A stretch of 63,619 nt of DNA, counting the filler, from Basidioascus undulatus (Eukaryota), in assembly GCA_000826855.1 (NCBI GenBank). It is 5 parts of 5 records of this genome, joined end to end, with 100 filler letters (N's around TTAATTAATTAA, not from the genome) between each part and the next. Parts side by side here need not be neighbours in the genome. Positions count along the whole stretch, not along the records: positions 17,252 to 46,396 come from JTLS01000138.1; 4 more parts are not named here. One strand, given 5' to 3'. Each line of letters opens with the position of its first letter. Positions within the stretch are counted from its first letter, which is position 1. Shown piece after piece: positions 1 to 63,619 of the stretch. The notes below the pieces were generated by a model that saw only the letters and a list, made by a program, of their open reading frames with translations, was not told where the DNA came from and searched no databases. A program made the translations under genes and the position numbers.

Positions 1-1410
1 GGAGGCGGCTGCCGACGCGGGCGCAGGCGCCGGTGCGGGCGCAGGCGCAGGCACCAGCCCCCGACCAGCGACGCCGGCGGACGCAGCGCACGCGCAGGGC
101 AAGAAGCCAAGAAAGCTCAACTTCTTCGCCAACTCGACGTTCTACGTTGCGCTGCGGCTCATATACGTGCGTTCCGTTTCCAACTGCTTCATGGGCGCTC
201 GTGGCTGACGGTCTTCTCTCTTCTCAACGCAGGTCCTTTACTTCCGCCTGCACTCGATCAAGGAGATCGGCATCAAGCTCTCGTCCGCGAACCCGCCCTC
301 GCGGCTGATCAACCCGCTCGCGACCGAGCTCGGTCTCGCGGACCCGACGATCCCCGCCTCGGGCGTGCCGCTCGAGGAGGGCCCGAACCCCGCCGAGCAC
401 TACTACGAGCACCTACTCGAGCTTTGCGAGAAGCTGTTCGACGGCGATGTCGACCAGGGCATCTTCGAGGAGAGCCTGCGCTGGATGTTCGGCACCAAGG
501 CGTACCCCATCTTCACCGTCGACAAGCTCATCGGGCAGATCATCAAGCAGGTGCGTTGTGCTGCGTGGCTGCAGGTTTGGGGAAGGGAGGAAGCGACTGA
601 CACTCTGTTGGTTCAACAGATCCAGATCGTGACGAACGACGCGAAGAGCCAAGAGCTGCTCGCGCTCCTCGAGAAGCAGCGCAAGGCGCCGTCGACGAGT
701 AACAAGCAGCAGATCCTCAACCGCATGCAGGCCGAGGCGATCCTCGGCCCGGACGAGAACCTGTACCGTCTTGAATGGGTGCGTGTCGCGCGTGCGCTTG
801 TCGCGCTTGGGTGGGACGCTGATGAGAGGGATGGGCGCGCACAGGCCGAGGACTCGAAGGAGCTCCTCATCCAGCTGCTCGGCAAGGACGACATCACGGT
901 CGACGCGGGCGCGAGCCCCGAGGCGCGCTGGAGCTACTACATCGAGAGCTACGTCCTCACGACGCCGACCGAGGGGCTTGGCGCGGAGGTCGCACCTCCG
1001 TTCCTGAAGCGGTTCGCCATTCCAGTTTCTCTATCGGCCCGCTTCCCACAGCGGAAAGCTGACCTCACTCCCATCTGCCGTACAGGAATCTCCGCCCCAC
1101 CTCCTCCGACTCGCCCGGCTCGGCAGCAGACTCCTTCGACGCGCGCTCCGGGCTCGAGATCCGCGTCTGCATGCGCACCTATCGCCTCTTCTTCGTCTCC
1201 AAGACGGAGGACTACCTCGTCCGGCGACGCTCGCGCGCCGAGGCCGAGGCCGTCGCGCGTAAGCTCGAGGACCGCAAGAAGGAGCGCAAGGAGCGCATGG
1301 ACCGCTGGCTCGAGGACAAGGTCCGCGAGCGCGGCGACGCGCCTGCGCCCGCGCCCGCGTCCGCGTCCGCTGCTTTGGCGGCTGGGATGGGCGCGGGGGC
1401 GGGTAGGTAG
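1..1410 (+). CDS. SIN3: Transcriptional corepressor Sin3, C-terminal part (5'-partial)
   Basis: Spliced translation (introns about 167-232, 551-619, 779-844, 1012-1085) gives FFANSTFYVALRL...YYEHLLELCEKLFDGDVDQGIFEESLRWMFGTKAYPIFTVDKLI...GPDENLYRLEW...RWSYYIESY...PFLKRN...GLEIRVCMRTYRLFFVSKTEDY, matching the Sin3 C-terminal domain; TAG stop at 1408-1410. Confidence 0.93.
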
Positions 1411-1421
1411 ATGGAGAGGAT

Positions 1422-1458
1422 GGACGGACGGACGGATGGGATGGGATGGGATGGGATG
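1422..1458. repeat. Short (GGAC)n/(GGATG)n microsatellite in SIN3 3' UTR
   Basis: Directly visible tandem units ggacggacggacgg-atggg-atggg-atggg-atggg-atg. Confidence 0.7.
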
Positions 1459-2176
1459 CATTGCGGTTGGAGTAGAGCGGTCATTCATGGACTGCTGGGA
1501 TTGCATGGAGGGATGACCATGCATACGTGCATACCCATCGGATCATGCTGCGTCTTATGTGCCGGATGCATGAGCCACACGTAACGGCGTAAACTTGCCC
1601 CCTGCGGCTTATTCGTCTCAAGTGTTCCTGGTGGGCGCAACTCCGTTTCTTTCTTTCTTCTCACTCCGTGCATTGGTAACTTCTCTGTTGCCTGTTCACG
1701 CCCACGCCCCTGATCCGGCGACCTAATGTTCGCACCGACCCGCATACCTCGAAGGGTTCTTGACGCATCGAATGCAGTAGATATTTCTCTACAATGTCTG
1801 AATCCAACCAAAATGAGACCAGGACAGCAGCACCTCCCGGCGACTCGCTAGGTTGCCCTCTTCCTCTATACCTGCTGTAAGATCATGCTTAGACCTCTGG
1901 CAACGTGCTGTGCCTGGCGCTAGAATGACAAGGGGCACTGCGACGAGAGAACGAGTGTAGGCAAGGACAACCATAGCATGGCATTCCGATCCCGAAGTAA
2001 AAGTTGGGGACTAGTTCATTCTTAATAGACATATAATAACGGCTAAAGAATTGAACCTGATTGTACTTGTTCAAGGGTTCGGAAAAGGAGGAACCACAGA
2101 TGCAGTGGGCTGTGCACGCAGCCACGAATAGAACCATGGTATGTGATTTGTAGCTCACGAATGAGGCCGTTTAATT

Positions 2177-3700
2177 TCATGGCAGGGCAAAAATTAGACA
2201 TACAACAAGACGAAAATGGGAATCCCAACAGAGACGAGCGCAGCTACGAGGTTCCTGCCTATGAGCTACCCCAACCCCGTCGTCGTCGTACGACGTGATC
2301 CCGCGACGAGAAAGGCCCAACCCGTGCGAAGCGCCCAGGAGACGAAGTCCGGCTGGCAAGTTTCCCATAAGAAGCAGTGCGGTTCCACTCCTCCAAGCCG
2401 GACGTGGGGGCGGAGTATCGGTGAGCTCCATTAGCACTGGGCTCGCGGTGATGTGGACGTCGGCGGTATTTGAGGGCATGTCGATTATGGGCTCGACAAG
2501 AGACCTCGCTATGGCTGCGACAAACGTCTTCGGATCGGGCAGCTCCGATGAGAGGGTCAGAAAGCGAAGTGCCGGACATCGAGAGAGAACGAGCACGACG
2601 CTGGCACGTCAAGCATGAGTCCACTCAGCGAGCCTGATGTGGAGGAAAAGAAACATTCAACTCAAGACCTGTTGACAGATGGCACACTAAAATCGGCGCT
2701 ACGGAGCACTGGGAATGAACAGCAACTGAGGTAGTCAAGAACGAGCCTGAGGTCCCTCCCGCTTACCAAGACAGATGTGGGCCAAGCGCGATAATTCGAA
2801 AGTGTCCGAGGTAGTAAACTTTACCTCTTCTTCTTCAGCGTATTTGCAGAAAACCTCTATGAGCTCAAGCAAGGCGAGCTTCTGGAGCATGGGGAACGCA
2901 GGGGCGGAGCTGAAGGCAGTGAGATGCGTGAGGGTAAGCAGCGGCGTGCCGAATAAGCGAGTGCGTGGTGAGCGGTCCGACTGTCTGGTCGAAGGACCAA
3001 CCAATATCAGTATGCTTAAGATGAGAGACGAACGAGACGACCTGCGGGACCGCGGTCGAGTGCAGGCCGCCGTCGCGGTGGCCCGAGTCGGCAACCATGA
3101 CACTGACTGATGCACAAGTCCCGCAAGCCGCCCGCAGGCCGCCGACCGTCAAGGCCAAGTTCGATGAAGTGGAATGCGAGTCCCTTGATGGATTTGAAGG
3201 ATGAGATCCGAACATGGTGGTACCGGAAGAGGTTCGGAAATCGCCTTTGGGACTTCCTCCCCTCGGTCAGCGTTAGCGCAGCCAGACGTCGTGGACACGC
3301 CGGTATCAGCACACCTTCCATGCCCTACACACCAGCAATATGGAATGACCCATGTTTCGTTGCTCGGCTCCAGCCAGCACATCGTTGTATCAGTCGGCCA
3401 GTGCGAAGCTGAAGATGCGCGCCCACAGCTCGTTCGGAATGCGCTCAGGAGCCATGTGTCTCCGGAGCTCATGAGAACTTGCGGGATAATGTAAATGAAC
3501 CGCTTTTCTATGGACTCAGTTGAGTTTGAAGAGAGTGGTGCGAGCGGGCAGAGCTCAAGGTTGACAAGTGCGGTTCGGTCAATCGGCGGACAGATCTCAT
3601 CCGCTCTTCCCCGCTCCAGACGTGTCCCGCCCATAGCAACTTGCGGATTCCGCACAAATGCGCTTCTACTTGATCACGTCGCGATGTAGGACAAATACAC
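2177..3700 (-). pseudogene. Possible degenerate F-box/RNI-like (LRR) gene remnant
   Basis: Protein-like fragments in several frames (LSRCPALRFLTLS, FPMLQKLALLEL, LRDLCISQC) resemble fungal LRR-type repeats; no continuous ORF or clean splice model; boundaries approximate. Confidence 0.3.
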
Positions 3701-4094
3701 CGCGGTTGGTATAAGTAAACTGGGAGCAGCGGCTGAAGTCTGCATGCTTCCCGCACACCTCCCCCAACACACACAGCCCATGCGTCCGAACGCGATGCAT
3801 TCGTTTTAGGCGGCTCCCCAACCCCTCACCACAAAGTGATCGCCTTTCCAAACCTTCCAAACCCCGTTCCGCCTTCGAGCGCCTCCGCACTTCCACCGTC
3901 GCCGCCGCCGCCCAATGCTGCCCGATCATCTTCTTGTATAGGCTCGTTCCCAAACGCGAAAGATACGAAACAATAGTGTAAAGAAAGAGGAAAAATTGCT
4001 GCGAGATTGCGAGGTTGCTAGGATGGAGGATGGGGAGGGATGGATGAGGGAGGAGAAGGAGAAGGAGAGGAAAGAATCCGCGACGACCGAACGT

Positions 4095-7187
<3,093 letters not shown>

Positions 7188-7377
7188 ATTGGACCGGTCT
7201 GAACGGCGAGGAGGGGGTGTTGAGGGGAGGAAAGGAAAAGGATGCAGAGATGGTGATGGTCCGGTGCGAAGCGAGAAGGCCGCCTCTTAAGGCTCGTTCG
7301 ACGGAATGCGCTGGCGTGCCTAGCGCGCGTCACCGTCGCCCCCGCCCCGGGCGGCAACCTGGAGCGCACTCATTCGG

Positions 7378-7399
7378 CCACGTCGACAGTGCAGCGTGT
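7378..7399. promoter_or_regulatory. Candidate unfolded-protein-response element(s) upstream of KAR2
   Basis: CCACGTC (7378-7384; GACGTGG on the coding strand) and CAGCGTG (7392-7398, the yeast KAR2 UPRE core) lie adjacent about 190-210 bp upstream of the ATG. Confidence 0.45.
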
Positions 7400-8526
7400 T
7401 TCTCAACATGCCGAAAATTTTGGAGACACTCGTTCGTCTCAGAACTACTTCCACCCTCCCCTTCAAGCTACAGTGCCAGCACACAAAGAAGTGTTCCGGA
7501 CCCGCTGCGATGCAGCTGCTGTTGCCACACTGGCAATGCTCGCTTACGCGTACAATCTAGAAACTACGACGGACACGTACTCTACAAACACGCGTACGGC
7601 GCCGTTGCCTCCGGCCTTTCCACACGTTAACTCACAGCAACTCACAGCAATGTCCACAATTCACATGAAGGCCGGTCACATCGCACCGGATAGCGGCGGT
7701 GTCACCCCGCGAGTCCCGGTTGTAGCTTGGACAGCCAGCGTCGGCGCCATCATCACCTTCCACAACAACTCGTGGCGCACGTAGCAGAGATAGAAGGAAT
7801 TTCGGAGGTATCCTGATTGGTGATCTTTCCCATGCACACCTTTCGCTCTGGTTCCATGTTGCCACACTGCGATATGCCCACCAAACGTAGGTGCTTCTCC
7901 GAGTGTCGCATGAACATGCACCCATCACAGTCTTATCACACTGAAACCAGTTACAAGCATACTTGGTATTGCTTTTCTTAGACTCGAGTGATTCGATTTC
8001 TCTCCATCCAGCAGCAGCGCTTCTCAAAATTTCTCGTGATTCAAGTTGTTGTCTTGGCAGATTCGAACTTGCTCATCGAACTTACCCCAGTGATAATGAC
8101 TTTTAGTCCCTGGACTGCAATGGGGTTTATGCTACTGGGACCACTGCGCTCGATGTAGCGCATGAGAGTCGGACTCTTTGAGCACAACTGGCATGTGGCG
8201 ACCGCGCTGACCTGGTTTCATCTGGCCCACTATGCATTAGTTGATCCAAATTTTTCAATTAAAAATGCCTCTTTGCATTCCCATGTTTTAATAGAACTCC
8301 CAGGTTACATTGAACGAACTGACTTTTGGAAAGCCTGCCAGTGGATCATCCGTGTAGGCCATGATGCACTGTCCCGCACTCCTCATGTTCCTCAGCAATC
8401 GAGCTGCTGACTTGCTTCTGAATTAACTCCATGTCCTCCTCATCCTGGGCATGGACGAGCACTGCCTCTTCCGGCCTGGGTTAGGCGCGTTCGCAGTCCC
8501 ACCCTACCCCACCCTCGACGTACTTA

Positions 8527-8626
8527 NNNNNNNNNNNNNNNNNNNNNNNNNNNNNNNNNNNNNNNNNNNNTTAATTAATTAANNNNNNNNNNNNNNNNNN
8601 NNNNNNNNNNNNNNNNNNNNNNNNNN
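8527..8626. other. Assembly gap with TTAATTAATTAA linker
   Basis: 100-nt N run with a central six-frame stop linker; artificial. Confidence 0.98.
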
Positions 8627-10136
8627 CTCGAGATTGCGCGCTCGAAGGCGCCTCTCCACACCCACGTCGCGAAGGTTGACCAAGTGTGCCCTGGCAACGT
8701 CACGCTCCCTCGTTCCCTCTTCGGGATATCGCTGTGCAGAACCGTGAACGCCTCAACGCCACGTACGGTGACACTTACTTCACCGCTGGCTTCCCTCTCA
8801 AGACCTGGAACGCCATTACCGACAGCACCCGCACTTTCTCCGAAAACAGTAATACGGTCTGAGTCCCCTCCAAAAAAGCTGATGTACTTTTGGACTCAGA
8901 GCAATGCAGCTGCATAAACGAGACGTTCAGTAAAAGTTACCGTATCATGAAGTGTTCATTCATCACCTCGCTGATCAAGAAGCCCAGCGTTGGCAGCACC
9001 AGCCTCACGTACTACTGAGAGAAGCGGTCAGCTGCATTGATTCTATATTATACAGAAACACAGGAAGCCTGCCGCGGGTGCCAGCAAGCCAGCCGTAAGT
9101 CCCGAAGTTAACAACGGCGACGGCTACAGCAGTTCCGATCAGAACGGCTTAACTGGCTAGAATGACTCGGAAGATTACCAACATCCGCCCTGTAGGGGAA
9201 GGCATGGCTTCAGCATCTGTGGTTGAAGTATGCGGGAGAGTAGGGCTTGCCATTTCCACACTACGTGCGATCAGCTTGTGAGGAAGGTACACCTCATTGT
9301 ACGATGCGCCTGAGGAGCACCGGTCGATCAATGTGCTCATTGAGCAATGATATGCCACTGACCTTCGATGAATGCCCCACCATAAAGATAAGCCGTGTAT
9401 GTTAGTGCCAGTGAATAACTGTGTGCGCAGTTGGTACGTACCCAGACAAGGCCGGGAGCCGCCTCCAGAAACCCCCTCGTGGTAAACATTGAGAGTAAGA
9501 AAATCTTCCCGAGACTCCTTTACTGGCGAGCTGTAGGCTGTCAAATGTCAAACGTAAACGAACTATTCATCTTCCTTTTGCTTTGGGAGCAATGGGTTAC
9601 TTACGACAGGAAGCTGCTTGCACGCCCAGCCGTATTCCCGTGCATCCACAATGTCGACAAGGCTCTTCAGCTTCCACGGAACCGGAGGTTTGAATTTGTA
9701 TTTGAGAAGGTCAAAGGCGGCTGAAATATGTTGAGTAGATCGTTCAGATTGAAGACACATTGGAGTTCGTTGGCGGGCGGCTCAGCGTAGGCGATGCCTA
9801 TGAGAAAATAATACTGTCAACACCTTTGTGAACAACAGATGATGTCCAGAAGATCCCACCTCTGAATGTCTCCAAGTTCAGTGTTTAGTTGAGCTTTCCG
9901 ATGAAGGTAACCAGGGACAAAGAGTTTGTGGAGAAGTGGCTCTCTCCCTGGACTGCATATTGAGCGGTAATGTTGACCTCGATGTCATCGGGGCGAGATA
10001 AGAATTAGCTGCCCCCAGTGCGACTGTACTAATGACCAGTATGGTTGAACCTCTGTTCAAAGAGGCGTGCGGGAGCAGCATTGGCACCGGCAATGGACAG
10101 CGCTGCGCATGCGATTGCTAGCAAGTGTCGACGCAT
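8627..10136 (-). pseudogene. Secreted type-B carboxylesterase/lipase pseudogene (3' end lost in gap)
   Basis: Signal peptide MRRHLLAIACAALSIAGANA, ETFRGIAYAEPP, EDFLTLNVY, NAGLLDQR, AALL*VQKYISFFGGDSDRITVFGESAGA (catalytic GESAG about 8827-8841), AFERAIS. Several in-frame stops in exon 1 and TGA at the conserved Trp (8896-8898). Confidence 0.88.
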
Positions 10137-10939
10137 ACTGGGCTCGTGCAGAGAATCAAGGTATGAGCGCGAAGGTGGGGTAGAGAATGAGGGTAGTATT
10201 ATAATGAGGGTGGGATTAAATAGGGTGCTGGTGATATCCAGAAAGGCTGGAAGACGCGTCTGCGAGAAGATGGGGAGAAAGAATGGCAGGCAGGGGAACA
10301 GCGCAAGGCAAGCGTGCTTGATGCTGGAGGGCAGGCTCGCGGGCACCGGAGAATGGAACGATGGGCAGATGAACTGCCTCGAGATTCCATGATCATACAC
10401 ACAAAAGCGTGAAGGATAGTGGACCACTTGTTTTCTACGCGAAGCTATCCAAATCCCTCCATGTGCACGCCCTCTACAGCTCCCAATTTACATGTTGAAG
10501 GGTGGAACACATGGTTTTATCATTGAGAATCCTGATCTCAATCCCAGTGCATTACCTACTGTCTGTATGTCCGCTCCCACAAGCTAAGCAATCATGCGTG
10601 AACATGCGAAAAATTGGATGCACATATTGTCGTCAATGACTGCCATAGCAATGAGTCGAAGGCCCTCGCCGTTCCAACCTCGGGAGACGGTTCCTGAAAT
10701 CCTGGCATTATATTAATATATTGACACAGGAACTGAGGCCGAGGAGACCGTGACGCCCGTGACATTGATTCCTGAAAGGAATTGCAAGGGAAGTGTGAAT
10801 GTCAACGCACGTTACAGGTCGAAGGGCTGCATATCGGCTGCATAAAGCTGTCGACCGTAAATGGATGGGTGATTCTAGGGTCGCTCAGCACGCATCATAT
10901 TCAGCGTCTACGTGCATCTCAAGTTGCTGAAACCCCTTG

Positions 10940-12100
10940 TCGGCGAAAGTTGGTCGATTACGCGGTGATGGCAAAGGTGGCTACCGGCATGATCAATGGT
11001 ACGCATCTCAGTCTAAGTTGAAGGAGCACCAGTTGACTCTTTCTCAACGTTGTCGATATGGTGTTGAATGATGGGAACAGGCCCGTCTCATGGCCGGTGC
11101 GTCTCTCGTTCAAGAAAGCGTTGGAGGGGGTTCTTAGTTTCTTTACCTTCTGTAATGCCCAACCAGGTCGCAACCACATGTTACTTCGAGTATTCTCTCA
11201 TCACTGGCAAGCCTGAGTTCAAGTTTCCTGCCGTCTTCTTGGTTTGTGCTAGACTATCCTGTCTGGTGCTGCTTTTCGTGAAGTACTCTTAACGCTGTTG
11301 TTTTCTCTGTATGAAGGCATCTGACACGCCACGGCAGTGCTGTCCGCTCGAAAATACCCACGTGCGCACTCCGATCCCTTGTCGCTGTTTTGGCAATGCT
11401 GAAAGGTCAACTGACTGGAGAACAATGGTTTGCGAAGACACTCGGATGAAGGGTGTTACATCATTTACGGACGTCTCAGGTACTTGTGTTCAGCCGCTCA
11501 GAGCTGTCTAAGCGTACACTAATGCTCCAAGCTGTATGTGCCCATGCAGCACACAATTTTGCATTGCCACAACATGCGCGACCGCCCTCCTGGTGATCAG
11601 GGTCGTTGCCATGCTCGTCTTTCCTCACTACATTGAATAGAGAGAAGTACTGAATATTTTACACACAACTGGCATAAAAGGCTGGCTGTCGCAATTCCTC
11701 TTGGTGTCCTCACAGTCGGACAACTCGTCTGTACAACGTACGTGTCGTGTACCCAGAACATGCCTGCAGCACCTAACGAAGTCCTTCTCATCTTGCAGTG
11801 TGGTGCATCTGTAAGCTATGCCACAGACATTCAGGCGCATCCAGGAGCTCAATTGCTGATTCATACCAAGAACACCGCCCTGCTTTCCAGCACGAGCATC
11901 TACGGTACGTCTCTCAACCCTGCTGAGGAATGTGCCCTCTCTGACAGAAAGGATGGTCGAATATTGCAGCTCAATCACTTCCAGGTATGTGTTACAAGGT
12001 GGCCGAAAGAGTCTTTTTCGAAAGGTCCAGGGAATTCTGCAGTCGCTGCACCAGACCTGCTTCCCATTAAACAGATGAAAATTCACCTACTGTGCTAAAG
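10940..12100 (+). pseudogene. Basidiomycete multi-pass membrane protein (DUF6533-like), probably decayed
   Basis: Fragments TTCYFEYSLITGKPEFKFPAVFLVCARLSCL, CATALLVIRVVA and WHKRLAVAIPLGVLTVGQL recall this family; some splice sites look mutated; boundaries approximate. Confidence 0.4.
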
Positions 12101-12399
12101 GGTGTTCAATGCACCAAATTTTCTTCGAAGCGGTCCACTCAGCCCTGAGTACACTCGAGGCTGCCCAGGATCTGGTTTGCGTTCGCACCGTCATCTCCTT
12201 CGCGCCTGCACAGTTGAACCGGGCCTGGCCCCTCGCCTCGCTCACGGGAGACTCTATTCAAATTCAACCTCATTGATCTTTTAAGGACCTCGTTTCGAAG
12301 ATCCTACATCAACTCCATCTCCTAGACTAGCGTGTAGACCAGCATTGTCGCTGTCCTTCTCTGCCCGAGCGCGCCACCAGCCTCACAGCCGCGCTTGAC

Positions 12400-13029
12400 A
12401 TGTCTGGCCACTACGATGATATATTCGGTCTAGGGGAACAAAGGTTAGAGATACTCCCAGCTCTCGAGTATGCTCTCAAAGCGTATCTAATTCCCTTGTC
12501 GTCGTGGCGCAAAAGCCCCGTCGCGTCGGCGGCTTCAGCCCTTGCGCCCCCTCAGTCAGGTGCGCCAGCGGGATTTCTCGCCAGAGCACCCTCTGGTTCC
12601 TTCTCCGACTCCGATGAAGTCGTCGCCTTCTCTGTGGCAGCTTCCCCAACCCAATCCGCTCCTCCACCACCTCCCTACCAGTCGCCTTCCCAAGCCTGGC
12701 CACTCCACGCCGCTCAGTCCGTCTATCCCGCCGTCCGGACAGCGCTGGCAGAGCGCGACGCGGTTTTGAAGGAGCTGCACACGGCACGCTTCAAGTTCCA
12801 GCAGATGCAGCAGGTTGTGCGGCAGTACGAGCAGGCGCAGCATGCGAGCTTGCGCGTGCTGAAGGAGCGCAGGACGACGTCCCAGGCCGCACTGGTGGAG
12901 GAGAGGCGCAGCGTGGAGCAGCTCGTTGCGAACGAGTGGGAGAAGGAATGGGAGCTCAGGATGGTCAGGGAAGAGGTGGATCTTCTGATGGGATGTGCAG
13001 GACCGGGCAATGCGAGTGAGCTGGCGTGA
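12400..13029 (+). CDS. Hypothetical protein, 209 aa, Pro/Ser-rich middle and C-terminal coiled coil
   Basis: Uninterrupted ATG-TGA ORF with a helical E/Q/R/L-rich C-terminal half; no family recognised. Confidence 0.55.
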   Translation: MSGHYDDIFGLGEQRLEILPALEYALKAYLIPLSSWRKSPVASAASALAPPQSGAPAGFLARAPSGSFSDSDEVVAFSVAASPTQSAPPPPPYQSPSQAWPLHAAQSVYPAVRTALAERDAVLKELHTARFKFQQMQQVVRQYEQAQHASLRVLKERRTTSQAALVEERRSVEQLVANEWEKEWELRMVREEVDLLMGCAGPGNASELA

Positions 13030-13749
13030 GGACGGCGGGGACAGCTAGGGAGTGAGGGCGGTCCGGGCTGGGAGCTGTGCTGTAGGACAAAGAGCACGTG
13101 TGGTTGAAAGCCTCGTCTACGAAGATTTGGCCCCCTCAACAAGCCCAGTACGGCGGTCGTCCAGTGGACTTACAGAAGGCTGTCGATTTGTGCACGCACA
13201 TTCTGCGTCGCTTTCTGCAGTCCTGAGTACCGCGCAGCCTGCTAAGAGCTAGATGTCCGTCAGAACACGATTCTTAAACCCTTTTATGTCCTGTGGTGAT
13301 CCTCTAACCTGCAGAGTATCAGTTGCCGGACGAAAAGAGCTAGAGCTGGAGTAGTGGTCATCCTGACCCCAAACGCAGTGGCCTCTCACGGAACTTACCA
13401 GACGTAAGATATGTTCTGAATTACATATTGATTATATTGACACCCCTCAAATTCGTTCCGCTATTCGAGCGTTCCGGAATTCAGCGTGCACCAGAGTGCT
13501 TTCAACCTGCTACGCCGGCTGCGACAGCCAACTCTCGTTTCTTTTCAATTCCCCGATCGGTTCCCTTCGACTGTAAACTTTCACGATACGAAAGAGGTCT
13601 CAAAGGTGTGCCGATTAATGGGAGTGGGAGTGTTTGTGCTGACTTCAGCAGGTCCGGGCATCGACCTGACCGGACCCGAGCAATGTATGCTCAACCCTTC
13701 CCCAAACTCCTCGCAAAGTAGTGCATGCGTCTCTTCCCTCTCACCCCAG

Positions 13750-16129
13750 CTAAGTCCTCCCCTCGCTCCCCTTGCCCTTGCCCTTCCCCGCCCGCTCCGT
13801 CTCCGCCTCCAGCAGCCCCAAGCACGCGCCCTCGACATCGACGATCTCCTTCGGCGCCTCGGTGGTAAGCACCGTCGGCTCGTCCTCGCCGACGAGGACG
13901 TCGTCCTCGATGCGGACGCCGAGGCCATGGAAGTGCTTCGGGAAGCGCGAGTCCGTAGGGACGTAGAGCCCCGGCTCGATCGTTATTACGTGGCCGGGCT
14001 CGAGTCTTCGCGTCGAAAGGGGAGTGTCAGCGGGTTGGAAAGGGAGGGGAGGGGGAAGAGGGGAAGGCGCACCGAGTGGACCGGTCGAACATAGGCGTGT
14101 CGTGCAAGTCCATGCCGAGGGGGTGTCCTGACCCACGAGCCCCGTCAGCTGCTGTTCTTCTGCTTTGCGGAGATGACAAGGAAGGGGACGGACCGATGTA
14201 ATGCGGGTACAGAATCTTTTCGAGCTCGCCATGCCGCGTCTCGAACCCGAGCTGGCGCAGCTCCTCCCCGAGCAGGGCGACGCTCGCGCGGTGGATCTCG
14301 TTCAGCGTCGTCCGGCGATCAGCAGTGCACATCCTATGTACACCAGTACGTCAGCAGCGGGCGCGATGAGAGTATGAATGGGAGGGGGGGGAGAGGGAAA
14401 GACGCACTTGATGCACGCCTTCTCGACGTTCAGGACGGCCTGGTAGAGGTCCCGCTGCGCTGGCGAGAACGTGCCCGAGACTGGCCAAGTGCGGGTGATA
14501 TCGCTTGCTGGTAGTTGAGGGAAGAAGCGTTCGAAATGAAAGAGTAAATAGTGACCGAGAGGTGCTGGAGGAAAGCGGTCAGAACAGGAAGGCAAGACGC
14601 ACTGTACCCGTGCAGCTCGCACCCCGCGTCCATCAGGACGAGCTCGCCAGGGTTCAAGCGGCACTGTTTCAAAAGAGCAGCACGGCAAATTAGATCTCGC
14701 GCTCCAGAACGCGATTTAAGAAGGAAGGCACCGACGGACATTGTTACTGTGATCCTCCAGCTCCAGGTCAGCCACAGCGTGAGCAAGGTGTCGATAGGAA
14801 CGGAAGACGCACAAGGTATAGTGCACAGCGAGCGCGTTCGCCCCGGACGCAACAACGGGGACGTACGCCTGGCGCTCGCTGCCCTGCATCGCGCACGCGT
14901 ACTCAAAGTGCGCAGCCAGCTGCGCCTCCGTCCGGCCCGGCTCGGTGAACCGCATCGTCTGTCCCCAGCAACCCACCACGCTTCCCCATCAGCCCGAACT
15001 CCAGAAAATTAAAGGGGATCCAACACCCAACGCCTAACGCACCTTCCCCATCGCCTCCCCGCCCACGCGTCCCGCCTCGCGCATCAGCCTCGCCTCAGCC
15101 GAGCTCTTCCTCGCCCGAAGCTTCTGCACGAGCGGCCCGAGCGCTCGCACGCCGGGGGAGGAGAGCGCAGACGCCACAGCGTCCGCGTCGGACCGGTTGG
15201 GCGCGAGGTACTCGAGGATGGACTTTGTGGTGCGGCGCGTGGAGGTCTGGCGGCCGGGCTTGTGGGACGAGTAGACTTGCCGCGCGTTGGGGAGGACAGA
15301 GCGAAGGTAGGAAGGGAGGTGGTGCGTTGGGAGAGCCTGGGTGCGGGAAAGGAGGGGTGAGCTGGGTAGGGAGAAGGGGGTGGGAAGGCGAGGGGAAGAC
15401 GGACCTCGTCCGCCATGAAGTGCTCGACTGCTGCGAGCGTCCCTGTACGCGCGCCGTCCCACTGCTCTACATCCGGGTCCTTCTCTCGCACGAAGAGAGT
15501 CATCTTGAACCCTCTGGGTGACGAGTCCTTTTCTGCGCGACGTGATGCGAGGGATGAGATGGGAGGGAACAGTATGTTCGAGTGCGGAAAGATCACGGAC
15601 GCAGGACCACAGCAGAATCAGGTTCTTGGAAGCCGGTGAGGTACAGGAAGTCGGTTGATTGGCGAAAGGAGTAGCTGTTTTGACACACGCATCTCAACAT
15701 TCGCTTGCACACAGTTGGTAGGGAGAAGGAAAAGGGACAGACAAGATCTCTATTTTCCACCCGCACCACACCAGCACCCAATACATCAATCAGCTTTCCA
15801 TCCCTCCTCCATTCTTCTTCATTCCTATTCCGGCCACGCAGTCCAGCAGCAAACGCACCCTGGCTCATCATCCTCACCCTTCCACCCACACAAACGACGA
15901 CGCTCCCGTCGTCCAAGCCGCTCATGAGCTGCGCGCGGCGGAGCTCATACTCGAGCGCGCTTAGGCCCAACGTGAGCTCGCCCGGCCTGAGCATGTGCGG
16001 GTGCGTGCTCGGGAGCGGCTGGCCATACGGCGCGGGCTTCGGGGGCGCGGCGGAGGCAATGGAGGAGGCTAGGGAAGCCAGGGAGCGGGTGAGGGGCCGC
16101 CGCGGGAGGGCGCGGAGGATGGTGAGCAT
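13750..16129 (-). CDS. ICP55: Mitochondrial intermediate cleaving peptidase 55 (Xaa-Pro aminopeptidase, M24B)
   Basis: Arg/Ser/Leu-rich presequence, YGQPLPSTHPHMLRPGELTLG, FRQSTDFLYLTGFQEPDS, AYVPVVASGANAL, LVLMDAGCE, SDITRTWPVSG, YPHYIGHPLGMDLHD, ITIEPGLY, GVRIEDDVLV; multi-exon; TAG at 13750-13752. Confidence 0.93.
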
Positions 16130-17151
16130 TGTGGGGGAGATGAGCTGTGTGAGAATGTAACGACGAGGACGAGGCTCGCAATAGCGAGGATGGATGGTCG
16201 AAAGGAGAGCTGGAGGAGGCGAGAAGTCGGGCGAGCACCCTCGGGCGCAGTCGGGCCCGACGCGCTGGTTAGTCGCTGTTCGTCTTCCTTTCGGCCCCTG
16301 CGCCGCCATCCCCCCGGGACAGCCACACCTGGGCACCTTTGTCCGCCATCACAGACATATTCAACAAAGCTCTTCATCCTCCTCGCACACTCACCGCAAG
16401 CGTACAGCTCGCAATATAGTCGAATCCTCACCTATCAATCGAAAGCCGGTTATCAACATCTCAGACTCCGAGGAGGACGTCTTGAAGGTCGAGCCGGGCA
16501 TCATCAGGGCACGTCCCAGGCCCGTGAAACGCAACAACCCGTCCTCTGCACCGACTTTCGCTCCTATGGCGCTGCACTGCCCCTGGTCACACTGCAAACC
16601 TGGGCATGGGGGCTCTTCCTCCCCTACATGGCCAAGTGCGGTGGTGCACAGCTCAGTTGGGAGTTCGCCAAGCATGGCAGGAGGCATGCCGGGGGGGCAG
16701 AGCCACTCAGGAGAAAATTTACACAGGCAGAAGGCGTGTTTGGGGCCATGAAATGATGTAGTCTGGTGGGAATTGGGTGTGCATATACACACCGCTTGCC
16801 TTTCTTCTTTGCAACAAACACACACACATGCATCCCTCCAAAGCCATCCTCCATGTGGGCTCTCTGCGTGCAATCGCAGACCATGTTTTGTGAGAATAAT
16901 GTCTTCAGTGCTGCAGTCGCGAATCCAGGTTGAAGGAGGTGTGGGGGAACAAACCTCGGATTATCGGGATGCCGCGAGGCGAGGCTGGGGTGTGATGGGT
17001 TTGGGTAATGGGAGACGGTCGTGTACATGGGCGTGTGTCCCCGAGTGCTCCATATCCACTCAGAGTGTCCGAAAGCCGGTTAACCATCCATCTCACCCTC
17101 CTTCTGACCATTACCCACCCCCACAGCATCCATCTCCCCGCTCTCTTTCCA

Positions 17152-17251
17152 NNNNNNNNNNNNNNNNNNNNNNNNNNNNNNNNNNNNNNNNNNNNTTAAT
17201 TAATTAANNNNNNNNNNNNNNNNNNNNNNNNNNNNNNNNNNNNNNNNNNNN
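17152..17251. other. Assembly gap with TTAATTAATTAA linker
   Basis: 100-nt N run with central linker. Confidence 0.98.
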
Positions 17252-17509
17252 CGTCCCTTACTCCTTTCTCTGTTTCCCACCTCCTCACTTTCCTATACTC
17301 CCCTCCTCCCCTCCTCCCTTTCGCCTCTTCCCCTGTCTCCCCCCTCATCCACCTTCCCCGAGCTGGTCGCTCTCCTGCTATTCTTCCATTCCCCGTGTTC
17401 CCAACACCATCCTCTCCCATACTCCCACACTCCCGTTCTCCCCTCCTCTCTCCTCGATTTTCTCTTCCCTGCTCCCCTCCGCCGAACTGACCTGACCTGC
17501 CCTATCCAG

Positions 17510-19151
17510 TCCTCTCCGAAGGCGCCGTACGCCCCTCTCTCCCTACCCTGCCTTGCCCTTCCACTCAAGAGTCACAGCAGGTTGCTAATGATCCTGCTTG
17601 AAAGCGCAGCACCCCTACTACGTCCTCGAGCCGCACGTCGACATTGACTGGGCGTCTCCGAAGGGGGGGAAAGGTGCGTGGTGCCTCTTTCCCTCCCGTT
17701 TCCTCTCCGATCCCCCCTTTGCCTTTACATTCCTCGGTCCCTTTCCCCTTCTCATTTCCCCGTTCCCTCTCTCCTTCCACTGTGCTCGCCGTATCCACCC
17801 TCTCTGGAACCCCAAGCTGACGATGTAGGAACACGAATCCCCAGCGCCCCTCGACCCCGGCTCCCTCAAGTTCGCTAAAGAGAAGGCTGACGATGAAGCG
17901 CGTGCGTTGCCGCCTCATTCCCACTTTCTTCCCTCCTTCGCCTTCCTCCCCCTTTACCTCCTCTTTCCCCCGCCGTCCTTCGTCATTCATCTGGCGAAGG
18001 GTGTTCTGACAGCGGGTAATGCTCTGGGGATGGGCGGTAACAGAGCGTCTCCTCGTAGACGAGAAAGCCAAAGGCGACGAGGAGCACCCGGGGTACGAGC
18101 GGACGCTGAAGCTTTCGGAGGTGCGTTCCTCTCCCTCATTCCCCTCCCCCCTCCGGTCCTTCCCTCCTCTCTCCTCTCTCATACCTCCCCGTAGGGCGAT
18201 ACTTAAAAGGATGCGGTGACAGGTGGACCAGAACAAGTATGAGGGGATCTTCTACGGTGCGTTTTGAGAGAGTGGTAAATACGGTTGCTGAACGGGAGGG
18301 ATGGGATTGGATGGATGGACGGAATAGTGGGAGGACATGGCCCCCTGATCGACCTTAAGGCGGACGAGGACTCGATCAACATCGCTACGCACGTTCGTAG
18401 TTCCTCCGTCTCCGTCTCCTCCCTTCCCTCTCCCTTTCCTCTCCTTCCTCCCATCCCCCCAATCCTCGCGCCTCATGCTGAACAAAGAGAAACGGCGCTT
18501 AACACCAGATGCTCAAAACCGGCCGCCACATTTCCGCAGTATGCCACGGCCCGGCAGCGCTCGTGGGCGTCAAGGATGCGAAGGGGAAGTCGATCTTCGA
18601 GGGGGTGCAGTACGTCCTTCTACCCCTCCTCGCCCTTCTCTCCCTCCGCTTGTTCCTCGTCCTGCAGCTCGTTCTGGGGCTTTCGTGAGGAGGACACTGA
18701 TTCTTATGGCCGGAAACTACAGAGCCACAGCCTTCTCGAACGAGGAAGAGCAAGAAGTGGGGCTTATCGACAGTGCGGTGTCCCCTCCCTCCCTGCTCTT
18801 TTCTGTTTTGCAAAACGAAGAGGAAACTGATCCGGCAGGAGGGATGCTGCAGAGGCCCCCTTCCTCATTGAAGACCAGATCAAGAAGCTCGGCGGGCACT
18901 ACGTGAAGGCGCCCAAACCGTGGCTCGACCGCGTCGAGGTCGCGCGCAAGGGCGCGAAGGGGTCGCTGATTACCGGTCCGTTTCGCATCCTCCTTCTCTA
19001 ATCCTCCACTTCCTTCCTACTGTCGGACGGCTATGAACGGCGAATGGGGATTGCAGGCGAGAACCCCGCCAGTGCGCGCGGCGTCGGCGAGGCGCTCCTC
19101 GCGGAGCTGATGCCTCAGTTTGCGAAGAGCGTGCAGGACCGGCATGCGTAG
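17510..19151 (+). CDS. DJ-1/PfpI family protein, Hsp31-like glyoxalase III (copy a, 5'-partial)
   Basis: Spliced: LSEGAHPYYVL...WASPKGGKAPLDPGS...IFYVGGHGPLIDL...SAVCHGPAAL...ATAFSNEEE...PFLIEDQIKKLGGHYVKA...LITGENPASARGVGEALL; catalytic Cys present; TAG at 19149-19151. Confidence 0.9.
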
Positions 19152-19299
19152 CGTCCCGTCTGTAAGCATGGGTGCGGAGAAAGGAGGGGTTGGATGAAGG
19201 AAAGGGAGGGGGAAGCGAGGATAAATCGCGAATGCTGAATGCTTCTGGGTGTGGGCGTGCAATCGTGAGGCAAATGATGATGGTTGAAAATGCTATTTT

Positions 19300-19792
19300 G
19301 GAAGAATGAGAGAAGCTCCTGAGCAGCAGCCATACGGCGCACGGGCGCTGGGGGCGCTCGGTACCCGACTCTGACGGCCGAGGGAACGAAATCAAGCGCG
19401 AGGCCGGAACGTCGGGCGAGAGATCAGAAGGGATAGATGCCTGGTACCCGAGCCGCTCGCGCAGCCATTCCCAGCAGCTCCTGGCTGAGTCACTCGTAAA
19501 ACTCGTCAGAGATGGTCGCAGAAACATGATGTGGGCAAAGAGAGGAACACTCACATTTGGGGGAAGCATCGAGCTTGGGCGGCGGCATGTCGAAAGGCTC
19601 TTCCGGCTCGTGCATCAAGTAGTGCTTGGGCTTTACATAGGGGTTTCGAGTGCCCAGGACGAGCGTACCCACCTGAGAGCGGTGCCCCAAGAGAACGGGG
19701 AAATGAAGGCCACTGGAGATTCCGGGGTGCGCCGCGACGGCGAGCCTGATCGATAGGGCGTCGACCGGGAGAGCGAGGACCGTGGTCGGCAT
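19300..19792 (-). pseudogene. Unnamed family X, copy 1 (3'-truncated)
   Basis: MPTTVLALPVDALSIRLAVAAHP...RRMAAAQELL is homologous to copies 2-4 in this window; internal stops; ends against the DJ-1a 3' UTR. Confidence 0.7.
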
Positions 19793-20536
19793 GATAGAAT
19801 CGATCGAGTGGTCCCGAGAGAGAATCTGAAGTGTTGTAAATTCAGAGCTGGGTGGCGAGCGTGATGGCAGGAAGCAAGAAGCTGGGCGGAGCACAGGGGA
19901 ACGAAGGGGGGAGGTACAAGCGTCGGCCTGAGTTAACGTTTCGCCCTCCGCTCGTCTCTTCATTTTAGAACGGCAACATGGGTTGTGGCCCTTACTATAA
20001 CTGTTCACCCTGGGTGGAGTATCAATATGAAAGCTTCTTCGCGAAAGTATTGTCATATTACGGCGGCTGCATGGGGCAAACAACGGAAGTACTCGCACAG
20101 CTGCTGACCTGCGCTGGGCAACGACAAAAGGTTGCTGAATTTCCTCATACAGTAAAGTATGTGAGTACAGTAGTTTTAGTAGATACCAGAATATTCGACC
20201 AACCGTCATGCCTCCGGAATCAAAGAACGCCTTGGGCGTCGGGCCTGCAGCCAAGGCCCGCTGAAGCTCCCAACGCACCGCCGGTGAAGAGACTGAAAGC
20301 CCTGGCTTAAAGGTCTTGTTGTTCTCGACCTGCGTCTTAGTACACAAGGGCCAGAATGATCCAGGAAGTAAGACGCAGTGCTTCACTGTAGAGCTTAAGT
20401 ACTGACTTGAGCTTGCTCGTCTATGTAGAGCAGAGGGTTGTCCAGCATGCAGATTGTCCTTTGATCATATTTCAGGGGTAGGTTCCACACTTTCTGCAAA
20501 TAACAACACGTCCGGCCGGCTATAGCCTCCCACGAG

Positions 20537-21724
20537 CTAAACCACGCGCCCCGGGTCCATTGCGCTCTCCTGGCCTACATCAACGCGGCCATGAAACGAG
20601 ATCGGAAGGGACTTGCCAGGCCCTACAGAAAACTCGTTCAGAGCCGAAGCGATTCTGATACCTCTCTTCAGCTGGCTGAGCCTCGGGTCATTGTCTTCTG
20701 AAAAGAGCTCGTCGGACGACACGACGCGCAGCTGGAAGCGCTCGACAGCAAAATCGAAGAAGCGCCGGTTCGTCCGCGCCATCTCCTCGGTCTCTTCCGC
20801 GAGCTCGAAGCGAACGGGGAGAGGAGGGACAGAACGCTGTACTGTGCGCTTGGCGATAAAGTAAACCGTTGTCGCGAGAGGTGTTGGAGCGCGCGACAAG
20901 CTGCAGACCGTACTGTCGAGTTTGTGCCTCCAGTCAGCACGAAGATGCGCTGCGCCGACGTCACCGAGGGAATATGACAGTTACCAGAGCAAGGAAGGAG
21001 GAAGCGTAGCCCGCCTTTTCAATAGTCAATATATAAGTTATGTGCAAGTAAACGAGCCGCTCGAGGCACTGTTGGCAGTGCGTGCACTCTTTCGGCCCGC
21101 CCCACGGGCAGAGGGCATGGATGCGAGCCCTTTCCTCGATTGCCTCCTTACGATGCGTCCTCGATTGCCTCCTTCGAGCGTCCTCGATCGCGAAATCCAT
21201 GAGCATGCTGCCGATGAGTTCGAGCACTTCCCGGACTGCAGCGAGACGGAGTAGCGAATGCTCCGATCGAGACTTGAGCGACACCGGCGCCTTGGGTGGG
21301 GCTGATACCGGCGCACTACCAGCGCCTTAGGAGGCGCAGAAGATGAGAAGCCTGTCTGCCTTCCGAGCCACGTCCAGAACGTCGTGCGGGCTGCGGGATG
21401 TTCGAGGTATCAGCGGGCATTCCGGTGATGGTGGGGGTAAGGAAAGCGCTCACTCTCCGCAGCCGGGGGCACAGCCGGGGGCACAGCCGGGGGCACAGCC
21501 GGGGGCACAGCGAGGGGCACAGTGACCGGCGCTTAGGGAGTGTGGTATTTATGAGAATAGCCGTATGCGAACTTGACAGGAATCCCAATGATCAAAGAGC
21601 CCAAACGCTGTCGATTCCCGAGGAGAGCAAGCAAGTCGAGTCCACCGGTGCAGGACGGCCAGGCGTTGGCGGCGATTGAGAGCGACATGGCGTCGACTGG
21701 CAGAGCGAGGACACTGACTGGTAT
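20537..21724 (-). pseudogene. Unnamed family X, copy 2
   Basis: (ATA)PVSVLALPVDAMSLSIAANAWP...LLRLAAVREVLELI...CPWGGPKECTHCQQC...RFELAEETEEMARTNRRFFDFAVERFQLRVV...LPISFHGRVDVG; start codon ATA where copy 3 has ATG, and in-frame TAA at 21533-21535. Confidence 0.8.
21460..21519. repeat. 12-bp minisatellite (CAGCCGGGGGCA) x5 inside family X copy 2
   Basis: Four perfect units plus one degenerate unit; encodes VPPA repeats on the minus strand. Confidence 0.95.
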
Positions 21725-22173
21725 GAGGGGCTGATGGATTATGGGAGGTGCTTCGAGCAATCGAGCTGGTAAGTAGGCAACGCGGCGGTGAATAGGACTG
21801 ATGATGGTATAAGGGCAAGGGGCGAAACAACAAGGGTGTTTGGGGAATGGGTGGACAGAGCGGAAGCAGACGTATGGAATGTGCGAGCTTTTCATACGCT
21901 CTATCGATGAAGGCTGTCCTGTGTCTTATATGAGGATTTGTGCAGATAGGCTGGTGTGTCGCCTCCGAATGTGGCTACTGAACACGATTACCGTTGTTAC
22001 AGACTTGAAGGCTGCCTTGTCGGGCCGGCCTTGCTGCGTTGGCCATCGCTGGACGAGCTGATGCAGCGGAATAGAGGCATCTGAGTAACTCATGATTGTT
22101 TTTTTTTTCTTTTGATAAAAGCTTTATACTAGGTCCCCAAACCACTTTGGTTTATTTTTAAAAAAAACTGGGA

Positions 22174-22889
22174 GTTGTCACAGCCCCGACCGAAAGATCC
22201 GGAACGCTCACCGGCATCCACGAATCGTTCTTCACTGGGTTGGTTGGGTTTATGGGGCACAATCACAGCCTGAGAAAAGCTCAATCACTTTATGAACCGC
22301 CATCAGGATTTGACGGAAAGGGCTGAGAGGGGATGACCTTTCGGGCGGGTCTGTGAAGCCGGAAAATCTTCGCAAAGGATCAAACAGAACTGGGGGGAGT
22401 GGAACCGCCATCATCGCACATTAATTCCCATTGTCGCTACAGTCCCCTTAAACCGGTGCTGTTACTCGGGGATACTGATGTTAGGCCAGCCCAGCATTAC
22501 ACGGCCTCTGTCCCTGTCAAGCATATCCTGCTTCCGAGAACACAGCCGTGGTAAGTGGCATCAAAGATTGTCGTGGCATCACATCGCAGAAAAAGATCAT
22601 TCAGATTAATAGGCTCGCTGCACCAGCTTGGGCAGTCGTGCAGGCTTTGTGCGGCTCACAGACTCGTCCTTTCCGGCTGCACCGCAGCTGCTGTGAATCC
22701 CTCCGCTCGGACGTTGCAAGAGCATGCGAAGCAGGCGTATAGGCAAAGCGAACATCAAGCAGGCGGAAACGATGCGATGCGAGCGTGAAGAGCCAGAAGG
22801 AGGCGAGCCCCGAGACAGAAGACAGCCTGACAGAAACCTGACCTAAACCCCTAGCCCTCATCCCTCACAGCGCCAGCTGCTGCGACAAC
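22174..22889. mobile_element. Possible solo-LTR or MITE-like relic
   Basis: Ends GTTGTCACAGC and GCTGCGACAAC form an 11-bp inverted repeat with one mismatch, including LTR-like TGTCACA...TGCGACA; AT-rich flanks; no target-site duplication seen. Confidence 0.25.
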
Positions 22890-24121
22890 GTGATTATATT
22901 CTTCAAGTATTTAGGATACCTTGAGATTTTAATTTTAATTGTAATAAGTTTTATAGGATGGCTCTTACGGAAGGAGCACTTGACTCGCTGCGCAAGGACG
23001 AACGAGCCCCAGTCCGACCGCAGCGGTTCTTCCACTCAAACTGGCATACACTGGTGTATCCCTTAAACAAATTTCTCACCTATAATCCAGCCCAGTGTTT
23101 CGTTTTCCAGACTTTGGTGGTCATGCGAAACGATAGTGAGCCCGCTGTGGCCGTTGTCTGCCTTGCATCGCTCGGGTACAGGCAGGAAGGGTTATGGCTC
23201 GCCAGGCCATAGACATCAAGAGGCCAACCAAACAATAGCTTCTACGTTGTTCTGGAAATAGCTTTGTCATATCCTGAGGCCTATGATAAGACCAATGTCC
23301 GATCTCAGACGCCATGCAGAATTCCACGCCGGAGCTCGGTCATCGTGCAGACTGCACCGCCGCTGCGAAGGGTCTGGGTCGTGCGGACGTGACTGTGGTT
23401 AACGACTATTTACAAAAGATTTAGATGTAAATTTGAGTCCTGATCAAAACCCTCTGAGCAAAGTCCCTGGGCCGGCGAAGCCCCACAGGGAAGACCGTCC
23501 TTGGCCTCTTATCCGCCGTACGCGCGGCTGTTCAGTCAAACTGCAGCCACATGCCTATGAACAGAATTCTCAACTTAGGGAGAGAGGTCATCTGTCTCAT
23601 GTTATGGCCTGATAATGCATTCTTTCCTGTTGAGCAAGCCGCATGCGCGATAACATTCTGCGAGGAACACGCGCCTTGACCAACCGGCGCGGAAGCGTCA
23701 GCCTCCCGCAATCTCTCGTATTCAATGCCTTCCCCTCCTGTGCACGATCGACAGCAGTCCGAGGAACTACCAAGGACCATCTGGATTGCCGCTCCCGCTG
23801 TACTTCTCTCCCTGAAGCGAGCTCCCGTTCCACCGCCTCCCCTGCCGCTTGCAGTCCCGGTCTCCGCGCACCCACCGAAGGGTGCGAACGTCGGGGTACC
23901 TTCATCCCAGCCGCTCGCAAGCGACTGCGATATGCACATCGGTGATTCCATCTGTCATCGCTCGGAGGTCTGCGCAGAATTCCCTTTTTGTAGGTAAACC
24001 GCTCAGAGCCCCCCAGCCAAAAGGGCAGTCCCAGCAGTCCGTTCACCCACCTGCCTTCATCTCATCAACTCAAGTCCATAATTCATTCATTTCATTGCAT
24101 CATCATCTCAGCCTCTCCCCT

Positions 24122-25228
24122 TCAAGCCTTCTGCAGTGCTTCCAGAATCGCCTTGCCGACGGCGGTGGCGGACGACGGGTTCTGGCCGGTGATGAGGATC
24201 CCGTCGGCGTTCTTGGACACGACGACTTTCTCGCCCCAGGCGTCGGATGCCTTGACGTACGTGCCGCCGTTCTGCTTGATGCTCTCCTCCGGGAGGAAGG
24301 GGATCTCTGCTCGGGAGAAGGAGCGTGTGAGAGGCCGCGGAGGTCGGGAAGAGAGAAGATGGAAGGGGGAAAGGAGTGGGGGAAAGGAGAGCAGACGCAC
24401 TGTCGACCTTCTGCACCTGCTCTTCCTCAACGTTCGAGAACGCGGTCGCCTCGCGGCCGCTGTGGAAGTCCAAAATCAAGAGGGTCAGGGTAAAGCAGTA
24501 GGTAGCAGGAAGATTGGAGGAGATAGGAAACGCACGCGAAGATGGACTTGCCGTCCTTGCCTTTCACATTGTGCAACGCCGCAGGGCCGTGGCAGACGGC
24601 GGCGGTGGGGCGGCCGGACTGGTAGAACTGCGTTCGGGAAGAAGAGCACGCTTGTCAGTGGTTTATGGTGCGGGAAGGGTGAAGGAGATGGGAACAAGGG
24701 TGTGAGACGGGGGAAGGGAAGACGACGCACAGTCTCCGCGAGCTTGATGGACTCCTTGTCCGTCGCGAGGTCAAGCACGGGGCCGTGGCCGCCGACGTAG
24801 AAGATCGCATCGAATTTAGCGGGGTCGATCTCGGAGAGCTTCTTGGTGTGCTCGTAGCCGGCCTTGGCCTTCTCGTCCTTGAGGAACTTCTGGCTCTCGG
24901 CATCGTCCTTTGCAAACTCGACGCTGCCCGGGTCGAGCGGCGCCTTGCCGCCCTTCGGCGACGCCCAGATGATCTCCGCCTTGTCGTGCAGGGCGTAGTA
25001 GGGGTGGGCGGCCTGGGATTGGGGAGGGAAGGTGTGAGGTCAAGGAAAGGGAGAGGGGGGAAGAGGGAGGGGAAGACGCACCTCGGGGAGGAACCAGCCG
25101 GTGGGGGAGCCGTCGAGGAGCTGGCGGTCGAGGACGCGTCAGTCTCGCTGTGGGAAGAAGAGCACGGATGGTCGGAGAAACCGCACCTTGTCAGCGGAGG
25201 TGAGGACGAAGAGAACGGAGGGCGCCAT
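24122..25228 (-). CDS. DJ-1/PfpI family protein, Hsp31-like glyoxalase III (copy b, complete)
   Basis: MAPSVLFVLTSADK...TGWFLPEAAHPYY...WASPKGGKAPLDPGS...FDAIFYVGGHGPVLDL...AAVCHGPAAL...ATAFSNVEE...IPFLPE...LITGQNPSSATAVGKAILEALQKA*; five GT-AG introns. Confidence 0.95.
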
Positions 25229-26116
25229 TGTTGTTTCTGGGAGTAGGGAGTGTGTGTGGGTGTGGGTGCTAGCTGGTGGGGTGTGCTGGGAATCAAGAGG
25301 GAAGACGCATCCGGCGGGGGCATATGAGCGTTGATGAGCCAGCAGTGTTCAAGTGTGAATTCTAGCCAGTGGCCAGGCGCCACGATTCCGAACGGGAACG
25401 GTTTACATGACGCAAGTTCAGTAAGCGAGCGCAAAACGCGCGTGGAGGGAGAGAAGACCGCAGGTGGAGGGAGTGTTTCTGCACTGCCTCTTCGCCTTTA
25501 TTTTTTTTCACAACCCTCGCTGTGACAACCTTTTCGAGCATTGGGAATCGGAAGTCTTATGTGTAACCGAAGTACTGTTTATTGATGCAGTACAAGCTCG
25601 AACCACAGTCAGTGACCGCCGGCACGTTGGCGACTTTCGTCCAACTTTCGACGCGATGTCCCCTGTCGATATGTTTCCATCTCACTCTTCCCATCAACTA
25701 GTGACTAGGTCTCGGTCAAGCCGATATAGGTATCTGTAGTCCATGTTCGCATTCGATGTCCCTCGATATTCCCTCCCCCTGTGCGTGGTCTTCAAGCAGC
25801 TCGGCGTGCCCGCCAACTCCACCTCCAACGGGTGAGAGACATGCTTTCGGCAGCTGGTTTCGCGCTGCGAAACTGATCTCAACCAAACAATCGACTTGTG
25901 TACTATGAAAGACCCATGAACTAGAGAGGCAACCTTCCAGAGGGCTAAATAGTATATTGAAAGCAGGTACATTCCAGACTTTTTGCTTCCGCTCTGCACA
26001 AGACCGCAACAACGCCCGTTGCTTCGCTCGGCTTCTTGCGCTCTGACCATCACCACCCCTATTCACAACCGCGCGTTGTATACACGCCCTCGCTCACCCA
26101 TAATGATTAGCCCATC

Positions 26117-27155
26117 ATGCCAGTCACTGCACTCGCGCTGCCCGTCGACGCCATGTCACTCTCGATCGCAGCCAACGCCTGGCCGGCCTCCGCGGGCGGA
26201 CTCGACTTACTTGCTCTGCTCGGAAATCGCCCTCGACCAGAGTCTCTGATAATTGGGACTCCGGTCAAGTTCGCATATGAGTACTCGCATGAATACCACA
26301 CTCCTAAAGCGCCAATCATTGTGCCCACGGTGGCGGAGGGTGAGCGCTTTCCTTCCCACACCTTCACCGATCCGCCCGCTGAGAGGTTTCATTACTTCCT
26401 GGGCTCGGATCTTCGGATTGGCGGGCCTCTCGGGCTCAACTCCTCCCAAGTGGCTCGTCTCGCCGAAGCCTCGACCAATGCATTCGCTACTCCGTCTCGC
26501 TGCGGTCGAGGAAATGCTCGATCTCATCGGCAGCACGCTCATCCAGTCTGCGATCCAGGATGCGGGAAGGAGGAGATGGAGATGGTTATCATCCATAGCC
26601 ACTGCCCGTGGGGCGAGGCGAAAGACTGGATGCATTGCCAGTCCTGCATAGGCCAGCTCTCTCTTGCGTACACGTACCACAAACGAAAAGGCCGGTTACG
26701 TTTCTGCTTTCTGCTTCCAATGTGTCCCGTGGTTTTCATTGCACAGCAACTCCATGTAGACTGGAGGTACAATCTCGACAGTACGGTTTGCAGCTCGTCG
26801 CGCGCTGCAAAACCGATCTCCGCCACACAGACTACTTGATCGCTAAGCGTTCCCTCCCGTCCTCAGTTTCGCTTCTGCCGGACCGCTTCGAGCTCGCCGT
26901 GGAGACCGAGAAGATGGTGCGGACGAACGCGCGTCTCTTCAGCTCGCACTCGAGCGCTTCCAGCTGCGTGTCGTGCACCGAGGTCCTTCCGGAAGACGAC
27001 TACCAGTGTCTTGGCATTACCGAGAAGGGTATGATGCTCGCTTCAACTCTGAAGGACTATTCGTGCTAGCTGCGCAGCTTGGAAAGGCCCTTCCGATCTC
27101 GTTTCATGGGCGCGTTGATGTGGGCCTGGCGAGCGTGCTGGACCGCGTGGTTTAG
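26117..27155 (+). pseudogene. Unnamed family X, copy 3
   Basis: MPVTALALPVDAMSLSIAANAWP...; colinear with copy 2 through LPISFHGRVDVG but needs several frame changes. Confidence 0.8.
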
Positions 27156-27339
27156 CTCGTGGGTACTGTAGAAGGGCTGAAGATTAGCTATTTGTCTTTT
27201 ATCGCACATGTATCTGTAAACTTGGCAAGGGGTCGTGCTGGACAATCCTCTGCTCGGGCCGGGCAACACAGTCTGGGGTTTGCTCTACAACGAATCGACT
27301 GCAACGTACTTTCGAGGCCCAACTGTACTGAACGTTCTG

Positions 27340-28218
27340 ATATCAGACTCGATCTCGTCCCCAGCGACTCTCAACCTCCTGAAATTCTCAAATTGCTCGA
27401 CGTCTTACAATGCCTTCATCGCTCTCGGACCTTCGAAGCCAGATTCGCCTCGCCCAGACCGCCCTCGCCCAGCGCGCGTTGCCGCCTGGCCGCTGTTCAG
27501 GAGCTGCTTGATCTTATCGCCGACAAGCTCATCCACTTTGGCATCGAGTATCCAGGAGGAAGTATGTCAAAGCTATGGCTGCCGGGCATGACGAGTGTAT
27601 GTGGGGCGCGCCGAAGTCCAGGGCGCATTGCGGAGAATGCCTCGTCGCTTGCGAATACAACCCAGGTATCTGCACTCTTTCACGATACATAATTTCAAAC
27701 CCCGTGAGGTGCCCTGCGCGTCCAACATGCTGAAGCCGGTAAGTCTGCGGTTCTCCAATCTGTCCGATGCGCGGCACGGCTCGCTCATCGCTAACACCTT
27801 ACTGCATTCCACTTCGCAGTACGGCTTGCAGCTCGCTGCCCGTGCGAGTACAACCTCCGTCGGACCCATATACTTCATCGCGGGGTACGGCCCCGAGAGC
27901 GTCATCCAGCCCACGCCGACGAGCTTCGAACTCTCAGGCCGACGGATGAGATGGTCCAGACGAGCAAGCGCCCGTTCGAGCTCGCCGTTGAGCGCTTCAA
28001 GCTCCGTGTCGTGCCCCGCGCGAAGCTGTTCCCAGATTCTGGGACGGAGAAGCATTCAGTCCTGCACAGACGCGCCAGCTCGCAACGATCCTCGTCAACT
28101 ACGCTGCGCGCCCGGGGGAGCCGCTGCCGATTGTGTTAGGCGGGACTATCGACATGGGCATGGCGTGACGAGCTCAGCTTGGGGGCGGATGTTGGAGCTG
28201 GAGATTTGCTTGGCTTGA
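27340..28218 (+). pseudogene. Unnamed family X, copy 4 (more divergent)
   Basis: RLAAVQELLDLIADKL, CMWGAPKSRAHCGEC, QYGLQLAARA and PFELAVERFKLRVVP match copies 2 and 3; frameshifted; start approximate. Confidence 0.7.
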
Positions 28219-28856
28219 GGAGTTGCGATGGGCAGAGCTATGGCGGTCTGGCGGTGTTATCTGGCGCGTTGACTGACATCCATCGTTCCTCGTTCCTTCT
28301 TGGCACGGTACACATGCACAGCAGAGCATTGCAGCCTTTTACTTTTACTTGTGCTTAAGATTCATGGCAGGTCATTCCCACTTTCAGAACTCCTGTGGCT
28401 CGCTGGAGTTTCGGATGGTAGTGGAAAAGCGCCCTTGCCCCTTCACGACTTTCAATTTCAGAAACAGATGGCGCCATTTTCGCGCCGGTGCTATAAGGCT
28501 CATCCTTCATAGAATTTCAGAGCCCTTCCTGTGAGACCCAGTCCATTCTACCGGAAGATCGGCTTGTCACGGAAAGCGCAATAGCACAGGTTCACGTTTG
28601 GAGGAACATGCACGCCCCCGATGCGACACGAATCGCTGCCTCTTGAGTGTTGTGCGTCTCTGGTGTTACTACGGAAAAATATCTAGGGAAATCATATTGA
28701 CCTTCGAACCTCCAAGGCTCTTTTTTGCCCAAAGTTTCTCTCGAAACAAGCTCTGCAGCCGCCGTTGCGTGTCATGGCAGCCTCACTGGCCCGCCAGCGT
28801 CTTGGAAGAGCACTTTCGGTCGCACGATCCCCGCCTCAACAATACTTTCTAACGAG

Positions 28857-29514
28857 ATGGACTTCATCGTCTGGGACGCACTTAGCCTCACTATCCTAGT
28901 CATCATCACGCTCATCTGGGCGCCGCTGTGGGGAGCGGTCTTCGGAGCCATTTACCTCCTTATCGGCAACGCCATCTTGCGCAACACCGACCCGTTCCAC
29001 TATGGTTCCGACCATGAAGCGGCCGCGATAGGATCAACAGGTGGGTAGGATGAATCTCAAGTTGTACAAGCTGAAGTGACGGGCTGGCGGCATAGGCGGC
29101 GCCATCGTTGCCTCGATCCAGATCGTCGTCGCGGTTCTCTGCGCACTGTGGGACGTCTGGTGGCTCAACTTGGCCTGGGGATTCTTCACTCCCTTCTACA
29201 GCGCGCTCGACTCCATCATCACGGGCGTGCTGGCTGGCGTAATCGGCTCAGCAGTGCTGTGGGACCACGGCTACCCGCTTACGCTCGACACGCTGCATGC
29301 GGCACGAGCGGGCGCTGTCGGTGGGGCTGTTGTAGCCGCCTTCTGGCTGTTCATTGGCCTCATGGTGCTCCTGGTGTACCTCGCTGCCGTAGGGTCGACC
29401 GACGCGTTTGTACCGGGCAGTGGCTTGGATGGGGCGATGGGTCACTGCAGGGTGCGGTGGGTGCCGCCGACGAAGAGGAGAGAGCCGGAGGGCCATGAGC
29501 GGATGCCTGCGTAG
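28857..29514 (+). CDS. Small Gly/Ala-rich multi-pass membrane protein (2 exons)
   Basis: MDFIVWDALSLTILVIITLIWAPLWGAVFGAIYLLIGNAILR...; a GT-AG intron at about 29041-29095 joins in frame to GGAIVASIQIVV...LDTLHAARAGAVGGAVV; several hydrophobic segments. Confidence 0.75.
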
Positions 29515-32468
29515 ATTATGTTCATTCAAGGTGACTGGAGACTGTTGATTGATGAGATGAATGCGGCGGGCGTATCGCTATATCATAGTACGCAGCGTGC
29601 CTCTTAAGCCGTGCATGCTCCTCGAATACTGCCGCCGCTGGCTGAGTGAGAGGGCGTGAAGCGACCTCGCGCGGGGTGCTGTCGGATATTCAGAACGTCA
29701 TGCCGAACAGCAATAGAATCCGAGAGGAAATCAGTCTGACACGAGAAGGAGCGCAACGGCAGCACTCTTGTAGAGGCGTCTCGCAAGACTAGGGCCCCCT
29801 CCTCAGATCGCAGCCGCCCACCGCATAATTTCGACGGTTACGCACTCCACCTCGAGAGCGCACGCTGATTTCGCACGGTATCACGGAGCCGAAAGTCGAG
29901 AACGCCGCTGGACAAGCAGACGCCGCGGTGAGTGTGGGTTTCGAGGGCGAAAAGACCAAGACGAACGGGGCGTGCACATCATGGACGACAATGCGCGAAG
30001 AAACCCTGAAGGTTCGATGGAGGATAAGTTCGACAACGGTCGTTGCGAAAGCTGACGGTGAGAATAACGTCCCGATAAATTGGGAAGGGAGTCAGGAGCG
30101 GTGCTGGACATGCGCCCTGCTTGCGCCCCCCGCGCTGCTTGCGCCCCCTTCCGGGTCAAGTGTTGAGTTGGAATAAGAGCGTTGATAGATGTGATCAGGA
30201 GAGCGGAGGAGGGGAGGAATAAGTGAGAGAGCCAAATTAGGGATGGGGATGACTGCACGGCGGGCGGTGCCTGTGCCTCGTGTCCTCAAACTGCTCGCTG
30301 AGGCCCCAGACTTGTAACGATTAACGACTGCAAGATCCGTTGATCGTCGGCAGCCCTGGAACAAAGGCAAGCTGTACATGCAAATATACATCTCGGAAGA
30401 TGTACGAAGGCCCCCACAACCTGTCGAGCCGTTTGTCATCTGCAGGCAGTACGCGCGGATCGGTGAAAAAGATGAGCAGCTGCGACAGTGACCACACCCT
30501 TAAATCGTGGGCACATCGAACGGGGAATGAAGCACTGGATACTGGGGTTGAAGGTCAATATGAGGAATGTACTCCAAAATCTCGAAACTCTTTCGAACGA
30601 GTCGGTCATTTGCCTTCCGAACGCGCTGTGGCGCAGGAAGCGCAAGCTGCCGGTGAATATTCTCGACATCTTTTCGCAATTTTCAGGTGGTAAATTCGAG
30701 ATTCTAAACTGCCGGCCATTCAATGGGTATCCAGAACCCACTTACTTCTGAAGGTCAAAGTCCGACTCATGCACGCAACGGCTCTTTCGGGTCTCAAGAA
30801 GCGCTGCTCGGCTTGCTGCCATTCGATGATGCTTGACTGAATAGCATTGGGGAATTGTGCTATGTTTTATCTTTTATGAATGGAGCCGGATTAGGGAAGG
30901 CTCTAACAAGACGCCTTGAGACAGTAAACGATATCAGTTGCTCCCTTAGCGGCGCTAGACATCCAGCACGGCCGTTTACCAGTCACAGTAAGTGTCGAGA
31001 TAGTGGGTCTGCATGTCTTTATCTCCCTCGATGACCATGCGCGTCGAAGATTACCTGTCCCGGACGGTTCTATGCAATGTGAGGGAAGTCGGGGGGGCAG
31101 GAAGTTTAAGGGCTGTGGGTTGCAAGAAACACAGCGTGAAGTTGAACGGCGCCCCATTTTGCGACATACCGGTCATCCCATTGTATGATTTATGTGATTA
31201 GATAGAGCGGTGCTGCACAACATGGTCAGGTTGAGCTCGGATGAGCTGAGCAAGCTCGAGAAATACTGGGGTGTGCTCTAGGTAGTGCTTGAATTCGACG
31301 CTCGTCGCTGAGAAGACTTGCGTCCCTTTGGTATGGCACAGACAGGTGTCGGAAGAAAGATCATCTTTCTTCAACAGTGCTGTAATGATCACCTATGGTA
31401 GGCGCAAGTGGTCACTACTCCGCTTCTTTGTCAAGATGAAAGCCGGTGAGCGACAAGAGCCCATGTGCGGAATCCCGTGCTGAATTCTGGGTCTCCCCCT
31501 TCTAACGATTATTTTGGCTCTGGGATCATGAGAGCTGCCGAACTCACGTAGTTGTACGAACACAGCAGGTTGGCGGTGGTGCCAGATGATGGCCGGTGCG
31601 TGTGACCGCGAACCAGAAGAGTTGGGGAGAGGGCTGGGAGGGAGGAGTGATTGGAGGACTCGGTACTGGCCAGTGGGAGATTAAATTTGAATGAGAGTTC
31701 GTGATATAGGTGATGTATTAGCAAGCCAACCGATGCGCCACTGGTGGATGTGCCATGCGGCGACACACGACGTTCACCGCGCCGGCTGCAGAAACTCAGC
31801 TGTTCCAATTTCACGACTGCCCGTGCCTTGTTTCGGGAAAGCTACAGTTTTATCGAAGTCCAGGCCGACTTGCCCAGTTTTTGTAGGAGTCGCCCCCGGG
31901 AGTCGAAACGGCAGACCTGACTGAAGACGCTAAACTTCGCAACGCTGTCATTAAATTACACAGCTCTGCTGACCCCCGCGGGTCTGAATGCCACTTCCGG
32001 CCACAGCTATCGTTGTAGGGCAAGCACAGACTGGCAAATATCAGTGTACGAAAGAGCAGCTGTCTGAGAATGCACGCCGCCTGGGGACGCCGGATCTCGG
32101 TGTGCCTGCAGTGCCAGCGCATCGCCTGCCCAAGACGCGCCCATGGCCTCCATCGCCACACGTGCAGCGATACGCAGCGAACCAAGTGGAGTAGTTTCAG
32201 GCTCAAACGCTTGTGCGGTCGGCGATTGGTGCGCCTGCACTTTTTTGCCTTTGGCGATTGCGATCACACCATTTCGGTGAGTCGGCCCAGAACGGGTTCC
32301 TGCGCGCGCGCCCGAGCCGCGAGTCTCTGCCAGCGAGGGCACAATCCCCCTTCAGCGTCTTCTCTTCCCTCTCTCTTTCCCTCCCTCCACACAGTCCCCT
32401 CCCCTCCTCGCACTTTCAGTCTCGAAGTCTCTTTCTTTTCGGGTTTCTTTTTCTTCCACTCGCTTAAA

Positions 32469-34159
32469 ATGCCCGCTGCCGCCCACACCGCCGCCAAGGT
32501 CCTCCCCGAGGGCCACTTCCTCTTCACCTCCGAGTCGGTCGGGGGTCCGTCTTCTCTTTTTGCTTGATGGACTAGAGGAGATGGGGGGCTGACCCTATGC
32601 GCTTTCCTGATATCAGAGGGCCACCCCGGTGCGTTCACGCTCATTCGTATTCCATCTCCCGAAATTCCAACTCAATTTCATCTCTTCTGGGCCCGCAGAC
32701 AAGATCTGTGACCAGGTCTCGGACGCGATCCTCGATGCCTGTCTCGAGCAAGACCCGCACTCCAAGGTCGCTTGCGAGACCGCGTCCAAGACGGGCATGA
32801 TCATGGTCTTCGGCGAGATCACCACCAAGGCCCAGCTCGACTACCAGAAGATCATCCGTAACACCATCAAGGAGATCGGCTACGACTCGTCCGACAAGGG
32901 CTTCGACTACAAGACCTGCAACGGTGAGCCAATGGTCTCCTTGTTCTGTCGGGTTTCATGCAGCGCGGATTTTATCAGGGAACAGTCGTGGAGATGAAAT
33001 CTGAGCTGACTGGAACGGCGGCTTCTATCACCAGTCCTCGTCGCCATCGAGCAGCAGTCGCCCGACATTGCTCAGGGTCTCGACCACGGCGACCTCGAGA
33101 GCCACGGTGCCGGCGACCAGGGCATCATGTTCGGCTACGCGACGGACGAGACGCCCGAGCTCATGCCGCTCACCGTCGTCCTCGCGCACAAGCTCAACAA
33201 GGCCCTTGCCGACGCCCGCCGCGACGGCTCCCTCGGCTGGCTCCGCCCCGACACCAAGACCCAGGTCACGATCGAGTACAAGAAGGAGGACGGCGCCACC
33301 ATCCCCCTCCGCGTCGACACCGTCGTCATCTCCACCCAGCACGCTGACGAGTGCGTTCCCGTTCCTTCCTCTCCTCCTTCGCCCCTCTCCCTTTCTTTTC
33401 TCCCGGTTACTAACCATTTGTCGTTTTGTAGGATCTCGACCGAGGACCTTCGCAAGGAGATCCTCGAGAAGATCGTCAAGAAGGTCATCCCCGCCAACCT
33501 CCTCGACAACGAGACCGTCTACCACATCCAGCCCTCCGGCCGCTTCGTTATCGGTGGTCCCCAGGGTGACGCCGGTCTGACCGGCCGCAAGATCATCGTC
33601 GACACCTACGGTGGCTGGGGTGCGCACGGTGGTGGTGCCTTCTCGGGCAAGGACTTCTCCAAGGTGCGTTTCCGCGTCCCCCACCCCACCCCTTCTCCCT
33701 CCGACCGCGAACCGCACCTTGAACTGACTTCGCTTTTTTTGCTTCCCACTCTCCAGGTCGACCGCTCGGCCGCCTACACCGCCCGCTGGGTCGCCAAGTC
33801 GCTCGTCAAGGCTGGCCTCGCGCGCCGCGCGCTCGTCCAGCTCTCGTACGCCATCGGTGTCGCCGAGCCGCTCTCCGTCTTCGTCGACACGTATGGTACC
33901 GGCAAGGGCAAGTCGGACCTCGAGCTCGTCGACGTCATCCGCAAGAATTTCGGTGCGTCCTTCCCCCCTCTCGCCCTCGTCCAGCGTGAGCGAATGCTGA
34001 CGCAGTTGGGATTGGCTCTTCGTGACCATAGACCTTCGCCCCGGTGTCATTGTTAAGCACCTCGACCTCCAGAAGCCGATCTACCGCCGCACCGCGTGTT
34101 ACGGCCACTTCTCCTCCCCCGACTACTCCTGGGAGAAGCCCAAGGAGCTGCAGCTTTAA
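32469..34159 (+). CDS. SAM2: S-adenosylmethionine synthetase (methionine adenosyltransferase)
   Basis: [96 protein letters not shown]...WEKPKELQL*; six introns. Confidence 0.98.
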
Positions 34160-34881
34160 GCATCTCCCGCATCCCCTTCTTCGCCCTATTTTGACCTTCT
34201 AGACTTCCCCTCATCCGCACGGCGAGCTCCCCCTCGCTCTTCTCCTCTTTCCTCCTCCGCTTCCCCGTCGCTTTCTTCCTTTCCTGCTTTATTCTTCCTT
34301 GGGCTCCTTGGGCTTCTTGCGCGTCCGCCGTCCCGCTTTCTCCTCGTCGCACACCACAGCAGCAGCAGCCACGCCATCGACCTGTACTAGACTACCCTAC
34401 ACACATATCATCGTCCTCTCCGCCCCGCATAACATGTACTTCTCCCTCGCACCCGCCTCCCCTCATCATTGGACCCCATCACCCTCGAGCATAATCAATG
34501 ACCACAAGCGTTCAACACGCACCCATACTTTCCCTCGTTTGCGTTCTGGTGGTCGCCGGGCGTGCATGTGCACCTGTTCCGCTCCGCTTCACTGACTACC
34601 TCCCCTGCTACCAGATCAGACAACTTCGCCGACCCTGACTTCGTCTCTATCGCTCGCTCATCGTCTGCCCTTAATACCTTCGATCAATCATCTCGCGCAG
34701 CTTTCGATGCTCGTCGCAACGACCGTCTACATAAGAACCCAGCTCCCGGTCATGTCGCGCTGCCATCTTTCCCCTCCCATTCACGGTTCACTGTACTACC
34801 GTCTGCGAGCTGGCTGGCATCTTTTAGCCTTCCACACTCTTTTATTGTCCTTACTCCTGGTTCGGGTGCAGTTTCTGAATC

Positions 34882-35372
34882 ATGACACGCCTCACATTCG
34901 CTTTTTCTTTCGCGGCTGCTCTCACCGTCGCCGTCGTGCCCGGCGCGCTGGCCGCCCTGTCGTCCTCCTCGCTCTCCACTTTCGAGGACTCGCTCAAGCT
35001 CTCGTCCCAGTTCGATCCTATCTAAGCTGCGTACTGGACTGGTGCGTCTTTCGGAAACTCTGGTACCCTTGGTCCTGGGTTTGCTGAAGATCAATCGTTC
35101 CTACTCTGCAGCCTTCCTCACCATCGCCGCAACCCCTTCGCGCTCGAGCCGAGCGGCAAGGCGGCCTACACTCGCCTACCTCTACTAGAGCAGTAGCTCC
35201 GTGGTGGTCCAGCAGGTCGACCCGTCGACCTTCACCGCTGTTGGAGATGCAGTCAACAGCGACGGCTCCGAAGGCACGTTTTGGACCTGCGCTGAGCTTA
35301 AACGCAGCCCTTGCTAACCGCTGTGGGACTTATTCAGCGGGCGGTTTGGTCGCATATGACGACGGCTTCGCG
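34882..35372 (+). pseudogene. Secreted uncharacterised fungal protein, N-terminal half (split by inversion)
   Basis: Signal peptide MTRLTFAFSFAAALTVAVVPGALA, then STFEDSLKLSSQFDPI*AAYWTGLPHHRRNPFA...VVVQQVDPSTFTAVG...AGGLVAYDDGFAV; in-frame TAA at 35023-35025; stops abruptly at a junction with MYND sequence. Confidence 0.75.
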
Positions 35373-36040
35373 GTCGATTCATACTGCTCGGTCGAATGTC
35401 AGCGCGCGGATTGGCCAAAGCAACAAGGTAGGATGCAAGCTCCGCGTGGACGCTCGCGACGACCCCGAGCTCGGGCCGCTCATGCACGTCTCAGACGCAC
35501 TGCGCAGATGGTCAACCAAGCACACAGATAATAGTTTGCGATGTGTTTCGCACTGGAGCTCCGCGAAAACCCCGCCAACTGTCTCGAGTATGCGCTCCTA
35601 CTCAACCTTCGGCCCGTCAGCGGCGCCGCTTCGAGCCGTCCTCGTACAAGGTCATTCCTCGGGAGGCACTGGAGATGGCGTTGGAAGAGGTGGGGCGTCG
35701 GGGTGCCGAGGACAGTCTTCAATTCTCTCGCGAGAAGAGTACACCTTCAAACAGATCGGGATACAGCGCATGCGCTGACCGCTGCCCTCACGCAGGAGCG
35801 GCGGCGCACAACTTCATGGGCACGGCGCTGCTTCTTCTCAAGGCCGGGAAGGTTGTGAAGACCATCATACTGTGGCCTCGGGAGGAAACGTGGAGGTTTC
35901 CCAGCCTGCGTCCGGGGGCGGCGGGGCAGTGGCGGGAAGAGCTGAAGGTCAGCCTGCGGCGCGACCGAGGCACGTCGCAGGGCCGTTTTATACTCTCATC
36001 GATGCAGCTGTGCCGTGCTTCGAAGATTGGATTGTTTTAA
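35373..36040 (+). pseudogene. MYND zinc-finger protein copy A, C-terminal part (split by inversion)
   Basis: SYCSVECQRADWP, FALELRENPANCLEYALLLNLRPVSG, RRFEPSSYKVIPRE and GQWREELKVSLR are homologous to copy C; frameshifted; lacks the first two Cys pairs. Confidence 0.8.
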
Positions 36041-37099
36041 AGTTTAGTTCGGTGGAGTGCGATGTTGCACGATGCGATACACCTCTCGGAAGTGGCTGCG
36101 AAGTCGATACCACCCACACCAGTTTTGCACATACCATGGCCGTCGCGACGAATGCGGGTACAGCCATCTTTAGACAGGCCAGGAATGGTACGAAAATACC
36201 ATATCGCAGCATGAAAACTGAGAGAGCGGCCGCATTCATCTCAAGCGACCCGCACCCACTCCCTTCTCTCCCTCCTTATTTAACCGCACCACCGACAGCT
36301 CCCCCTCGGGTAGCGCAATCGAGAGCTCAAACAGCAGTCCCTTCGGAAGCTGGTTCCATCGGAAACGCTTGAGTCGCTTGTGCGCGTAGCGGGACGCCTC
36401 GTCGATTGTCCCATCCATTCCCGCTGCCAGCCTGGGACTTCCCATCTGCGTTTGTCAAGGCACTCGGTCGGACTCTGGAAGAGGTTCCGGGAACTAAGCA
36501 TTACTCCCAGAAGGGGGGAAGCGGGAAACGGGACGGAGACGCACTCTGAGGAATTGGATCGAAAGATGCAGGCAGGGCCTGACGCTCGCTTTAGCATAGC
36601 CGCAAGAAAATAATTAGCAGAGACTCCGGTCTGTCTCCATGCCGTTAGATCCATAGAGCACTAGGCAGCCATTCCTCCTAACGGCGCGCTCTACTCCAGA
36701 AGATCCACCAGCTGGCGCGCTGTCATCATGGCCCGAGCTGCATTTACTGCTTGCGGAGCTTGAGCCTTCGGCGACTGGCCGGGTGAGAGCGCGCCGGCGG
36801 AAATGAGCACAGGCAGTTGCGCGCCGGTTGGAAGGTCGTGCGATGGCGTGCGATCCGCCAGGGCGCGGCCTGAGAAGCGGGAGGCGCGGGCAGACGAACG
36901 GTCAGGTAAGATGAGGGCAAGTACGAACCAGCGGAGGACAGAGGTGGACCTACTTCGGAATTTGGTGTTCTCGATTTCTGTACTATCGATGGGGGCGCCG
37001 TGTGGCTGGGAGAACGAAGAGCATGCGCAACGGTGAGAACGCCAGCCGCGCGCAAGCTCGTGAAACAGCCTCACCCTGTGAGATCTGAATAGCATGACA

Positions 37100-37417
37100 G
37101 ATCCCAGCCGGCCTCGTACGCGATCCTTTCTCGGGATGAGGCGGAGAAGCTATTCGGCCATGCGCTGGAGTAGAGTCTGCTGGCGGGTACCGCATCAATA
37201 CGTCCAATCCAATGCTTATACAGAAGGAAAAGCTGATGCTGCTGCGTATCCTCAGTGGGGATGGGCTTCACGCATGGCGCTGCTCATCCTCTCGGCCGGC
37301 AAGGTCTTCATGCCGGTGGTCCTTCCGGCTCCTGGGGAGGAGGCTCAAAAGATGTTTCCCGCTGTGCCTCCAGGCGCGCAGTGGTGGGAAGAGCTAAAGA
37401 TCATGCTGCGCGACTGA
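37100..37417 (+). pseudogene. MYND-family paralogue copy B, 3' fragment
   Basis: QPASYAILSRDEAEKL and LLILSAGKVFMPVVLPAPGEEAQKMFPAVPPGAQWWEELKIMLRD* match the C-termini of copies A and C. Confidence 0.75.
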
Positions 37418-38603
37418 TGGGCGGGCACCCGCACCAATTGTACTCTCACTCATGAAAACGTGTTATGAACCGAAAGTTGGCCGATCTCGAAGTTTGATTC
37501 ATTGGAATTGTATTCTGGTTCAGGATAAGCCGACACCCACAACAGTTGTCGGCGTGTCATTCATACTTTTGAAACAGCGCTGCATCATTTTTCAATCCGA
37601 GTTGGGGGTACCGCGGTTGCTTTCTGATGTACACCACCTTCAGCTCGCTGCCTGAAAGAGGGTTTAAATCACCCCTGCAACTGAGCACGAAAAGCACAGG
37701 ACGATCGAATTCATCTCGAGCGATCCGCATCCCCTCTGCATCCCCCACCTCCAGACCCCACTCCCTAAGCGCGCTCATCCTCACCTCGAGCCCTTTCTTT
37801 TCCGTTTTCCGTCTACTCTTCCTCTCTACCTCTCAACAGCCCCGCGAGCAGCTCCTTCCCCTCCGCCTCCCGAACCAACAGCCCAGAAGAACGGCTCTCG
37901 CTTCATCTGCCACTCCGCCTGGCCGCCGGCCCAGCGGAAGTTCCACCGGTCGTCTGTGTCGAATGAGACGTCTGCAGTTTCGGGGAGAGGGATCGTGGAA
38001 TTAGGTAGACTCCTCCTTCTGTTGAGGGAATAGCAATGTACTGGCGGTGTGGCACCGGCCTCCAACATCTAGTAACGCATTCTTCCTTCCTTCGGGAGAA
38101 TCTCTGAATTGAAATAACAAAGCAAACTATCCGAAGGCTGCTCTCGCGATTAACTTTCCAACCATGCGCAGGACATTGCTTGGTGAGGACAAGCAGGCTG
38201 ATGGTCGGAGCTGCAACGTTTGGGTCGGCTGTCAAAACACCTGATGAGTGTGCTTCAGAAGCATACCCTTACCTATGTGGCCCATTTCTACAATTTACAG
38301 ACCACATTCCTGTTCCACTTTAAGCAGCATACGTCGAGATCTGCAGTCGAGCATGGAAAGAGGGCTTCCACCCCTGGTCTCCTGCAAGGGGAAGGTGCTT
38401 CGCGGCAGCAGGACTAGCCAGAAACTCTGTTAACTTGTTTCCTAACCCTAAGCAGGTTAATTACCAACACAACGCGCCGATAGAGTGTCGAAAACGTCAC
38501 ACAACCGGTCTTCTCACAAAAAGGGACGTCGTGTACGCAAGGTGGTGCCCTAATAAATGTGACGGCTAAAGGAAGGTTGCTCAAAGGTGTACACTGGATC
38601 GAA

Positions 38604-40584
38604 TCAGAAGTCTACTGCCACCCGAAGGTGCTGAACATTCTGGCGGCGGCGGCGACGAGGGTGCTGGCCGGCGGGGCAGCTGGAAGGCTTGGACGGCGCG
38701 GACGCCGACACTGTCGCAGAGACAGATGCGCTCGTGCCGGTCTCGATGATGCCGACGATGCCCATTGCAGGCTGGCTCGATCCGGCAGTCGCGGTCGCCG
38801 TAGAGCTACCGGTGCTCGCAACGGCAGTGCTGGAACCCGCAGCCGAGCTCGCTGCCGACCCGCTGGACGTCTCGACGGCGGTGCTAGTAGCGGAAGCGTC
38901 GCCGGCAGAGGTCGGGGTGAAGCCATTTCCCTACGGGGAGGTATACCCAGGTCACTTCAGGAACCAGCAGATCCGGGAAGGGGAATATTACGTACAGCGC
39001 CAGCGCCAGAGCCGTCCAGAGAAATGCAAGCGAAGGACACCGCGCTCGTCAGAGTGCCGCTCACCTTGGGGGAGCTCAGGTCCCAGTCCTGCTTGACGTA
39101 GGGCCAACACAGGCGGCCGTCGGAGGTAGCGACGATGTCGCCCGAGACGGTAACCGAGGTGTTGGTGAAGGGAGAGCCGAAGATCTCGCCGGTCGAGGAG
39201 ACCTGCTGGAAGTTGTTGGAAGGAAGGCGGGGTTGTCAGCAAGAAACAGAAAAGGAAGAGTGCAGAAGAAGACTGATGAGATGTACCTCGTTCCGCCGGA
39301 GAAGGTACCCGTGCAGCTCTCGGGGAGGGGCTGGCAAGACGGGTTTGGACAGCGTCTCGTACGTGACAAGCGTGTTGGACTGGTCGAATGTGGCTACGTG
39401 TACGTTCTGTTCTCCGCGCCTTCATGTTCAGCCGCGGGACATTGTGTGAAAAGAAAAGTAAGTACGCAGCGCGCCTGGTGATCAGACCCGTCGTCTTTGG
39501 TAACTCAAGTGATCTGGCTGTCGCCGTCAGAAGCGCCCACTTCCGAGGTCGCCTGCTCGCCGAGCAGCTCGCTCTTCGTCTTCGTCACGGCGATGGCGAC
39601 GTTGTGGTTGAGCCAGCGCGGGTTGGCGTGGGCGTACCTGAAACTCGGAAGGTCAGAAACAGAGCACTATGCGGGTGCGTGGAAAATGGTCAGGATGAGT
39701 TCAAGTTTCTTACCCGGAGCCTATCCAGCTGTTCTCGGTGAGGTCCACCGCGCCGCGCGACTGCCAGGCGAAGATGTACTGCTCCGACGAGCCGAAGCGG
39801 GCGAGGTTGGAGTAGGAGCCGGACATGCCGCTCACTGGCCGAGAGGAATCCAAAGTTCGACAATCATAAAATGCTGAGATGATTCCACGCAGAAAGGGAA
39901 CAGCCGCAGACGTCCTTGCTTCGCCACCAGAGCCCTTCGTGGTGTTCTCATTAGCGATCTTCACACCGTTGTTGGACATGCCCCCGGTGTCGGTGTTGAG
40001 CGAGATTGCGCTGAAGCCATCCCACTTCATGGTCAACCACATGCGTCCGGTTTGAAGAAGCAGCACCTCCTTACGTACCCCTGGTCCTCAGCGCACACCG
40101 ACGCGAACGGCGTCTCGTCGGCAGCCTCGAAGCCGATGCCCGTGTTGTGCGAGCATCCCCAGGTGCTCGTGCCCTTCTGCGACTCTTGGCGCTCGCCCTC
40201 CGAGTTGACGTAGGTGATGGCCTCGCCGAAATGACCATTCGCCCAGCCGTCGTAGGCTGTAAACGGAGAGAGCTAGCCGAAATGTCAACTTTGAAAGACG
40301 ACGACTTGCGAGTAACGATGCAATAGGCGCCGTAAAGCTGCAGCTTCGGAATAGACAAGGTCACCGTTGATGTCGGGGGTAGCCGTACCCTATTGGTGCG
40401 ATTGAAATGTAAGCGACCATCGCCAGAATGAGCAGTCAAATGAACTTTTACCGCAGTGTCGCTCGCTCCGATGGAGTTAGGGCTGTTGAGCTCGGTCGAC
40501 CACGCCTGCTTACCGTCCTTGTACCGGACGATGACCGCAATGGGGTTGTCGTTAGTGTGAAGGTTCACCGTTCCGGCGGCCTTG
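38604..40584 (-). pseudogene. Secreted uncharacterised fungal protein, C-terminal half (inverted)
   Basis: NPIAVIVRYKDGKQAW, STWGCSHNTGIGFEAADETPFASVCAEDQG, GVKIANENTTKGSGGE, GMSGSYSNLARFG...YIFAWQSRGAVDLTENSW, ATSEVGASDGDSQIT*VT, then a Ser/Thr/Ala-rich tail; no signal peptide or start of its own; TGA at 39505-39507. Confidence 0.75.
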
Positions 40585-40593
40585 TGAATAGAC

Positions 40594-40785
40594 GTGTATT
40601 TCCAAATGTGTCAGGATGGCTGTTGTTGCCGGGAAAAGGAGGGAGGGTGGGAGGCGTACTTTTTGCCTGCAGCGCCCGCATACGGCGAAATTAGGGCCTC
40701 CCACCGGCGGCAGCTTCTCGCAGTTGAAGTAGGGAACGCGTGGGCGGTAGATGCCGCTGCTGATAGAACTCGAGCTGGAATACAT
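40594..40785 (-). pseudogene. MYND zinc-finger protein copy A, N-terminal exon and first intron
   Basis: MYSSSSSISSGIYRPRVPYFNCEKLPPVGGPNFAVCGRCRQK followed by a GTACGC donor; matches the N-terminus of copy C. Confidence 0.8.
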
Positions 40786-41010
40786 GCGCTTGTGTTTATA
40801 TCAAGGTGCTTGGCAGAGGCGGTAAGAGTGATGATGGTGGGAAGAAGAGAGCGGCAACTGCGCAATGGCGACGGCTGCATGCGGCAGAAACGACGGAACG
40901 CTGGGCTCAGTCTCGGAGTATGCGCGTGCTTTGAAAGACGCAGCAAGAAATCTACCCTGAGGAATTTCCAAGCCGCCAGTCCTCGAAGCAAGGCACATCT
41001 TCAAGGATGG

Positions 41011-41823
41011 TCAAGGATGAGAGTATAAACCGTCCTGCAGCTGGCCGCAGTCGCGCAACCTGACCTTCAGCTCTTCCCACCACTGCCCCGCCTCCCTCAG
41101 AACCATACTTTCGAACACCTTCCGAGTCCCCTCACCCGGAGTTGGGAGGACCACAGGCATAAAGATCTCCCCCACCGAGAGGGCGAGCAACACCTAACCT
41201 GCGAAAGCCGTGCGCTGCCGTTGACACGCAGAAGGATTCGCTTTCCCTCCGCATCTCCGTTAAATCGGACTCGTACTCCTCTTCTGGGCTGCTCATTAGA
41301 AGGCCCTTATTCAGGGCCTGAACCAGTCTCTCCTCCGCCTCGTCGCGAGGGACGACCGTGTACGCGGACGGCTCGAAGCGGCGTGGGTCTCCGCTGACTG
41401 GCTGGAGCTCGATGTGGAGCGCGTTCTGGGCGCAGTTGCCTGGGTTAGCGTGGAGATCCAGCCCGAAGTAGAGCGCGAGGAGGAAGGCGGCTGCGCGGTT
41501 GGCTGACCACTTGTGGACTGCCTCGAACACCGGCGCGAACTGGGGTTCAGCTTGAGCCCGGGCGAGCTCTTATGCATCCCGCCTTGTGCCGCGGCCAGTC
41601 TGCGCCCTGGCACTCGACAGAGCAGTATGAGACTCGGGGTAGGATGTGCAGCTCTGAAGGTATAAGTGAACAGGTCTGTCGCGCTCGGCGGAGTGAGGAG
41701 GGAACACGCATTCTGCCTGCATTGCCCGCACACAGTGAACTTCGGGCCTCCTTCAGGCGGCCGCCTCAGACACTTGTGACAGGGGAGGCGAGGGGTGATA
41801 CCAGAGCGTCAGCTGGAAGACAT
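41011..41823 (-). pseudogene. MYND zinc-finger protein copy C (full length, disrupted)
   Basis: MSSS*RSGITPRLPCHKCLRRPPEGGPKFTVCGQCRQ / SYCSVECQGADWPRHKAGC / FGLDLHANPGNCAQNALHIELQPVSGDPRRFEPSAY / GQWWEELKVRLRD; TGA at codon 5 and a mutated first splice donor. Confidence 0.85.
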
Positions 41824-42497
41824 TTGCTGTTGATACTGAGGTTATCAGACGAGGCGGGAGGGTGATTGTGGCAGAAGTCGAGCAGAGCGGCGATGGCGGC
41901 GACAGCAGAAGCGGCGGAATGGCTGGCTGAGGGTCGACCATACGTCTTTTGGGGGCCGCTTAAACCACCGAATTGCCATTGTCAGTGATAGTTCTAGAGT
42001 TTTCAGGTCTTTACAACGTGCACTCCTCCAAGTTCCCTTTTTGACTATTCACCGAGCAGTTTGCTCGCGTTGAACTCAGCTGCGTTATTTACGTATTCAA
42101 TTGAATGCAGCTGCGTATTGTCCAATATCAATTGGATGCGAAAAAATCTGCTCTATGCCTCTAGCGAAACTGGCGGACGTCCTCAAACATGGGTCAAGGA
42201 CAGCGCATCGTCTCGCCGCCCATGATGCTGGTCTCCGCCGCGTGGCTGTGCTCACCGATCAAGCCCGCGACGAAAGGAAGACTTTGGTGAAGCTCTTTGA
42301 TTTAAATCGTGATTAAGTATACCAGATAGTGCATCGCAACAGCAGGAAAATAAGGCAACTTGGGGCAAAGGTAGTATGATTATGTACGAGTCGGGAGTGT
42401 CCAGATCCATAAAGCCAGAGTGGAAAACGATGTAAGAAGAGCGTCCAATGTGAAGAGTCCGATAGCAAAGGTCCGATGGACAGGTGGAGGAGTGAGA

Positions 42498-43344
42498 TCA
42501 CTTGGTCCAAACCTGGTTAGTGTTGCCGGTGGTGCACTGGTACGTCTGAAGCAGGTTGCCGTTGGCAAGCGCACCACCAGTAAGGTCGAGGCACTGGCCT
42601 GTCGAGCGGAGATTGTCAGAACGGCCAGTATCAACGAGAAAGCGGCTAACAAGACGCAAGACCAACCCTGGTTGTAGAGAGCAATGCGGTTGTCGCCTGT
42701 GTACCACCACTGCTGGGCGGGCAGACCGTCATAGCACTGCCAGATCTTGGCGCCAACATTGTTTCCGGGAGCTGAGAGATTATTCACGCCTTTAGCGATT
42801 GCGTGGAAGATGGAAAGGTTTCTATCAGCTCGCGGACTTACTCGAGCCAGCGTCGAGGCAGAAGTTGGTGCCGGCGATACGAACGGACGTCAGGCCTGTA
42901 AAGAGTACAAGCTCTCAGTACCATTCGCAATAGAGGGAAGAGACAATGTGAAATATGAACTGCTGCGTACCAGGGTTGACGACCCAGCGCTGAGCGCCAG
43001 TGCCGTTGCAGTCATAGCTGTTCCGACCCAAGAGGTCAGCATTGTTTGAAGGCACGGATGGATGCAGTGAAACGGAGAAAATACACCCACATCTGAACCG
43101 GAGTACCATTAGCGAACACCCCGCCTTGAACGTCCATGCACTTGTTCGCGTTGCCGTTCGGGTGGAGCGCGACGCCGCTGCCCTGGGGCGGGCTGGTCGA
43201 GGTCGGAGTGGCCGTAGTGCTGGTGCCTGTCGCGGTGACGGTGGTAGTAGTCGTCGGGCTGCTGCAGGGCGGGCAAACAGGCGCCTGGGGAAGGGCGACG
43301 GCGACCGCGGCGAGGAAGAGGGTGAGGACGGCGGTGGGGTACAT
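42498..43344 (-). CDS. Secreted ricin-B lectin (CBM13) with Thr-rich linker
   Basis: Signal peptide, KCMDVQGGVFANGTPVQIYDCNGTGAQRW, NFCLDAG, KIWQCYDGLPAQQW, QCLDLTGG...LQTYQCTTGNTNQVW (QxW repeats); four GT-AG introns keep the frame. Confidence 0.93.
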
Positions 43345-43449
43345 GGTGAGGTGAGTGGAGTGGAGATATGAAAGCGGTGGTGGTGGTCGAGCTGAGTGGT
43401 TGAGAAGAGAAGTACTGATGGAGGTAGGACTCCCGGGAAGAGGAGGGCG

Positions 43450-43456
43450 TTTTATA
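43450..43456 (-). promoter_or_regulatory. TATA box of the lectin gene
   Basis: TATAAAA on the minus strand about 105 bp upstream of the ATG. Confidence 0.5.
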
Positions 43457-43949
43457 TGCCTTCAACTGCATTGTTGGTCGGCAACTTCGCATGGTGCACG
43501 CACACCCGCGGGAACTTGCGGACGGTCATATGCTAGGGGTAAGAAGCCATGGAGCACAGCTTCGTAGCACAGCTTTCAAGAATAAAGTGCAATCATTGCT
43601 TAGAAGGAGGCGGAAAAGGTGAAGGAGTCGCAGAGCGTGCGGCAGTCTCACTGAACTGCAGGCGGCGGACGGCAGCCACGTGCCCTCGCTGGCTCCGGTC
43701 ATGCAACTTGACCGTCCGCCTTTTGAAACATATGTGTGGAACTCCATGTCAGCCATGGGAGTTCCCATCCAGTAGGGAGGTTCCGTGGCGGCCGAAGCTT
43801 TTGGCTGGAGACGAAATTAAGCGTTGATGTAGGAGATCCACTTGAACCACGACGGCATGTACTGACGCGGCAGAACATAGCCGACTGTTCTCAGACAAAG
43901 TTAGCGAAGACACACACTTCAAGCGCGGAGCTGAACTGACTGAATAGGA

Positions 43950-46396
43950 TTGCAATGTTCAGGCCGATCTATTGCGACCATGTGAGCTCGAGGCATGCAC
44001 AAAGCAGACAAGAAGCAGGGTTGACCTACGACCGAGAAGCGGATCGCCTCGTTGAACGTCCGCGACAGCGCAGAAACGGCGCGGTAGAAGGATGTCAAGT
44101 TGATCTGCAGCAGCCAGTCAGCTGGCGCAGCTTCGAGATGAATAGGCGAGGCGTAAAGAAATTTACTGTGGTGATGAAGACGAAAAGAAAGTATATGAAG
44201 AACTGGCCAGCCTTGCGTTGCAAATTCGCAAGGAACTGCAGATGTCGCGTAAGCAAAGTGCTCGGAGGTTGGGGATGCGCTGGACAGCAACGACGTACGT
44301 AGACGATAATCGATTCAAGCACGACGATGAAGAAGAGCAATGGCAGATCGGCGACCACGCGAGCGAACGAAACAGCTGACGGCCGGTCTGCATGGAATTC
44401 GCTCGATATCAGCAGCTTTCCATGTGAGGTTAAGGATCTGCGGCTTACAGAATGCAAACTCGCGATGACGTTGGATGATAGTGCGCCCCGAAAGCGCATC
44501 CTGTAACGGGTTGTAGCGACCTATGGACAAAAAGGAGGAAAGCACAAGGCACGGACCATGATTTCCGACAACTGAAGCCAACCGGTGAAGAGGATGGAGA
44601 AGAAAAGGATTCCGCCGCGCGTGAAAGCGCCCGAGGACGACTGAGGTTCGCCGTAGAACACTGCATAAATCCCAGTTGTCGAGTCAGCAAGGGGAAAGAA
44701 GTGGAGCTATTCCTCACAGAAGGGCGCTACGCACGGGAAGAGACGACAAAGGACACGACAAGCACAGTCGCGAACTTCGTGTAGATCGACTGCCGATCAC
44801 TCCAGTGTAGTTCTGTTCCCGACCATCCGAGAGAGCCAAGTTAGAGTGGAACAGCCGCAACAGGGCACCACGACTTACGGAACTGCCTTTGGTGCAGTAG
44901 TAGATCTGCTCGGGGTAGCTGACGGTGTAAGGGCTAGCCTTGGGGATCCGCTTCTTCTTCTCGTCGCGCACGGCCATCTTGAACATGCCAATCTCCTGGG
45001 CCTTCTCGATCGACATGTTGTGGTCGACGGCGTGCATGAGCTGCGCGTACTCAGGCGAGTCCCGGAACGCCTTCTCGCGCTCCTCCGGCGTCCGCGGCGC
45101 CCGGTTCTCCCCACCGGGCCGGATCTTGCGGTCACCGGGGTCGGTGATGCTCGTGAGGAAGCTGTGGGTAGAATAGCAGATGAGCGCTGGCGGTAGAGAA
45201 GGGTACGAGGAAGAGTAGCAGCGCACTCGGGTGTGGTCTATTCGGATAGGGTGGCGTGGGGCGCAGAGTGATCAGGAGGGCGCAAACTGCGCACCTGGCG
45301 CGGAGCAGCGAGGAAGCCAAGCCGCTCGAAATAAGCGCGAGCTTCGTCCGCAGGTCCATTATAGACTGCAGCAAAAGGGAGCCGGGTCAACACCGCGCCG
45401 AGCGCCAGAGTTGCAAAGCGCGATTTCCAAACGCACTCATCCGGCCCTCGTCGATCAGCAGCACCCGGTCTAACAGTTTGTAAATGCCCTCGCCGGCCTG
45501 GTACAGCGTCGCGATCGTGCTGCTCTGCGTAACGTCCGTGAGGATGCGCATCGAGCGCACGTAATCGACGGCGGTGCTGGCATCCTGACGGACGAGCGCT
45601 TTCACAGTCAGTACGCTGGATGCGGCATGGGTAGGGGAACGACGTACGAGACCACGGGTAGAGTTGTCGAACGCAATCACCGATGCGCGCGTGACGAGCG
45701 TCTCCGCAATACTGAGGAGACTGTTTGTTAGCGGGACACAATGCAGGCGCAGAAGGAAACCGCAGAGGTGTCTCATACCTGACTCGCTTGCGCTCGCCAC
45801 CAGAGACGCCACGCACGTATTCGTTGCCGACGATCGTGTTCTCTGTATGGGATATGCCGAACATCTTGAGGAGAACCGACAGAAGTCTGCGACAGCGAGC
45901 GTGTCAGATCGCACAGACATACAAGCAAAAAGACAAGGGGAGGCTGGGTTCCTTCCTATCCACAATCCCACCCAGAAGGGAATCACGCACAGCACCCGGA
46001 TCCCGGTCGACCGAGAACGAGTAGCATCTCGCCAGGGCGAATATGGCCGCTAAAGTCGTTAATGAGGTATGAGGTTGCGCGTGGGAGGGGAGCGGCCGAT
46101 GCGCAGGAAGGGTAAGTGCGAGACCAGCCAGCGGTACTGGTCCAAACCGAAGGTCGACACGACTGCATCCGGGAAAGTGCGCACGAACTGGAAGGAAAGA
46201 GGTGTTTGATAAAGTTTTGACATTGGTCTCAAGGAAGAGGACTGGAAGAAGACGTACCGTCGTGCCTGTTCCAGCGCCTTTCACAGTCTGGATCAACCAT
46301 TTCTGTGAGTATGGCGTAACAATACAACCCGTTGCACTACGCACGAGATTCTTCCATTCAACGCCTAGCCTGCCTTTCTGAGTCTTGCCCGCCGAC
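43950..46396 (-). pseudogene. PDR-type (ABCG) ABC transporter remnant, N-terminal half only
   Basis: [102 protein letters not shown]. Part of NBD1 appears deleted and there is no room for NBD2-TMD2 before the lectin gene. Confidence 0.85.
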
Positions 46397-46496
46397 NNNN
46401 NNNNNNNNNNNNNNNNNNNNNNNNNNNNNNNNNNNNNNNNTTAATTAATTAANNNNNNNNNNNNNNNNNNNNNNNNNNNNNNNNNNNNNNNNNNNN
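46397..46496. other. Assembly gap with TTAATTAATTAA linker
   Basis: 100-nt N run with central linker. Confidence 0.98.
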
Positions 46497-48232
46497 AGAA
46501 GCTCTTCGGCTGTGGGACCGCACCGTGCTTTCGAGACCATCCCCCGCCCGCCCCCATCCTATCCGATCCCATCCGCCGCACCAGCGGTATCCGCCAATTT
46601 CCCCAGCGCATCCAGCGCGCCTACCGCCCACAGGTTGAGCTCGCGCGGGGAGGCGGCTCGGGAGGGCGCGAAAAGTCGGCGCAGGGGCGGGGGTGTTGGT
46701 GTGGGCGCGGATTTGGTCGCTCGCGGGCAGCGACTCACCGAGTGGAGCCCATGTCGATCTGTCGGGGGGTCGTGAACGGTGAGTACGGCGGCGAGAAGAG
46801 CGATATTAAGGGCGAGGACTAACGTCTTGAACGTCCTACCGGAATTCGAGATCAACCGCAAAGCACAACTTGCATTTTCTCTCGCCTGCCCCGCGAGGAG
46901 CGCGGGAAATGCTGAGATGCTTTTGGTGGGTTCGAAAGAAAACAACCCAAGTTCGGCGGAGCCGCCCCTGAACAAGCACCGCAGTGCATTCGTTTTTTGA
47001 CCGTTTCCGTTTTCCTACTCATTTTGTCCACTTCATCTATGATTAGACCGTGTGAATTGCGGTTCCTGTCCATAGGTGTGGATGGAATCAAGGTAAATAC
47101 CGCAGCGCGCGTACGTGCAATTCGTCAGTGAGTGGGTCCACTGTGCGTCGCAGTTTCAGGCGTTGCTACCGACACGGCCACCCAAAGTCAACTAGAGATT
47201 CAAGGTTCTTTTTTCTTAAAAAAATGAATGCCTGTATCTCGAGGAAGCTCCGGTTTCTGTGAGGCGTCGAGGAGATAGCCATAGCCACCGCTCGCAATAG
47301 CCTCCCTTAAAATGACTGCGTGCGTCTTCGATCAGGCAGATGCAGTTCGTCCACAGCAGGACAGCGTTCCTACAACCATACAGCCTCACTAGTTCAGATG
47401 TGATTCAGACTCTTCTAACTTAGAGGGACCCCCTCACTATTCGCAACTGCCGCGCTGCCACCACAGATCTGCGCTCCGCACGTGCACTGCCACCGACGGT
47501 GCTTGGACAATCACATGTAGTGGGTCTTTGGGGCATAGCATAAGAGGAAACGAATCCCGTCAAGTCTTCGGTACGAAGTCTCGATTCTACTGAGATTGGC
47601 CGACAGGAAATGGAAGATGTTGCCAGCGCACGCGTCCCTTCTTTCCGTCTGCTTCCCTTGCACGATCTACGCCCAATCGAACTTCAGTCTAGTAGGACAC
47701 CAAAAGCCAGGAAATTTTGAAGAATGGGTCTTTGTAATCCTAGGCCGTTGCGCCAACCATCAGAGGTACCTGGCATGAACTTGTGGATCAGCAATAATCC
47801 ACCACTGTGTGCCGTAGGTGGATGATCAGTGCGCTTGACAAACAGCAACCACTCTCAATCCGGTAAAACCATAGAAGCTTGAATGGGAAAAGGTATAATG
47901 ACGCCCTCTTTTGAGGACAAGAACTCCCCTTGACAGATGTAGAATGAAGGCCTGCATCTCCAGAACGAGCAACATCGAGGCGTGGCCTGCCAGTTTTTCA
48001 CACGACCCCGAGTTCATACAATTTTGAGTCCACAACACCCAGCTTTGAGATATTCATACGAGCTGGGACCACCGCAAGGCGTTACGACATGGATTCTGCC
48101 CCCGAGCACACCTTGCTGCGCGTTGCCCTGGACCGCTTCCCATTGAGCTACGAACGTGGGAAGTAAGCTTCTATCGCTTGCTCTTATGAAGATCTTTTAG
48201 CGGGATATATGAGTTGGAGAGTTATGAGAACG

Positions 48233-49204
48233 TCATGGAAAGCCCTGCACTGGTCTACCGTCTAGCCAGACGGACTCGAGCGATACAACAGCACGCAGTG
48301 TACGCCCTCTCGCAATAGCCATGCATAAATACCACACTCTATCTCCATCCCGTTCCTCCGTACATATCACCGCCTCCTTCGTCTCAAAGGCACCGCTCCA
48401 TAAACTGTACACTCCACTGATCGAGCTTCCTCTCCTCGACCGGCACATCCTGCGGGTAGACATGCGCCCCCGCGCCGGCGTGCACGGAGAGGAAGAGGTC
48501 GTCCATCGATGGGAAGAGGCTCAAAATCTTGTCTCTCTTCCCGAGTGCGGCTTTATGGTTGACGGTAGGGGCGGCGGGGAGCGAGAGCTGCTGCTTGGTA
48601 GGGCCGTCCGCCGTAGGGGGAACCAGAGCGGCGCGTGGGGCGGTGCAGCTGTCGGAGACGATATTGGAGCTGAGTGGAGAACGGGCAGGAACCAGAACGG
48701 GTAAGAGAGAAAAGACGCCCTCTGCCTGCTCCGACGACGACGGCGATGAGATCGAGAGTCGGGCGGCGGGACCCGGGAGGGCGAAGGTGGACTCGGCCGG
48801 CGTGGATGGCTGGCTGGCGGGGCGGTAGAAGATTTCGGAGGCGTCGAAGAGGGGGGTTCTGGTTGCGTAAACAAGGTGTCTATCAGATAATACTCCTTAA
48901 AACATGCGGGAGATGGGAGATTTCCAGCTAGGAAAGGAGGAGGTAGAGAGGAAAGACAGAGAGAAACGCACTCAGGCATGGTCGTCCAGACTTCCCCATG
49001 AAGTTTAATCGGCGAGAGGTCGAGTGATTCCTTCACCGGCACCACCAAAATTCAGCTCTTCCACCCCCAATCTTTCGAACACCCGAAGAAAGCGAAACCC
49101 GTACGCACATAGTCCTGCATCAGCCTTAGCGGCACAGGGCGGATGGACAGCGAGACGGGCACGCTGCGGGCGGCGACTAGCGCGACGAGAGAGGAGGGGG
49201 TCAT
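48233..49204 (-). CDS. Hypothetical Ser/Pro-rich protein (3-exon model)
   Basis: ATG at 49204; two GTGCGT...AG introns join MTPSSLVALVAARS...QDY / ESLDLSPIKLHGEVWTTMP / ETPLFDASEIFYRP... into one frame ending at 48233; no family recognised. Confidence 0.45.
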
Positions 49205-50099
49205 ATTGGCGATCTTAACAGAGAAATGTCAGGGTTTGGGATGAAGGCGCGGAGCAGGTGAGGGAGTGCAGTGATCTACGCTGCGACGGTGCGGTGGGTT
49301 GGGGAGGGGGGTGCGAGGCCGGCTCGTTGGGTGGAGTGGAGAGGAAAGTACGGGATGCGAGGTAGTGGGTGTGGGCATCTTATAAAGTTGAGGTCTTGTA
49401 AGTGGCTGTTTTCAGAAGGGAGAAGGCGCGAAGGCTGGTATGCACAACACAACACGCACTGTGCCGCTGCGAAGGGGCGGCGAGGCGTGGGGTGCTTTCA
49501 TTTCGAGCCGGGTTACATGCTGCGTCGGTCGGGGATTGATGAAAAGAATATCAATGTTTTCAAGCACTCGTGGGTAAGAACTTCTCAAGAGTTGGGGTAC
49601 CAGTGCCCGTTCAACACCTGTTCTTGAGCAAGGATCTGGGAGGCCGCGCCAAGCAGCTGCGTTCCGTTCTGACCCCGCGGTACGGGGCTCGCTCCCAGAG
49701 TTTTCATACGCCTGAACTGATATATCCTTCACAAATATTCAGGCATCCCCCGTCTGAGTTTAACGCTGGTTACTGCGTTCATGACCGCAGTCGGAAGCGA
49801 CTGCTCTACTGCCAGTTACTTTTGCCGTGTGCGAGAAGAATGACAGCGAGCCGCAAGAAGTCCTTTAGTTACAATGGGGTATAACACAGGCGAAACCGGA
49901 GGGCAGCATGGGAAATGTGAATGGAGAGAAAGGAGGCATAGAAAGCAGGGTGCGCGACGCACGCCGGCCCTGAACAACTGTATCGGCGCTCAGAGTTCGT
50001 GCCCCCGATAGCGCGCGAAGAGATTTGTGCGCGTAAGGGGACTTGGGCGCACCTTCTCTTTTCCCTTGTGACCCTCACCCCGTCGTCCTCAAGAGAAAA

Positions 50100-51469
50100 A
50101 TGGTGCTTACTCTCTTTATCGTCGCCGCCGACGCTCCCGACGACGACGCAGTGCGGGATGGGCAGCTGGGCGGATTCTGCGTCGTCGTCGTCGGCGGGGC
50201 GGCGCCGGCGAGCTCGTTCTCCCTCCGTCTTCCACTCACTCACACTCTGCTCCCTCTCTCCTCTCCGCCTTCCTCTCCCCTAGGCCCGCGGTCCTAAGAA
50301 GCACCTCAAGCGGTTGGCGGCCCCGAGCTCTTGGATGCTCGACAAGCTGTCGGGTGTTTACGTGCGCCTCTTTCCCTAATATCACCGTGGACCAGGATCT
50401 ATGGAATGCGTTGATGCTGACATGAGGAGTTTCTGACCCTCGCTCTCTTGCCCCTCTCGTACACCTACACGGTTCAACTACGTGCTGCTGTGTACATAGG
50501 CTCCCCGCCCCAGCCCCGGCCCGCACAAGCTCCGCGAGTCGCTGCCTCTGACGATCCTGCTCCGCAACCGTCTGAAGTACGCGCTCTCGTCGGGCGAGGT
50601 CACCTCGATCCTGCACCAGCGCCTGGTCAAGGTCGACAACAAGGTCCGCACCGACACGACCTACCCCACTGGCTTCCAGGGTACGTTTGGCTATCTATGG
50701 GTTGGCGGAGAGGACGCTGCGTTGGGGAGGTAATTTTTGGGCGGGCGACTGACTCCCCCTCAATTCCTTTGGACAGACGTCGTTTCAATTGAGGCTTCGG
50801 GCGAGCACTTCCGCATCCTCTACGACATCAAGGGCCGCTTCACGATCCACCGCATCACCCCCGAGGAGGCGTCGTACAAGCTCCTCAAGGTGAAGAAGCA
50901 CCAGCTCGGCGCGCGCGGCATCCCCTACGTCGTCACCCACGATGGCCGCACCATCCGCTACCCGGACCCGGCTATCAAGGTCAACGACACGATCAAGTAC
51001 GACCTCCAGCAGAACAAGATCACCGAGTTCGTCAAGTTCGAGCAGGGCAACCTCGTCATGTGCACCGGCGGTCGTAACCAGGGCCGTGTCGGCACCATCG
51101 TCCACCGCGAGCGCCACCTCGGCGGCTACGACATCGTCCACATCAAGGACGCCCTCGACCGCCAGTTCGCGACCCGTCTGTCCAACGTGCGTCGCTCGCT
51201 CTCTTCCCCTCGCTTCCTCCTCCGCGGCTGACGTCCTTCCCCTTCCTACCCCCTCCAGGTCTTCGTCATCGGCGAGGGCGCCAAGGCGTGGATCTCCATG
51301 CCGAAGGGCGGTGGCGTCAAGCTCTCCATCACTGAGGAGGTTTGTCGTCTTCCACCCCTTCCCCTTTCCTCCCCGTTCATCTACCTCTCCCATCGTGCCG
51401 AGTCTGATATCCTTTCCCCGTTCCCCCTCATAGCGCGACGTCCGCCGCCGTCGCGCCGCCGCCGAGTAA
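50100..51469 (+). CDS. RPS4: 40S ribosomal protein S4 (eS4)
   Basis: First coding exon is ATG only, then [83 protein letters not shown] at 51467-51469. Confidence 0.98.
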
Positions 51470-54273
51470 ACTTGCTCGTTCTCTCTTGCTGCGATGCGAT
51501 GTGCTTCTCCCCTTTCCTCCGCCCCGGGTCTCATGTGTGCGAAGTGATCTATGCTGTGTGGGCTGGGCCGCGCTCCCTTCCTCCCGACACCATGTACTTT
51601 CTTTCCTTGCGCCCGCGTGGCCGCCGCTGCTTCTGAATTGGTCACGCCAGAATTGAAAGGATCAGTGAGAACTGAGGGATCGGAATCGTCAGGGCTTGGG
51701 ACAAACTTGAAACCGTTGTTGCGCACGCTCGCATCAGCGACAGTCTCGCCGACCATCCTGATCTTAAAGTATCTCGCAGGGTCTCGCCTGCTTCGTAGGC
51801 CTTCGCCGGAAGGACATGCTCGTCGTCGCTCCTCGTCAGACGCTTTCTCTTCGTTACGCACGGCGGTTCGACGGCCCGAGGTAGTCTGAACTTTGAGGCT
51901 CTGTACGCAACGTCTTCCTCTCCCCGCCCAACCTCGGCTTGGAATGTGCTGGACTCGACGCTGTTGCAGATTTTACGATCATTATCAGGATGCGAGGGGA
52001 AGAGGAAGCTCTGATAGAAGTGGGCATTGGAGGCGGCGACTTGATTGGGGACACGGCGGCATGCCGGAACGGAACTACCGACGCACTTCCGGACGTGCGA
52101 CTGGTGCTGTTGGGTAATCAAATTGTTTCATTTTCCTTCCGTTTTTTTATGGGCGTTGGCCCGAACGTAAGAGTCGCGAAGACGTCGTGAAGGGGTGTCG
52201 TATTGCCACCATCGCTGCGATATGCGATCGACGAGGTACGCAATTTGCTGCAAGGTGCATGCGCTGGGAAAGTACGGCTATTTTTTGACCACTTTGCTGT
52301 TGCAGTTTTCGTCGGTCAAATCCCTAGAATCGTGGTGAAAACCGCAACGCAGGGCACCGCGGCAGTCGGGCAGCTGGCTGAGGCACCTCATTAACAGCTC
52401 GTTGCATCCGTCGTGCAGTCCGTTGGACCAAAATATGGGAGCAATTTTCTAAACATATATTTCGCAAATTTCTCAATTGATAACACACTCTCTTCTGGCA
52501 CGGCGAGGCAACGGCTCCCTGCTGTGAAGCCGGTTCGGGTTGACGGTGTCGCGCGCGCGGGGTCGCAGTGGACAGTTGGGATCGCGACAATCGAAGAGTT
52601 CGGAGAGCGTGGTGGTAGTAACTGGAAGATTTTTGAGCTTACTTCTTATCCGAGATGTTGTCCCCTCAAAACACTTAAAGTGAAGTGACGTCGAATCCTC
52701 TGACGATTGCTTGCATAGCGGGCACTCCTTTCAACCGTGCTCGCCTGATATACTCCACGGCATCTCTTCTGGAACTGTTCAGGTAGTACTTGTAACTGTA
52801 GTCACTAGAACCTATACCGCTTCATCCTCGTGCGAGAAGGAAGGATCCTGTGATTCTGCAGACAGTGCAGGCTGCGTCTTGGGACACTTGGTAAGTATCG
52901 CACGTGGGGAAACGCGGTCCCCGCTAAGTAAAAGTATAGAGTAAGCCAGAGTATTGTTACTCAGTAAATGGCACACGCAACCGGAAGTAAATAGGGCCTG
53001 GCGACTGAACTTGAGTGAAGAAACGCCGACACCAACATCTGGACTCGGTGTACATGTCTTTGTTGTCGCTCGTCTGGCGACCGAGAAGTGAATGGGCGTG
53101 AAGGCCGCCTGATCTTATCAAAACCATAAAATGCCAGGCAGGACGAGTTGAGTGCCTCCAAAGCAGGTTCATACAGGCTAGTCATCCGCAACGATTCAGA
53201 CTTTCACGGAGCGGAGGTCGACCGCCTTGGGGGATTCGGCTCGATCAGGGGTTCCTGTAAATAACTGCAGACATGGAATTAAAGGAAAACCAGAGCGAGC
53301 ATTGTCGGTTCAGCAACGCTTTACCTCAATGCTGACTGTGAGTCATTCCACACTCCACTTGTACGTCGACCGATTCGCGGAGCGCCGCACTTCCCCGGCG
53401 GTTGGGTTTCTCGGGACTGAAAGTGATCTCAGAAACTTAGGAGCCTTTCAATATGGGGATACTTTCATTGCCATCTGCCACAGGATAGAAAAGTAGTCGC
53501 GCAGACTTACGAGTCCCGGCGGATACTCAGCGGACCATCCACCGGCGCTCGACCTTGGTACTCGGCTGAGCGTGACGCACACCTGTAGGGTCAATGTATG
53601 TCTCCAAGGCTGTGTGCTCAACTGGGCACGCACACACGATATGGCTAGAGCATCAGCTTCAGGACCGGACGCGGCGGTGGTGAAAGTGTTGAATGGACTG
53701 AAACAGTCTCGTCGCTTAACGTCGCTACACGTCTCAAGCTCAGTACAAGTGTATAAATTCTCCGACTGTTTGCAGTTGTTACAGGTTCAAGCTGATTGTA
53801 CGACCCGCCCCCTCCTCCAGACCCTTTCGTGGCGGGAGCCCTACTCCCCACCTCAAGGCATATGAGCTCCCGTTGGAAGAAAGAGCGAAAGAAAATGGGA
53901 GGGTAGTGGAAGAGGAAGCGGGAAGACGCACAGGACCCCTCTGGCTTACCTCTGCCGCTTATAGGGTGCTCTATCAGAACGAGAAAGTTTGATGTATTTG
54001 CTAGTATCACGCTGCTGCCTAATTTGTCGTCCCTCCGTGGATCACAATCACACATTGCCGAATGTCCCATGCTTCGTCGTGCTGAAAACAACTTGCATAG
54101 TCCGGCGTGAAATAGCAGCTGCGTCAAGCTGCGTGAAACTGCGAGGCCGAGGACTGCGCGTGGACCGCCAGCGCCGGAAGCTTGGGCCGTTGCATCATGC
54201 TCACGCCCGTCTGCCATCTGCCATCTCTACGCCTTGCTCTTATTTTCCTCCATTCCCACCGCGAAGGGACCCC

Positions 54274-55011
54274 ATGCCGGACCCCTCCATAGTCGCGCGC
54301 TTACGCGCATTCGAAGGCGGGACCCCTCCCCCGGCAGCAGCGCGCTCGCCCTCCCCGTCACCCGCCCCGTCCTCCTCGCCCTCACCCGCGCCGAGTCTGA
54401 GACTCGACGAGTTCGTAGCGCGCACGAGCCGCACGCCGAGCCCGCGGGTGAACCGCGTGCCTCTACCGCCTGTTGTTAGTCCGGTGAGCCAGGTGCGGGT
54501 GGGGCGGGCGGCGGAGGGCGGGGAGCAGGCACAGCAGCAGGTGCGTGATGCGTCCTCTGTGCAACTCTTGGGATGCTGAATGTTTGGGGGGAACAGAGAA
54601 TGCCAGTAAAAGATATCATATCGCTGTACACCTCCTCCCCCACGCGGACGTCTTCCCCCCCAACCACCGCGTCCTCCGACCCGCTCCCGTCCATCCCGAC
54701 TCTCACCCCGCAGCAGCGCAGCCCCATCTCCTCGCGCGCGCCCTCGCCCTCCGTGTCGCACTCCTCCCCCTCTACTACCACCCACTACCCGCCCACCTCC
54801 CTCGCGGAGCTCAACGAACAGCTGCAGCGCCGCCCTGCCCCGCCGAGGCTGAAGGTCGAGACGCGCACGTCGGGAGCGGGCGCGGGGGGAGCGGCAGACG
54901 ACGAGCAACTCATAACGTTCTCGCCCACGCTCGAAGGAAGCGGCAGCGGGAGCTGGATCACGCTCCAGCCTCCCACGCCGGACCCGAGCGCCTTCCCACC
55001 CTCCCCTCATT
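54274..55011 (+). CDS. Hypothetical Pro/Ser-rich protein, N-terminal part (runs into gap)
   Basis: MPDPSIVARLRAFEGG..., a GTGCGT...AG intron at about 54541-54597, and an open GC-rich frame up to the gap. Confidence 0.6.
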
Positions 55012-55111
55012 NNNNNNNNNNNNNNNNNNNNNNNNNNNNNNNNNNNNNNNNNNNNTTAATTAATTAANNNNNNNNNNNNNNNNNNNNNNNNNNNNNNNNN
55101 NNNNNNNNNNN
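55012..55111. other. Assembly gap with TTAATTAATTAA linker
   Basis: 100-nt N run with central linker. Confidence 0.98.
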
Positions 55112-55195
55112 CCTTCCCGTCCCCTGCCTTCCTTCCTCCACACCTTACCTCCTCCCCTTACCTCCTCCCACTAACCCCTCCCCCGCCCCCAACAG

Positions 55196-55766
55196 CGTAC
55201 TGGATCTCCCGCGGCCGCCCGCCCCTGGCCCTGGACGTGCTCATGTCGTCCTCCGTCTCCCCCTCCCCTCCAACTTCTCCACCGAAAGCGCAGAGGCACT
55301 CGGGCGAGAAGGACGAGGAGTGCGTGCAGCCTTTGAAGGGGGAGGTGAATCCCTGGTTTGGGATCCTCCAGAGCGCGCTGAGGCAGGACGATGAGCATCT
55401 GTTGAAGACTGTTAGGTCGCTGAGCCAGTGGGCGGGGGTATACGGTTTGTCCTCTATTCCCCCCCCTTCTCCCTCTTCTCCCCTCTGCCTTTCCCTTTCT
55501 TCGCAATCTCTCTCTTTCCCTCGCTTTGAGATGAAGTATCGCTGATGAGTGTGGACGGGACCCGAGCAGGCGACGCCCCCCGCGGCCGCTGGGCGCACAC
55601 GCGTCTTCCCGGCGCGGGCGAGCTGGACGGGACGGCGTGGGTGCGCGCGGCGGGGCTGACGATGGACGCGATCGGCTGGGTGCGCGAGGGCCAGAGGGCG
55701 GGCAAGTGGAGCCACGCGGGCTTGGGGTGGGACGAGGTGTGGGAGAAGAGGGAGTTCGATGATTAG
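55196..55766 (+). CDS. Questin oxidase/HypA(AflY)-like oxidoreductase, C-terminal part (5'-partial)
   Basis: NPWFGILQSALRQDDEHLLKTVRSLSQWAGVYG / LPGAGELDGTAWVRAAGLTMDAIGWVREGQ...GLGWDEVW recalls the C-terminus of basidiomycete members of this family; one intron; TAG at 55764-55766. Confidence 0.7.
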
Positions 55767-56199
55767 GGAGTGGGCGGTGGGGCGCTGGTGGGGCTGTGAG
55801 GGCGACTATGAGCGTGATTTCCATGAATGCGTTGATGAGAATGAGAACGGAGAAGCAGAGCTTGTTACGCGTTGGCTGATTTTTGGCAGGGTTGATAGAC
55901 GATTTGGAGTGTGAAATGCTACGCGCTTGCAGTCCACTGAGGAAAGCCACAGAGCAGGTCCGACTGCGACGGCGAAGAGCCTCAAGCCCTGAAACGCCTT
56001 CTTCCGAACGATCTAGCGTCTCAACCCCAACAGCAGTGCGGATCGGGTTCTGTCGAAATGTATCAGTCCGGCGTTGTCTTGGTTGACCGCATGTTGCAGC
56101 GCTGGCCCGGCTGACGCGAGCCAGACGGTGCAACTACTCGCACACGAGTCACAAGAGGAATATCATCAATTCGAATAGCCGAATAGCTGCTTTCAGGTA

Positions 56200-56970
56200 T
56201 CATACACGCCATGAAACGTTCGTCAGTAACTCGTAACAGCCACGCCCACCCGCCCTCTCGAAGCCCCGCTCAGAGTCCTGTTGCTCTTCCCATTCCATAA
56301 AAGTCGCCAGTCAGAGAAAACACCTCAGTGAGGAATCCCTGGAGAGCACGCACCGCCTTGCTGAGCAGCTGCGAGTGGACGTTCGGGATGACCCCGCCCT
56401 CGTGTATCTGGCAGTCTGCGTCACATCAGCTTCCGCAGATGAGTCATTATGCCCGATACGAAAAAGTGGAGTGGGACAGACGCTTGAGGAGTTACGAGAG
56501 CTCTGGGAGCGGGAAGGGTAAGTTGGAAAGAGGTGGGGAGACGCAAGATGACCAGGCGCACCGTCGTCGTTCCGCACAGCGAGGAGGATGTGCTACGGGA
56601 TGATGCGTTTCTTCTTGTTGTCCCCTGTCCCAAAATATCGCCATAAGGTAAGTAAGATACTGCTGTTGAGTAAGCTGAAGTGAGAAAGAGACCCATCTCG
56701 CCGCGTTCCCCGCGAGCTCGAGCACCTCCGCCGTGAGGAACTCGAGCACGGCAGAGTTGTAGACGGGCGCGCCCATGCGGATCATGCCGGCATAGCGGCC
56801 CTTGGTCACCCAATTGCCACATTTTAGTCCTCGTAATGCTTTGGGGGAGGGGGGCGGCGTACGCGCTTGAGATGTTTCGCGATGCGGGCGACGGGGAAGG
56901 TCACGCCCGCGCGCTTGGACTGCGTGAAGCGCGTCTTGTCCTTGGGGTGCTTGGACTTGCCGGGGACCAT
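56200..56970 (-). pseudogene. Divergent intron-containing histone H2A pseudogene
   Basis: [25 protein letters not shown]...[25 protein letters not shown] / [25 protein letters not shown] / IHEGGVIPNVHSQLL; stops at 56593-56595 and 56492-56494; one damaged splice donor; 3' end approximate. Confidence 0.88.
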
Positions 56971-57699
56971 GCTGTGGGGAATGGGATGTGGGGGATTTGG
57001 GTAGGGGCGTGGGGGAGGGGAAGACCAGGGGTGGGAAGCGGAGGCAAGATGAGGGTAGGAAGGCAAGCGAGGGCGCGAGGCCGGCGGAACGGCGGTGACG
57101 AGTCCGCCCGGTGTAGGGGAAAGGGAGCAGTTGGTGAGTCGAAGGGGCGCCAATTTCCGTGAATGGGTGACTTTGAACGACGATTACTACCCATTCAGGA
57201 ACTACAGTGAGTGTATTCGGTCTTGCGATACATGCAGGACATGCACCTTGCGGGAGTTATGCAAGCGCTATCTTTTTAGGGAATAAAAAGAACTACCGCC
57301 TCGGATCAAACTGTCTTTGTCCTTCAGAACCACAAGTTGCCTGGTTGTGAGCTTCAATGAAGACCGGGCGGGCATGCAGTGCTGAACGGGCAAACGTTCC
57401 CGTTCTTGCTCTGTCTGACGACAGAAAAAAAAAAACCCTTTCAAACTCCTTCTTCTTTTGTTTGGGAAACACGGATCTATCGTCCCTCAAGCGGCCCGAA
57501 ATGGGCTCCGGCGCACGAAGGAAATTCGGAACGCTTAACGGCTCGTTGCCTACTCTGTTGTGGGTAGGAATGAAAAGGTGTTGCTCCGCATTTAACTTCA
57601 TTTTTATTTATAGAAGCTAGACGTAAGCTTAATTTAGTCCTTATAGAACTTATTGGAGAGCATCGAGCGGCCTCTCCTCCCTCTAAGCTGCCTGAACAC

Positions 57700-57995
57700 T
57701 CGGGACACGGCTCGCTTGCCATGAGGATGTGAGTACTTCGTGAGGTGTACGAGAGGCCTCTGTCAATGGCTGCCTGGGAGACCATGACCGCGTCCTCGTA
57801 GTTGTCGCCGTAGTTGGCGAGACACATGGCGAGGTCCTCCCCCGGCGAGCACTGCACCAGACCTATCTCTGGGTCGTCAGGCATATCCTTCGTCAGCCTC
57901 TCGCCCATCGTCGTGTAGGTGAGCGGCTTGGACACATGGACTGGAGCTATGAGGGAGGAAGCCACCTGGTGAGGGGCACACACCGCCTGGGGACC
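57700..57995 (-). pseudogene. Fragment of a divergent DNA-directed RNA polymerase second-largest (beta/RPB2-like) subunit
   Basis: GPQAV...SKPLTYTT...PGEDLAMCLANYGDNYEDAVMVSQAAIDRGL follows the order of RPB2 motifs MGKQA...QKPLxTT...PAGxNxxVAI...GYNQEDSxIxNQSSIDRGL; intronless and isolated. Confidence 0.7.
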
Positions 57996-60900
57996 CTCAC
58001 CCTACATCTCCTTTCGTCAGCGGGACAATTGATTATGACCACAAAGCCTTTCGTACACTGAGCATAATTCCACGGAGACGCTGACCAGCGGGTGAATGCT
58101 GGTCATGGTCGACGGTTCTTCAAAACTTTCCCGCTTCGCTTGCTGTTGCCTGAAAGGCCACATTGTATCTTGAAGTGAGTAGATCGAAAATATTCATCCA
58201 ACCCTGCGTTTTGGCATGTCAATGAAGGGCACAGCAGGTCAATGTCTGTGTAAGCCGCGCTAGTCCGTCTGTCTTCGCACCACCTCATGCCCTAGGCTCT
58301 CCACGAGCCTCTAGGTATGCCGTTGGATCTGGCTCGTTAGACTGAGACCTCACCCTGCAGACAGACTTCAATACGATGACTGCCTCAGAAACATGGCTCC
58401 TTTTCTGCAGATGTCGTCATCCAGCACGCACATAACTCATACTCGACGATCACCTTTGCCAGAAACGCGTACACGTATCACTCTGCTTTGCGGACGCTGA
58501 AACATGCCTGTAGGTAGCGCGTTCGTGCCTACAGCGAGAGGACGAAAGGAGGCACCCTCGATTACATGTATATGTTGTGCCCTGCCGCCCTCTCAGAGAT
58601 CACATCTGCTGATCTCTCATAACATGCAGTACACGGTGGGAGGACGCGGTGGCTACACGTACGGAGCACGTTTGGATCAGATAAGTGGTTCACAATTCAC
58701 ACACTAACCTGAATGTACACTCGTATGGCAGTACCCGCTGCACATTCTTCCGTTGCAATGCGATAGCAGCAGTTGCCCTGCGCTGCGAGAGAGCTGCACA
58801 CCGCACAGTGGTCTGTTGAATCGCGCTCAGTATGGTGCACGCAGTGTGCCCATGCCGTATGTGTGCCTGTTGCTCGCTTGATGCATGTTTTCCGTTTACT
58901 TACCTCAGTAGGGAAAGGACCCCAGCGGCTTAAGTAGTTTAAGAGACGGACTTGCAGAGAGTTTCTGTCTGTCAGGTCGGGCGGTCCCAAGCGGTACGCG
59001 GTTTGATACTCCGCACATCATGGGTCTTATTAGAGATAGATGATCCCACTCCAATGGACGTGCTGGCAGGAGACCCCTTGTGCTGCATACTCTGTTGCCC
59101 AGTCGCTGCGTCCCCATTGACTCGTATCAAGCATGGGCATTCTTTGATCAACGGTGTGTTTGGAGCCTAAGGATGGACTGAAGAACTCTCTTAATCCCCC
59201 CTTGATAGTCCGGGCGTAACGTCCAGGCGTCTTTTCAGCCGACAAATGCACTCTTGCCTTCAAGCAGCGAGCCGTACTACCTTGCTTTCTGTCCAACCAA
59301 TGTATCAAGCAGAGTTGTCTGACCAATTTCAAAGAAAAGTTCTTTAAGATATTGGATAGCAAACACTCTGGTCTGGTTGGAGAAGAGAACAGAGCCCAAG
59401 AAGAAGGCACCCCCCGCAGCGCAGTCCTGATCACCCATCCTTTTCCGTAATGAGATAGCGCTCACTTTGGAGCAAACCCGTTTGTGAGAGGGTGTATCAT
59501 GAAATATTGCATTTTCAGTCAAGTCGTTCGTCAAGTGCAATTGTCCCAGGTTGCATAGAGAAGAGTCCTGTGCGCTGCCGCAGTGCCTGTTCTCCCCCAG
59601 ACGTACTTTCGCGCTGGAGCATTTCTTCTTCTTCCGTGTGGAACCCGCACCACCGCCACCAACCATCAATTCTTGACCCTCTCATGGTTTCTCTGCAGGC
59701 CTGTGCGCAAACCGCGCTCCAAATTAAAGTCGTCTTCGGTGAAGGTCTGAATGGGCTGTTACCCTGTCGCACGATGTGCATCGCTCGGATCTCAGCCTGA
59801 CTACTGAACAAAGACATGGGGGCTTGGATACCTTGAGAGTAGGATCTGCCTTTCTTAAGTGCCAAACAAGTTGAAATGTCTCATGGTGCACGGCAAAACC
59901 CACACGCTGCGGCGGCGTGTCTTCTCTCCGGACGTACTTCCGCGCTCAAGCTTTCCGCCCTTTGCCGTGTGGAGCATCCCACCCAAGGCTCTACCAACGC
60001 GACGTCCTTTGTGACCACAAACCGCTTGATAACGTTCACGAGTACTACGAGCTGCCCAGAGACGACGTGCCAGCAAGCCCACGGGCGAGTATTCAAATCG
60101 TCGCTGCTCTACCAGGACAAGCCGAACTTGTCTGATAAGTCTCTACTCAAAGGGCTGTAAGCTCTAGTGCCGAATGCCTCTAAGAAACTTTTCGAGCCCC
60201 TCGCCTACAAAAAATTTCGCTTCGAACGTCTTTGAGCAGACGGTCGACGACTGCGGACCTCGCGCCCTGTGCACACTGCACCACCACCCACGAGCCGCAG
60301 CTGACTGGCGGCCCACATGGCGGACCCGATGATTGACGGTGACCATTGCGAATGCCCAAATTACGAAGAGCGGAAGAACCCAGGGCGATATAAGGTCGGT
60401 TCCTCCGCTAAAGTGACTAACGAGCACCGCAGTGGAGCGGATGGTGCACTCGCCCGCGCTCGGGCTCACTGCAGCTGCCAACAAGGGCGCTTTCGTGGGC
60501 CAAAGGCGGCCAGCCGATCATCATTTTCAAAGCGCCTGTGTTAGAGCATTTGAAGTAATTTGCACTTATGCGGATAATAGTCAGCCTCCCTGTTCTTGAC
60601 ATCCCCGTCAATCAACAACAAATGAGCCAGATAGCAGGTGGCGACAGAGTGGGGGCTGCGAAATCGACTTCTGCCGAAAGCTATTGACATTTGAGAGTGA
60701 CGTTGGAGTCGGTTCAAGTGTTGGATTCACAGGCAATATGTTCACGAAGTTCACGTCTGAACATTCATCCCCTCGAGCAAGGCTGAGGAGTGGAGCAAGC
60801 ACGCCGCCATTGAGTCGCTGCGAGCGACTCTTTCTGCTTACCGGACAATGAACAGCGCCCCTGTCAGGCGGCCACGAAGTGCTGCCGGATGGATTGGAGC

Positions 60901-61962
60901 ATTGGATACAAATATCTGCATACCCAAACGGATCAGCTGAGCTCCACGAAGACTCAATCGGCGGGTAGCTGCCGGCTGTCCATCACTTCGAGATCCGAGA
61001 GACGGAGGTAACTGAACTTGCAAAACGCGATCAGTCAGGCAATCAATGACAAGCCGGCAAGCCGAGATATTTGCCAGACCACTTGTATTCAGTGTCTGCG
61101 TGTGTGGTGCAGACGCTCCGTAAGCGCACCGCCGCAACTCTCGATGAGGGTGTGATGTGGGTGAGGGGTCGGGGGAGGGCAAGGCAAAGGTCTTCGACTA
61201 CAAGGTGTGTCAGGCTGGAGGAAATGGCAAGAGTGTAAAGTCTAAACTACGTGTATGGGTGTATAAGTATGTGACTAAGAAAACGAAGCAAGAGAGGGGT
61301 TAAATGTAAAAGATGGATGCAGGAATGTGTGTGGAGTGGAGAAGCAAGCTGGAGCAAACGCACGTCTTTTGGGTCGGGATGGATGGGTGAGAGTGTGGAT
61401 AGGGAAATAAATCATCGTGATGCGCGGGGTTATTTATATGGTGGTGCGAGTGGTAGAGTAGAGGGGAGGGAGGAGTGTGAGGGGGCGATGTGCGTTGCGC
61501 CGAGAATAAGGGGTGGAATGCTATGCGACGATAAGTGACCAATAAAGGATGAGAAATGGGTAACATCAAAGGGGGTGGAATCGCCGGCGGATATGAATGG
61601 TATACCGAAAGAATTGGGAATCCAGTAAATGGGTGGCGAGATGCGAAGAGGGGTAATCAGTGGACAGGGCCGAAGGGCAAGAAGCGAAAGAGGGCAAGCC
61701 TGAACCGGGAGGGAGGATGAGCGCATGAGAGACGCGCGACGAGTGGAGATGAGCCGAGAAGAGAGAGAGAAGAGAGTGTGGTAGAGTTACATAGTTGTGC
61801 GATGAGTGCGAGGGTCGTTGGAAAAGCGTTCGTGGATGTAGATGAGTGTGAGAGTGTGTGGAAAGACGAAGGAGAAAAGGGAAGGATGCGAAATGTGGTA
61901 AAGACGAATGCATGGCGAGCGTGACGGGAAGGGTGCGGGAGAGCGGATGGAGGGAAGGTGCT

Positions 61963-63619
61963 TTAGCGGGAAACGCCGTTGACTCCCCAGGTGGACGCGC
62001 GGAGGGGCGACATGCGCGGGGAGGCGGCGCCGGACGCGACGGCGGTCTTGCCGTACACGGTCGAGGCGCGGTTGTTCTCCTTGCCGGGGGTGAGGGGCAT
62101 GTCGTCCTCGGACCAGGACGCGCTCGACGCGCACGGGCTGAAGAGCGCGTCAGACTCGTCCATGCTCGTGTCGGCCGACGACGCGCGCGAGTGCGTGGGC
62201 GATGGCGGCGCCTGCGCCTGCTGCTTCTTGCGGAGGGCGAAGATGTCGAAGGTGGGGATGGGGGCGTAGAAGTAGAAGCGGCGACCGGCGAGGTACCATT
62301 CGCGGACGACGGTGGACGCGCGGGAGTAGTAAGCGGGAGCGTATCTGAAGGAAGGGCGAACTGGTCAGCATGGGGTCATGGTAATGAAGCGATAAAGCGC
62401 AGAAGAGGTACTTGGCGATGATGATTTCGGATAGTTGTTCGAGATGCTCGCCGAGGAAGATGTCGAGCAGCTCAGCAACGTACACGGCAGCCTCAGACTC
62501 GTCGCGTATCTGCAGGTGAAGTGAAGGGAACAAGGATTCAGTCGAAGCAATGGAGACGGGAGACAGAACGAGGGGCGCACCCTTCGCGGCCTGCCGCAAA
62601 TGGTGCGACCAAGGAGGAGCGCGCCCGCGGCGAGGCACGAGGGCGGGATGTCGACAAACTCGCGGAGGTAAAGCCCAATCTCCATGACGCAGCGGGCGAT
62701 GTGTTGTGTGCGCATGTCGTCGAACCCGAGCGCGATCGTGAAGAGACGAAGCCACGACTGCGCAAGCGGGGAAACATCAGCATGAAGCGCAGGGAAGACG
62801 CCGGCAGTTCCAATAGCGACCACGTACCTCAGCGGTCGGATGTCCCAATACCCACCCCAGCGTCGACAGCACGTGCGCCTCCATCTGCAGGAAGGCCGAC
62901 TCGTCGTAAATGCCGCAGCACGAGTCGGTGAGCTCGCGGAGGCAGGGCACGGCGTGCTTTGCGTCCTCGAACTTTGCCGCGATCCAGAGTGCCGCGCAGC
63001 CGACGAGCTGGTAGTGCTTCTTGAGCACGACGCGCTTCGAGATGTACCGGTCGATGATGTTGACCGTGAGGTAGAGCGTCTCGGGGCGCAGGCGCGCCTG
63101 CTGGTGGACCTCGACAAGGAAGTCGACCAAGTACGTGCGCATCGACCAGTCCAGCTCCGGCTGCGAATCAATTAGTGCCGCGTCGCCGAGCGTCTGTGCC
63201 TGAAGGAGCGAAGGGGCAAGGGACAATCAGTGTCCGCTTCCGAATACAGGGCCACAGCCGCTCAGCCTCGCCTCGCCTCGCCTCGCACTTCTCAGAAAGA
63301 AAGATTCGGACTCACCTCCATCGCATGCATGTAGTACCGAATGTCCTCGAGGTACTCGGACTCAAAGAGCGGGCGACCTTGGCGCTGGTACGCGAGGCGC
63401 TGGGCCATGCGCGCGCGCTGGATCTCGGCTGCGAGCGCGTGCTGCTGCTCGCGGCGGCGCCTGGAAGAGGACGCGCCGCCCGACGCGACGGAGGAGGACG
63501 AGGAGGACGCGGAGCCCGGGCTGGCGCGCTGCTTGCCGACGCCGGCGGAGGGGGACGCGCGCTTCTTGTTGTAGACGCTGGTGCGCTCGTGGTCGATCCG
63601 GCGGGGCGCGGCTGAGCGG
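61963..63619 (-). CDS. G1/S-type cyclin, Cln1-like (5'-partial)
   Basis: EYLEDIRYYMHAME / IDSQPELDWSMRTYLVDFLVEVHQQARLRPETLYLTVNIIDRYISKRVVLKKHYQLVGCAALWIAAKFEDAK (cyclin box), GHPTAESWLR, and a Ser/Pro-rich tail; TAA at 61963-61965. Confidence 0.93.

Follow-up and report, generated by a model that had tools for sequence, protein, structure and literature searches.

A balanced paracentric inversion of ~5.2 kb, running from 35376 to 40580-40599 in the analyzed stretch of Basidioascus undulatus DNA (the window, 63,619 nucleotides, filler included), is real and most likely old. An earlier sequence-only reading had claimed that an inversion of about this size splits two genes here, and this is now confirmed by the agreement of homologues of one gene (S, of a secreted beta-propeller family), a profile of the other (copy A of a MYND family) and the contigs of sequencing runs. 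Both reciprocal junctions lie on one contig (C423), with the inner segment in the opposite orientation, and the cuts are flanked by homologue residues 115 and 121 and by profile positions 358 and 360, with ~20 bases at most left unassigned. Judging from the sequences of homologues, the uninverted order would be the ancestral state. The features of S are as follows.

34882-35375, plus strand: 5' part of S with a putative signal peptide start (read from the sequence) and three exons, from homologue alignment
35046-35111 and 35274-35337 (GC-AG), plus strand: introns of the 5' part, the second skipped by one contig of sequencing run X3
35023 and 35186 (stops) and near 35170 (frameshift), plus strand: lesions of the 5' part, from homologue alignment
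38604-40580, minus strand: 3' part of S, propeller exons and a Ser/Thr-rich tail; the last intron, 38931-38995, is skipped in an X3 contig
near 40338 and 39346 (frameshifts), 39507 (stop) and 39279 (non-GT/GC donor), minus strand: lesions of the 3' part, from homologue alignment

The closest homologue of S is an uncharacterized fungal secreted protein from the Armillaria group (P0002, EV420DRAFT_1505116 of Desarmillaria tabescens). Residues 28-115 of this protein correspond to 34978-35375 on the plus strand and residues 121-483 to 40580-39008 on the minus strand, and the two halves of S together are identical to it in 313 of 473 aligned codons. Both halves were matched by 46 of 163 homologues at E<=0.01, in collinear order in all 46. 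In the 59 homologues with the motif that precedes the cut the chain runs on past it. That the two secreted halves are one protein had been proposed from a conserved fungal uncharacterized family; the P0002 alignment and the 46 collinear homologues agree with it and, rather than matching unrelated proteins, both secreted halves fall in one protein family. S belongs to the same family as P0002-type proteins, but it is cut in two, with stops and frameshifts. It is also single-copy, P0002 matching contig C423 alone in the assembly. None of the five S-type proteins tested has a Pfam family. The structure model of one relative is predicted to be all-beta and propeller-like, and the cut, at residue 126 of P0012, would fall within a modeled propeller strand (123-131). 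Foldseek with the S-family model returned many propellers at 8-13% identity and a TM-score of at most 0.47 of query, with no function indicated, and the Atlas search with P0006 returned "hypothetical protein" clusters alone.

The MYND copies and the sequence between them are arranged as follows.

40600-40888, minus strand: 5' part of copy A, with upstream flank, exon 1 (40785-40660) and intron from 40659
35376-36054, plus strand: 3' part of copy A, with second finger half, C-terminal region and downstream flank; six frameshifting indels
36055-37103: spacer not matched by the MYND family; one 74% copy of its piece 36282-36420 lies on contig C1113
37104-37499, plus strand: copy B, a 3' remnant (profile positions 616-1032) on the same strand as the 3' part of copy A
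40986-41918, minus strand: copy C, an unsplit paralogue with four frameshifting indels and a donor that reads AT

A MYND DNA profile, built from five paralogues on other contigs, matches with positions 48-358 at 40888-40583 on the minus strand and with positions 360-1037 at 35377-36054 on the plus strand. After an in-silico flip this becomes one match of 479 bits, the unsplit copy C scoring 457 bits. The finger of copy A is split by an intron and its first Cys reads Tyr; the second half matches PF01753 positions 21-34 with 21.3-22.4 bits, or 23.2 with neighbours (cut-off 22.7), and the second finger half of copy C reaches 31.3 bits, above the 22.7 cut-off. In a weak search, none of 428 candidates proved homologous to the C-terminal region of copy C. 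The description of copy C as unsplit with both MYND halves holds for their order, but the copy is itself broken by its indels and AT donor. Similarly, copies C, A and B do come to lie on one strand after the flip, as had been expected of a head-to-tail array, but B is a remnant in which neither a MYND finger nor a YCS-type motif was found. The pseudogene status of both cut genes and the fingerless state of B alter the weight of the finding.

The junctions can be placed as follows.

35375/35376: left breakpoint, where the last S codon (Val) meets copy A at the 3' splice site of the first intron or beside it
40580-40599: right breakpoint zone, 19-20 bases readable as MYND intron end or as S codons
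35373-35381, plus strand: 9-nt word, an inverted match to 40585-40593 (minus strand) at 8 of 9 places

On the left, the plus-strand frame reading GGLVAYDDGFAV enters the second half of the MYND finger with no stop between, and on the right, on the minus strand, the first MYND exon (ATG at 40785, donor at 40659) and its intron pass into the remainder of S. Both junctions are present as earlier described at 35373 and 40593, but the breaks themselves lie at 35375/35376 and within 40580-40599; reverse-complementing exactly 35373-40593 leaves S out of frame and the intron without an AG acceptor. The precision of rejoining is a few codons, not a single base. Among 608 enumerated clean flips 182 have S in frame, and 11 of those also have an AG near the MYND exon. 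The flip of 35376-40598, which is best for S, is doubtful: it needs a 62-base intron, while all six paralogue introns have 66-85 bases and all nine introns shown by X3 64-93, its six extra S residues are at chance level (161 of 1000 random inserts were as good) and it needs Tyr after the motif, where 57 of the 59 homologues have L, M or F and none has Tyr. With the right break at 40580/40581 the intron has 79 bases, but 5-6 S codons are lost, and breaks near 35373/40593 would need later one-base indels.

The junctions had been proposed for checking in sequencing data, and three runs have contigs (not reads) that carry the left one, two of them carrying both. In X1 and X2, which are DNA runs and possibly the assembly's own source, one 21,529-base contig each spans 33000-43010 without a single difference or gap and holds both junctions, at depth 18 and 46.5. 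The X3 contigs, from a run filed as "DNA?", skip GT..AG introns; they cover the left junction and have no cover at the right one (bins 39973-41073), where X3 speaks for neither arrangement. One of them (record 16) leaves out the 64-base S intron and then follows 35336-35936 with 0 differences; it is spliced and crosses the left junction. The uninverted order was in no contig compared from X1, X2 and X3. That the genome is in fact uninverted and the contig misjoined has a next to negligible probability: the assembly is indeed fragmented (2992 contigs) and the two DNA runs may be its source, but single X1 and X2 contigs hold both junctions, a spliced X3 contig passes over the left one, no contig joint links the breakpoints (15 of 17 joints) and there is no repeat able to mislead an assembler: exact inverted words within 300 bases of either junction reach 8 nt at most, and neither end has a long repeat. 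The neighboring SAM synthetase stretch is open across 290 codons, therefore the lesions in S and MYND are not a general assembly fault. A SAM synthetase exon, compared with 8000 scored candidates, shows 89% identity at most to named basidiomycete proteins.

We consider it likely that the breakage and rejoining were neutral and struck a MYND copy that was already dead and a dispensable, probably already dead S. S is cut inside a propeller strand and copy A where its first intron ends, with ~20 bases at most lost or doubled. Two double-strand breaks would have been rejoined in the wrong order, presumably by end joining with microhomology of a few bases at most. Copy A, from a dispersed family whose copies are dead, would already have been decaying, and S would have become dispensable, most likely inactivated before the inversion, so that the inversion would have been neutral and persisted by drift. 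All seven MYND copies examined have 2-8 frameshifting indels, and five of them are unsplit and on other contigs. Frameshift density is 6 in 650 nt in copy A vs 3 in 1419 nt in S (p = 0.03), counts made by different methods and with copy A contributing to the consensus used for counting its own indels. Over its 473 aligned codons S carries 3 stops and 3 frameshifts, 3 of these lesions in 110 codons of the 5' half and 3 in 363 of the 3' half, a load that corresponds to ~0.07 substitutions per site since loss of constraint (95% range 0.014-0.20). The inversion is one of at least seven disabling S lesions, and the first with a chance of ~1 in 7 if their order is exchangeable, the order being argued from exchangeability and not measured.

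The opposite order, in which the inversion killed a working S and the stops and frameshifts followed, is unlikely. Lesions in both halves (3/110 and 3/363 aligned codons) fit decay after the cut, S keeps a GC3 of 0.82, an active promoter and spliced introns, and 109 of 804 gene losses in Lachancea lie at balanced breakpoints, according to excerpts of that survey (PMC4937564). However, such a spread of lesions is compatible with either order, and the inversion is one of at least seven disabling lesions, with nothing to date it first. The inversion may have caused gene loss; S has six other disabling lesions and copy A at least six. Under the neutral reading, the S promoter would still drive low-level spliced RNA over the left junction, and a stop at codon 48 would preclude a fusion protein from it.

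The manner of breakage bears on a further reading, a directed inversion by a tyrosine recombinase (Crypton-like) or by a microhomology template switch with the 9-nt word as crossover site. The word is identical at 8 of 9 places in register at both ends, a match reached by 0.4-4.8% of random window pairs, depending on window size and with windows chosen post hoc. This word is in part a product of the join itself, no element end was seen, the segment spacers are single-copy save one 140-base piece, the 96 contig ORFs include no Pfam recombinase or transposase above cut-off, and a PF00589 search of the assembly, weak for intron-split fungal genes, gave 0 candidates, all of which makes directed inversion very unlikely. 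As to the mark of a staggered break, an inverted duplication at both ends, there is the 8/9 word alone and no longer duplication was found. As to repeat-mediated inversion, the two breakpoints have neither inverted repeats nor copies of an element; the inverted repeats that were listed are MYND paralogy which the flip itself produced, and at the cut S meets a MYND intron instead of one paralogue meeting another. Programmed flip-flop inversion, such as mating-type switching by inversion, is marked by long inverted end repeats and by a culture that contains both orientations. Here no end repeat was found, and X1 and X2 each have one unbroken contig through both junctions. The neutral reading takes the 8/9 inverted word, and a break that falls on a splice site, as coincidence.

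In another reading two in-frame chimeras arose in one step, RNA or the 9-nt word having guided one break to a 3' splice site, and the leader/half-MYND fusion, today still transcribed and spliced, was useful for some time and then decayed; we regard it as highly unlikely. Also highly unlikely is that the inversion was favoured because it created a chimeric gene or two (a secreted N-terminus with half finger; MYND exon 1 spliced to the headless propeller) that later decayed. The left join is in frame and crossed by a spliced contig, and the GT donor at 40659 together with an AG at 40582-40581 would bring MYND exon 1 into frame with the rest of S; but an in-frame join is expected 1 in 3 by chance, the left product ends at the codon 48 stop and the right one is frameshifted near 40338. 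In S the cut falls within a propeller strand and in MYND between zinc ligands, therefore neither chimeric piece is a domain.

A gene-cutting inversion is an ordinary kind of chromosome rearrangement, already in print (PMC4937564, in excerpts). In the excerpted Lachancea survey balanced rearrangements disrupt genes, small inversions are the commonest size class and three relics alone are still visible at breakpoints (PMC4937564). In the present case, likewise, an inversion end lies within coding sequence, a gene is lost at the breakpoint and relics remain, but both halves of both genes are readable, the organism is a basidiomycete, RNA passes over one junction and the genes were probably dead before they were cut. 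The repeat-free breakpoints resemble those of staggered-break inversions in the Drosophila melanogaster group, where excerpts describe breakage and non-homologous end joining without ectopic repeat exchange (PMC1885836); unlike there, no gene-sized inverted duplications are present and the ends have a 9-nt imperfect word at most. As in Drosophila yakuba fusion transcripts (PMC6776367, in excerpts), the 5' end of an existing gene gives promoter and reading frame across a breakpoint, but here the RNA stops at codon 48 and yields no new protein. A literature search, in which the S family was not searched by name, gave no published description of this locus. The significance of the inversion is slight by itself. 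It makes a clean example for teaching: each of the two cut genes is preserved in both halves, therefore the inversion can be polarized and mapped to ~20 bases from one genome. It also documents that one basidiomycete has naturally lost a secreted beta-propeller which is conserved but unstudied, and annotators should be warned that gene callers will build a false, RNA-supported secreted-MYND fusion here.

Both junctions of the inversion, left and right, read in the sequence as the sequence-only reading had described them, and the pieces of the genes concerned lie as follows:

34882-35375, plus strand, left piece of the secreted-protein gene S
40580-38604, minus strand, right piece of S
40888-40583, minus strand, first part of MYND copy A (MYND profile positions 48-358)
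35377-36054, plus strand, second part of copy A (profile positions 360-1037)
37104-37499, plus strand, MYND copy B
40986-41918, minus strand, MYND copy C

That the two secreted halves are one protein had been proposed, and this is in accordance with the homologues. A search with a 59-residue exon of the right-hand piece gave 14 matching proteins from 20 candidates; every one with a name is an uncharacterised fungal protein. The closest, EV420DRAFT_1505116 of Desarmillaria tabescens (P0002), aligns to both halves in order, residues 28-115 at 34978-35375 (plus) and residues 121-483 at 40580-39008 (minus). A profile search of the family gave 303 relatives, from which the 150 top-ranking ones were listed; among the 163 proteins used for comparing the pieces, 66 match the left piece, 134 the right and 46 both, all 46 collinearly. 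The halves thus align to one family and not to unrelated proteins, and the chain runs on beyond the cut in 59 of 59 homologues carrying the motif that precedes it. From the collinear matches and the uninterrupted chain we conclude that both pieces come from a single gene, S, the sole match of P0002 in the assembly. None of five family members tested had a Pfam match. An AlphaFold2 model of another relative, P0012, is all-beta (pLDDT 73.6, pTM 0.80), and its best structural matches, at 8-13% identity, are propellers. Since the cut maps inside strand 123-131 of this model, neither half of S is a domain.

The literal flip of 35373-40593 is not an exact rejoin, as it puts S out of frame and deprives the MYND intron of its AG. 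The left break is at 35375/35376, between a Val codon of S and the first bases of MYND exon 2. The right break lies within 40580-40599, in bases readable as intron end or as S codons, and its placement is decided neither by the length of the intron and the branch distance nor by the homologue residues or a control using 1000 random inserts; the loss or doubling came to no more than about 20 bases. An inverted 9-nt word is common to both ends at 8 of 9 places. It could have been used by a recombinase or in a template switch, but 0.4 to 4.8% of window pairs taken at random equal it and the word was partly created by the join itself. No tyrosine recombinase was found in a low-power search of the assembly, and the spacers within the inverted segment are single-copy save one 140-base piece, so that such an origin is very improbable; programmed inversion was rejected as a class for this locus. 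The piece in question (36282-36420) has a single 74% copy elsewhere, on contig C1113, and is without a MYND-profile match.

Misassembly is the least credible explanation. Within 300 bases of the junctions, exact inverted words reach no more than 8 nt, too short to mislead an assembler; a repeat-mediated inversion is likewise ruled out, no repeat being present at the ends. Sequencing support comes from contigs, not reads. In two DNA runs, X1 and X2, one 21,529-base contig each spans 33000-43010 unbroken across both junctions, with 0 differences and 0 gaps, although the assembly may itself derive from both runs. A third run, X3, is listed as 'DNA?', yet its contigs skip GT..AG introns. In one of these, 662 bases long, the second intron of S (64 bases, and predicted from homology) is absent, and the contig continues through 35336-35936 without difference, crossing the left junction; the GC-AG intron 35274-35337 of this dead gene is thus still spliced. 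X3 contigs do not cover the right junction, which is evidence neither way. Among the 15 joints shown, out of 17, none links the two breakpoints. The observation of the inversion is confirmed.

S is identical to P0002 in 313 of 473 aligned codons and carries the following lesions, with identical letters in the contigs of every run covering them:

35023, 35186 and 39507, stops
near 35170, 40338 and 39346, frameshifts

From the three stops, divergence since the end of constraint is put at about 0.07 substitutions per site (range 0.014-0.20), and the decay of S is therefore no laboratory event. That the inversion killed a working S is unlikely: it is one of at least seven disabling lesions and, if their order is exchangeable, would have come first about one time in seven.

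A MYND DNA profile was built from five paralogues on other contigs, with A, B and C excluded. Flipped in silico, the two parts of copy A merge into a single 479-bit match (457 bits for copy C), and C, A and B come to lie on one strand, as had been proposed. Copy B does belong to the family and to that strand, but it is only a 3' part (profile positions 616-1032) without the finger. The consensus of the copies has three exons, all open, while all seven copies examined, five of them unsplit on other contigs, carry 2-8 frameshifting indels against it. Copy A has 6 such indels in 650 nt versus 3 in 1419 nt in S (p = 0.03), a hint, as methods differ between the genes. Because unsplit copies elsewhere are frameshifted too, and given this excess, copy A was most likely dead before the flip. 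The family has the appearance of a burst of copies, all of them since dead; an intact source was not found, and zf-MYND matches in the assembly total 97. The dispersed copies, at 35376-41918 and at L002, L003, L005, L009 and L010 (contigs C1483, C2416, C582, C2893 and C2547), are 57-65% identical in pairwise comparison and differ from the consensus by 17-25%. The downstream flanks of A and B (36231-36261, 37706-37736) are similar over some 370 bases, matching in 240 of 410 columns, therefore the duplicated unit exceeded the gene length.

Reciprocal junctions, small loss, lack of a repeat, decay of both genes and spliced RNA over the left junction together make it probable that two breaks 5.2 kb apart hit sequence already without importance, that the broken ends were rejoined crosswise via end joining, and that the inverted order persisted through drift. 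Transcription from the S promoter still extends into the half finger and the left join is in frame, as a fusion favoured by selection would have it, but codon 48 is a stop that terminates the product, and we consider this explanation even less probable than use of the 9-nt word. The inversion was most likely neutral, and its original reading, with corrections, is supported.

The locus is a small balanced inversion whose two ends lie within genes, unusually complete yet ordinary, of an already known kind. Work on Lachancea (PMC4937564) describes small inversions as the commonest size class and 109 of 804 gene losses as coinciding with balanced breakpoints, three with visible relics; ours likewise cuts genes. 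For Drosophila inversions (PMC1885836), an origin by breakage and end joining without repeats is proposed; the repeat-free ends are alike, while the inverted duplications described there are not seen at the present locus. Transcripts crossing breakpoints are described for D. yakuba (PMC6776367).

The assembly comprises 32 Mb in 2992 contigs, and 17252-46396 is a single contig, C423. Four N spacers with a 12-base linker join the five separate contigs, and genes on their opposite sides are not neighbours:

8527-8626, N spacer
17152-17251, N spacer
46397-46496, N spacer
55012-55111, N spacer

On C423 the inversion is flanked by an intact SAM synthetase gene (exon identity up to 89% with named basidiomycete proteins) and a strongly covered, spliced gene with a weak lectin-domain match, and introns in the run contigs are short, of GT..AG type. 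These introns and the SAM synthetase identity place the DNA in a basidiomycete fungus. Further features are:

42430-43404, minus strand, gene weakly matching the ricin-B lectin domain (E 0.008, under cut-off)
44000-46396, minus strand, ABC transporter gene pieces extending to the contig end (PF01061, E 0.004, under cut-off)
20333-22081 and 25755-27334, second family of diverged copies, third fragment near 27923-28018
4171-6754, minus strand, Hsp70 gene

Contig depth in X3 is highest, by a wide margin, at the gene of 42430-43404 (up to 3190), a measure that cannot rank genes; this gene also has one or more paralogues on other contigs. The two main copies of the second family are oppositely oriented and about 63-73% identical, and they contain many stops together with a C-x-x-C-like motif; the ORFs scanned gave no Pfam match. 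Opposite the Hsp70 gene lie PF10712 (NAD-GH) matches, of the antisense kind for which that model is known. The other contigs carry ordinary genes: a Sin3 C-terminus, aminopeptidase P, ribosomal protein S4 and a cyclin.

Follow-up and report, generated by a model that had tools for sequence, protein, structure and literature searches.

A truncated relic of a beta-like RNA polymerase gene in a Basidioascus undulatus contig, probably captured from small self-transcribing DNA elements

Introduction

Yeast virus-like elements (VLEs), or killer plasmids, are transcribed by a helper RNA polymerase (RNAP) composed of K2ORF6p (also named YKP6) and K2ORF7p, in which residues 1-693 of K2ORF6p make up the beta part. 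K2ORF6p is a single beta-beta-prime fusion that is said to be unique and essential (PMC6211774). Yeast NUPAVs are explained as filler DNA captured during double-strand-break repair (PMC4431711). The VLE-derived inserts of filamentous fungi comprise toxin, chitinase and immunity clusters, “but not housekeeping genes”, and filamentous ascomycetes are stated never to have yielded a free-living virus-like element (PMC13348850). Endogenous Nucleocytoviricota fragments in fungal genomes have been described as “fundsalpha/betaviruses” in a paper that does not contain the word Ascomycota (PMC7017919), and no dsDNA virus of fungi is known according to PMC10640383.

Here we describe a fragment of a gene for the second-largest RNAP subunit in a contig of Basidioascus undulatus. 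With a probability of roughly 80%, we read it as some 320 bp of a beta-like gene from small self-transcribing elements, captured by a host chromosome and now dead and lacking a promoter. A preliminary description of this DNA had proposed a relic of a foreign RNAP gene rather than a piece of a host subunit, and that overall reading is supported by the analysis below.

Results and Discussion

A truncated beta-type gene fragment on the minus strand

The window analyzed is the whole 63,619-nt stretch taken from assembly GCA_000826855.1, in which several contigs are joined by N44-TTAATTAATTAA-N44 spacers. The contig that carries the relic (JTLS01001381.1) runs from 55112 to at least 63619. The relevant features are as follows, in order of position:

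55012..55111, no strand: artificial contig joint, N44-TTAATTAATTAA-N44; no linkage is shown between the relic and the DNA left of this joint
56290..57010 (approximate, by eye), minus strand: host histone H2A gene with short exons, flanking the relic
57477..57680, minus strand: read-through tail that extends the frame of the relic by 67 codons and a stop, outside the relic
57681..58001, minus strand: relic of a beta-like RNAP subunit gene, from family profile and motifs
58002..58022, minus strand: 5' boundary of the relic, with an in-frame TAG at 58004-58002 preceded by CTGAC at 58020-58016
58343..59523, no strand: stretch at about twice the usual depth, a two-copy repeat, whose loose ends fall at 58343, 58544 and 59523 in each of two sequencing runs
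62368..63226, minus strand: host cyclin gene on the other flank (Pfam Cyclin_N 2.5e-36, Cyclin_C 3.8e-07)

The minus-strand interval 58001..57681 comprises 107 codons whose motifs follow the order seen in second-largest RNA polymerase subunits, and it lies in a frame that is open from stop to stop over 174 codons (58001..57477). Alignment to the family profile places the limits of homology at residues 4-107 of this frame (57992..57681); the earlier limits of 57700-57995 were essentially right. The motifs listed at that time, GPQAV, SKPLTYTT, PGEDL, NYEDAV and SQAAIDRGL, are all there in that order on the minus strand, and the impression of a GC-rich, coding-like, intronless stretch agrees with a GC content of 0.61, a third-position value (GC3) of 0.75, and 107 codons without stop or frameshift. 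The relic motifs (Q-A, KPL..T, PGEDL, NYED and DRG) were compared with the beta/RPB2 order PRN..Q(A/S).GKQA - (Q)KPL(V)T - GYN.ED - (I/V)(D/E)RG. The forms PQAV, SKPLTYT, NYED and IDRGL fit this order; the PR part of the first motif, which lies upstream of the truncation point, is absent. These motifs align with PRNTYQSAMGKQA, QKPLVTT, YNQEDS and DRGFF of solved RpoB/RPB2 proteins, and the corresponding family forms QAv, skPLvsT, nYED and adrGlF fall on the motifs of archaeal RpoB and human RPB2 in profile-to-structure alignments.

Within the 791-position family profile the fragment occupies positions 396-499, in the hybrid-binding region (Rpb2 domain 6). All 11 positions that are invariant or nearly so in the family are kept in the relic, as judged by comparing the column list with the window translation (Q5, P10, P20, P26, T30, P53, G54, N63, E69, D70 and G82). 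The N-terminal half, WWK, the GDK..HGQKG segment and domain 7 are absent from the relic and from the six frames of the window; GDK..HGQKG and domain 7 are found in full-length relatives. The window carries a piece of a beta-type gene, not a whole gene. Translated in six frames, the window has no second match to any part of the 791-position profile at E<=1; the closest after the relic is an unrelated Cys-rich sequence (E 1.2). The fragment is an orphan piece, and the rest of the gene or element is undetectable within the window.

The piece is truncated on both sides. Downstream, the profile alignment stops at residue 107, and the read-through tail has no family homology and no coding signature; its GC3 is 0.31 vs 0.75 in the relic and 0.66-0.93 in host genes, and it includes a stretch of 27-35% GC at 57560-57660. 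Upstream, the family profile finds no homology 5' of the relic in any frame, and the CTGAC and TAG of the boundary resemble, by eye, a putative intron branch point and acceptor. An ATG at 58106 and a GTGTAC at 58058, a poor donor by eye, would then yield an in-frame putative intron of 57 nt. On this basis the fragment could be read as an exapted exon of a living host transcript, for example of a putative 190-codon ORF in which a 16-codon first exon (58106-58059) and that intron would precede the 174-codon frame. The length of the open frame, the host-like GC3, the full set of conserved residues and the in-frame upstream ATG are in keeping with such an exon, but the donor has no G at +5, where one is usual, the 67-codon tail is not coding-like, and a 104-residue slice of a hybrid-binding region has no known stand-alone role. 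The AlphaFold model of the fragment (54-row alignment) is mostly coil and disordered out of context, with a pLDDT of 62.8, and a Foldseek search of the PDB with this model returned a single meaningless row (E 9.5), so that structure speaks neither for nor against the assignment. We consider both the exon and the 190-codon ORF improbable, while recognizing one point against capture, namely that host-like GC3 would also fit a gene that the host has long carried and expressed.

The fragment belongs to a family of short beta-like proteins

A phmmer search with the first 110 residues against 1,835,955,588 representative proteins gave 22 matches at E<=1e-3, two of them at E<=1e-10, and the best had an E value of 8.8e-13 (64.5 bits, 39% identity). 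Against a family profile of 791 positions, built from 19 relatives with the window row left out, the fragment scores 95.0 bits (E 2.6e-28). Alone it reaches only 11.8 bits against Pfam RNA_pol_Rpb2_6 (E 0.13), below the cut-off of 23.4. The RNAP profile match that had been anticipated is therefore weak when sought directly and strong via relatives.

The motif order itself is common to all beta/RPB2 proteins and could in principle reflect a decayed pseudogene of the second-largest subunit of host Pol I, II or III, or a chance resemblance. Phmmer comparison of the ORF with all solved-structure sequences returned no match at E<=1; this library includes the Pol I/II/III subunits of yeast, S. pombe and human as well as vaccinia rpo132, all of which were seen as matches of the family profile. 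Because no solved RPB2, RPA135, RPC2 or rpo132, whether cellular, vaccinia or other, is matched at that threshold, against 95 bits to the element family, the fragment is not a host RPB2 pseudogene, which bears out the earlier claim that it is not a piece of host RPB2, RPA2 or RPC2. Chance resemblance is excluded because of the best E value obtained in 1.84 billion proteins. Together we give these two explanations next to no weight.

At about 780-866 aa (at most 864 aa among the 22 matches of the fragment), the relatives fall far short of cellular RPB2 in length. Pfam Rpb2_6 is recognized in 20 of 20 alignment rows (best 1.2e-18) and Rpb2_7 in 10 of 20, at the end of the full-length members; domain 3 appears weakly in one of the 20 rows (E 0.004), and domains 1, 2, 4 and 5 in none. 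Among solved structures, the family profile finds archaeal RpoB and Pol II RPB2 at E values of 1e-35 to 1e-30. Among the family rows collected (22+21+45) none lies on a contig longer than 39.5 kb, vs up to 557 kb for bacterial rpoB rows in the same tables. The named sources are assemblies of Aspergillus hancockii, A. insuetus and Hirsutella minnesotensis, with contigs of 11.9, 30.2 and 25.8 kb, respectively. Fungi are the probable hosts of these elements, judging from the assembly labels and the relic rather than from experiment. Metagenomes were scanned for relatives with P0033 as query; scans of IMG/VR with the family alignment, P0033 and P0060 gave no relative, and the ESM Atlas searched with P0007 gave generic RPB2 clusters only. 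In a search of openly accessible main texts we found no paper that describes the beta-like family or names its accessions.

Every sampled family member is distant from the relic, with an identity of only 29-40%. In a tree of 39 rows and 104 columns, which left out rows P0047-P0064 that were found later, it sits on a branch of 1.33 changes per site in a basal comb, outside both supported clades (23 rows, 98/95; 10 rows, 100/99). Given this low identity and the long branch outside both clades, none of the sampled members stands out as the actual donor.

Gene content of a related element

The locus of one relative, L001, provides a view of what such a gene belongs to. Our reading covers 19.6 kb of this 32.3-kb contig; the stretch read has a GC content of 31% and carries 16 tightly packed intronless ORFs. 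The beta-like gene (7115-9631, 838 aa) and a beta-prime-like gene (16299-18266, 655 aa) are separate and lie 6.7 kb apart; the beta-prime-like protein contains Rpb1 domain 2 (Pfam 7e-13; Rpb1 in the PDB 4e-11). A third gene encodes a giant-virus-type capping enzyme with three functions (triphosphatase-guanylyltransferase-methyltransferase) fused to a TFIIS zinc ribbon. The model of this enzyme has a pLDDT of 82.6, and its top PDB match is vaccinia D1 (2e-20); by fold it also matches the enzymes of pithovirus, marseillevirus and ASFV (up to 1.8e-25), and its family profile matched only the zinc ribbon when compared with the PDB. A palindrome occurs in 14 copies vs 0.37 expected, 13 of the 14 being upstream of ORFs, at nearly every gene. 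The presence of beta-like, beta-prime-like and capping genes in one locus agrees with the earlier suggestion of a foreign RNAP-encoding replicon.

No giant-virus hallmark (capsid, packaging ATPase, D5 or PolB) was recognized among the 16 ORFs in the 19.6 of 32.3 kb read. PHROGs profiles compared with 15 of the ORFs gave a NADAR-like match, an RNase H and a faint beta-subunit match, and nothing more. Proteins of 746 and 606 aa gave nothing useful in phmmer searches of the PDB, and the 606-aa ORF had no usable match in the ESM Atlas. Comparison of the other 15 L001 proteins with the window produced no match below E 0.025, and the capping-enzyme profile had no match there. Family relatives with readable DNA have a GC content of 31-34%, vs the host-like GC3 of the relic.

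Assembly support and genomic neighborhood

Host genes stand on both sides of the relic on the same contig. The H2A exon at 56693-56812 matches solved H2A chains (E 4e-11), and the division of this gene into at least five short pieces is consistent with the earlier description of host genes as intron-dense. Genes for Sin3a and SAM synthetase also occur in the window and, with the cyclin and H2A genes, are eukaryotic. No tRNA gene was found on the contig of the relic, and the direct or inverted repeats flanking the relic are matches of at most 16 nt, a size expected by chance.

Linkage to these flanks was examined in unitigs of two DNA runs, which span both homology edges (57681 and 58001) into the host flank at single-copy nuclear depth. 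The left part of the relic and the H2A flank are joined in one unitig per run (56000-57795 and 57009-57860), and the right part and the other flank in one unitig (57906-58372). The depth of the flank-joining unitigs equals that of neighboring single-copy DNA (15.7-21.5 and about 48). The two runs come from two studies; one of the runs is possibly the source of the window itself and would then not be independent of it. The middle of the relic is crossed by no unitig, leaving a hole of 45-110 nt (57796/57861-57905) in which continuity comes only from the window assembly. The linkage of the relic to its flanks, which the preliminary description had left to be confirmed, accordingly stands for both edges in both runs and not for the middle. 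Three 31-mers within the relic, forming a 33-nt unitig (57906-57938), have a depth of 443 in run X1 vs about 16-21 around them, an excess that run X2 does not show.

A misjoining of nuclear contigs with reads from a contaminant or a free element would be one way to account for the hole and for the short unitig of high depth, especially in a draft assembly of short contigs joined by spacers. However, each part of the relic shares a unitig with host flank at single-copy depth in two runs, and we regard such an artefact as very improbable. What is observed is the arrangement of a nuclear insert of the EVE/NUPAV kind, with host genes on both sides and unitigs across each edge, the middle being uncrossed.

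The interval between the H2A and cyclin genes (57260-61500) spans about 4.3 kb without a Pfam-recognizable gene, which is long for a compact genome; of the 80 pieces of at least 60 aa on the contig, two have Pfam matches, and both belong to the cyclin gene. A two-copy repeat starts 340 nt from the relic. These observations could point to a much larger insertion, perhaps of a whole element, of which the fragment would be the last remnant after deletion of the rest; such a history keeps the relic reading and changes only how the fragment originated. However, searches relaxed to E<=10 bring up no other element protein or beta-like part in the interval, homology breaks off sharply at both edges, and the coding signature ends exactly at the 3' edge. 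The remainder of such an insertion cannot have faded by mutation, because the surviving piece shows no point-mutation decay. We consider the larger insertion unlikely, though deserving of more weight than a misjoined assembly or a host exon.

Origin of the relic

Under the preferred reading of a captured scrap, the parent gene would have encoded the catalytic, beta-like subunit of an RNAP of the two-barrel multisubunit type, with the relic representing 107 of roughly 800 codons. The donors are probably small DNA elements, about 20-40 kb in size, that transcribe themselves and appear as separate short contigs in filamentous-fungus assemblies. Their beta-like protein would pair with the separately encoded beta-prime-like protein and the capping enzyme fused to the TFIIS ribbon, and this kit may transcribe and cap the genes of the element itself from the palindromic upstream signal. 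Since a private transcription and capping kit is the equipment of a replicon outside the nucleus, the donors would presumably lead a cytoplasmic life. The source of the piece may have been a GC-rich member of the lineage that is not yet sampled. The piece would have been pasted into the host chromosome between the H2A and cyclin genes, most likely as filler DNA in the repair of a double-strand break, by analogy with yeast NUPAVs. With no more than a portion of the hybrid-binding region left, NYED loop included, the relic cannot act as a polymerase and is probably without function. The earlier term “fossil” may overstate the age because the piece shows no decay.

More tentatively, with a chance that we place a little short of even, the scrap may have been left in the chromosome by autonomous DNA elements of fungi, about 25-40 kb in size and either virus or capsid-less, whose lineage is not yet described and would be kin of killer-plasmid helpers and giant viruses in filamentous fungi. 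At the same strength, the traits of this lineage would be a split and shortened beta/beta-prime RNAP, a giant-virus-type capping enzyme fused to a TFIIS ribbon, and a palindromic promoter of its own.

Comparison with known systems

The relic resembles NUPAVs in being a truncated gene of an extrachromosomal self-transcribing element among host chromosomal genes, without the promoter or start codon of the element. It differs in composition, as a recent yeast NUPAV keeps the 75% A/T of its element (PMC4431711) and the GC3 of the relic is host-like at 0.75. Compared with the inserts known from filamentous fungi, it is a piece of a polymerase gene, i.e. a housekeeping gene, and its donor family is not a classical VLE.

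The family shares with the yeast VLE polymerase, as described in PMC6211774, a shortened beta module in which conserved regions are kept and spacers are trimmed, and L001 likewise resembles yeast VLEs in being compact, AT-rich and of non-nuclear type and in encoding a D1-like capping enzyme. Unlike the YKP6/K2ORF6 fusion of about 970 aa, compared here by its description and not by sequence, the beta-like and beta-prime-like genes of L001 are separate. Classical VLEs are linear, with terminal inverted repeats and a protein-primed DNA polymerase; no polymerase B was seen in the 16 L001 ORFs in the 19.6 of 32.3 kb read. The fundsalpha/betavirus relics of PMC7017919, which are of viral origin, are likewise RPB2-type gene relics in fungal chromosomes, and the capping enzyme of the family is structurally nearest to those of giant viruses. 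However, giant-virus RPB2 is full-size with domains 1-7, whereas the beta-like family measures about 800 aa on contigs under 40 kb, and in contrast to Nucleocytoviricota no core gene was recognized in the window or in the 19.6 of 32.3 kb of L001.

A small beta-like subunit of similar length accompanied by a capping subunit is also found in the baculovirus and nudivirus RNAP (LEF-8, LEF-9 and LEF-4), LEF-8 having about 870 aa. The signal for LEF-4 is weak (Pfam in 4 of 44 members, best 7.7e-4; nudivirus LEF-4 by fold, 9e-14), and LEF-8 was found in none of 20 family rows even at E<=1. Unlike the LEF-4 system, the capping enzyme of the family has a methyltransferase and fits the giant-virus enzymes far better. 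Two further candidates were dropped. Mitochondrial plasmids use single-subunit RNA polymerases, which together with the capping enzyme argues against a plasmid of that type, and a cellular RNA-dependent RNA polymerase was set aside since the motifs are specifically beta-type.

Inert as it is, the relic matters for what it led to, namely dozens of contigs of 20-40 kb with a complete transcription kit of their own and of new architecture, some of them from assemblies of Aspergillus and Hirsutella. If these are real fungal elements, they would widen the known host range and diversity of self-transcribing DNA elements and would provide an unfused intermediate in the debate on how the killer-plasmid polymerase arose, and the relic would be direct evidence that such an element met the nucleus of this host. 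There is also a small chance, suggested by the 31-mers at high depth, that one sequenced isolate of the host still holds a high-copy relative; if the isolate of run X1 keeps a live copy, the system would be open to experiment.

A polymerase gene fragment of probable foreign origin

The relic, an RPB2-like piece of 107 codons on the minus strand (58001..57681), lies in a frame whose translation starts GEGPQAVCAP...SKPLTYTT...PGEDL...NYEDAVMVSQAAIDRGL, and all motifs listed in the preliminary description were found in this frame.

58001..57477, minus strand: stop-to-stop reading frame of the relic, 174 codons
57992..57681, minus strand: family homology within that frame (residues 4-107, profile positions 396-499 of 791)

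By itself, the relic scores below the cut-off for Pfam Rpb2 domain 6 (E 0.13; 11.8 bits, cut-off 23.4) and matches no solved-structure sequence at E ≤ 1. An exhaustive phmmer search of 1.84 billion representative proteins, with relic residues 1-110 as query, uncovered 22 matches at E ≤ 1e-3, the top three at 8.8e-13, 3.8e-12 and 1.6e-10. Rpb2_6 is present in 19/19 Pfam-scanned matches (two weakly, E 0.005 and 0.0065) and Rpb2_7 in 9 of these; the three outside the Pfam scan, only 78-112 aa long, are fragmentary ORFs from that region. Full-length members of this family, which comprises beta-like RNA polymerase subunits of small elements in fungal assemblies, span 734-864 aa and are always matched by the relic near residues 370-540. 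A profile of 19 relatives, with the window row left out, matches the relic at 95.0 bits (E 2.6e-28). The family profile matches solved archaeal RpoB (1.2e-35), Pol II RPB2 (near 5e-31), Pol III (1.7e-29), plant Pol IV/V (5e-28), bacterial beta (6e-26), Pol I (4e-23) and vaccinia rpo132 (1.1e-20), and in profile-to-structure alignments the relic motifs align to human RPB2 PRNTYQSAMGKQA, QKPLVTT, YNQEDS and DRGFF. Together, the matches of the relatives and the motif alignment to solved RPB2/RpoB therefore confirm the original observation of a beta/RPB2-type sequence.

If the relic were a decayed copy of host RPB2, RPA2 or RPC2, its closest resemblance should be to cellular subunits of fungi. Because no solved cellular subunit matches the relic at E ≤ 1, a host pseudogene is rejected, as the preliminary description had argued. 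Its further interpretation, a fossil of a foreign RNAP-encoding replicon, is supported by the evidence as a whole, and we place the probability of this reading at roughly 0.8.

Extent and origin of the relic

The coding signature of the frame stops where family homology stops: the relic's 107 codons have a GC3 of 0.75 and the frame's tail of 67 codons one of 0.31, against 0.66-0.93 for coding stretches of the host. Viewed in finer detail, the relic stands out as an island of 57-65% GC from flanks of 27-52%. Its span is free of stops and frameshifts, and of the positions with full invariance or ≥90% conservation in a 54-row family alignment it retains 11/11. It therefore looks like a slice without decay, from a gene still functional at the time of insertion or until shortly before. 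A TAG at 58004-58002 closes the frame on the upstream side; the conserved DRPPR expected ahead of QAV is missing in all frames upstream, and the near-invariant WWK and GDK..HGQKG are missing downstream. Beyond the relic, the 791-position profile matched nothing of the gene in any frame across the 63.6-kb window (next match E 1.2, unrelated), leaving the relic as the only piece recognized there. It might be the remainder of a larger insert after deletions, a history we consider rather unlikely and rank below capture of a short piece. With somewhat better than even odds, the relic would have originated as a short piece of element DNA used as filler in chromosome break repair, the role that the account in PMC4431711 describes for yeast NUPAVs, nuclear inserts of cytoplasmic virus-like element (VLE) DNA.

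Lacking its own start codon, an element promoter and catalytic completeness, the relic is taken to be non-functional. A spliced chimeric ORF of 190 codons containing it is arithmetically possible, with signals at ATG 58106, GTGTAC 58058, CTGAC 58020 and TAG 58004, but the donor site is poor and the composition of the tail is non-coding.

The element family

The relic is small and presumably inert, and its interest lies in the element family that it indicates. In a 5.8-billion-cluster collection, profile and single-protein searches returned 22 and 21 family rows, respectively, with hypothetical proteins of Aspergillus hancockii, A. insuetus and Hirsutella minnesotensis as named sources; no relatives were found in IMG/VR. 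All beta-like rows are on contigs of 2-36 kb and the 45 rows of a linked capping-enzyme family on contigs of up to 39.5 kb, whereas contigs with bacterial rpoB rows from those tables are as long as 557 kb; a ceiling of this kind points to replicons about 20-40 kb in size.

Over its span, the relic is 29-40% identical to each of 40 family members. In a tree of 39 rows and 104 columns, which left out P0013, P0017, P0022 and P0042 (too short) and four bacterial beta rows (did not align) and predates rows P0047-P0064, it has a long branch (1.33) in a basal comb without resolution, outside both a 23-row clade (Hirsutella and proteins of the type on metagenome contig L001) and a 10-row clade (Aspergillus). 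None of the sampled elements is the donor. Because family composition ranges widely (GARP/FYMINK 0.57-1.98), with the relic at the GC-rich end (1.76; A. hancockii protein, 1.58), a GC-rich donor is plausible; the host-like GC3 would then need no long residence to account for it.

A relative's locus on L001

The readable part of L001 (19.6 of 32.3 kb) has 31% GC and 16 ORFs, all starting with ATG, that are packed tightly on both strands and leave no space for introns. Those that could be named are:

NADAR-domain protein
Beta-like protein, 838 aa
RNase H
655-aa protein with Rpb1 domain 2 (Pfam 7e-13; S. pombe Rpb1 4e-11)
9674-11914, minus strand: 746-aa capping enzyme, with its own 44-member family (A2)

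The other ORFs received no name from Pfam or PHROGs, and no DNA polymerase, helicase, capsid or termini were seen in the 19.6 readable kb. The family of the 746-aa protein has a TFIIS-type zinc ribbon with an acidic QRRAADEP loop (27/44 by Pfam), a KPDGER guanylyltransferase motif (mRNA_cap_C in 13/44) and a GxGxG methyltransferase at the C-terminal side. Its AlphaFold model (pLDDT 82.6) matches the vaccinia D1 capping enzyme along the whole length (2e-20) and aligns best with the capping enzymes of pithovirus, marseillevirus and ASFV (to 1.8e-25); baculovirus and nudivirus LEF-4 are far behind (9e-14). In this protein and its family, a TFIIS/Rpo30-type zinc ribbon is fused N-terminally to a three-function capping enzyme. 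Such a pairing of a transcript-cleavage ribbon with a capping enzyme is not known to have been described.

The palindrome CAAC-N3-5-GTTG or CGAC-N3-5-GTCG occurs 14 times versus 0.37 expected, 13 of the 14 in short spacers upstream of ORF starts and several between divergent gene pairs, and reads like a candidate element-specific promoter.

287-297, 3078-3090, 7069-7080, 11937-11977, 16270-16280: examples of the palindrome

With its own polymerase, cap-forming enzyme and promoter, such an element would have the kit of a replicon transcribing outside the nucleus.

Comparison with known systems

Nuclear inserts of extrachromosomal-element DNA are already known in kind; the novelty lies in the captured gene, which encodes a polymerase and counts as housekeeping, and in the donor family. 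The yeast VLE polymerase, as described in PMC6211774, is a beta-beta-prime fusion termed unique and essential, whereas the family relative has two separate genes. According to a 2023 paper, Saccharomycetales are the only known source of cytoplasmic linear plasmids (PMC10328495). Other fungal phyla are reported to carry endogenous fragments of giant viruses with RPB2 (PMC7017919), but the relic's family resembles giant viruses neither in size nor in linked genes. In the literature outside subscription journals and supplements, no description of the family or its accession numbers was found.

Host surroundings and integration

The window is eukaryotic nuclear DNA, since it encodes a Sin3a C-terminal domain, a SAM synthetase and a cyclin. 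It strings together separate contigs (8.5, 8.5, 29, 8.5 and at least 8.5 kb), so gene neighborhood across the spacers is meaningless.

8527-8626, 17152-17251, 46397-46496, 55012-55111: N44-TTAATTAATTAA-N44 spacers (n=4), contig joints
55112 to at least the window end: the relic's own contig
56693-56812: exon of a histone H2A gene with short exons on that contig (E 4e-11 against solved H2A; other exons by eye)
Same contig: cyclin gene (Pfam Cyclin_N 2.5e-36)

Two DNA runs from two studies, X1 and X2, contain 0.89 of the stretch's sampled words. Unitigs 56000-57795 or 57009-57860 join the H2A flank to the relic in the two runs, and unitig 57906-58372 joins the relic to the opposite flank; both homology edges are therefore crossed, although the window itself may derive from one of the runs. 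Depth of the junction unitigs equals that of adjacent single-copy DNA (15.7-21.5 in X1, about 48 in X2). No unitig matching the window at ≥95% was found at 57861-57905 in X1 or at 57796-57905 in X2, so the middle of the relic comes from the window assembly only. The X1 unitig has four differences at 57814-57829, just ahead of its end, and the site 57796-57905 is polymorphic, multi-copy or mis-assembled.

Of further interest is an unexplained 33-mer in one isolate. In X1, a 33-nt unitig at 57906-57938 (three 31-mers, coding ..HVSKPLTYTTM..) has a depth of 443 versus 15.7-21.5 in adjacent DNA; in X2 the same bases belong to an ordinary 48x unitig. Exactly 57906-57938 is shared with something present in X1 at about 20-fold the nuclear copy number, which could be a high-copy relative of the donor element.

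Beside the relic, 58343-59523 is a roughly 1.2-kb two-copy repeat with no Pfam domain; its depth is about twice that of its neighbors, and both runs show identical loose ends at 58343, 58544 and 59523. A long imperfect inverted repeat, 21160-21735 / 26106-26581 (also 20554-20953 / 26741-27144), lies in a different contig of the window, with arms of at most 221 nt, 72-85% complementarity and a separation of about 4.4-6.5 kb. It may represent a gene duplicated in inverted orientation or a transposon. A second pair, 35624-35958 / 41054-41383, has 41-48 nt at 88%, about 5 kb apart.
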